A stretch of 50,069 nt of DNA. It comes from Cyanophora paradoxa CCMP329 (taxonomy: Eukaryota > Plantae > Glaucophyta). The notes below the pieces were generated by a model. It made no database searches. It had not been told where the DNA came from and saw only the letters and a list, made by a program, of their open reading frames with translations. This document shows, piece by piece, positions 1 to 50,069 of the stretch (the first letter of the stretch is position 1; every line of letters begins with the position of its first letter). The DNA is taken from contig QPMI01000172.1 of the NCBI GenBank assembly GCA_004431415.1, positions 1 to 50,069 of the forward strand. Direction: 5' to 3'. Made by a program: the position numbers and the translations under genes.

Positions 1-1197
1 GCTGATGCCCGAGTGCTGAAACCTTTGCCGTTGCTGTTGCTTTCAGGCAGCAACCGTCTCTGGCGAAAATATTCCAGCGGCAGTTCCTTCGTTGAAGGTG
101 ATTTCCCGTTGTTTCACCATTCGAATATCGATGCTGCCCGGTCCTGAAAATCTGGTCGGTGCTTTGCCCTCAGACTGCTGATAAAGGAGGTCCTCTGAAG
201 GTGCTGTCTTTCTTTGTGTCTGCAATTTCTTCTTCACCGGTTACGCCTCTGATTTTGTGGAAGCCGATGACGCTTTTGGCGAACGCTGCTTCCCTTGCTC
301 GAATGTGGTCCTGCTGTTGTTATTGCTATCGCAAACTGATGGGAAGCGCAGATTCTGAAGAATCAGAGCGTGAATACAGTCGGCAGATCGACGACAGCAA
401 TCCTTCAGAAGAACGATGAGAACAAAAACGATGGATCCGACCGCGAGGGGTCGGAGAAGGAGAACTCATACGCGGGTCTCGCTGCGCACCGCCTTTCGGG
501 CGGTCGCAGTAACGCCAATGCGTGGGGTGAACTCGATTGCTGTTTGCAATCGCACGTTGAAGAACTTACGCTCTCACAAACAGCATCGGTTCTCAGGCAG
601 CCTGCGAACGATCCAGAGGAGCTTTGGCCTCTTCAAGTACAGACTCTTGTCGACGATATCATGAGAGTCTTGTGCGTTTTTCGAATTACACACGCACATG
701 ATCAAACATGACCAACATACGTGCGCATGACAAAAAACAATCAGACGTCTCGAACACGATCTTCGGCGGCCGTCCACAAGTCCTGTAGACTTCAAGCAAC
801 GCTGGAGGCTTCAGTGCGGCTTCTGATTGGGACCGTTGAATATCAGAGCCGCAGACACCAGTCATCCGCGATGGCTGTTCGCTTTCTTCATGTCCTTATG
901 ACCGGATTCATTTTTTTGATGAAATCCGTGTCGGCAGCGTGAAGCTCTTCTTGCACTCTTCGCGAAGCTCCGAGAAAACAGCTACGACACTGCGCTTCCT
1001 GTGGGCGTTGATTGCGTGGCCATCACGCATGGTTCGATTTGCATTCACCATTCAGTTCAGATTTCCATTCAGTTTCCATTGCAAAACGCCCAACCACGCT
1101 CAGGTTTCTCTTTCCTCGGAAGGCGACGAAAAGAATCCACGAGTCTTCATTCACAATGCTCGGTCTCCTTTTATTCGTATCAATTTATGGTATATCT

Positions 1198-2830
1198 TCA
1201 GGCCATTTGGGACGCACTTGGGCAACCCATTTGGCTTGAGATGAACATCGTACAGCAGTGCGAATCGCTTTTTCGGAATATGATATCTTTTTTAAATTCC
1301 GATGGTCCGCTACAGAGCTGATTCAACGCATCCTTCTCGCCCTCAAGTACACCTGTTGCACAATGACAGCAAACGGCGTTTATCCTGAGGAGTTCCAGAC
1401 GGAAATCCAGCACCGGTTCATATCTTTGTTTTCCTCATCATCATCATTCACCGACATACCACGTCAGGAGCCGTTCACGAAAAGGTTGTGACGGAATGGC
1501 TAAAGGTCACGTTAGATATCTTGTTCAAAGTCGCACCACGGAATGGAGGACTACTGTGGCTGTGTGCCAGCCATTATCTTAAATGTGCTGTCCACGGTTT
1601 TTCTCATTCTTGCGACAGAAACGGCGCAACCTTGTATAATGGCCCGAAAAAGATGAAACGCATGCAGAAACGAGAAGTCGGCGGGCAAAGAGGTTGATAA
1701 GTTCTCTAAGCAAATCATCAGCCCCGGAGACTTCAGTACTTGTTGTTCATTTTCGATATCTTGACGTACCTGATTTCGTTTCGCAGTGAATCCGTTCCTT
1801 GCTGCACCGGAAGCGATTCCTAACAGTCTGATGCGCTTCAACAAGTTCGAGCGGTGGACTTGATGCACGTTGGGCTCCGAATGCGACAGCCGAGATAGTC
1901 GGGACAGGTTGTACGTCGGCCGTGTGGATTTATCATTCGTCAATCCGCAGCTTGTACGGGCCAACCTGTTTGAATTGGAGAGGTGCATGCGTTGAATACT
2001 ACCTTATGAGCGCCAGTAATCGTGTTCTCGTGACGAGGCCCTTTGCGATGCCGTACAGAGCGCCCACGATCTGGTTGTCGTGACATCTGTTTGTCCAACT
2101 TGGGTTCAGAAACAGATTCCATACTTCTACATGAAGAAAGGCGTCGCAAAAGAGATCGCGGTGCAGATGGTCAGTCAGAATTCTTGGATTGTGGTTGCAG
2201 CACGTGGAACCGGACTGATTGACGCCGCGCAGGTTGTAAGTCACGTAGTCTTTCCAAGATGGTTTTCGTTGCTACTTTGATGACTGCGGTCCGGTGCAGC
2301 CGAACATGCAAGTGGCGAACGGAGCGAAACGAGCGATTTTCTGGGCAGGAAATCTTCTTCAAAAGAGCACTGCTAACACGAGTGCATCCGAGCCAACATC
2401 TGGCCTGCTTCTGATGCATCACGTCCGTTATATCTAATTGTATCATCCCATTAATCGAATCGATCCACCGATGCAGGAGGAGCTCGAGTCCGAAGCAATA
2501 GTGCCGTCGCTCAAAAAGCCGAGGATCAAGGCATCTGCAGCTGGTGCCGGGACAAGCATGCTGGGCCGGGAACAAGCATGCTGGCGCGGCCAGCAAGGGA
2601 AACAAGGAGGGAGGAGGAAGGAGGGCTCGAAGAGATCAGTGAGCAATTTTCTTCGGTCGTGTCAATCGACATATTTACATAAATGCTGCTCATAATTTGC
2701 GTGTCATTAATGAACCAATGAATAGGGATCAGACGATGATGGTGACGAAGCCTCTGTGAAAAACGTGTGCCCTCTGTCAATTTCTCTTCACACGCTGTCT
2801 TTGCTCTTCATCCCTTCTTTCCATCTATCT
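1198..2830 (-). pseudogene. Degraded or error-ridden CACTA-type transposase coding region
   Basis: Minus-strand fragments occur in the expected order: 'LIPIHWFINDTQIMSSIYVNMSIDTTEENCSLI' (~2730-2630), 'ILTDHLHRDLF' (DxxH-like, ~2180-2150) and 'PNVHQVH...LLKRIRLLG...GF.AKRN' (HxxxH..IR..G-like, ~1875-1770). Frames are broken by stops and indels; boundaries are uncertain and the gene may start near 3678. Confidence 0.4.
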
Positions 2831-2921
2831 AGATGTTCATAGCAAAAGCGTGCCTGCACATTGCTCTCGCGCTTGCGTTTTTGCAGATAACAACACCATC
2901 AGAGCCATTTGACAGAGCCAG

Positions 2922-3586
2922 TCCGGAACCCGGCAACCTGACCGGTGCAGCTAGGTGTTCGAGATGGACGGCGTACGCCCGGGCCTCTGCAGAGAGAGGA
3001 AGTCGACTGCAAAGAGAGGAAGTCGACACGTGCACGGCAGGTCCGGAACCCGGCAACCTGACCGGTGCAGCTAGGTGTTCGAGATGGAGGCGTACGCCCG
3101 GGCCTCTGCAAAGAGAGGAAGTCGACACGTGCACAGGCAGGTCCGGAACCCGGCAACCTGACCGGTGCAGCTAGGTGTTCGAGATGGACGGCGTACGCCC
3201 GGGCCTCTGCAAAGAGAAGAGGAAGTCGACACGTGCACGGGCAGTCCGGACCCGGCAACCTGACCGGTGCAGCTAGGTGTTCGAGATGGACGGCGTACGC
3301 CCGGGCCTCTGCAAAGAGAGAAGTCGACACGTGCACAGGCAGGTCCGGAACCGGCAACCTGACCGGTGCAGCTAGGTGTTCGAGATGGACGGCGTACGCC
3401 GGGCCTCTGCAAAGAGAGGAAGTCGACACGTGCACGGGCAGGTCCGGAACCCGGCAACCTGACCGGTGCAGCTAGGTGTTCGAGATGACGGCGTACGCCC
3501 GGCCTCTGCAAAGAGAGGAAGTCGACACGTGCACGGCAGGTCCGGAACCCGGCAACCTGACCGGTGCAGCTAGGTGTTCGAGATGA
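2922..3586. repeat. Tandem array of ~6.5 copies of a ~101-bp unit inside the transposon
   Basis: The unit CCGGAACCCGGCAACCTGACCGGTGCAGCTAGGTGTTCGAGATGGACGGCGTACGCCCGGGCCTCTGCAAAGAGAGGAAGTCGACACGTGCACGGGCAGGT recurs; its CGGCAACCTG core lies at ~2931, 3051, 3151, 3253, 3352, 3452 and 3550. Confidence 0.95.
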
Positions 3587-3715
3587 CGCAGTCCTCAAGT
3601 CACATTGCGAATTCACTTGCGTCTCAATTGCCGCTTTGCGCTTTTGCTTTGCGAGCGTTTTGCACTCTTATTTGTCATGCGGTTTTCGAGGGTTCTCTTT
3701 CGGGATTTTCTCTTT

Positions 3716-3716
<1 letters not shown>

Positions 3717-3749
<33 letters not shown>
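3717..3749 (+). repeat. Poly-G tract (33 nt) between the two divergent transposon ORFs
   Basis: Directly visible homopolymer, followed by a 21-bp direct duplication GCTTATTGACTTGCATATGCC at ~3819-3860. Confidence 0.9.
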
Positions 3750-3864
3750 CTGATCACGATTCGCTGAATTCCAGTTCGACATTGGCGTGTGGGTGAAACT
3801 TGCCGGCTGCATATGTCTGCTTATTGACTTGCATATGCCGCTTATTGACTTGCATATGCCGCAG

Positions 3865-5244
3865 ATGGAGGCTCCGAAAGCCAAGCGAAGCAAGACGGAA
3901 GACCAGCGAATCCGTCGCGATGTGCTAGCTGCTCTCAAGCTCAAAGACGAGTTGGAATTCGACTCTCAGAAGTGCACAACGAGGCGAATGGGGAGCGAAT
4001 CAGCGGGTCCTCGTCAAACTCCCGTTTCAGCCGCCCGCCGCCAGCCGGGATCTCCGGATCTGATCTGGAAAAAGTGCACGAGGCCGAGCCCCCTTCTGGT
4101 CAGAAGACGCTATTCGTACTGAACTCCGGCTGGAGTACAAACTCGAGGAACGGACCCTGGCGGCGTTCTCGTTACGCACTGGGAGAAGACCGAGAAAGGC
4201 TTCCTTGTTCCCGCTTTCCTCGGATTCGCACGAAGCCAGGCCATTTCATGTTTGGGGTCGTGCGCCATTCAATTGTTGTCTTTCTCGCAATCAAGCATTA
4301 TGTTATGATTTTCCAATGCAGGTACGCGCATGCTTGCAAGAATACGATCTTCAAGAGTATCCATCCTACGGAAGTGTATACTCCTCTGAAAGACACAGTC
4401 GCGGATCAGATATGATGTGATTGCGCATCAATAATGCAAAAATCCGCGACATGTTTGACGTCTTTTGTTCAGGGCATACTGGCTTGGAGTTTCGCCGACG
4501 CCACCGACTTTGGTCGCTGATAAGCTCGGATCGGCTCAAGCAACAAGCTGCACGATTTGCTGGCAAAGAGTCGCAGTGACGTGGTAAGAAGTATATGAAA
4601 TACTGGACGGCTAGCACTTTGACTCATGATTCCGTAGATTCATGTGCCTGGTGACTGGGTCATTGAGCAATGGGTGTACCGCGACGCCTTTGAAGCCGAA
4701 AAGGAAGAGCGGAAGACAAGAGGCAGCTGGAGGAGGAAGAGATGAGAGCAAAGTCGAACGCAGCCAGCCAAGACAGTCAGAATTCGAATGATGAGGACAT
4801 GAAGAAGCTTCAGGCTGAGCAGGCCGAGCAGCAATCTCGGCATCGACAGAACGAGGCTGATGAGGCAGAGATCGCGCGCCGATTTGAAGCCGATTCTTCG
4901 CTCCATCGCGTTCAGAATCCCGAGTTCGAAAGAGCGACTGCCGATTACGGTCGCTTCTTCAAGGACGCTAATGTCCGTCTCCTGGTTCGTTCATTCTTTA
5001 ACTCTCCTCTCCTTGTGTCGCTGCTGCAACATCATGATGCAGGAGGAGACTGCAATGGACGTGACACTTCAGCAAGGATCTTCATCACGTTCAGAGCCAC
5101 TGGACCTGCTGGTCACACTTGCCACAGGGAAATCAGCTGCAGCAGTGGCATCAAATATTCCTGATGGGGTGAGTCGGCTTGTCGTCGGACGAGGAGGAGA
5201 TGACTACGCACCGCAGCCAGGTTGGTGGAGATGAGCTTGATTAA
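3865..5244 (+). CDS. Transposon-associated second ORF (intron-containing, frameshifted in this assembly), function unknown
   Basis: Coding-like segments 'MEAPKAKRSKTEDQRIRRDVLAALKLKDEL', 'RYAHACKNTIFKSIHPTEVY', 'HVPGDWVIEQWVYRDAFEAEKEE', 'NSNDEDMKKLQAEQAEQQ...YGRFFKDAN', then an intron GTCCGT..ATGCAG and an acidic tail ending 'GGDELD*' (intact in the duplicate at 12031). Confidence 0.45.
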
Positions 5245-5480
5245 TGACCTGCCAGGCTGGTGCGCATCCCGCCAGTCCGCATGCGCACGCAAATAAGAAG
5301 AATTCCGTCCCAGCTGCAGATTTCAGGAATACGAAGCATTCATCAAACCGATTAGCTAGCTCTAGGATAGAGCTCGCGCGCAGTATCGCTTGAAGATGGG
5401 CTGCTATAGATAGCTTTTACAGAAAAAATAAAAAAAAGCAAAAAAAACGTAAAAAAGTGAACCGCTGCACCGAAACCAAC

Positions 5481-5695
5481 ATTACCTCGGCGAGTTTACC
5501 CCGACGTCTTTACCTCGCCAACTTTACCTCGGCGAGTTTACACCGACGTCTTTACCCCGCTTTTCACAACTTTACCACCCTGACTTTACCCCGGCGACTT
5601 TACCCTGGTGACTTTACAGTGGTGTAACGCAAACAGCACAACTTTACCACACCCTAAGTTTACCATATGGTAAACTTAATTTCTGGCTCCCAGTG
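5481..5695. repeat. Subterminal TTTACC repeat array, 24-bp perfect palindrome and CAGTG terminus (copy 1)
   Basis: About 12 copies of (C/G)TTTAC(C); palindrome TAAGTTTACCATATGGTAAACTTA at 5655-5678; CAGTG at 5691-5695. Confidence 0.85.
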
Positions 5696-6872
5696 TACTG
5701 TAGAATGCAAAACTTTATTAGTCTAAAATATCGGGGTTTTGGCATCTTTATTACGGTAATAATATTACCTAGTATATATTTAATATTTATGACTTGGCGC
5801 TGAGAGCTTTATTAGCGGCCTTCATTGCAATTGGGGGTGCCCCCGCCCCGGCCCCCTCCGCGAGCCACGCATGAGGAGGCTATAGCTATGCCCCGCCCCC
5901 CCCCCCCCCCCCCCCCCCCCCCCGGGCCCCTCCTCCAAACCCGCCCCCCCCCCCCCCCCCCGCATGCACACACACAACGCCCCAAGTACCCTGCAATGTG
6001 CACGCGCACAAGTATACGTACCCCCCTTGCCGCAGTGCACCACCGCACGCGCGCGGCCGGCGCCTGCACTTAAGCTTGCTGCACTTGCACAGGGCCGGGC
6101 GCAGTCTGCCAGCTGCAGCTAGCGCTGCATGCGCAGCCGTGACGTCGACGTCGACGTGGGGTCCGGTGGGGAGGCCTATAGCTAGCCGCTAGTGGCTATG
6201 TATAGACAGTATAGGTCGACGTCGGCGTGCACCATTATTTTCAATTGGCCATGGAACTTCGGAAGGCCGCGGCCGGATCCCGGAGCTCGCGAGTCGCGAG
6301 CGTGCAGGCCTAGGCCTGCATCATGGGCCTCATGGCATGCGAGTCGTGATGCGACGGCCGCGGGGCTATACATACATATTTTGACGGGGCTAGCGCTCAG
6401 GGCTAATTATAAGTGGCAATTTTGGTAAGTGGCAACTTTGGTATGCTTATGTATCGACATCATGAAACACGCATTCCTGCTGCGCGAGCTAGCTACTAGG
6501 CTAGCGCTAGGGGCTTCATCTCACTGCTTCACAGAAACACACGTGCACGGGCCGACTGGAGACCCCACGGACCTGCAGCCAGCGAAAGGGTACATGTACA
6601 TGCTCAGCTCAGACTAATCTTCCGTTCCTGGAAAGTGTTCCTAAATACGTAAAGCCTCGTCGGTACCCAAGTCTAGACATGATTCCTGGGAAGTATTCTG
6701 AAAGAGTTCCCGATACCTACGTCGAATTGATCTCGCTAAGAGCTGCGTCTACATAGACAAAGAGAACGCAGGCCGACGGGGGACCCCAAAGCCTGCCCTC
6801 CCTCCCCAGCTATGACTAGCGCCAAGCCAGACGCTGTAAAGACTGTATACGGGCGCGCGCGGTGCGGGCCGC

Positions 6873-7627
6873 TCAGGCGACGATCATCGAGGAGAGCTCG
6901 AGGGGCTGGGGCGAGCCGCCGGCGCTCGAAGGGGCGGGGGCCGGCGGGGCGCCGGACCAGACGTAGAAGACGGGGGTGCGGGCGAAGCCGTTGAAGTTGG
7001 TGGAGGCGCAGCTCATGGCGTGGCCCATGGCGGGGAAGAGGAGCCAGTCGCCGACCTCCATCCTGGGGAGGCGCGCGTGCCGCAAGATGCAGTCCAGCGA
7101 GTCGCACGTCTGCCCGTACACCGTCACGTTGTAGAGGGCCTCGCCGGGGGCCGGCGCCCGCAGCGGCAGGGCCACGATCTGCGGCGGCGCCGCCCCCTGC
7201 GTCGTCGCGGGGTTGAAGGAGCCGTACACGCCCTCGTTCACGTAGAAGAGGAAGTCCGGCACGGGCGAGGGCGCCCCGTGCTGCTGCTGCTGCTGCTGAG
7301 GGTGCGGGTGCGGGTGCGATTGCGGGTCGGCGTGTGCCGAGGCGGCCGACGGCCCTGCGCCGCTCCCAAGGGACGAGAGGGCGGAGGAGGCGGAGGAGGA
7401 GGGGGTCACGAGGGGCGGGGGGGAGGACTCGGGGCCTGCCGCGCGGGGGTACAGGTCCGTCAGAGCCGAGTCGCGCGCGGGCGAGGTCGGAGGCGGCGGG
7501 GCGCACTCGAGTCGGCGGGGCGGCTGTGCTGCACGTCGCGGCGCGCGATGACGTTGACCGCCAACGTCTGGATCTCCTGCGCGCGACAAGGAGGGGCGCG
7601 GCTCGGGTCAGCCGTGCGGCCGGCAGC

Positions 7628-7665
<38 letters not shown>

Positions 7666-9099
7666 AGCGCGGCCGCACCTGGACGAGGAAGCGGCTGGGC
7701 TCGGCGGTCAGGGCGACGCCCTCGGGGACGAGCTCGCCGAGGAGCGGCCCGACGGCGGCGGCGAGCCGCGCGAGGGCTTCTTGGGAGGCCGGCCACGCGG
7801 AGCCGAGGTCCAGCGCGCGGACCTCGTGCCCGTGGCGGGCGGCCGCCGCCAGCGCGTGGCGCGAGAGCCGCAGGCACTCCGCGAGGTGCTCGGGCGTCCA
7901 GGCCCCGCCGCCCGCCGCCAGGCTCAGGCCCACCACGCGCAGCCCGGCGTCCCTCGCAGCCTTCAGGAGCCCCTCCGCGTCTGCGGCGGCGACGGCGGCG
8001 GTGAGCGCGCGCGGCGCGGGAGACGCGACGCTGCCCGCCGCCGGACGCACCGGCGAACGTCGACACGCGCCGCGTGCTGTTCGCCTCGGCATTCGGCTCG
8101 CATCGGAGCTGGAGCACGAGCTCGACGTCCTTGAGCTGCTGGAAGTTCGAAAGGTCTGCCGGCGCAGCGCGTCAGCGCTCGCAAACGAGCGGAGCGACAG
8201 GCAAGCTGACCCGTGTCGGCGTTGAAGGCAAACTTTCTAACTCCGAGAGCCTGCCCGCGTGCCGGCCGGTCAGCGAGCTGTCAGGAGTCTGGCTCTGGGC
8301 AGGCGCTGACGTGTGCGGCCTGGATGTGGCCCCGCGGTACTTGCGGGTTTGCGCAGACCACGGAGTGCTGGTCCGGATCGAATGAGTTCAGCTTGAGCAC
8401 GTGCGCGAGGAGTTTCGCCTGCGATGCGCGGTCGGTGGCGGGGCGGCCGGCGGCACATCAAACGCATCACCTCGTTAAGGCCGTCGACCGCGAATACGAA
8501 ATCAAGCCAGTGGAGCACATTCAGAATCGCCGCATCGAGGTTACACCTCAAACCTGATCGGCGGGGCAAGTCATAATCAAATGCGCGGGCACGCGCGTTA
8601 CGCGTGTGAGCATCCGCGGCCTCGCGGGGCCGCCGATGGCACTGACCGAAGACGGGTCTTGTCCGAGGAAAAAGCTCCCGCCAGGACGCCGCTCGCCGGG
8701 CGAGCGCGCCCAGATCCAGCACGTAGAACGCATCTTCCAGCCCGCTCACGATCTTGCTGTTCACGACATCCTCTATCTGCATCAGGAGAGCGTTAGTTCG
8801 AAAACCCAAGCGCGAGAGCGCATGATGGAGTGCGACAACCAAGTTCCCGCGTGGACACTCGTTTGACCGTGAGGTGGCATCTAGGCCGGCCGGGGACGCG
8901 ACGGAATAACATGCAGAGCATTTGACACTCTAAATCTTGGCGAGGCCGCCAATGACGGGCCGGGGGACGGGGGCGTCGGGGGCATGGCGAAGATGCGTAC
9001 CTTGGCGTTGGCGGGGAGCGCCTCCACGTCAACGTGCCGCTGGAGCTCGTTGAAGATCGCATCCTCTTCGCAGCGCGTCCGGCTGTTCCCAGCGCCCAT
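6873..9099 (-). CDS. Ornithine decarboxylase-like protein, catalytically degenerate (antizyme-inhibitor-like), copy 1
   Basis: The spliced model gives MGAGNS...EALPANAK|IEDVVNSKIVSGLEDAFYVLDLG, RTRPVF|GLRCN, VVCANP, VVGLSLAAGGG, ALDLGSAWP, TAEPSRF, TLAVNVIA, FYVNEGVYGSFN, YGQTCDSLD and VGDWLLFPAMG...NFNGF, colinear with eukaryotic ODC (fold-type III PLP family). Confidence 0.85.
7629..7663 (+). repeat. (CAG)~11 microsatellite inside an intron of the ODC-like gene (duplicated at ~14424-14458)
   Basis: Directly visible; lies between donor GTGCGG (~7678) and acceptor CGCAG (~7577) on the minus strand. Confidence 0.85.
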
Positions 9100-9215
9100 T
9101 TGCTCGACGAAGAGGCTTAGTTGCGAATACCTTGTACCCCCACAGGCAAGAACTTCGTCGGCCTTCCTCGCTGTTCTGTGGTCGGCGGGAGGTGGCGGAC
9201 CTCGAGCGGTTCGAG

Positions 9216-11530
9216 ATGCGCTGGGCGACTTGGCCGTCCGCCGCGGCAGGGGTGTTCGTCGTCGCCTTCCTCGCCGGTCCGAGCGCCGCAACCCGCGCAT
9301 ATCCGAGGCCGAAGCCGTTAGAGTGGGCTTCTGACACATCCGCACCGCCGTTGCGCAGTCTCGTGCGCTCAAGAGGTCGGAGACGCGGCCGCTCCTCCTG
9401 CCGATGCCACACCCGCAGTGAACACCACTGCTCTCTACTACGAGGCTCTCGTGAGTCTCTTTCCTCGAATCACCGCTCGCCTCATCACCGCCTGCCCAGG
9501 ATGCCCTGGAAGCGGAGTCCGAGGCGGAGCAGGCGCGTGGCCTGAAGAAGATGGTGGAGGCGTCGGCTCTCGGCAGCCTCGATGCGCTCGCCAAGCTCCT
9601 CGACGTGTACAGGGTCCGCTGCGGTCGCACGCCGGAACCGACGGCGTAGCGCGCTGACGGCGCGCAGTTCAAGACGGAGCTCCCGCGCCGTCGATATCCA
9701 CGCTGCGGGCGCAGCTGTTCGCCCTGGACGAGCACACGCTCGACGCTGACCTCCTGTCCGCCCCGCCGCGCGCCGCCCGCCGCGCGCCGCGCCGCCGCGC
9801 CAACCGTCCCTTAGGTACGACCGCGGCATGCTCCTGGCGACGGGGGCGGGCCTGGAGGAGGGCGGGGATCGCTCGACGGAGGAGGCGCAGGCGGACCTGC
9901 GGAAGGGATCGACCTGATCGCGCGGGCGGCCGAGGCGGGCGAGAAGCGCGCCGTGCAGGCGATGGCGTACGCGCGGCTGACGGGGCGCGACGGCCTGCCC
10001 AAGAGCTGCCCGGAGGCCCTCGAGGACTACATGGAGAGCGCGGCGCACGGCATCCGCGCCACCGAGAACCGCGCCGGTTCCGCCGCCGCCCGCCCGCCCG
10101 CCTGCCCGCCCGCCCCGGCCCCTCGCCCTGATCGCCCTCGGGGCGCAGGGCCGCTGTACCCGCACTACACGGTGCTGCGGGAGGAGGACGAGACGGGGGT
10201 GGACGTGCTCGCGGAGGAGAAGCAGATCCTCGAGATCGACGAGCACGACGCCGTCATGGGCGACCCCGACGCCCAGGCGCGCGGGCGAACGCTCCCCCGC
10301 CCCCTTCCGTGCCCCGCTGACGCGGAGCAGGTGCGGATGGGCCAGCGGCACCTGACGGGTGAGGCGGGCGTGGGGCGGGACCCCGGCGCCGCCATGCAGA
10401 ACTTCCGGCAGGCTGCCGACGCGGGGGACCCGCACGGTGCCTGCCCCCCCAGGCCCCTCCTGCAGGGCGGTGGACGGCCGGCTCACCCGCGGCGGGGCCG
10501 GGGCGCAGGCATGTTCTTCCTTGGGTACCTCCGCCTCTCCGAGATCGTCAACGCCGGCATCGTGCGCCTCGGCCGTACCCCCCGCCCCTCCCCCGCCCCG
10601 CCTCTCACCGTACCCCCCCGCAGCGGAGCGGGAACGGGAGCCGCTCGCCCGAGGACGAGGCGGAGCTGAAGGAGGCGCACTCGCTCCTCGAGCGCGCCTC
10701 CGCCGCCGGCGTGCGCACGCGCATGCGCGGCGCGGGCCGCATCAGCGCCCTGCTCAGCGGTGCCGGCAGGTTGTGGAGGCGACGGCGGCGCTGGGGCAGG
10801 CCTACATCCACTCCTGGGGCGTCCAGGCCAACGTTACGAAGGCGCGAGAGAGCGAGCGGATGTAGAAGAAGACCCGCGACCGCATGCTGAGCCTCCCGCA
10901 GGGCCTGGAGCTGCTGCGGGCGGCGGCGCGGCAGGGGCGGTGGAGGCGACCTTCCAGCTCGGCTCCCTCCTCCTCGACGGCGTCCTCGAGTTCACCATGG
11001 ACGCCGCCTCCGGCTCCACCCGCGTCCGCCCCGCCCCGCCCCGCCCCGCCCCGCCCCGCTCCGCGCAGCTTTGTTGGAACGCTGGGCCCCCGCAGGGGAT
11101 CATGGTGCGTGACGAGGCGCGGGCGCTGCGGTACCTGCGGGCGGCGTACGCGCGGGGGCACTGGCGCGCCGGCTACCCGCTTGCCGTCGTGCACGCCGAG
11201 GGCCGCGCCAACGCCTCCCGCTCCTGCCCCCGGTCCGTCGCGCCCCGTCGCCTCGGCCTCGGCCTGGCCTTAGCCGCCTGGGCAGGGCGGCGCGGTTCGC
11301 GAAGGCGGTGGCGGAGGACAACGGGGACGTGGCGGAGCTGACCGACGCTGCCCACCGCGTCCGCCCGCCCCGCCCCGCCCCGCCCTGCGCGTGTGTCCGG
11401 CCCTCCCTGAGGCGGCCCCGGGCGGGCCGGCAGGCGTGGCGGGAGCTGCGGGACGCGGGGCGGGCCCTCGCTCTCTACGCCGAGGCCGCCCTCCTCGGCT
11501 CCGAGGTCGCCCAGGTGCCCCGGCCCTGCC
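9216..11530 (+). pseudogene. 3'-truncated duplicate of the SEL1L/HRD3-like gene
   Basis: Identical to 16013-18328, but cut inside an intron after 'LLGSEVAQ' and joined to transposon ORF2 sequence. It lacks the C-terminal repeats and TM helix. Confidence 0.8.
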
Positions 11531-11549
11531 AGAATTCAAATGATGAGGA

Positions 11550-12482
11550 CAGTCAAGACAGTCAGAATTCGAATGATGAGGACATGAAGAAGCTTCAGGC
11601 TGAGCAGGCCGAGCAGCAATCTCGGCATCGACAGAACGAGGCTGATGAGGCAGAGATCGCGCGCCGATTTGAAGCCGATTCTTCGCTCCATCGCGTTCAG
11701 AATCCCGAGTTCGAAAGAGCGACTGCCGATTACGGTCGCTTCTTCAAGGACGCTAATGTCCGTCTCCTGGTTCGTTCATTCTTTAACTCTCCTCTCCTTG
11801 TGTCGCTGCTGCAACATCATGATGCAGGAGGAGACTGCAATGGACGTGACACTTCAGCAAGGATCTTCATCACGTTCAGAGCCACTGGACCTGCTGGTCA
11901 CACTTGCCACAGGGAAATCAGCTGCAGCAGTGGCATCAAATATTCCTGATGGGGATGAGTCCGGCTTGTCGTCGGACGAGGAGGAGATGACTACGCACCG
12001 CAGCCAGGTTGGTGGAGATGAGCTTGATTAATGACCTGCCAGGCTGGTGCGCATCCCGCCAGTCCGCATGCGCACGCAAATAAGAAGAATTCCGTCCCAG
12101 CTGCAGATTTCAGGAATACGAAGCATTCATCAAACCGATTAGCTAGCTCTAGGATAGAGCTCGCGCGCAGTATCGCTTGAAGATGGGCTGCTATAGATAG
12201 CTTTTACAGAAAAAATAAAAAAAAGCAAAAAAAACGTAAAAAAGTGAACCGCTGCACCGAAACCAACATTACCTCGGCGAGTTTACCCCGACGTCTTTAC
12301 CTCGCCAACTTTACCTCGGCGAGTTTACACCGACGTCTTTACCCCGCTTTTCACAACTTTACCACCCTGACTTTACCCCGGCGACTTTACCCTGGTGACT
12401 TTACAGTGGTGTAACGCAAACAGCACAACTTTACCACACCCTAAGTTTACCATATGGTAAACTTAATTTCTGGCTCCCAGTG
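11550..12482. mobile_element. Duplicated right end of the CACTA-like element (3' part of ORF2, subterminal repeats, CAGTG end)
   Basis: Copy of 4765-5695; CAGTG at 12478-12482. Confidence 0.7.
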
Positions 12483-12686
12483 TACTGTAGAATGCAAAAC
12501 TTTATTAGTCTAAAATATCGGGGTTTTGGCATCTTTATTACGGTAATAATATTACCTAGTATATATTTAATATTTATGACTTGGCGCTGAGAGCTTTATT
12601 AGCGGCCTTCATTGCAATTGGGGGGTGCCCCCCGCCCCCGGCCCCCCTCCGCGAGCCACGCATGAGGAGGCTATAGCTATGCCCCG

Positions 12687-12717
<31 letters not shown>

Positions 12718-13668
12718 GCCCCTCCTCCAAACCCCGCCCCCCCCCCCCCCCCCCCCCCCGCATGCACACACACAACGCCCAAGTACCCTGCAATGTGCAC
12801 GCGCACAAGTATACGTACCCCCCTTGCCGCAGTGCACCACCGCACGCGCGCGGCCGGCGCCTGCACTTAAGCTTGCTGCACTTGCACAGGGCCGGGCGCA
12901 GTCTGCCAGCTGCAGCTAGCGCTGCATGCGCAGCCGTGACGTCGACGTCGACGTGGGGTCCGGTGGGGAGGCCTATAGCTAGCCGCTAGTGGCTATGTAT
13001 AGACAGTATAGGTCGACGTCGGCGTGCACCATTATTTTCAATTGGCCATGGAACTTCGGAAGGCCGCGGCCGGATCCCGGAGCTCGCGAGTCGCGAGCGT
13101 GCAGGCCTAGGCCTGCATCATGGGCCTCATGGCATGCGAGTCGTGATGCGACGGCCGCGGGCTATACATACATATTTTGACGGGGCTAGCGCTCAGGGCT
13201 AATTATAAGTGGCAATTTTGGTAAGTGGCAACTTTGGTATGCTTATGTATCGACATCATGAAACACGCATTCCTGCTGCGCGAGCTAGCTACTAGGCTAG
13301 CGCTAGGGGCTTCATCTCACTGCTTCACAGAAACACACGTGCACGGGCCGACTGGAGACCCCACGGACCTGCAGCCAGCGAAAGGGTACATGTACATGCT
13401 CAGCTCAGACTAATCTTCCGTTCCTGGAAAGTGTTCCTAAATACGTAAAGCCTCGTCGGTACCCAAGTCTAGACATGATTCCTGGGAAGTATTCTGAAAG
13501 AGTTCCCGATACCTACGTCGAATTGATCTCGCTAAGAGCTGCGTCTACATAGACAAAGAGAACGCAGGCCGACGGGGGACCCCAAAGCCTGCCCTCCCTC
13601 CCCAGCTATGACTAGCGCCAAGCCAGACGCTGTAAAGACTGTATACGGGCGCGCGCGGTGCGGGCCGC

Positions 13669-14422
13669 TCAGGCGACGATCATCGAGGAGAGCTCGAGGG
13701 CTGGGGCGAGCCGCCGGCGCTCGAAGGGGCGGGGGCCGGCGGGGCGCCGGACCAGACGTAGAAGACGGGGGTGCGGGCGAAGCCGTTGAAGTTGGTGGAG
13801 GCGCAGCTCATGGCGTGGCCCATGGCGGGGAAGAGGAGCCAGTCGCCGACCTCCATCCTGGGGAGGCGCGCGTGCCGCAAGATGCAGTCCAGCGAGTCGC
13901 ACGTCTGCCCGTACACCGTCACGTTGTAGAGGGCCTCGCCGGGGGCCGGCGCCCGCAGCGGCAGGGCCACGATCTGCGGCGGCGCCGCCCCCTGCGTCGT
14001 CGCGGGGTTGAAGGAGCCGTACACGCCCTCGTTCACGTAGAAGAGGAAGTCCGGCACGGGCGAGGGCGCCCCGTGCTGCTGCTGCTGCTGCTGAGGGTGC
14101 GGGTGCGGGTGCGATTGCGGGTCGGCGTGTGCCGAGGCGGCCGACGGCCCTGCGCCGCTCCCAAGGGACGAGAGGGCGGAGGAGGCGGAGGAGGAGGGGG
14201 TCACGAGGGGCGGGGGGGAGGACTCGGGGCCTGCCGCGCGGGGGTACAGGTCCGTCAGAGCCGAGTCGCGCGCGGGCGAGGTCGGAGGCGGCGGGGCGCA
14301 CTCGAGTCGGCGGGGCGGCTGTGCTGCACGTCGCGGCGCGCGATGACGTTGACCGCCAACGTCTGGATCTCCTGCGCGCGACAAGGAGGGGCGCGGCTCG
14401 GGTCAGCCGTGCGGCCGGCAGC

Positions 14423-14460
<38 letters not shown>

Positions 14461-15896
14461 AGCGCGGCCGCACCTGGACGAGGAAGCGGCTGGGCTCGGC
14501 GGTCAGGGCGACGCCCTCGGGGACGAGCTCGCCGAGGAGCGGCCCGACGGCGGCGGCGAGCCGCGCGAGGGCTTCTTGGGAGGCCGGCCACGCGGAGCCG
14601 AGGTCCAGCGCGCGGACCTCGTGCCCGTGGCGGGCGGCCGCCGCCAGCGCGTGGCGCGAGAGCCGCAGGCACTCCGCGAGGTGCTCGGGCGTCCAGGCCC
14701 CGCCGCCCGCCGCCAGGCTCAGGCCCACCACGCGCAGCCCGGCGTCCCTCGCAGCCTTCAGGAGCCCCTCCGCGTCTGCGGCGGCGACGGCGGCGGTGAG
14801 CGCGCGCGGCGCGGGAGACGCGACGCTGCCCGCCGCCGGACGCACCGGCGAACGTCGACACGCGCCGCGTGCTGTTCGCCTCGGCATTCGGCTCGCATCG
14901 GAGCTGGAGCACGAGCTCGACGTCCTTGAGCTGCTGGAAGTTCGAAAGGTCTGCCGGCGCAGCGCGTCAGCGCTCGCAAACGAGCGGAGCGACAGGCAAG
15001 CTGACCCGTGTCGGCGTTGAAGGCAAACTTTCTAACTCCGAGAGCCTGCCCGCGTGCCGGCCGGTCAGCGAGCTGTCAGGAGTCTGGCTCTGGGCAGGCG
15101 CTGACGTGTGCGGCCTGGATGTGGCCCCGCGGTACTTGCGGGTTTGCGCAGACCACGGAGTGCTGGTCCGGATCGAATGAGTTCAGCTTGAGCACGTGCG
15201 CGAGGAGTTTCGCCTGCGATGCGCGGTCGGTGGCGGGGCGGCCGGCGGCACATCAAACGCATCACCTCGTTAAGGCCGTCGACCGCGAATACGAAATCAA
15301 GCCAGTGGAGCACATTCAGAATCGCCGCATCGAGGTTACACCTCAAACCTGATCGGCGGGGCAAGTCATAATCAAATGCGCGGGCACGCGCGTTACGCGT
15401 GTGAGCATCCGCGGCCTCGCGGGGGCCGCCGATGGCACTGACCGAAGACGGGTCTTGTCCGAGGAAAAAGCTCCCGCCAGGACGCCGCTCGCCGGGCGAG
15501 CGCGCCCAGATCCAGCACGTAGAACGCATCTTCCAGCCCGCTCACGATCTTGCTGTTCACGACATCCTCTATCTGCATCAGGAGAGCGTTAGTTCGAAAA
15601 CCCAAGCGCGAGAGCGCATGATGGAGTGCGACAACCAAGTTCCCGCGTGGACACTCGTTTGACCGTGAGGTGGCATCTAGGCCGGCCGGGGACGCGACGG
15701 AATAACATGCAGAGCATTTGACACTCTAAATCTTGGCGAGGCCCGCCAATGACGGGCCGGGGGACGGGGGCGTCGGGGGCATGGCGAAGATGCGTACCTT
15801 GGCGTTGGCGGGGAGCGCCTCCACGTCAACGTGCCGCTGGAGCTCGTTGAAGATCGCATCCTCTTCGCAGCGCGTCCGGCTGTTCCCAGCGCCCAT
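13669..15896 (-). CDS. Ornithine decarboxylase-like protein, catalytically degenerate, copy 2
   Basis: Same sequence as 6873-9099. A 1-nt difference in a G run near 13700 alters the last codons, probably a consensus error in one copy. Confidence 0.8.
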
Positions 15897-16012
15897 TTGC
15901 TCGACGAAGAGGCTTAGTTGCGAATACCTTGTACCCCCACAGGCAAGAACTTCGTCGGCCTTCCTCGCTGTTCTGTGGTCGGCGGGAGGTGGCGGACCTC
16001 GAGCGGTTCGAG

Positions 16013-19000
16013 ATGCGCTGGGCGACTTGGCCGTCCGCCGCGGCAGGGGTGTTCGTCGTCGCCTTCCTCGCCGGTCCGAGCGCCGCAACCCGCGCATATC
16101 CGAGGCCGAAGCCGTTAGAGTGGGCTTCTGACACATCCGCACCGCCGTTGCGCAGTCTCGTGCGCTCAAGAGGTCGGAGACGCGGCCGCTCCTCCTGCCG
16201 ATGCCACACCCGCAGTGAACACCACTGCTCTCTACTACGAGGCTCTCGTGAGTCTCTTTCCTCGAATCACCGCTCGCCTCATCACCGCCTGCCCAGGATG
16301 CCCTGGAAGCGGAGTCCGAGGCGGAGCAGGCGCGTGGCCTGAAGAAGATGGTGGAGGCGTCGGCTCTCGGCAGCCTCGATGCGCTCGCCAAGCTCCTCGA
16401 CGTGTACAGGGTCCGCTGCGGTCGCACGCCGGAACCGACGGCGTAGCGCGCTGACGGCGCGCAGTTCAAGACGGAGCTCCCCGCGCCGTCGATATCCACG
16501 CTGCGGGCGCAGCTGTTCGCCCTGGACGAGCACACGCTCGACGCTGACCTCCTGTCCGCCCCGCCGCGCGCCGCCCGCCGCGCGCCGCGCCGCCGCGCCA
16601 ACCGTCCCTTAGGTACGACCGCGGCATGCTCCTGGCGACGGGGGCGGGCCTGGAGGAGGGCGGGGATCGCTCGACGGAGGAGGCGCAGGCGGACCTGCGG
16701 AAGGGGATCGACCTGATCGCGCGGGCGGCCGAGGCGGGCGAGAAGCGCGCCGTGCAGGCGATGGCGTACGCGCGGCTGACGGGGCGCGACGGCCTGCCCA
16801 AGAGCTGCCCGGAGGCCCTCGAGGACTACATGGAGAGCGCGGCGCACGGCATCCGCGCCACCGAGAACCGCGCCGGTTCCGCCGCCGCCCGCCCGCCCGC
16901 CTGCCCGCCCGCCCCGGCCCCTCGCCCTGATCGCCCTCGGGGCGCAGGGCCGCTGTACCCGCACTACACGGTGCTGCGGGAGGAGGACGAGACGGGGGTG
17001 GACGTGCTCGCGGAGGAGAAGCAGATCCTCGAGATCGACGAGCACGACGCCGTCATGGGCGACCCCGACGCCCAGGCGCGCGGGCGAACGCTCCCCCGCC
17101 CCCTTCCGTGCCCCGCTGACGCGGAGCAGGTGCGGATGGGCCAGCGGCACCTGACGGGTGAGGCGGGCGTGGGGCGGGACCCCGGCGCCGCCATGCAGAA
17201 CTTCCGGCAGGCTGCCGACGCGGGGGACCCGCACGGTGCCTGCCCCCCAGGCCCCTCCTGCAGGGCGGTGGACGGCCGGCTCACCCGCGGCGGGGCCGGG
17301 GCGCAGGCATGTTCTTCCTTGGGTACCTCCGCCTCTCCGAGATCGTCAACGCCGGCATCGTGCGCCTCGGCCGTACCCCCGCCCCTCCCCCGCCCCGCCT
17401 CTCACCGTACCCCCCCGCAGCGGAGCGGGAACGGGAGCCGCTCGCCCGAGGACGAGGCGGAGCTGAAGGAGGCGCACTCGCTCCTCGAGCGCGCCTCCGC
17501 CGCCGGCGTGCGCACGCGCATGCGCGGCGCGGGCCGCATCAGCGCCCTGCTCAGCGGTGCCGGCAGGTTGTGGAGGCGACGGCGGCGCTGGGGCAGGCCT
17601 ACATCCACTCCTGGGGCGTCCAGGCCAACGTTACGAAGGCGCGAGAGAGCGAGCGGATGTAGAAGAAGACCCGCGACCGCATGCTGAGCCTCCCGCAGGG
17701 CCTGGAGCTGCTGCGGGCGGCGGCGCGGCAGGGGGCGGTGGAGGCGACCTTCCAGCTCGGCTCCCTCCTCCTCGACGGCGTCCTCGAGTTCACCATGGAC
17801 GCCGCCTCCGGCTCCACCCGCGTCCGCCCCGCCCCGCCCCGCCCCGCCCCGCCCCGCTCCGCGCAGCTTTGTTGGAACGCTGGGCCCCCGCAGGGGATCA
17901 TGGTGCGTGACGAGGCGCGGGCGCTGCGGTACCTGCGGGCGGCGTACGCGCGGGGGCACTGGCGCGCCGGCTACCCGCTTGCCGTCGTGCACGCCGAGGG
18001 CCGCGCCAACGCCTCCCGCTCCTGCCCCCGGTCCGTCGCGCCCCGTCGCCTCGGCCTCGGCCTGGCCTTAGCCGCCTGGGCAGGGCGGCGCGGTTCGCGA
18101 AGGCGGTGGCGGAGGACAACGGGGACGTGGCGGAGCTGACCGACGCTGCCCACCGCGTCCGCCCGCCCCGCCCCGCCCCGCCCTGCGCGTGTGTCCGGCC
18201 CTCCCTGAGGCGGCCCCGGGCGGGCCGGCAGGCGTGGCGGGAGCTGCGGGACGCGGGGCGGGCCCTCGCTCTCTACGCCGAGGCCGCCCTCCTCGGCTCC
18301 GAGGTCGCCCAGGTGCCCCGGCCCTGCCTCCTCCTGGGCCGGCCCGGCCCGGCCCGGCTCGGCTCGAGCGGGCGCGCCCGCCGCGCAGGTCAACGCGGCG
18401 CACCTGATCGTGACCGAGGCCGTCCCCGCCAGCCCCGCCAGGCCCGCCCCGCCCCGCCCGCCTAGATGGGCAGCCTCGGCTGAGCTGACGGGCGGCGCGC
18501 AGGGGATGGCAGGCCCTCGACATGCTGGGGCGCGCCGCCGAGCAGGCGAGAGAGCGCGCGCGCGCGTCCGGACCAGCATAGACGCCAGGCTCGATTCGCC
18601 GCTGAGCGCGGGGCGCGCGCGCGCAGGGCGCGGCGGACGCGATGCTGGCCCTGGGCGACCTCTACTACTACGGCCGCTCCGGCCCCGTGCGCCCGCTCGC
18701 CCTCCGCTTCCGGCGCCCGTCCCCCGCCTCTTACGCTTATATAATTATCGTATTCCGTGCCCCGCAGGTGGCGGCGCCGGGGGGGCGGGACGAGGCGCTC
18801 GCGGCGGACTGGTACGAGCGCGCGGCGGCGCTGGCGGACGTCAAGCGTGACGACTTCCGCGCCGACATCGACTGGGTGCGCCCGCCGCTGCCTGGCGGCT
18901 GCCCGGCCGGCCGGTCGGGCCGAGCGGCTGAGGGGCGGCAGGTCTACTCGAACCGGGAGAGCCTGAACGAGAGCGTGTCGGAGGTGGCGACGTACCGGGT

Positions 19001-20545
19001 CACGCCGGCGGAGGCGGCGCAGCAGTACCAGCGGGGCCAGCAGGAGCGCCTCCGCCAGCAGCAGGCCGAGGCCGAGGGCGCCGCCCCCGACGCCGCGGCG
19101 GAGCCGGCGCCGCCCGGCGACGGGACTCCGCCCTCCGCGGAGGGCGCCGCGGAGGGCGCGGACGCGGCGGGGCAGCCGGCGCCCCTCCCGAGGGGGCGGC
19201 CCAGGCCGACAAGAAGGTCCGTCCGGGGCCCGCTGCCCCCGCCCGCTGCGCCCCGCCCGCCCCGCCCCGCCCGGCCCCGCCCGACGGCCCCGCCCGACGG
19301 CGCCGGCGCGCAGCGGTCGCTGTTCGGGCAGTTGGAGCTGCCGCCGGAGCAGGAGGAGCGCCTCTGGAGCTTCCTCCTCGGCCACGGCATCGCCCCGAGG
19401 ACGTCCAGCTCCTCCCCGCCGACGCCGACGCCGCCGCCGGCCCCGCCGAGGGCCCGGGGGCGCCGGCGCGGCCGGCGGCGGCGGCGGCGCCTTCGGGGGC
19501 GGCGCCTTCGGAGGCGGCGCGGTCGGCGGCGTGGCGGGCGGCGCGGCGGGCGGCGCGGCGGGCTTCTTCGCCGCGGGCGCCGCCGCCGCCGGCGCCGGCG
19601 CGGGGCGATGGACGGGGGGCGGCCGGCGGCGCCGCGGGGCGGACGGCGCGGCGGCGGCGGCGGCGGTGGTCGGGGCCCCGCCGGCTGGGCGGAGGAGGGG
19701 GAGGGAACCGAGGAGGAGTACTTCGATTCGGCGTCGGGCCCCGAGGGGCCCTACGACGACGACGGGTACCCCCGCGGCCCGGAGGGGCACGACGACGGGG
19801 GGTACCAGCCCGCCGACGAGGCGCGGGGCGACGCGGCGGAGGCGGCGGGCGCGGGGCCGGCGGAGGAGCGGGCGCCGCTCACGCCCGAGGACGAGGGGTA
19901 CGGGCGGTCGCCGCGGCAGCGGAGGCGGTACCGGCGGGGCCACTTCGCGGAGGGCGGGGCGGAGGCGGAGGGGCGGGAGGCGCTGCAGCTGCAGGCCGAC
20001 TTCGGCGCGACGAGCTCCGAGTCCGCCCCGCCCCAGGCCCTCTTCAACCTCGCCTGGTGCCGCGAGGCCGGCGCCGGCCGGCCCGCGACTGGGCGGCCGC
20101 CGACGAGGGGTACGCTAAGGCGGCGGCAGCGGCGGGCGAGGCGGGGGACGGCGACTTTGGGCGCGCGGCGCGCGTCTTCGCGATGCGGTTCGTGGCCGGC
20201 GCGGCGCGCGCGCGGCTGCGGCTCCGGCGGCACCTCGCCCTCGGCGGCGAGGCCCTCTCGAACGCCCTCTTCGCCGCCGCCGCCCTCTCCGCCCTCCTCG
20301 CCCTCGCCCGCGCCGCCGCGCGCGGGCCCCGCCTCCCGCCCCGCCCCAGCCCGCCCTCCACTTCGCGCCCCGGCCCCGCGCCGGCGCCGGCCCCGGCGCC
20401 TTCGAATTCGGGGGCGGAGGACGGGGCCGCCCCCTCCTCCCCGACCCACGGCGGCTCCGAGTTCGCGCCCGCAGCGGCGGCCGCGGCCGACGCCGGTGCC
20501 GACGCGCGGGAAGGGCGGCCCGCGCCCCCGCTCGAGGAGGGCTAG
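16013..20545 (+). CDS. SEL1L: SEL1L/HRD3-like ERAD lumenal adaptor (signal peptide, Sel1-like repeats, C-terminal TM helix)
   Basis: N-terminal hydrophobic 'MRWATWPSAAAGVFVVAFLA'. SEL1L-type motifs 'KSCPEALEDY', 'GDPDAQ|VRMGQRHLTG..G..RD...A...F..AADAG', 'SCPR|AARFAKAVAE', 'YAEAALLGSEVAQ|VNAAHLI', 'AMLALGDLYYYG', 'QALFNLAW..E.G.G'. TM segment 'ALFAAAALSALLALARAA'; stop at 20543-20545. Confidence 0.8.
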
Positions 20546-20877
20546 CGCGGGCTCCCGCCTCGAATCCGCCAGAATTTGTGTAGCTCCTAGGCAGTGTAGA
20601 CGAAGGGCGAGGACCGTCGGACGAGCCCGCTTCCGATGCGCCGCGGAGCGAGCCACCGGCACTGCAGGATTCGCTGCACCCGAGAGCGACTCGGCGTATT
20701 CGGGGAACGGGGCGCGGCCGCGGGCACCATTGGTAGCGCTAGCGAATGACCTATAGCTAGGCCTAGGATACAGCTCGCGATCGTCGGAGCGATGCCTTTC
20801 CAACGTAGACCCAGATAATCCTAATCACATGCATGATTGAGAAGCAACTGCAGATTATTCCAATTAATATTATAATT

Positions 20878-20966
20878 TTTTTTGGTGAATTACCGGCCAC
20901 AGTCTCTAGACACCAGCACTGCGGGGGCTGCCCAGGGGGCATAAAGACAAAAAAGCAAAATAACGA
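20878..20966 (-). mobile_element. Short copy sharing the 3' end and poly(A) of the SINE at 47987-48193
   Basis: TTTTTTGGTGAATTACCGGCCACAG(T/C)CTCTAG...CCAGCACTG(C/T)GGGGGC is shared with 47987-48047; flanked by the 12-bp direct repeat AATATTATAATT (20866-20877 and 20967-20978). Confidence 0.65.
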
Positions 20967-21129
20967 AATATTATAATTAACGCCACACTCACGCACACAC
21001 ACAAATTCTGCAGCTATCGAAATCTAGATCTGCAGATAGGAAGGAACTCCAGGAAAGGAAAAGAAGAGAAGCCAGGGCAACTGCAGAACCGCGCAGCACC
21101 TATAGCTAGCTATAGGCTAGGCCTAGACA

Positions 21130-24100
21130 TCACTGCAAAGCCGAATTCGAATTCTCGAGCTCCCGTTTGGCGTCTTCCATGACCTTGCGCACTAGCAGCG
21201 TCTTCTCATGCTGAGGCCCGTAGGCCCGCTCGAGGATGGCCAGAGAATCCTGCCGCAGCAATGATAATTAGATGCGCCACGCTTGGCTGCACAGAGAATT
21301 TCCAACGCGCCTCGAAAAGAGCGAACGCTTCGGAGTGCGCTCTCAATTTGAAGAGCACGTCCGCGAGGCCGCCCATGGCCCACGCCACGTCCGGGTGCTC
21401 CGGCCCCAGCAGTTTCTTCTTGATCCGCAGCGCCTCCTGCAAAGGAAAGCCCAGAGATTAGCGTCCTCTCAAGCGAAAGCGACGGCGCGCGCGGCCGGCC
21501 CCGCGCCTCGAACAAGGGCCGCGCTGCCGCCTGGTCGCCCAGGTCGTCGACAAGGTTGGCCAGGTAGTGCGTGTCCGCCGCCACGTCGGCGTGCTCCGGC
21601 CCCAGCGCCTTCCGCCGGATTCGCAGCGCTTCCTGCGTCGATGAGGAGTTGCATCAGAACCGAAGAGGACACCAGCTGCAGCGCTAGCTACGCGTCAGTA
21701 TTAACGTACCTCGTACAGGGGACGAGCCGAAGCGCGGTCCCCCTGGTTGTCGAGCAGGACCGCCAGGCTCCGCGCTGCCCTGCCGACGTCCGCGTGGTCC
21801 GGGCCCAGCGCCTTCCTGGACACCCGCAGCGACTCCTGCGAGAGTCGGGATCGGAATCGGGCAGAGTTGCCAGCAGTTCCCCGAGCCGCAGAGGTCAAGA
21901 TCAGGTGGACCTCGTACATGGTCCGCGCTGCGGCGAGATCGCCGAGATCCTCCAGCAGAGGTCCTCCCAGGCCAAGCATTGCCTCCGCAACTTCCGTGTG
22001 CTCCGGCCCCAGCGCCTTCTTCAACAGCTCCAGCGCCTCCTGCGCGGGCAAAAACAAATAACTAAACGTGGCCAGCTGCAGTGCGTGGCTCACGGAAATT
22101 TAAGGGGCGCGAGCTGCACCTCGAACATCGGCCGCGCCGCAGCGACGTCGTTCAAAATGTAGAGCAGGCTGACCAGGTTCAACATCTTTCTTGCGAAGCT
22201 CGGGTGCGCATGCTCCGGCCCCAGCGCCTTCCTGAAAACCCGCAGCGCCTCCTGCAAAGGGCGAAATCAAAAAGCTTAAGATAACGAAGAGAGACTCTAT
22301 GAGAAAAGAGGGGGGTCCCTAGGCCCGAACCTCAAGCACGGGCCGCGCCGCTGCGTATTCTTTCTGGTCCTGCAGCAAGTTGCCCAGATGCTGCAGCGTT
22401 GTCGCGACGTCCAAGTGGTCCGGTCCCAGCGCCGTCTTGTACACCCGCAGCGCTTCCTGCGCGAATGCGTATTCGTACGGCGGGATCGAAACCTTGTAGA
22501 CCAAAGAAGTGAAAAGAAAAAGGGTCCCCGAACCTCGTACATGGGCCGCGCCGCCGCGTAGTCCGCCTGCTCCTGCAGCACGGTGCCCAGACTCCGCAGC
22601 GTTGTCGCGACATCCTTGTGCTCTGCTCCCAGGGCCCTTTTGTACACTCGCAGCGCCTCCTGCGAGAGCCGGCATCGTCACGGGGCCGGATGGATGCGGA
22701 GCCTAGAGACTCGGGGTTGCACCTCAAACACGGGGCGCGCTCCCGCGCAGTCGCCCAGGTCCGCGAGCAGGTTTGCTAGGAGATGTGCTGTCTTTGCGAC
22801 GTCCAAGTGGTCCGGCCCCAGCGCCGTCTTGTACACCCGCAGCGCCTCCTGCACATGCGGGATCGGAATTGGGGGTCTGTGGAGACACAGGTAGTGCACC
22901 TCGTATGTGGGACGCGCCGCTGCGTAGTCTCTTTGGGCCTCCAGCAGAGCGCCCAGACTCCGCAAAGTCATGGCGACTTCTACGCGCTCCGGCCCCAGCG
23001 CCTTCTTGAACACCCGCAGCGCCTCCTGCGCCGGATCAAAATCGTGACTCGGCGGACCGGACCCCGGGCCCGGAGATCTAGAAGAAGGAGCGCACCTCGT
23101 ACATGGCCCGTGCCGCTGGCAAGTCTCCCTGGGCCCTCCGAACGGTTGCGAGGTTGTGAAGCGCCCTCGCGACGTCCGAGTGCTCCGGGCCCCGCGCCTT
23201 TGTGTATACTTTGAGCGCCTCCTGCGCGGAGGGGCCGCTCGAGGCATCGAAAGACAAACCAAAGCAAAAGGGCGCGCATTGCGATCGCACCTCATACATG
23301 GCCCGCGCTGCGCCGAATTCGCCCTGGTCCTTCAATAAGGCCCCCAGGTCAAGCATCGTCGCCGCAACTTCGGTGTGCTCCGGCCCCAGCGTACTCCTCT
23401 GCAGCCGCAGCGCCTCCTGTGGAGAATACGTCAGAATGTAGACGACGCACACGCGTACGCACGTCTGCATAAAGAAGAGTGTGCGCTGCACCTCGTACAT
23501 GGCCCGAGCCGCCGCGGAGTCACCCTGTTTGCCTATCGCACCAGCCAGGTGTTGCATTGCTGTCGCCACGTCTGCATGCTCCGGCCCATGCGCTTTCTTC
23601 AACAGTTCAAGCGCCTCCTACGCACGCAAAACAAATCAATTTATAGTTGGCCAGTGTGCGGCTCACGGGAAGGCCTAGGGTGCGAGCTGAACCTCGAACA
23701 TCGGCCGCGCCGCAGCGACGTCGTTTAGAATGCGGAGCAGCGCCGCCAGGGTCATCATTGTTTTCGCGTAGTCCGGGTGCTCCGGCCCCAGCGTCTTCTT
23801 TAACACCCGCAACGCCTCCTGCGAAGGACGCGATCGGATACAAAACGAACAGATCGTATAGAGAAAAGACAAGGTCTTCGCGAACCTCGTACATGGGCCG
23901 CGCCGCTGCGTATTCTTCCTGCTCATGCAGCAAGGCGCCCAGATTCTGCAGCGTGATCGCGACATCTTCGTGCTCTGGCCCCAGCGCCTTCCTGAAAACG
24001 CGCAGCGCCTCCTGCAAGAATCGGAATCTAAATTCGGGCCAAGCCGGAATGCAGAGGGGCACTCACCTCGTACATGGAACGTGAAGCTGCGAAATCTCCC

Positions 24101-27100
24101 TGGGCCTTGCACACGTTGGCCAGGTTACGCATCGCCCACGCAACGTCCACGTGCTCTGGACCCCGTGCTTTCGTGTATATCTGAAGCGATTCCTGCGCGC
24201 AGAATCCACGGCAGTCATTGACAGACAAAAATCGAAAGGGCGCGCATTTCACCTCGTACATGGACCGCGCTGAGGCGAGATCGCCCTGGTCCTTCATGAG
24301 GGCCCCCAGTTTACGTAGCGCCAGCGCCGTGCCTGGGTGCTCGGACCCCAGTGCTTTCCTCTGCAGCCGCAGCGCCTCCTGCGGAAGATACTAGTAGGTT
24401 GCACGCGGAACCTCGCGAGATGGTGCAAGCTAGAGTAATTAGGCAAGTTTATTACAGCGCGCGCGTGCTGCACCTCAGACATGGTCCGAGCTGCCGCGGG
24501 ATCGCCCTGTTCGTGAATCACGGAAGCCAGGCTCTGCATCAACTTCGCCACGTCTGGGTGCTCCGGCCCTAGCGCCTTCTTTAAAATCTCCAGCGCCTCC
24601 TACTCGGGCGAAATGAGAACGGGGCCAGTGCGCAATGCGCGGCTCACGGTACGGGCGCGATCACGAGCTGTACCTCATACATTGACCGGACGCGCGCCCC
24701 GGCAGACTTGTTTGAAGCGCGGAGCAGCCCGGCCAGGTTCATCGTTGTCCTCGCGTAGTTCGGGTGCTGCGGTCCCACCGTCTTCTTGTACACCCGGAGC
24801 GCCTCCTGCAAGGACAGCGCTAGCCTTAAATTTTGGGGGCTGAAGATGTAATTTATAGCTGAGAGATCTAGACGAGGTACGCGGCGCACCTCATACAACT
24901 GTTGGGCCGCGGCATAGTCCTTCTGGCCCTCGAGCAGGCCGGCCAGGCCGTCCATCGTGTGCGCCACGTACGGGTGTTCCGGCCCCAGCGCCTTCTTGCG
25001 CAGCTGCAGCGCTTCCTGCGACGAGCGTGCCAGGGCTTAGGGTCCGGCGCAAGGCTGCAGCTGGCCATATTGTGTACATGCCGGCGCGAACTGTACCTCG
25101 TACATCCTCCGAGCCGTCGTGTCGTCGCCCTCTTCTTCAAGCACAGCGGCCAGGCTGTGCATCGCCATCGCGACGCCCGGGTGCTCCGGCCCCAGCGCTT
25201 TCTTGCGCAGCCTCAGCGCTTCCTGCGAGAGACGCGGATCGAATTCGGAAGAATGTCAATTGCAAAGCCCTAGGACTGAGAGAGGGAGCTCGCTCAAATA
25301 TACATTCTTCAAAGCACCTCGTACATTGGCCGCGCAAGCGCGAGGTGGCCCTCCTCCTTCAGCAGGTTGGCAAGATTGTACACGATCGTCGAAACGTCCG
25401 GGTGCTCGGGCCCCAGCGTTTTCTTGTAGATCTGTAGCGATTCCTGCGGAGAGCAGAACATGCATTTGATCTGAACGTCAACCTCGCGGGTCATGAGCAT
25501 GTGGCGCGGGGCACCTCCCACATGTTCCGCGCCGCCGCGAAGTCGCGCTGCTCCGCCATCATGGCCGCAAGGCTGTGCATCGTGCTCCCGACGACCGGAT
25601 GCTCCGGGCCGAGAGCACTCCTGAGGAGCCGCAGGGCTTCCTGCACCGGGGGCTGGGAGCTCAGCCTCGAGGCCGAGGCCGTGCACGGGTGAACCCGGGC
25701 CGCGGGGAAAGCCGCACTTCGCACAAGGGCCGCGCCTCCGCGGAGCAGCCCCGGTCCTGCAGCAGGATGGCCAAGCTCCGCATCGTCGTAGCCACGCGGG
25801 GGTGCTCCAGTCCGAGCGTTTCCTTGAACAATCGAAGCGCTTCCTGCGATCGCGAGCGAGTTAACGTTTAGAGCGAAATTCGAGTTATAATTAGAGGAAC
25901 ATCGAGTAAGGATACGATTTTGATTATTTACCTTGACGAACGGAATGCCTTCGCTGGCTCGTCCCATTAGACCGAGCAAGCTGCCGGCCCTCTGCAGGTC
26001 GTGCGGGTCGGATTCCTCTTCAGCTGTCCCCGCCGCATCGCTGATCCCTAGACGGAGCGCCTTCGCGTAGCGCTCTGCAGCCTCGCCGGACCGCCCGCTC
26101 GCAAGCCAGAGCCCCGTCAGTTCGTACTCGTCCAGGCGCTCGAGGATGTCGGCGTCGCAGAGAATCTGTGCAAGAGGCTCGGCGAAGGCGGGCCCTGCCC
26201 GCGCCAACGCCCAGGGCGCCTCGTCCGCCCGCCGCTGCGAGCCGGGCTGAGAGGCGAAGAACTCTCCCAGTCGCGCGTGGACGGCGGCCCGGAGCTCGGC
26301 GGACTGCTGGCCGGCCGGCGCCAGGCCCGACTCCAGCTCCGCCGCCTCGGCCGTGCAGCGGTGGAAGAAGGCGTACGGGCCGTCCCGGCAGACGACGAGC
26401 CCGAGGAAGTCGTGCCAGAGGAGGCTCCACTCGACCTCCGTCGGCCCGCTGGCGGCGCCCACGCCGACGAGGGCCCTGAGCTCGGCCTCCGCCATTCCGT
26501 GACGCGAGCACACGATCGCCGACGCCACGTCCCGCACGAGGGTCTGCCCGTGGCGCGAGGCGAGCCGGCGCAGGACGAGGCGGAAGAGGTCCCGCGGCCC
26601 TTCCCCGCAGCCGATGAACGCGTCGATGTCAGAGTCGAGCTTCGCGTGGACGGAGACGTTCGAGAGCTCGTCGAGGAGGACAGTGAGGAAGAGCGCGTTG
26701 CGGCACTGATCTGCCTGCACGATTCGCTCGAGCTGCGCTTTGGACAGACAGCGTCCTTGGTCGCGGAGCCTCCCTTCGACCAGCGTCCGACGCCGGGCCT
26801 CGTCGAGCGGAGCGATCGCGAGCGCCGTGTGGGCTCTCGCCACTGCAGCATCGAGGGCCGGGCCTGCGACCCGCAATCGTCCTCAGCAAATTCAAATCAA
26901 AGAGCCCGACGGCTCGGTTTTCGGACAAGATTGAAACCGCACCGCGCAGGCTCGAGACGAGAATGCGGAGACGGGGTCCGGCGGCTGGCGGAAGCCAGGC
27001 GAGGGAGTGCACGGCGGGGTCGCCCCGGAGCTGGTCGAGGCCGTCCAGGACGAGGACGACGCGGGCGGGGAAGCTGGAGGAGCCGGCGGCAAGCGTCTCG

Positions 27101-29285
27101 CTCAGCCGACCTGCCACCTCGGCGTCCGTGCCGTGCCAGTCTCGAGACGCAGAGCCGCCATCGGAGAGATCGAGTCCGAGCCGGCTGCCGATCTCCTCGT
27201 CCAGACGCCTGCCGGGACCTGCGTCAGGGAAAGGGAGCGTGGCGCGCGCAGGGAACGCGGGCGAACCGGGCGATGGACGAGAGCAGGGAGCTGCTCTGGG
27301 ACCCGCCGATGAAGTGCAGGATCGTGAGGTCGCCCGGGTGTGCGCCAGACCACTCCTTCGCCCAGTTGGCCAGGAGAGCTGCGTGCAGGAGGACACATCG
27401 TCAGCGGAGTGCGCCCACGTTGCGATTGGTCGGCGACGGGCAGCGGATCCGGACCGCTCTTGCCGCAGCCGCCCTCGCCGTGGAGGACGAGGATCTCGGG
27501 GCCCGAGGCCGCCGCGTAGGCGCTCAGAGCCTCCATGTCCTCCGCGTCGCGCACGAAGACGCGCTGCCGCGACGCCGCGAACGCCTCGTGCTGGGCCCTC
27601 TCCGCATCCAGCCAGGGGCGGTTCCTCTCGACGGGGTAGTCCTGCTCCAGCATCTGCGCGGCGGCCAGCTGCAGGTCAGATCGTAGGATTGAGAGCGCAT
27701 CACAGGGGCCAAGGCCTCGCCCCGCCCACGCGCGAGCGCACGGCTTTGAGGGCGTCGCGCAGGTCGAGGGCGAGCCGCTGGGGCTCATTGTACTCGGCGA
27801 CGGGCAGGCGCGCGGCCCGCACCTCGGCCTTCAGCTCCTCCAGGCGCCGCTCGGCATAGGGGCCCTCCCCTCTGACTCCGTCCGAGAGGCGAGCGGCTTC
27901 CGTGAGGGCCGAGCCGGCAACGTAGAACAGGCTCCTGCAGCGCATGGCCTGGAGGCGGCTCAGGTTGCGCCGGGCCGGGCAAGGGCGCGGTCGAGGGCGT
28001 CGGGTCGACACACCTCGAGGCGCGACGGGAGGGGGCTCGCAATTGCTCCAGGGCGCACTTTGCTGCCAAGCACGCCGGCGCGAATCTCTACCCCCGGCCC
28101 GTCGATCAACATGGGCGGCGCCCCCTCGCGATCGTGGGGCCCGGCCCCGGCCGGCAGTCCGCGCGCACCGATCTCGGTAATGCTGCGGTCCTCCCAGTTG
28201 GGCACCCAGGGGAACTCTTTCGCGGCGCGCTCCAGGTTCCTGTACCAGCCATGCCAGCCGGGCGTCAACCGGATCACGATGAGGCCTCCAGCTGCAGAGA
28301 TCTAGATCTAGGAGACAGGGGGCGAAAGGGGCGCACAGGCGAAAGCGGGCGTCGCCCTCGTCATCCTCTGAGCCGCCAGAACGCAGGTGCCAGCCGTAGC
28401 GAGTCTGCGACGGAAAGCTCGAGAGAGGATACGTATACGGGAATGGGGCGCGCGTGCACGTGCGCAGGCAGATACAGCACCTTGAGCAGGCCGACGAAGT
28501 GCGTGCTGCGCTCAACCTCCCTTAAGCACAGGAGAACGACATCGCCAGCCTTGCATGCCTCGTCATTGATGCCCCACCTGCGGCCAGCCGAAGGCATGCG
28601 TATACGCGTGAGCAAAGTGAAAGAGCCATGGCCAAGCCGATGGCAAGATCTAAAGAATGCGGGCCTGAGGTCGACGCAGTGAAAGAAAAGCCCGCGCTCC
28701 GCGCACATCGCCTTGATCGTCGGGTTCACGAAGTTGCGAATGGCGTCTCGCTCCGCCTCCATGTCCTCTGCGGCGCACTTTCAGGTGGGCCCGGCGCGCG
28801 CCGCGGGCCGGCGCGGCGCCGGAGCGGCCGCAAGCATGCGCATGCGCGCACAGGCCTAGGCCCTAGGGTTTGCACGCACGAAATGTCGAGGAGACGAAGA
28901 CGCGCACTTCGCGCGACCTGCGCCCGCGGCCGGCCGCCGAGGCCGCGGATCCCGCGGCCGATCGCGAAGGCGCCGGCGCCGGTGGCTGTGGAGCTGCGGC
29001 CGCGGACGAGGCGTCCAGCCGGCGCAGCCACGCGGCCGCGGTCCGCGGCTTCTTAGCTGGCGGGCATGACCTGTCCAACGGGACGCCGTGTATGGTTGCA
29101 ATTGGCTCGAGCTCAGGTTGCTCGAGGTTCAAGCTTAAGGCATCTTCCGTCGACGTACGCGTTGCGACGTTGAGCCCATGGTCAGCTGCAGGAATTGAGG
29201 CCCGCGGCCGCGAGCTTGACGTCGACGGCCCGGCCGCGGCCGCGGCCGCGGTGCCGGCCGGCGCCGCGGCGCCCTCCGTCGTCAT
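21130..29285 (-). CDS. DUF4062 + NACHT/STAND NTPase + TPR-repeat protein (NPHP3/TTC41/TEP1-like architecture, NLR-like)
   Basis: DUF4062 motifs 'VRVFVSSTF|EDMEAERDAI', 'VDLR|WGI', 'FVGLLK|TRYGW', 'SITEI|EI'. Walker A 'LVLHGEGGCGKS' (~27490-27455); Walker B 'VVLVLDGLDQL' (~27060-27030); 'RNALFLTVLLDEL'; 'YAFFH'. Then 23 kinesin-light-chain-type 42-aa TPRs 'EALR...KALGPEHPDVA...LA.LL..QGD.AAAR.MYE'; stop at 21130-21132. Confidence 0.88.
21311..25843 (-). repeat. Array of 23 single-TPR exons (mostly 126 nt, phase 0-0) separated by ~50-95-nt introns
   Basis: Each unit runs AG|GA(G/A) ... GA(G/A)|GT or GC. Examples: exons 21311-21436, 21507-21632, 21710-21835, 23291-23416, 24067-24192 and 25318-25443 are 126 nt each. 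Confidence 0.92.
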
Positions 29286-29974
29286 TCCGCGCTCGCTGGA
29301 TCCCGCTCGCCGCTCGTATCGCTCGACTCTCAGCCTTCCTACGACACTACGACACGCGTACGTGCGTTGCTTTTGCTGCCAGGCTGCAGCTGGCTACGGG
29401 AAGAACTCAATGACGTCGACCCGAGCTCGAGCTCGTGCGATGGCGGGCGACACAGGCACATGAACATCCTCTATCGCAGCAGCAAGCGACCGCGTGCGGC
29501 AACATATGCATTGCGAGCGAAGCGGTGACTCCGGTCAGATCCTCCGCGCGATGACATCCGATGATCGGCGCTCGGACTGCGTGGATCTAAACGCAGAGCT
29601 TGCCAATACTGCCCCCGCAGGCCCCGGGGGCCGGGTTGCGAAACCAAGCAAGGCGACCGGGGGAATCGATGCTCGGGGGGTACGCCGCTCGTGAACTTGG
29701 TGGGTCGCACCTTCGCCTCGTCGTCGATCCGAGGGCGACACGCGCTGCCTAGCGTCTCCAGCAGCCGCGTACTTGATATTGGAGCACTTTGGCTGGTGCG
29801 AAAAGGCGGCGCTAGGCTTTTCGCGGAAGAGGTGCGACACCGTATCACTGGCCGGCGTCGGCGTCGCCTGCTGCGGCATTGATGCGGAGCGCGTAACTCG
29901 ATGTAGCCACCGACGCGTGCCCCGCAGGCGCTCGCGGACGGTGCGCGTGTCGTAAGCGTCACATCGCGGGAGCC

Positions 29975-32900
29975 ATGAAGTTCGGAAAGGTGCCCCGACA
30001 CATTCGAGCGACGCATTTTAACCCAATGCGAGCATGCGCTAAGCACGAACTCGGCAGACACTCCAGGCGTTCGATCCTGAGTGGTTTCCGCACGCGATCG
30101 ACTACAAGAAGCTCAAGAAGCGGCTGAAAGCGATCCTCGAGGCTCAGCATGGTGCGCTGCCGGCGCTCCGGGCGTGCTCCCCGCCCGCGCTCGGGCCGAC
30201 CTCGACCGCAGCGAGCCGAGACGTGACGGAGGAGGAACGGACGTTCCAGGAGAACATCACGAAGGAGATCGACAAGGTCTCCTCGTGGATCCGGCAGCAG
30301 GATGGCGAGCTCCGCCGGCGCGCCGAGTCGCTCTCCCGCTTGCCCGCAGAGACAGTGGTGGGCGCCCGCGATGCGATCCGCCCGACCGCCCGCGCCGTCT
30401 CTGAGGGCGGCCGCTCAGGCGCAGCGCAAGCAGCTCGCGAAGGACGCAGGCGAGTTCGCGTGCGCGCTGGTGCGGCTGGAGCAGTTCGAGCGGATCAACG
30501 GGACGGCCCTGCACAAGATCCTGAAGAAGCACGACAAGAAGTACGGCGCGGTGCCCCTCCTGACGACCTTCGCTGCCCTCCACAACATCTACGCCCCCAA
30601 GTACGGGCCTTCGCTCCGCGCCCTCAGCGGTCCGCCCGCCCGCCCGCCCCGTCCCGTCCTCGCTTGCCCAGCGTCTCACATTCCGGCGGCAGACGCGCAC
30701 GCGCGGGCGCGGGGCGAGCAGGCGGCCGGCGGGGCCGGCGGCGAGGCGGCGGCGCGCGAGGCGACGGCCGCCGTGCCGGGGCCCGACGGGGAGGCTGGCC
30801 TCCGGTACTGGGTCCGCCCCGAGCGCGTCTCCGAGCTCGTCTCCCTCAAGGTACCCCCCTCCTCTTCCCCCCCTTCTTCCTCTTCTTCGGCTGAGGGAGG
30901 GGCGTGCGCAGCTGCTGCCGGCGATGGCGGCGGGGCCGGAGATCGGCGGGGAGGCCGGCACGGGCTTCCTCGTGTCCTCCGTCTACCTTGACAGCGAGTC
31001 CTTCGACGGCTACCACGCCCGCATGCGCTGCCAGGCCCGCCCGCCCGCCCTCCCTCCCTCCCTCCCCTCTCCTGTGGCTCGGGCGTCCGGCGAGGCGGGG
31101 GCCTGCGCAGGGCTCGGCCTTGCGCATCCGCTGGTTCGGCGGGCGCCGCCCCGACCTCGTCTACGTTGAGCGGTGCGCAGGACGGCCGCACCGGCCCGCC
31201 CCGGCCCGCGACCCGGCGCCGGCGGCCTAACGCTGGCCGCAGGCTGGCCTTCGGCGGCCCCCGGCGGCTGGAGCGCGTCGCCCTCCGCGAAGCCGACGTA
31301 CCCGCCTTCCTGAAGGCGCGCCGCACCCGTACCCTCCCTGCCGCCCTCCGCGCCCCGCCAGACGCGCGCGCGCGTAGGGCGAGTTCAAGGGCAAGCCGGC
31401 GGAGGGCGGCGAGGCGGCGGCGGCGCTGCTGGCGGAGATCCAGAAGGCCGTCGCGAAGCAGAAGCTGGCCCCCGTGCTCCGCACGCAGGTCCGCCCCGCC
31501 GCCCGCACGGGACCTCTGACCAGCTGACGTAACCCCCTCCGATCTGACCACCACCACCTTCTCATCCAGAGCCGGCGGCTGGTGCTGGAGGATTCCCGCG
31601 GGGCGCGCGTCTCGATCGACTCGGACGTCTGCTTCATCCGCGAGGGCCGCGGCGCCGATCCGGCCTCGGGCGAGGCTCGCCCCCCCCCCCCCCCCCCCCC
31701 CCCCTCCCCCCTCGCCGCGCCCTCACCCCCGCCCCAGGCGGCGTGCGCGTGGCACCGGGGGTACGTGCCGCCCGACGCCGTGCCCAACTCGGACTGCCTC
31801 CGCTTCGAGTACGCTACCCTCGACGTCCGGTGCTCCCTTTCCGTACCCGTACCCCCCTCCCCCCCTCTCCTGAGCTTCTCCTTCAGGGGCCCCCGCCCGG
31901 CGTGGGTGGACGAGGTCGCCGGGGCCGACGGCATCGTCATGGAGGTCGCCCACTTCTCCAAGGCCCTCCTCGGCACCGCCCTCGCGTACCCGGGGCGCCT
32001 CCAGGCCCTCCCCTGGTACCGCGCCGTCCCCGGGGGCGAGGCGGACGGCGAGCCGCTGCCCCGCGGGGCCGCCAAGCAGGCCCTCAAGGGCGCCGGCACG
32101 GGCCCCGTGCCCACGTACGCCGGCCCCCTGCTGGTCACCCCCAGGGAGGTCTCCGCCGCCTCGGCCGCCGGCGCCGGCGGCGGCGAGGCGCGCACGCCGC
32201 CTTCGGCCGCGAGCGCCTCGCCCGGGCCTGCGCCTCTCCCGCCCAGCACCCCGAAGTACACCGCCCCGCCGCCCGTCTGCCGCCGCATCACCCCTCCAAG
32301 GCCGCGGCCGCGGCTGCCGCGCCGGCCGCCGTGGCGCCGGCGCCGGCCCCGGCGCGCATCGACGAGATCGCCGTGGCGCCGCCCGCGGCGGTCTCCTCGG
32401 CCCGGGGCAGCGACGCCGATGAGCGCACGCCGCTGCTCGGCCGCCCGGCCTCCTCCGCCTCGGCCGCCGCCGCCGACGGCAGCCTCGGCGCCTACGCCCG
32501 CCGCACGGCCGAGGTGCCCTTCGCCCGACTCAGCCCGTCTCGTCGTCCCCGCCTCACCCTCGGGCAGGTCCTCTCGCAGGCGGTGCGGCGCGGGGCGGAG
32601 CTGGGCGCCGACTGGTGGCAGAAGGGCCTCATCATGTTCGGCGCCGCTGAGAAGAAGCAGCGCATCCAGGTGCGCGCAGAGCGGAGCTGGGAGAAGGAGG
32701 GGAGGAACAGCTGGACCCTGAGCTCGCTCGCGGCGCCCCCGCAGGTGCCGGTGAAGGTGGAGCCGAAGACCTTCTTCGCGAACGAGCGCACCTTCATGAA
32801 CTGGCTCGCCTTCTCCGTCGTCCTCATGTCCCTCGGCGTCGCCCTCATCAGGCGCGCCCTTCTTCTCCTGCCCCCCGCACCTTCCTTCCCTTCGCTCCTT

Positions 32901-34396
32901 CGGCTCTGACCCCAGCGCTCTTCCCGCGCCGCAGCCTCAAGGGCTCGGGCCTGGGCCGCGCCTCGGTCTACCGCCCCGAGTTCTCCTCGTCGCCCGTCCG
33001 CAGGGCCTCCGCCGCCGGCTTCGCCTTCCTCGGCGCCTCCATGGTGCCCCTCTCTTGGCTTAGCCTCGGCCTTGGCGGCCTGCGCGAAACCCCAGCTTAG
33101 CCTCGCCTCGCCCCGCCTTGCCTTGCCTCGCCCTGGCCGGGAGCTGAGGCGAGCGCCAGGTCTCGGTGGTCTACGCGGTGGGCATGTACCACTACCGAAC
33201 CACCAACATCCGCCGCAAGATCGCCGGTCCGCCCGCCCGCCCGCCCGCCCGCTCGTCCCCAGCGCGGCGCGGCCCGGCTGACGGCTCCGGCGGGCAGCGA
33301 ACTACGGGGACAAGATCGGCCCCAACTTCCTCGCCGCCGTCCTCATCGGCCTCGCCGGTCCTCTTCCCCCCCTCTTCCCCCCCCCCCCCTCCCTCTCACC
33401 CTTCGTTCGCAGGGACGAACATCTACCTCTACGCGTCGCAGCTGAACCCCCCCTGCGCCGACTTCTCCTCCCTCACCGGCGGCGCCGGTGCGCGCAACCC
33501 CATACCCCCGTCGTCCTTCCCCCCTGACACACCGTACCCCCCCTCGCCAGACTTCTCGGCGGTGGGCGTGCACGGGGTACCGGGGCGCCCGGAGGCGCTC
33601 CTCGCGGTGGGCCAGGGCCTCGCCGAGCTCCGCCTCGACTCCCTCCGCACCCGCTCGTGCGTCCGAAACAAAACGACGTACCCCCTTGCTTTGCTCTCCC
33701 CCTCTGACGTACGCACGCGCGCACGTACCCGGGCAGCTTCGCGGTGCCGTCGTGCGTGGACGCGGCCTGGCTGGCCGGGGACGCGCCCCCCGGGGCCGAG
33801 GCGCTGGTGTACCTGCTGAGGCAGTACCCCCCCTCCATCGTGGAGTTCGACACTGCGGCGATGCGCGCCCTGCGCTCGTTCGACCTCCCCATCGAGCCCC
33901 GGGACGTCCCCTTCTGGAGCCTCTCGGCCATCACGTACCTCCCCGCCGCCGCCCTCAACGGCCCCGCCGCCGGCCGCGGCGCGAACCCGGCCGCCGGCCA
34001 CTTCCTCGTGGCGACCTCGGGCGACGGCCGCGTCTACCGCGTGGACCTCCCGCTCCAGGCCGCCAAGCCCGGCGCCGCCGCCTCGGTCCGGGGCTTCTCC
34101 GTCCCCGCGCCCGGGATGGCGGACCTGCACGGCCTGCACTGGCACGCCGGCCTCGGCCGCCTCTACATCCTCGCCGGCTCCTCCCTCATGGAGGCCGACC
34201 CCACCTCGCTCGCCCCCTCCCGCGAGTGGCCCCTCCTCTTCCGGTACCCCCGCCCGCCCCCCGCCCACGCTGTAGAGGGGCCGGGCTTCCTTGCTGACGC
34301 CCCTGTACCCCAGGCGCTTCCGGGGCATGTGGATCGACGAGAGCGGCGAGAACGCGTTCCTCACGACGGACCGCAAGGTCCGCACCCCCCTTGTCA

Positions 34397-34431
<35 letters not shown>

Positions 34432-34520
34432 CCTGCCTGACCTTGCCGCAGGGCGCGGTGACGCGGGTGCCCTTCTCCCCCGAGAACGGCCCCCAGCTCT
34501 GCGACGGGCTCTTCGGCTGA
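29975..34520 (+). CDS. SPX + VTC (polyphosphate polymerase-like) + DUF202 TM protein with C-terminal beta-propeller-like extension
   Basis: SPX: 'MKFGK', 'IDYKKLKK', '[16 protein letters not shown]'. VTC: 'RYWVRPE', 'VSSVYLDS', 'LRIRWFGG', 'VYVER', 'RVSIDSD', 'FEYATLDVR', 'HFSKALLG'. TM region: '[20 protein letters not shown]'. Then ~270 aa of beta-rich sequence to the stop at 34518-34520. Confidence 0.85.
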
Positions 34521-34935
34521 GGCCGGGCCGCCGGCCCCGCCCCGCCCGCCTCGCCCGGCCCTCGGCGCGCCCGCCTCCGCCTCCGCCGCCGGCCCCTGGC
34601 GCAGGCCTCGCCCGTCCCCTGCTTCCTTCTCCCGCCGGCGCCGGCCCCGGCGAGTCGCGCTCCCCTCTGATGAGACGCTTTCTCTCTCACTCGGCCGCCC
34701 GCCGCTCCGTCTGGTCGCGGCGGCCGACTAGGCTGCAGCCCAGTATTCCAGTGATTGTTAAGGTTTTCCTTTGCTCTCGGCAGATACGTATGCGTAGTGA
34801 CTAGTTCTTTTCCATACGTGAACAGTCTAATAGATACAACCTGTGACTACATATACGCTTACGATTCTACGTGCTCGATTCTACAGTCGAAAGCCGGCGG
34901 GGCCTGCAGTCCGGCAACGCCCGTCGCCCCTCTCC

Positions 34936-37699
34936 CTACTGCATGCTGCAGCCCTCGCCCCCCCCGTCGGGGTCCGCGTCGTACGTGTGGGGGTACTCCT
35001 CCTGCGGCCAGTACCCCCCGCCCGGGGGCGGGGGCGTCCGCCGCCGCCCCCGCTCGCGGCTGGCGGCCTCCGCCGCGCGCTCCTGCGCGGCGGCGGCCGT
35101 GCGGGCGACGCGGGGCGGGCGGGGGGCGTCCCAGTCCCCCAGCTCCGCGGGGAGCCCGCAGCTCGGGCTCCACAGGTCCGGCCGCCGCTCCTGTGCCGCC
35201 CCGCCCCGTCATCAGCCTCAGAAGGCTTAGGCTTTTCCGCGAGGCGGACCGAGAGGCGGCGGATCTCGTCGAGGGCGCCCGGGGCGAACTGGCGCGTGGA
35301 GAAGTCCAGCGTCCTGAGGCGCGCCCCGCGATCCCCGACGGCCTCGAGCGATACCAGCGTAAGGAGGGGGCACCCCTGCACCCGCAGCGACTCGAGGCCC
35401 CGCGCGCTGCCCCGGCCTCAGGCTCGGGCTCAGACTCAGGTGAGAACGAGGCGCGCCTGGCGAGGAGGGCGGAGACGGAGGCGTCCGTCAGGCCGGCGCA
35501 GCGCGTCAGGTCCACCGCCCGCAGCCGCCTCAGGTGCGTCGCCGCGAACAGCACCGCCCTGGGGAGGGGGAGGCGGGAAGATCAGGGGTACGGGATCGGG
35601 CAGGGGGGGGGTGTGGGGCTCTTGCGCGCGAGTCGGAGATGCGTGCGCCCTCGCAGAGGGCGAGCTCCTCCAGCAGCGGGCACTGCGCGCGGGGGGTACA
35701 GGTCGAGGAGAAAAAGAGGAAAAAAGGAGAGGGGGGTACCTTGACGGCGAGGGCGATGAGGTCGCCGTCGAGGACCGAAGCGGCGTCGGAAAGGCGCAGC
35801 GACTCGAGCGCGGGGCACGCCTCCGCCAGCGGCCGCAGCACCCGCCGCTCCGCCAGCTCGTACCCCGATCCCTCGAGCGCCAGCGCCTGCACCGATACTC
35901 GCCTCAGAAGCGGGCTGGGGGAGGGGGGGGGGAGAGGAGGGGGTACGCGCCTTCAGTCGGGGGCAGCAGGCGCCGAGGACGGCCGGGAGCTCCCGGTCGA
36001 GGAGGGTACCCGCTGCGGCGCCGGCGAGTCAAAAGGGCGACTCGGACGGATTCGAACCCGAATGCCGCACCGTGGATCCCGAGCTCGAGGCGCTCGAGGG
36101 AGGGGGGGAGTCCCTCCCGCTCCATGACCCGCACCGTGTCCTCGTCCCTGGGTGGCCCCAAACCTCTGGTGAATCTTGGGGGCAGGAGCGGGAGTGGGGT
36201 ACGCACACGCCGGCGAAGGCGAGGGAGCGGAGCTGGCGGCAGGAGCGGAGCAGGGCGGCCAGGCCGGCGTCTGCCGCGTTCTTCTTGTGCGGCGCCCCCA
36301 GCCGCAGCCTGCGCCGCGGGGCGGCGCGCTCAGAGTCCAGGGTTCGAATCCCGGAGGAGACCGCGGCTCACTCGGAGAGGCGGCTGCAGGCCTCCGCGAG
36401 GCGGACGTACTGGACCCGCTCCAGGCTGGGTACGGAGTTAGGGGCAGAAGAAAGGCGGTGAAGGGGGGGGGTACGTGCCTGAAGTCCGTCGTGAAGGAGA
36501 GGGCCGTGAGGCGGGGCAGGGAGCGGAGCGCGGCCTCCAGTCCCCCCAGGAGCGATTCCGTGAAGAAGGCCTGGTGTGTGGAGCGGGGGGGTACGGTGAG
36601 CTCCCGGCGGAGTCGTAGGGGAAGGGGGTCCGCGGCACCTCGGTGAGGGAGAGCCGCTCGAGGTTCGGAGCAGAGGCGGCGAGGACGGACAGAGAGCAGA
36701 AGGGCTCCCCGTGCCTCCCCAAGCCCTCGATCTGCGTACCAGCCCCGCCGCTCGGACGGCCGCGGGGCGGGGTGTGGGAGTGGGGGGATCGAAACGGGGG
36801 TACCGTAAGCTGGCGGAGGGAGGGGCCGCAGTGGGTACACAGGGCCTGGATCCCGAGCCGCTCCCGGAAGAGGGCTGCGCGGCCCTCCGTCAGGGGCGGC
36901 GGGGCGCGGCGCGCGCCGGGGCGCGGCGCACGGCCGACGGCGAAGCTGAGCGTCTCGAGGCGCGTGCAGGCGGCGACGAAGCGCGAGAACCCGATGCCGC
37001 TGATTAGCTCGCAGCCGCCCAGGTCGCACTGCGCCGCGCGCGCGGTCGGGCGCCGGAGGAGGCGGCGGGGGCGGCGGCGCGCTCGGACCGAGCGGAGGGG
37101 CCGGCCGTGGACGGCGAGGGTGGCGAGGTCGGCGTCGGAGAGCGCGGTCGAGTCCAGCGAGACCTCCTCGAGCGCCAGCGGCTCCCCGTCCTCGGGCAGC
37201 GCCCCGAGGGATCGCAGGAAAGCGGCGCCCAGGTCCTCGTCCCGCACCGCCGGATGGTCGAACTCCGTCCGCCGCCGCACCTCGATCCGCACTCTCTTGA
37301 GCTGCGCATGCGCGCCGCGCGCCGCGTTCCCGGTCGGTTCTCCTCCCAAGAGCCCAGCCAGCGCTAGCGCTCGGCGGAGGCGCGCACGTTTTGACGGTAG
37401 CCGCGCTGGAGCAGCAGCTGGTAGAAATGGGTCTCGGGATGCCGCGGGCCGAACAGCGAGCGACAGCGAGCGGAAGGGGCGACCTCCAAAGACTCCCAAA
37501 TGCCGGGTAGGCTGAGTGCGGCGTGCCGGAGGACACGGCACACGCGTGCCGCACGCATAACATCGACGAGGCTGCATACGGCCTCAGAAGAAGTATGGTT
37601 CTCATTAGAGAACCTAGCGCACCCAAGCTGCGAGAGCACTGCGTGCAGCACGTCGACGGGCAAATCACTCACGCAGGCCGGCCGATCGGGCGGGCCCAT
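34936..37699 (-). CDS. F-box/leucine-rich repeat protein (FBXL-like) with C-terminal CaaX
   Basis: F-box 'VSDLPVDVLHAVLSQL...LVDVMRAARVCRVLRHAA..LPGIWESLEV'; LRRs 'ACTRLETLSF', 'SAPNLERLSLT', 'ACPALESLRLSDA', 'CPLLEELALCE', 'LRAVDLTRCAGLTDASV'; last exon ends 'GGGEGCSMQ*'. Confidence 0.82.
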
Positions 37700-37971
37700 C
37701 GTGGCGCTCACGTGCACACAGGCCGGTCAGCCGGTCAGCGCAGGTGGGGGAATGGTCAGTGGAGGGGTAGACAATTGAGCGGGGGCGAGCGGCAGGAGCG
37801 GTGAGCGGGCGGCCAGCTAGCGAACGCGGGATGACGAGGGCGGGCGCCGGGCCCTCGCGGGCCACAGTTCCGGGGCTCAACGTGGCGACAGGAGATTCGC
37901 TCCCGCACGCCAACCCAGCTGCGGCCCACGCCGCGGCGCAAGCGAGTTCATCCTCGTTGCCAGCGTCCGCT

Positions 37972-40900
37972 ATGTTCGTGTACAAGCGAGACGGGCGCCG
38001 CGAGGGCGTCCGCTTCGATGCGATCATAGAAAGGCTGCAGCCTCTAGCGGAGGGGCTGTCGGCCGAGTTCGTCGACGTAATCGAGGTCGCCCAGAAGGTG
38101 AGCGGCTTGCCGCGCCCCTCCCCGCTCCGCAGCTAGCGCGAGCGCGTGCCGGTTCGGGCCTTGATCTGCGATCCGACAGGTGATCGCGGGCCTTTATCCG
38201 GGTGTCTCGACGTCGAAGATAGACGAGCTAGCAGCGGAAACCGCTGCCGCGCTCATGCCCAAGCACGTCGACTACGGGATCCTCGCGGCCCGGATCGCCA
38301 TCACGAACCTGCACAAGAACACTCACGATCGGTTTTCGGACGCGATGCGGGACCTCTACGAGTGGGTCGACAAGCGTACGGGTCAGCACAGGCCGTGCAT
38401 CGCCCGCGATTTCTGGGAGACCGTCTCAGCCCACAAGGCCCGGCTCGACGCCGCCGTGGTGACCAACCGGGACTTCCTTTTCGATTTCTTCGGATTCAAG
38501 ACGCTCGAACGTTCGTACCTGATGCAGCTCGAGGGCCGGGTGCGTCGCGACAGCGCTAGCTAGCCTGCCAATCATGCGCGGCCGGTCTGACGCCGGGTCT
38601 TCGCCGGGCCAGGTGGTGGAGCGGCCGCAGTATCTCCTGATGCGCGTCGCGGTGGCGATCCACGGGAACGACGTCGACGCGGCGATCGAGACGTACAACT
38701 TGATGTCCCTCAAGTGGTTCACGCACGCCTCGCCCACCCTCTTCAACGCCGGGACGCCCAACGCGCAGCTCTCGTCGTGCTTCCTCGGTGCGGCGTCCCC
38801 CTTTCGAGCCGCCGGGGTCCTTCACGCCCCGCCGTGACGCGAGCGCCGCGCCGGCCGTGCGCATGCAGTGGCGATGAGCGAGGACTCGATCGAGGGGATC
38901 TACGACACCCTTAAGGAGTGTGCGATGATCTCCCGCTCGGCCGGCGGCATCGGGCTCTCCGTCTCCAACATCCGCGCCAAGGGCTCCTCCGTCGGCGGAG
39001 GTCTGGCCCTACCGTCCCTCCCCCGCCTCCGCCCCTTCCCGCCCGCGGCCGCCGACGCGCCGGCGCAGGCGCCTGCTTCGGGAGCAGCGGCCTGGTCCCG
39101 ATGCTGCGCGTCTTCAACGACACGGCGCGCTTCGTGGACCAGGGCGGGAAGCGCAAGGGCGCCTTCGCCATCTACCTGGAGCCCTGGCACGCCGACGTCT
39201 ACGACTTCTTGGAGCTCCGCAAGAACCACGGCGTGCGCTCCGCCGCCGCCGCCGCGCGGCTGGGGTCCGCGGTTGCCTTAGGCGGCCGCGTGCGCGACGC
39301 AGCACGAGGAGCACAGGGCCCGCGACCTCTTCTACGCGCTCTGGATCCCGGACCTCTTCATGCGGCGCGTGGAGGCGGACTCGGAGTGGTCGCTCTTCTG
39401 CCCGAGCGAGGCGCCCGGCCTGGACGACGTGCACGGCGAGGCCTTCGACGCTCTGTACGCGCGCTACGAGCGCGAGGGCCGCGCCCGCAAGGTCGTCAGG
39501 GCCCAGGAGCTCTGGTTCCGCGTCATCTCTACCCAGATCGAGACCGGCACGCCCTACATGCTCTACAAGGTCCGCCCCTCTCGTTTCTTTCTCACGTCTT
39601 CTTTTAATTTCTTAACTTGTCCCTCGCCAGGACGCGTGCAACCGCAAGTCGAACCAGCGGCACCTGGGGACGATCAAGAGCAGCAACCTGTGCACGGAGA
39701 TCGTCGAGTACTCGTCCAAGGACGAGACGGCCGTGTGCAACCTGGCCTCGATCGCCCTCTCCATGTTCGTGTCCGGCGGGGACGAGCCGGCCTGCGACTG
39801 CTCCAACGGCTTCGGGGCGGCGGGGGGCGCCCCCTCGCCCTTCGACCCGTCGGCCCCCGCCGGCGCGCCGCACGAGGAGCGGGGCCCGGGGAGCCCGCCC
39901 CGCTCCGCCTCCTCCTCCTCCCTCTCCGCCGCCTCCTGCTCCTCCTCCTCCTCCTCCTCGGCCCCCTCCTGCGACTCCCGGCCCGCCTCGCGCCCCTCCA
40001 CGCCCCCCGCCCCCGCCCCGCCGCCTGCCGCGAGCCCCCGCCCCCCGGCCTTCGACTTCGAGCGCCTCCGCCAGGTACCCCCCCTCTTGCCGCATTCCTG
40101 TACCCCCGGCCGACGCCCGGGCGGCCGCAGGTCACGCGAGTGGTGACGAAGAATCTGAACCGCATCATAGACAGGAACCACTACCCCGTCGAGAAGGCGC
40201 GCCGCTCGAACATGCGCCACCGCCCGATCGGCATCGGTGCGCGCGCCGCTTCTCTATCTATCCCTTCCAATCTCCGCCCGCTGATTCCTGTCCGCCCGGG
40301 TACAGGCGTGCAGGGCCTGGCGGACGCGTTCATACGGATGCGGTACCCCTTCGACTCGGCGGAGGCGGCGGACCTGAACCGGCGCATCTTCGAGGCGATC
40401 TACTTTGCGGCGCTGGAGGCGAGCTGCGAGCTGGCCGAGGCGGAGGGGCCCTGCGAGACGCACGCCGGCAGGTCCGCCCCTCCTCTTCCCCTCTTTTTCT
40501 CTCTTTTCCCGCGTCGGTTGGCTCAGGCGCGCGCGCCGCAGCCCGGCGTCGGAGGGGCTCCTGCAGCACGACATGTGGGGCGTGGAGGCGCCGCCGGACA
40601 GCCCGTGGGACTGGGCCGGCCTCCGCCAGCGCATCGCGCGGCACGGCCTCCGCAACTCCCTGCTCGTCGCCCCGATGCCCACCGCCTCCACCTCCCAGGT
40701 GCCCCCGCCCCCTCTTATCCCAACCGATCCCACGCTCCTGCGTCCACCTGAGCCCTTCTCCTCGGCAGATCCTGGGCAACAACGAGTGCATCGAGCCGTA
40801 CACGTCGAACCTGTACCTGCGGCGCGTGCTCGCCGGCGAGTTCTTCTGCGTCAACGCCCACCTCGTCCGCGACCTCTCCCGCCTGGGCCTGTGGAGCGAG

Positions 40901-41449
40901 GAGATCAAGACCCAGATCGTCATCGGCTCGGGCTCCATCCAGCACATCCCCGAGATCCCGCCCGACCTCAAGGAGCTCTACAAGACCGTGTGGGAGATCA
41001 AGCAGCGCGCCCTCGTCGATATGGCCGCCGACCGCGGCGCCTTCATTGACCAGAGCCAGTCCTTCAACGCCTTCATGGCCGAGCCGACGCCGCAGAAGCT
41101 CACCTCGATGCACTTCTACGCGTGGAAGCGCGGCCTCAAGACGGGGATGTACTACCTGCGGACCAAGGCGGCGGCCGACGCGATCAAGTTCACCGTCGAC
41201 CACGACGCGATCAAGAGGCACCAGAAGGCGGGCAGGGCGGCAGCCTCGTCCTCGACGGCCGCCCAGGAGGCGCGCAAGCCGGGCCCGGGAGAGGAGGAGG
41301 GGGAGGAGGAGGAGGAGGGGGCCGCCGGCCCCGCGCCGGCCTCCTCGGCCGCCTCCGTCTCGGGCGGGTCGGCCTCGGCCGCCGAGGAGGCCCCGCCCCG
41401 CGTCTGCTCCTTCGCGGACCGGGACGCGTGTCTCTCCTGCGGCAGCTAG
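37972..41449 (+). CDS. RRM1: Ribonucleoside-diphosphate reductase large subunit (class Ia); an in-frame upstream ATG at 37831 adds 47 aa
   Basis: ATP cone '[18 protein letters not shown]', '[20 protein letters not shown]', '[20 protein letters not shown]', '[12 protein letters not shown]', catalytic 'SSNLCTEI', 'AVCNLAS', '[20 protein letters not shown]', '[10 protein letters not shown]', C-terminal 'CLSCGS*'. Confidence 0.97.
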
Positions 41450-42897
41450 CGAGCGGGGCCAGGGCCCTGGGTAGGAATAGTTAGCCCCAGCAGCCAGGCC
41501 TCCCGACCCCACGACGCCCGCGCGCGTGCAGCCGCGCGCGCCTCGCAGGTAGAGGCGCGCGCCTGTTTTCAGGTCTATAGCTAGATCTAAAGATACAAGT
41601 GATGACTCCGACCGTCGGATGTCAATGCATTCTATCGTTCAACGGTTAACGTTTCTTGCAATTGTGACGGGCACGGTGGCGCCGGCCCGCATCGCGATCG
41701 CGGAGCTAGATCTAGAGACCGCCCCCGCCCATGACGGCCAGATCTATAGCTAGACCACGGGTCCCGGGCCCATGGCCTATATTAATCTCAGCGGTTCCGG
41801 CCTCTCAGAGCCTCGGCCCCTGTGCATGTCTGTCTCAGAGTCTTAAAGCGGCAAATGTACTTTTTCATTTCGCAAGTCTTGCATGAAGTAAGCATACATA
41901 CCAAATAAAGAGCTGCTGGAGACATAAACAGAAAATAAGATCACTGAAGCTAGCTCTCGCAATAAGACTCGACTCGCAATAAGGGCCCGCTGTCGCTGAA
42001 CTAACGATACGAGCAACAATGACTAAGAAGAGCGCCTAGTCCCCTATCAATCTACACGTACTCAATAAGCTAACCTACACTGCCGGTACAAGCCCTTAAA
42101 AGAGGCCTGACGCAGCAGGCTCATCTACTACTGTAGCGCGTGAACTGAATGAAGGTCCATCCGCGTTTTTGTACACCCGGGGAAAAAGGCGGAGAGTTCG
42201 CCGGACAAAATCCGGGGCTGCCTGACGGCCTACTCCATATAGTAATGAAGAAAGAGTAGCTAAAAGTTGATACAAAAAGTACAGTTAGTTATGCAATTAA
42301 CTCTTATCAGTTACGATGCTTCGACACGCGACGAGGACGAGGCGCGGAAGGCCGATTGGTGCGTCTCGTTGTCGCTCTGTGCGGAAAGATATCAGCGAAG
42401 GCGCAGGTTCGAAAAGAGGAAAGGAGAAGTGACGAACCCGACCCCGGACCCTGGCGCTGTTCAGGACCGCGAAGCGGCAAAGCGAGGACTGCCGCGAGCA
42501 CGAGTCCGTCGCGATGGCGGGCAGAGAGCCCACTTTGCCGGAGGCGGATCGGTGGGGGCTGGCGATACGGAGCTCCGGCATCGACGTGCTGCCGTTACCT
42601 GATGTTGCTGACGAAAGGGACGGCAGGACCGAGTCGGAGAGTCGGCGGGAGCGCGAGGGCGCCGCGTCCGGAGACTGCTCGTCTTCGCTAGCCTGGGGTG
42701 AGGTTGGCCGCGGCTGTGGGAAGGTCCGTGACCGCCCGGGGACGTCTCGCGTTGAAGGCGACCGCCGCCTGCTCGGTGGGATACACGAGCCCAAGGGAAC
42801 CGCTGAGCGAGTTCGCGTCAGCGCAGCAAGAGCACGAGCAGAAGCGGAAACGACGCACCAGACCATGGAAGCAGCCGCCTCACATTCGAGCCGAGCC

Positions 42898-43800
42898 TCA
42901 CGTCGAGATACGAAATTGAAAGGAAAAGTTTCCGAACGAATTGCGCGGCGCTGCGGCAGCCGGGAATAAGCGGAAGGCATCCATGAAAACCAGGGCGGAA
43001 ATGCACTGTTCGGGAACGACGGAGCCATCGGATCCCGCCGTCCATCTTTCGCTGAGGGTCTTGAGCATGTGACAGAACCGTCCCTTCTCCACGAAAGAGG
43101 CGCCCTTGGCGTCGGCCACGAAGTCCATCTGCGGTAATATGGTCAGACCATTCGACACGTTCTGCGGTCCAGGCTGTTGCAGCCAAAGTTGATTCATCTA
43201 AATAAGGCGCACCGCGGCCCGCTGCAGCGCCTGCTTTTCTTCGAACTCCTGGCGCAGCGCTCGAAACATGCATCTGCGGGCAGAGTCAGCAGAGGTTCAA
43301 AGTGGCACAAGGCGATGCGAACGCACGCGTGGAAGGCGCAGTATCGTTCCCTATTCAGGACCCCAGTGTTCTCCGTGACACACAGAAAGAACTGAAGCAG
43401 CGCGGTGAGACCAGCGCACAGCAAGGATATTCACGACAAGTTCCTGCCATGCACACCTCTTCAATTACTTTCGCGGACAGCTCAGCGGGTGCAGCTAGCG
43501 GCTGCACTGGGCCTTGGGCCGCCATTGACCCGAGTCAACGAAAGCCGGGGCTGTTTCGCCTGCCGATCGTCCGATCCCGTCGAGACACCTCTCAATAACA
43601 AGAGGATCGCAAACGGAGGTCCGCGATGGGCGCGCCGGGTGTAAACCAGATGCAGCTGTCAGGCGCTTTGATGGCGCCGTGCACCAGACCACAAAGGAGA
43701 TGCAAGCCAGTTGAAATTGCCTGCTACAACTCGCTGGCGTGCTGATCCCGAGCCGGGCTCGCCCGCGTATGATTTGCGTCCACGCCGTATCCAATTGATC
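42898..43800 (-). CDS. Possible hypothetical protein (exon structure unresolved)
   Basis: Coding-like minus-strand stretches such as 'MDFVADAKGASFVEKGRFCHMLKTLSERW...CISALVFMDAFRLF' and 'LTALLQFFLCVTENTG', divergent from LTO1; no recognisable domain. Confidence 0.25.
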
Positions 43801-44028
43801 GTCGACCGCGCGGGCTCCAAGAGGGCGAAGCGGCGCGCGAGAATCACTGGCTCATCCGATGATCGCCCCGCGGTCCGCCGCGTCGCCGATCCCGAAGCTT
43901 GCGAGCACGCGCACCGAAGGACGACTTCTTTGACAGTTTTCTCGCTGTTCAGCTGTCTGTACCCCCCCTTGCTGTTCGGTCCACAGTTCGGAGCTGGTCC
44001 CTCATCTGGACTGTACGACCTTGATCGC

Positions 44029-44473
44029 ATGGCCGACCTTTTCGACGCCGTGCTCGGCATCGAGGAACGCTACCACGAGGAGGGCTACACGGCGGGCGTA
44101 GAGCGCGCGCGGCAGACCGCCATCGCCGACGCGCGGCGGCTTGGCGAGCAGAAGGGGGCGGAGATGGCGGAGGAGATCGGGCACTGCCGCGGCATGGTCG
44201 CGGCGTGGAAGATGCTCGCGCCGCGCTTCCCGGAGCGCTTCTCGGAGCGGTGCGCGCCTCTCCTCTCCCAGAGTGCTAGCTCGCCTCTCACCAGCGCACA
44301 GGGCACTGAAGGCTATAGAAGCTCTCGAGAATAAGATCGCATCGTTCCAGCTCGACAATCCGCAGAGCCCGGACCTGCACGAGGCGCTGGGCCAGGTCCG
44401 GTCCCGCTTTAAAGTGGCCAGGTCGCTGCTCGGCGAGAAGGTGGAGATCTCGACCTCTCTGATGAGCTTCTGA
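44029..44473 (+). CDS. LTO1: LTO1/ORAOV1 (Yae1_N family; CIA adaptor for ABCE1/Rli1 Fe-S maturation)
   Basis: 'MADLFDAVLGIEERYHEEGYTAGVERA....DARRLGEQKGAEMAEEIGHCRG' (GX3-type repeat), one intron GTGCGC..CACAG (~44250-44301), 'VRSRFKVARSLLG', C-terminal 'MSF*'. Confidence 0.85.
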
Positions 44474-45573
44474 AGAATAAGCGCATTCATATTCGCGACC
44501 GATGTGCACCCGCTCAGCACCAAACTACCGATACCGGTGATCATGTACATGTGACAGACGCGACGTGACCCGATGCATAAGCCTTTGTCTGATGACCGGC
44601 CCGCAGAGCGCCCGCGTTCTCAGCTGCAGCGGCCGCGGCGATGCTTTGGCGAAGGAACATCAGGCGCAAGGTGCGGCGGCGGTGAATCCGACCTGGTTCG
44701 GACCGCTGGCGCATCGTCCAGCGCGGCGCCGGCAGCTTCACACAGAAGCTCGTTTGCTCGACAGCTTGAGATTGATCAGCACGCAATTCAAGAAGTAGAG
44801 GGGCGAGCCTCACCTCGCCAAGCCTCATTATTACAAGCAATAGCTACTAGGCTAGCGAATGTCCGGACGTTGCATCAAAGTGTTCTTTGCTATTGTACAT
44901 TAATCCGATACAGAAATAATTACCAGAGCTCGAGAGCATAGGGGCCTTGGGCCGCCAGTGCTGCAATAAACCAAGCTTGGAGTGCCGCAGTGCTACGGCG
45001 TGCGAAGTTCGGACGACCTGAATATGTAAAAAGAGGCTTGAAAGCTTTGAAAAAAGCACTAAGAAAGCCCAGGCCTGCAGACTGAGTGAGCCGGAGCCCG
45101 GCTGATCGAGGGACTATACACACATTGGAACAAGTATTCAATTGCAACCTGGCAAATCTAAAGGTAACACGCGCGCATTGAAACAAAGCTCAAAGACTCT
45201 TGAGAGCCTCGGAGCCAAGACATGTTCTGGATCGAGACTTCTTCGAATGGCCTAGCTAATTATTTAAAAAACCCCGAAAAATATATGTACAAGTACACGT
45301 CAACGATGACTAGTACGTACGTATACTGCTCTCTATATATATGAGAAGCTGTATATGCTGCGCAAGCGCTAGCTAAGGATCTTTCGATGATCTATACACA
45401 GGCGAGGCCTAGGAGGTTGGCAGAATCTACTAGTACTGTTCCTTTGAAAGCTAGTGAAAAGGCAACGAATGGACTGAAGCTGGATGTAAATGCATACATA
45501 TAAATATAAATGCACATATGTATGGATATCCGATGGCGAAAGGCCGCTGAGGAGGCGAGGCCGGCGAGAGGCC

Positions 45574-47228
45574 TCACCTGCAGCTGACGGCGACGGAGCG
45601 GACGGCGCCGAGGAGGGTCGTGGGGAGGGGTTTGGGCGGGGCCGGCGGCTCCCGCTCGGAGCCCAAGGCGAGGGCGCCCAGGTCCGACACCGTCGGGAGG
45701 CGGCGCCCCAGCAGGCGGGCCGCCACCGCCACCGAGGCCTCCCCCTCCAGCGGGGCCGGGGCGGGGGCCGGGGCCGAGGCCGGGGCGACGGCGGGCGGCG
45801 CGGGGGTGCTGAAATCCGGGCAGGATGCGGGCTTCTGTGGGAGAAGCACCGGGCTCGTCACGCGCTGCAAGGCCGGGATGAGATTCCGCTCGCAGGATCT
45901 AGAGGGGGCGGGGAGGCGGGGCGGGGTACCGGGACGCCGCGGAAGGAGAGGGGGCCCGAGACGTACTGCTTGGCGCGGTTCATGAGGGCGAGCTTGCGGA
46001 TGGTGATGCCGCCCTCGACCTCCCAGCCCGAGACGGTCTGGCTGCGCGCCCGGCCCCGGGCCCCGGGGCCCTCGTCCGCAGAGTTCGAGCCGGCCTCCTC
46101 CTCGCTCTCCTCAGGGCTCTCGTCGTTGGGGTACGTCGACGAGCGCGGGCGCGTCTCGTACCGGCCTGCTCTGGTTGCGTCGGCCTGGGATCTACATGGG
46201 GTGGGGACTGGCCGGAGGCGCACCCTTGCCGGGGCCGACTGCGTCGGAAGCGGGCGGTCGCGGGGGCGTCATTGCGAGGATGACTCCCATCTTGGAGGGT
46301 GGGATTGCGCAGCCGATCGTGATCGCTGCCGCCGCGCGGGACGTCAGACTCGCGTGCGTTGTACTAATTTCATATGCATGGGCGCCGACGGATCAAATTT
46401 GAGCAGCGGACCATGCCAGGAGCCGACCCGTCGCACCAAGGTGCCGTCCGGCCGCCTGCTGGGGTGCGTGATGCCGGAAACGAGCCCCCGCAGGAACTGG
46501 TTCGCCGAGTCCGGGCTCGTGTCGCCCTCCGTCCACCGGTCGATGAGGACCTGCGGGGGGCGTCGGGGCGAGCTCAGAGACGCCACTCGGAAGGAAGCGA
46601 CACGGGAGATCAAGAGGGCCGCCGGGTCCGGACCTTCATCATCGACCGGAAGCGGTCCCGGGGGACGAATCCGACGCCGCCCGAATCGTGGTTCCAGTCT
46701 GCCGACGCCGAGTTGAGCGTTATAATCAAAACATATGTATTGTCAGTGCGGGGAGGGCCCGGCGCTACGGTGATGCGCACCCTGCACGGCCCGTCGGAAC
46801 GCCTGGTTCGAGTCCCAGTCCAGCCGCAACGCCCGATCTGCGCCCGTTGCCACGATCGGAACGAGAAGTGCAGAATTTTCACGGATCGGGGCGGGACGTA
46901 CACAGGCCCGCGTGGAAAGCAAAGTAACGCGTGCGAGTCAAGTTGCCATCGCCTTCGCAGATCGCGGCCCAGAGCTGCGCGACAACGCATTCAGATATTC
47001 AGATGCGGCTCAAAACTGATCGTGAGGAGTTAAGCGGCCGTGATGAGAAGGCGCCGACGGTGAACCCACCTCTTCGAGTAACCGCTCCTGCTCCGCCGCC
47101 CGGTCACTCGTCTCTCCAAGTACGGTCGACGTCGCGCTAAGGGACGCCGACGTCGACGCCCGCGCGAGAGGCGAAGGCACGGCCGGCAACGACCCTCGGG
47201 AGCTGCCAGCTGCAGGCCTAGGCTCCAT
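45574..47228 (-). CDS. Hypothetical protein (multi-exon)
   Basis: 'MEPRPAAGSS...EQERLLEE|GT', 'DWNHDSGGVGFVPRDRFRSMMK|VLIDRWTEGD..SANQFLRGLVSGIT' and 'WEVEGGITIRKLALMNRAKQ', joined by typical short introns; 3' end uncertain; no confident family. Confidence 0.5.
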
Positions 47229-47986
47229 CACCTCGCGGTCGGGGGACTGTGAACGCGACTTCCGAAGCCAGGAAATGAGCATGGAACGAGCAACGCCGCC
47301 ACTGGGCCGTGCTGGCGAGGCGCCGAGGCCGACGTGTACGTATACGCGTACGTATATGCGTCCGAACGAGCAAGGGCCAACTTGCAAGGGTCTTATTGCC
47401 GCTCCAAGGGTCGAGTTGGCTGCTCTCTTGCGGGCTTCTTGCTTGTGCTTCTCGCAGAACGCGTGCACGTGCACGTGCTGCTCTTGCAATTGCGACAAGC
47501 CGCTGAGCGCTCTCACGAAAGCCGCGCGCGAGGCCTATGCGTCGACGGCGACGACGAGATGATCTCTAGATTCGATGGGCGGGCTCCTAGCCTTCACAGC
47601 CTTCCAAATCTAGAACGAATTCGAGATGCTTTTCTAGCTTCGCCCTGATGAAGTACGTTCTACAAAGTTCGTATCGATCGCCTTCTGCTGTGGGACATGC
47701 GTACACGCGTACGCGTACGGCCGCGGGTGGACGGCGCCGGCTCTTCAGGGCTCAGCGGCTGGGCGCGCGCCGGGCGGCGGGCGCGCGCCGTATCATAGTA
47801 TATGCGTGGGGCCGGGCCGCCCCTCCGATCGCGATCGCGAGCGACGAACTTCGCCGGAAGGCCACCCGACGAAATTGCATGTACCCTCGACGATCCTTGG
47901 CGATCGAACGCAGCCGTTGAATAAGTCACTTGATCGAGACGACGTCACCTTTGATTTAATTTAATTTGAGGGCGAACGTTAACGTT

Positions 47987-48193
47987 AATTTTTTTTTTTG
48001 GTGAATTACCGGCCACAGCCTCTAGTCTACTCCAGCACTGTGGGGGCGTATACAGGCAAGGTGGGGCATGATCGATCGGAATTATGTGGAACGGGCGGGA
48101 TTCGAAGGCGTGATTCTCATCGCAGGGCGATTCGAACACGGAAGGCATGAAATGAAAAGCGTGTATGATAACCACACCGCTATGAGCGGGGGC
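47987..48193 (-). mobile_element. tRNA-derived SINE-like element with A box, B box, poly(A) tail and flanking direct repeat
   Basis: Minus strand: A-box-like TAGCGGTGTGG (48182-48172), B box GTTCGAATC (48137-48129), 3' end ...GGCCGGTAATTCACC(A)11. AACGTTAACGTT on both sides (47975-47986 and 48194-48205); 3' part repeated at ~20878-20928. Confidence 0.7.
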
Positions 48194-48607
48194 AACGTTA
48201 ACGTTCTTCGAACTCGGAATTCACTCAAGCTAGCGCTAAAGCCTAGTAAGTGCGCTGTTATATATGTGTATACGTGTATATACAATATATATCGAATTTG
48301 ACGTCATTAACGGCCGCGAATTTGCGGAGACTCTAGTTTATTCTGCGGATTGCAATTGATCGGCCGCGGAGACTCCGAAGAGTCGAGCTCGAGAGTGTCA
48401 TCGGAGAGTCGGAGTGTTCAGATAGAGTTAATCAATATATGAGTCGCCGAACTCATGGAAAAGATAAAGCTTGAGTGATCGCCACGGGGCCCGGGCCACT
48501 GATCGGCCGGTAAGCAAAAAAGGTTGCTGTGGGGTACGTATATACGGGCGCTCAACAGAGTCACAGGTTCCGCTCCGGAAGGTACGGGTTCACGAAGGGC
48601 GAGCGAA

Positions 48608-50069
48608 TGCTGATCAACCCGGACCACGCGGCGGGCGTGTCCGATGTGTCAATCCACGAGAGGCACCAGGAAGTTCTTGCGCCGCATCAGGTCAGCAAGC
48701 GCGCTGCGCACGGCCCCGGACGAGCGCGCGAGCGCCCCGGCAGGTTGATGGCGTGCGCTTTATGTGGCGAAACGCGGTCGGCCTCGGAACGGAGGGCGAG
48801 GAGCCCGGCGGCTGCATCCTCGCGCACTCGATGGGTTCGCATGCCGCGCGCCCCACGAAGGCGCGACCGCTGACGCGCCCGAAGGGCTTGGCAAGTCCAT
48901 TCAAGTCAGCTGCTTCATCTACACGTACCTCTCCAGCGCGCCGGCGCGCCGTTCACGTCGCTGCGCACATTGATGCGTTCGCGCTGATGCGTCGCGCCGA
49001 CGCGCAGCGCTCGAGCGTGCTTCTGGTGATGCCGACGACGATCCAGCAGCACTGGGAGAACGGTAGGTGTGCGCTCCGGGCGCTCGGCGCTGGCGCTCAC
49101 GCCGCGCTCCCAGAGTTCGACCGCTGGTTTGTCAACCCGCTGGCCGTCAAAATCTACACGCTCTCATGTGCGCCTCCTCGCGAGCGCCGCGCGCCGCGCG
49201 CCCTTCCGTGAGTCGCGAGCCCCGCCGCAGCCAAGGACCAGAAGTCAGTGCCGAAGAGGGCGGAGCAGTGCGCGGCATGGAAGTCCACAGGCGGTGCGCC
49301 GGGGGCGCAATCGATGGGCTCTCGGGGTGCATAGCAGCTGAAGCGCTGCAGGCGTCCTCCTGGTGGGCTACGAGATGCTGTGCTCCCTCATCAACCCGCC
49401 CCCGGCCAAAGGCGAGAACAGCAAGGACCCCGAGAAGATGAAAAAGGCAGGCGGAGGTCATCCGAATTTCGCGCGGCGCCGCCTTACGCGGCCGCGCGCA
49501 GCTGGCGACGGCGCAGCGTCAGCTGCAGCGGCTGCTGTGCGACCCGGGGCCCGACGTCGTCGTCCTCGACGAGGGGCACCGCGTCAAGACGAAAGAGGCG
49601 CGCCCGCGAGCCCCCGCAGCCTGCTCGCCGCGCCCGAGCCGACCTACCCGCCGCCCTCGCAGACCAGCATCTTCAAGGCCGTGACGCGCATCCGTACCCC
49701 CCGCAAGATCGTCCTCACGGGTAACCCCCTCCAGAACAACCTCACCGAGTACTGGTGCATGGTGCGCTTCTTCTCGGGCTCGCTTGCGTCACGGGGGCGC
49801 CGGGCGCGGGGCGGGACCGACCCGGCGCCGCCCGGGTACAGGTCGAGATCGTGCGGCCGGGTACTTTGGGCGGGCACGACGAGTTCCAGGCGATCTTCGA
49901 GGGACCCATCAAGGTCGGTCGGCGCAACGCGTACCCCCCGCCCTTCCTTCCCCCCGCCTCCGCCTCACTCGGGGGCAGACGGGCCAGCGGTCGGACTGCG
50001 GGGAGCGCGAGGCGTGGCTGGCCCGCTCGCGCTCCTTCGTTCTGAACCGCCTCATCCGTCCCTTTCTCC
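48608..50069 (+). CDS. SNF2-family helicase, ATRX/RAD54L2(ARIP4)-like; 5' start uncertain, runs off the window
   Basis: 'LAPHQ|VDGVRFMW', 'GGCILAHSMG|LGKSIQV', 'VLLVMP', 'WENEFDRW', 'GVLLVGYEM', 'LLCDPGPDVVVLDEGHRVK', 'IRTPRKIVLTGNPLQNNLTEYWCM|VEIVRPG.LG...EF...FEGPI'. Confidence 0.92.

Follow-up and report, generated by a model that had tools for sequence, protein, structure and literature searches.

The closest described exon layout is that of the NB-ARC-TPR genes of Ectocarpus, a multigene family of proposed immune receptors in which each 126-nt phase-0 exon encodes a 42-residue unit (a 34-residue TPR plus linker), and where inactivated TPR exons found in introns provide the evidence for shuffling (Zambounis et al. 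2012, PMC3341825). In domain order, the closest systems are bacterial and animal. PsAvs2, a bacterial DUF4062-STAND-TPR protein, acts as an antiphage sensor: it recognizes a phage protein, NAD+ is depleted, and a conserved Glu is required (bioRxiv 10.64898/2026.09.04.749371). DUF4062 is a TIR-like NADase domain, with activity for bacterial proteins and for TEP1 (bioRxiv 10.64898/2026.05.01.722283 and 10.64898/2026.09.04.749371). Among human proteins only TEP1 was active, and purified human NWD1, NWD2 and NPHP3, of the same architecture, had no NADase activity, as reported in a preprint.

The gene described here lies on the minus strand of a 50,069-nt stretch of the Cyanophora paradoxa CCMP329 genome (contig QPMI01000172.1), referred to as the window. 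It shares with the Ectocarpus genes a STAND NTPase and consecutive 126-nt phase-0 exons, one per 42-residue unit, but its host is a glaucophyte and not a brown alga, its NTPase is NACHT/NPHP3-like instead of NB-ARC, its N-terminus is a DUF4062 domain of the TIR-like NADase type, and its short introns are free of inactivated exons. The exon layout is thus already known from brown algae and stands here on a different chassis, as the earlier note on this DNA had proposed; NB-ARC was detected by Pfam neither in the window exons nor in the paralogues. The likeness to brown algae, also drawn in that note, holds for the unit itself and not for the footprints of shuffling, which are absent (six-frame scan, 50 kb).

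With bacterial DUF4062-STAND/NACHT-TPR proteins (PsAvs2, and P0153 from a metagenome) the window gene has in common the order DUF4062-NTPase-helical-TPR_10/12, 31-37% identity over the N-terminal 700 residues, and the Glu of the SxTExE motif. The bacterial genes, however, are single uninterrupted ORFs (L001) with fewer repeats, compared to 35 exons and 23 repeats here. PADLOC 2023 models gave no match to the family. In animal NPHP3, TTC41, NWD1, NWD2 and TEP1, DUF4062 likewise adjoins a NACHT ATPase and a helical domain; NPHP3 and TTC41 also share KLC-type TPRs with the window gene, and Pfam NPHP3 sub-domain models match it. Unlike the window gene, whose clade has 30 members or more, these animal genes are single-copy and without lineage expansion.

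Gene structure and domain organization

The whole gene model comprises 35 exons and about 1,860 codons, with no stop and no frameshift. Its domain order, as predicted from sequence, is DUF4062 (TIR-like NADase type), NACHT-type NTPase, helical/winged-helix region, 23 TPR periods and cap. The N-terminal exon model is based on homology and splice consensus; the 11 modelled exons upstream of the array add up to 2,550 nt, a whole-codon sum of 850.

28880-29285, minus strand: exon 1, with start codon (29285-29283), low-complexity N-terminus and first DUF4062 strand (VFVSSTF), phase-1 end; putative, from sequence reading and tblastn with paralogue P0001
28014-28767, minus strand: DUF4062/NIR (TIR-like NADase-type) domain in five small exons (28767-28665, 28577-28481, 28404-28337, 28239-28169, 28087-28014) with mixed intron phases (2, 0, 2, 1, 0); from splice sites and homology to P0001
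26943-27948, minus strand: linker and NACHT-type NTPase core in four exons (27948-27742; 27668-27455, with Walker A GEGGCGKS; 27378-27267; 27208-26943, with Walker B VLVLDGLDQL); from homology and splice sites
25932-26863, minus strand: exon 11, 932 nt, helical and winged-helix STAND part (NPHP3_hel-like), leading into the TPR arm, phase-0 end
21311-25843, minus strand: array of 23 TPR exons, each with one period in 42-44 codons, phase 0; from sequence reading, HMM and RNA-like contig joints
21133-21249, minus strand: capping terminal exon, 117 nt or 39 codons, a half-repeat C-terminal cap (TPR_12, E 9.8e-4)
20981-21132, minus strand: stop codon (21132-21130) and a 3' UTR about 150 nt long or longer; from X15 and X17, RNA-like contigs extend to 20981 and 20991

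The 23 exons of the TPR arm, read from 25843 to 21311, are stop-free and agree with the earlier description of an array of nearly uniform phase-0 exons: the length is 126 nt in 20 of them, 129 nt in one (22039-21911) and 132 nt in two (24805-24674 and 22251-22120), and all 24 arm introns are in phase 0. The limits then given, 21130-25931, also match, with the stop codon at 21130 and the end of the large upstream exon at 25932. The 22 introns separating TPR exons measure 51-95 nt each. Every TPR exon is directly preceded by AG and directly followed by GT or GC, always at one and the same position within the repeat. The boundary proposed in the earlier note (AG/GAG...GAG/GT) was right in position but too strict in its letters: 15 exons start with GAG and the other 8 with GAA, one exon ends in GAA where the remaining 22 have GAG, and two donors are GC (after 21507 and after 21311). 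Two acceptors in the arm are TAG. Because all arm introns share one phase and one repeat position, in-frame deletion, skipping or duplication of exons is possible in principle, as had been pointed out.

When all six frames of the 50 kb are searched with an HMM derived from the array, exactly 23 units and no others come up, with E values of 1e-19 to 1e-24. The array contains 22 copies of the LGPEH-coding pattern, whereas chance alone would give 2.45 over the entire window. Single TPR exons match Pfam TPR_12 and TPR_10 (42.1 bits, cut-off 30.1, and 32.5 bits, cut-off 27.5, for the exon at 24011-23886), i.e. KLC-type repeats with a 42-residue period. Since Pfam places exon residue 18 at TPR position 1, the intron falls inside helix B and separates TPR position 25 from position 26, so that the notion of one TPR per exon is valid for the period and not for the structural TPR. 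Alignment of the exons reproduces the scaffold and variable columns described before. The variable ones are the concave-face positions, which are variable across all TPR families (PMC1261162).

Further upstream, the DUF4062 motifs SSTFxDMxxER, DLRWG and RYGW and the Glu of SxTExE can all be read in exons 1-6, an intron interrupting the conserved S-I-T-E-I-E motif. In a column alignment SxTExE is near-invariant among Cyanophora, other eukaryotic and bacterial relatives, the Glu being matched by motif and not residue by residue to E1008 of TEP1. The Pfam match to DUF4062 is weak for the one piece scored (28364-28780; 14.7 against a cut-off of 24.7); the same domain of paralogue P0001 passes the threshold with 42.4 bits and matches the crystal structure of the TIR-like domain of TEP1 (11gz_A, E 1.4e-16). 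Walker A lies at 27479-27456 and continues as A-L-L over the intron, with Walker B downstream. Single window exons give weak Pfam matches to NACHT, NPHP3_N and AAA_16; the low NACHT score (PF05729, 14.4 bits, cut-off 26.7) is explained by the split of the domain across four exons that were scored unjoined, and P0001, 59% identical in the N-terminal half, passes the NACHT threshold (35.1 bits). Exon 11 matches NPHP3_hel (E 5.6e-5) and HTH_NWD1 (0.022). With DUF4062, a NACHT-type P-loop and a C-terminal TPR arm, the gene is of the NLR-like STAND type that the earlier note had recognized.

Transcription and splicing

Predicted joints, including those of both GC-AG introns, are present in RNA-like contigs from three studies (X15, X17 and X19), with 13 of the 24 arm introns explicitly listed. 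A 1,286-nt contig extends from the large exon through TPR exons 1-6 with exactly the predicted lengths, and another of 788-798 nt starts with TPR exons 20-23 and continues over the terminal exon into the 3' UTR; contigs of X15 and X17 have the GC-AG intron 21250-21310 spliced out. Exon 11 is covered at 25931-26120, 26367-26595 and 26667-26864. The spliced contigs match the gene at 99% or more. The gene is real and transcribed, and probably intact.

No skipped exon was found in the three studies, whose RNA-like contigs contain each exon that they span. The one long joint suggestive of a skip, from 22038 to 23692, is ambiguous: it consists of 23 letters that fit the normal neighbour equally well, TPR exons 19 and 11 having an identical 33-nt 3' end. 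Logan contigs lose rare variants, so this result bears on common isoforms and leaves room for minor skipping. The array appears to be constitutively spliced into one long TPR superhelix.

Duplication history and selection

The array has grown by past recombination, through duplication of exon-plus-intron units and of blocks of them. A block of five exons was duplicated to give TPR exons 6-10 and 11-15, in which each exon and the one five places further on are reciprocal best partners, and the unit of exons 6 and 11 has its third copy in TPR exon 19. Supported clades of the exon tree are (6,11,19), (7,12), (9,14) and (10,15,17,18), and residual similarity between introns i8 and i13 and among i6, i19 and i11 exceeds that of every shuffle. 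These duplications are old, as judged from a dS of 0.51 between the two blocks (omega 0.45) and a DNA identity of 53-83% between exons of the array. No conversion tract survives correction. Beyond the 23 spliced units, a six-frame HMM scan of the 50 kb revealed no TPR exon, be it inactivated, truncated, orphan or reversed, whether inside introns, on the plus strand or farther away; introns of 51-95 nt also leave no space to hide one. Fungal NLRs with highly conserved internal repeats combine a STAND NTPase with TPR, ANK or WD repeats, in which gain, loss and reshuffling of units may create new specificities; their units are near-identical and lie within one exon, and hence recombine readily. 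In the window gene, by contrast, introns stand between the diverged units, and recent exchange among these could not be detected.

Selection was assessed on six independent duplicate pairs, with concave positions 2, 5, 6, 9, 12 and 13 fixed in advance. Omega is 1.01 at these positions (bootstrap range 0.61-1.52) and 0.36 at the remaining scaffold positions, which are under purifying selection. The dN/dS comparison suggested in the earlier note thus spoke against purifying selection at the concave positions, but positive selection is not demonstrable there. Thirteen DNA samples, which may all be one strain, contain 0.98-1.00 of the sampled words, and no differences were found in X14, the one DNA run compared letter by letter. 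Every test points to an old, fixed array that is not mixed and matched.

Paralogues and relatives

In the tree, the window exon falls inside a Cyanophora clade of 30 rows (29 proteins and the window exon, SH-aLRT 100), which defines a family of at least 30 C. paradoxa paralogues; animal NPHP3 sequences are absent from this tree. With its sister, P0157, identity over exon 11 reaches only about 70%. Exon 11 has 1,690 relatives, the best being Cyanophora P0001 (76%), and the best 18 or so are all C. paradoxa EukProt proteins. Outside Cyanophora, the next relatives that could be identified are bacterial DUF4062-NACHT-TPR genes without introns. Given this Cyanophora-only clade, in a tree without animal NPHP3 sequences, the gene is not a one-to-one NPHP3/TTC41 orthologue, so that this objection foreseen in the earlier note does not hold. 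EukProt paralogue models hold 0-12 repeat units, versus 23 in the window gene. No exon is shared with the paralogues, the best unit matches having 52-74% amino-acid identity without colinearity; the search for paralogues and orphan exons advocated earlier has yielded the former and, within 50 kb, none of the latter.

Alternative explanations

The earlier note took the locus for a diversifiable recognition system, in which symmetric exons are skipped, duplicated or swapped by alternative splicing or by somatic or germline recombination, one locus thereby giving rise to many sensor variants. The uniform phase of the arm introns would keep such changes in frame, past duplication of units and blocks did alter the array, the EukProt paralogue models vary widely in repeat number, and the concave face is not under purifying selection. 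This claim is nevertheless not supported. Exons are retained in the RNA-like contigs of all three studies, the sole long joint being ambiguous; the X14 run shows no DNA differences and the 13 samples, perhaps all of one strain, contain nearly all of the sampled words; pseudo, reversed and orphan exons are missing from the 50 kb; and old blocks (dS about 0.5), diverged copies, the lack of significant conversion tracts and non-colinear paralogue units leave active diversification very improbable. Decay or mis-assembly of a repetitive region is harder still to defend and largely refuted. No retrieved EukProt Cyanophora protein is identical to the gene (searched range 635-2,021 aa), and contigs of all runs break within the array at shared 31-mers, as might be expected of a pseudogene or artefact. 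Against this, the 35 exons are open with inferred coding lengths in whole codons, spliced contigs match them closely, DNA contigs of the independent run X14 cover the stretch from end to end without a differing letter or an indel, and purifying selection acts on the scaffold positions.

A non-immune STAND scaffold or regulator, NPHP3-like and flagellar/ciliary or else metabolic, would use the TPR arm as a fixed platform, with DUF4062 silent or serving in assembly only. Cyanophora is a flagellate, the best named Pfam matches are NPHP3_hel, TPR_NPHP3 and the NPHP3 N-terminal model, human NPHP3, NWD1 and NWD2 are inactive as NADases in vitro, and an old, fixed and constitutively spliced array would suit such a role. 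However, at least 30 paralogues of differing repeat number are unlike a single-copy housekeeping orthologue, the catalytic-type Glu and other DUF4062 motifs are kept, surface positions are free to vary, and the nearest identifiable relatives outside Cyanophora belong to a bacterial class that includes antiphage sensors. We consider this explanation unlikely.

Possible origin and function

The layout of the arm probably arose when a unit of one 126-nt exon and one short intron, placed within helix B, was duplicated in tandem many times and a five-exon block of about 1 kb at least once, the copies then diverging, fastest at concave, presumably ligand-binding positions. The DUF4062 domain of the window gene may be inactive or require activation, as the human proteins without NADase activity suggest. 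If its homology to bacterial defence proteins of the DUF4062-STAND-TPR type and to other STAND switches is a guide, binding of a ligand to the concave TPR face would release autoinhibition, the NACHT module would then oligomerise with ATP, and the clustered N-terminal DUF4062 domains would hydrolyse NAD+, leading to growth arrest, death or signalling; an immune role may be envisaged on the same grounds. The gene is thus probably best understood as an intact, transcribed member of a lineage-specific NLR-like STAND family, in which the layout of one period per exon would be a fossil of the growth of the arm and the switch would operate as in its homologues.

Gene model and domain architecture

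The gene is predicted to occupy positions 29285-21130 of the minus strand and, with its C-terminal arm, to comprise 35 exons and ~1,860 codons. Its upstream part was modelled by tblastn guided by P0001, the closest public Cyanophora paralogue, combined with direct reading of splice sites. The 11 predicted exons (numbered separately from the TPR exons of the arm) total 2,550 nt, or 850 codons, with mixed intron phases; RNA-like contigs cover parts of gene exon 11.

Exons upstream of the TPR array, and terminal exon
29285-28880, minus strand, gene exon 1 (P0001 tblastn and splice sites)
28767-28665, minus strand, gene exon 2 (P0001 tblastn and splice sites)
28577-28481, minus strand, gene exon 3 (P0001 tblastn and splice sites)
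28404-28337, minus strand, gene exon 4 (P0001 tblastn and splice sites)
28239-28169, minus strand, gene exon 5 (P0001 tblastn and splice sites)
28087-28014, minus strand, gene exon 6 (P0001 tblastn and splice sites)
27948-27742, minus strand, gene exon 7 (P0001 tblastn and splice sites)
27668-27455, minus strand, gene exon 8 (P0001 tblastn and splice sites)
27378-27267, minus strand, gene exon 9 (P0001 tblastn and splice sites)
27208-26943, minus strand, gene exon 10 (P0001 tblastn and splice sites)
26863-25932, minus strand, gene exon 11 (P0001 tblastn and splice sites; parts covered by RNA-like contigs)
21249-21133, minus strand, terminal exon, half-repeat cap (117 nt, running to the stop codon at 21132-21130)

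The proposal of the earlier note that this gene encodes an NLR-like receptor is supported by its domain content. The upstream exons feature the DUF4062 motifs VFVSSTF, DMEAERD, VDLRWGI, RYGW and SITEIE, followed by a P-loop (GEGGCGKS, then ALL across an intron), a Walker B motif (VLVLDGLDQL) and a helical module (Pfam NPHP3_hel, E 5.6e-5) preceding the TPR arm. Single exons of the gene fall below Pfam thresholds for the other domains because these are split across exons; paralogues pass the thresholds for DUF4062, NACHT and TPR_10/12. The DUF4062 domain of P0001 matches the crystal structure of the TIR-like domain of the animal protein TEP1 (E 1.4e-16), and an SxTExE motif is near-invariant from bacteria through to the gene studied here. 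Mapping of the catalytic Glu by sequence onto the TEP1 structure yielded no alignment past chain residue 89, and the PADLOC 2023 models gave no defence-family match.

Organisation of the TPR exon array

A splice-site and open reading frame scan of this GC-rich eukaryotic window delineated 23 stop-free exons on the minus strand, from 25843 to 21311, the large exon preceding them ending at 25932. Their lengths are 126 nt (20 of 23), 129 nt (one) or 132 nt (two). Every exon directly follows a (C/T)AG and directly precedes a GT, replaced by a GC donor in two cases. The first codon is GAG in 15 exons and GAA in eight, and the last codon GAG in 22 and GAA in one; the border previously described as AG/GAG...GAG/GT is thus the prevailing form, from which eight starts, one end and two donors depart. 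Introns between TPR exons are short (51-95 nt), with a GC content of 58% versus 65% in the exons. A profile HMM derived from the array recovered exactly 23 units (E 1e-19 to 1e-24) across six frames of the whole 50-kb window, and detected there neither further TPR units nor orphan 126-nt TPR exons. The limits 21130-25931 and the exon counts proposed in the earlier note were therefore correct. The pattern coding for LGPEH occurs 22 times in the array, compared to a chance expectation of 2.45 for the whole window. Tandem Repeats Finder left the array undetected since its copies are too diverged and its introns unalike; a general repeat search and the HMM both detect it.

In the Pfam register, position 1 of TPR_1 corresponds to exon residue 18 and TPR_10 wraps around the exon. 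Each exon therefore encodes one 42-residue period, as first noted, but not one structural TPR: it covers the last part of one repeat's helix B, then the 8-residue linker and helix A, and finally the first part of the helix B that follows. The intron falls between TPR positions 25 and 26. Loss or addition of any TPR exon would keep both reading frame and periodicity.

Splicing and transcription

Sequencing runs X15-X18 contain 0.40-0.48 of the sampled words, which fits the expectation for exon-only sequence, although none is recorded as RNA. Contigs of X15, X17 and X19, from three studies, were compared with region 20950-26900 alongside those of the DNA run X14. Predicted exon joints are present in these RNA-like contigs for at least 13 of the 24 arm introns, including both GC-AG introns (21250-21310 and 21437-21506). 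A contig of 1,286 nt joins part of gene exon 11 to five TPR exons of 126 nt and to the 132-nt TPR exon 6, with lengths as predicted, and contigs of 788-798 nt link TPR exons 20-23, the terminal exon and ~150 nt of 3′ UTR. In the DUF4062 region, there is probably a third GC-AG intron (28578-28664, donor reading GCCCGC). One RNA-like contig has a loose end at 26864 whose continuing letters match the end of gene exon 10 at 27 of 30 positions; this fits the predicted exon 10-11 junction, though a paralogue transcript may be its source instead.

A joint between 22038 and 23692 was considered as a skip of eight exons, and rejected. Its short side comprises 23 letters, to which the normal junction from 22038 to 22120 fits equally well. 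TPR exons 19 and 11 have their last 33 nt in common, the contig stops at a repeated 31-mer, and the joint is thereby explained as an ambiguous alignment where the contig ends. The exon skipping predicted previously thus finds no example in the contigs of X15, X17 and X19, assemblies that drop rare variants and that low-level isoforms may escape.

At the DNA level, X14 contigs tile the 20950-26900 region with no differing letters or indels, X14 being the run used for letter-level comparison. Thirteen DNA samples, which may all represent one strain, contain 0.98-1.00 of the sampled words; the DNA runs date from 2012, 2019 and 2024. Roughly 3-fold depth at 22542-22740 and 26323-26720 in a DNA run was considered as a sign of near-identical paralogues, a reading we reject: it is better explained by words shared within the array and by a stretch of gene exon 11 that is 90-97% conserved in the P0001 group.

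The palindrome CTAGGCCTAG occurs twice, at 20757-20766 and 21117-21126 (0.05 expected), bracketing an AT-rich stretch of ~360 nt just past the stop codon. RNA-like contigs end within it (20981-20991), and an X14 DNA contig diverges exactly at 21117. This stretch may be a small element inserted in the 3′ UTR.

Other repeats in the window

A near-perfect tandem duplication of ~6.8 kb (5000-11900 and 11800-18700), in which many 300-nt blocks recur with 100% identity 6,787-6,799 nt apart, may reflect a genuine segmental duplication or have been introduced during assembly. Both copies contain a 14-nt-period array with a TTTACC core (5476-5622 and 12263-12409). About seven tandem copies of a ~100-nt unit, 71-100% identical, lie at 2878-3601, and poly-C runs of 25-35 bases are found at 5885-5961, 12676-12786, 31670-31705 and 34384-34430, some of them bordered by an identical GGGCCCCTCCTCCAAACCC motif.

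History of the array

DNA identity between TPR exon copies is 53-83% (mean 65%). TPR exons 6-10 find their best partners in 11-15, at a constant offset of five, and exon 19 groups with 6 and 11. Introns following matching exons retain similarity exceeding that of every shuffle (i8-i13, i6-i19, i11-i19), and a maximum likelihood tree of the TPR exons supports the clades (6,11,19), (7,12), (9,14) and (10,15,17,18). Together, these patterns establish tandem duplication of exon-plus-intron units as the way in which the arm lengthened; at least one such event copied a five-exon block of ~1 kb. The duplication of this block is old, as judged from the dS of 0.51 between its copies (omega 0.45).

Low p-values in a longest-identical-run test with naive shuffling were considered as evidence of gene conversion. 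This was rejected: the runs coincide with the conserved LGPEH segment, and with a column-aware null and Bonferroni correction no excess of identical runs was found. Comparison with 125 TPR units of 31 Cyanophora paralogues gave best matches of 52-74% amino-acid identity per unit, and no colinearity. In the NB-ARC-TPR genes of the brown alga Ectocarpus, candidate immune receptors with one 126-nt exon per 42-residue unit, the case for shuffling was made from introns containing inactivated exons and from exons lying on the opposite strand (PMC3341825), whereas the six-frame HMM search of the 50-kb window detected neither.

The most variable columns of the repeat include TPR positions 2, 5, 6, 9, 12 and 13. 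The earlier note saw a recognition system in these repeats. The six positions are the concave, ligand-contacting ones, which are also the most variable in TPRs generally (PMC1261162); the pattern is the mark of a binding surface, without pointing to immune receptors in particular. With these six positions fixed beforehand and six independent duplicate pairs, omega was 1.01 at concave positions (bootstrap range 0.61-1.52) versus 0.36 in other columns; columns defined by entropy (omega ~1.2) had been discarded as circular. Concave positions have thus changed in a neutral-like manner after duplication, showing neither the purifying selection that the earlier note held to speak against its reading nor demonstrable positive selection.

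Family and relatives

An exhaustive HMMER search with gene exon 11 retrieved 1,690 relatives, of which the best ~18 are Cyanophora paradoxa proteins of EukProt (P0001, 76%). Among the matches listed in a word-based search with P0001, ~25 Cyanophora proteins were followed by DUF4062-NACHT-TPR proteins of bacterial or metagenomic origin, with 31-37% identity. One of the bacterial proteins, P0153, shares its cluster with a protein from a Chlorobi MAG, and is encoded by a single 3.2-kb ORF near rpmH and rnpA on a 130-kb bacterial contig. No identical match to the gene at 21130-29285 (~1,860 codons) was found among the retrieved EukProt Cyanophora paradoxa proteins (635-2,021 aa), the best reaching 59% over the N-terminal half; the gene is therefore probably absent from or mis-modelled in that set, and may be missing or fragmented in public annotation.

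In a tree of the gene exon 11 region (81 rows), the gene groups with 29 Cyanophora proteins in one clade (SH-aLRT 100), as sister to its paralogue P0157 (SH-aLRT 91). From this placement, it appears to be a member of a lineage-specific expansion and not a one-to-one orthologue of NPHP3/TTC41, the housekeeping alternative weighed in the earlier note. In this same tree, the EukProt Cyanophora protein P0019 does not join the main Cyanophora clade but groups with metagenomic and bacterial sequences; it may be contamination in that protein set, or represent a second lineage. The hit lists suggest that the family may have originated by horizontal transfer from bacteria. Such an origin is made less certain by a search with DUF4062 alone, in which hemichordate and protist proteins appear at a distance similar to that of bacterial ones.

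Proposed function and significance

DUF4062 has been described as a TIR-like NADase, found in eukaryotes mostly in NLR-like proteins and at low prevalence in Archaeplastida (bioRxiv 10.64898/2026.05.01.722283, 10.64898/2026.09.04.749371). Phage defence by the bacterial DUF4062-STAND-TPR protein PsAvs2 requires the conserved Glu (bioRxiv 10.64898/2026.09.04.749371). By homology, ligand binding on the concave TPR face would be the first step, the NACHT module would then oligomerise, and the clustered DUF4062 domains would hydrolyse NAD+. This predicted activity in the alga is tempered by the inactivity in vitro of purified human NWD1, NWD2 and NPHP3 (2026 preprint). A limited search found no literature linking Cyanophora to such genes.

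The notion of an interchangeable, diversifiable cassette is unsupported: the contigs contain no skip, and no conversion, no exon shared with paralogues and no shuffling footprint was found. A more speculative reading treats the Cyanophora family, this gene with its 23 repeats among them, as a germline-diversified innate immune repertoire in a unicellular relative of plants. Paralogues would gain and lose exon-plus-intron cassettes and diverge in them, and might skip some rarely or under challenge, so retuning a TPR sensor that sets off the depletion of NAD+. Such a repertoire would parallel the brown-algal NB-ARC-TPR genes by convergence, on a bacterial-type DUF4062-NACHT chassis, a scenario we consider improbable. 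An 'adaptive-like' diversifying system would be important if true, but none of the tests made supports one.

The exon design itself has already been published for another lineage. Unlike the Ectocarpus NB-ARC-TPR genes, the Cyanophora gene combines it with another NTPase clade and another effector domain, in another lineage. The one-repeat-per-symmetric-exon STAND-TPR design, until now described from brown algae, is thus present in a glaucophyte too, on a different chassis of NADase-type DUF4062 and NACHT, for which the closest relatives that could be identified are defence-type proteins of bacteria. The gene provides a clean example of a long repeat arm built by tandem duplication of an exon-plus-intron unit, and places a lineage of Archaeplastida among the eukaryotes with expanded DUF4062-NLR-like families.
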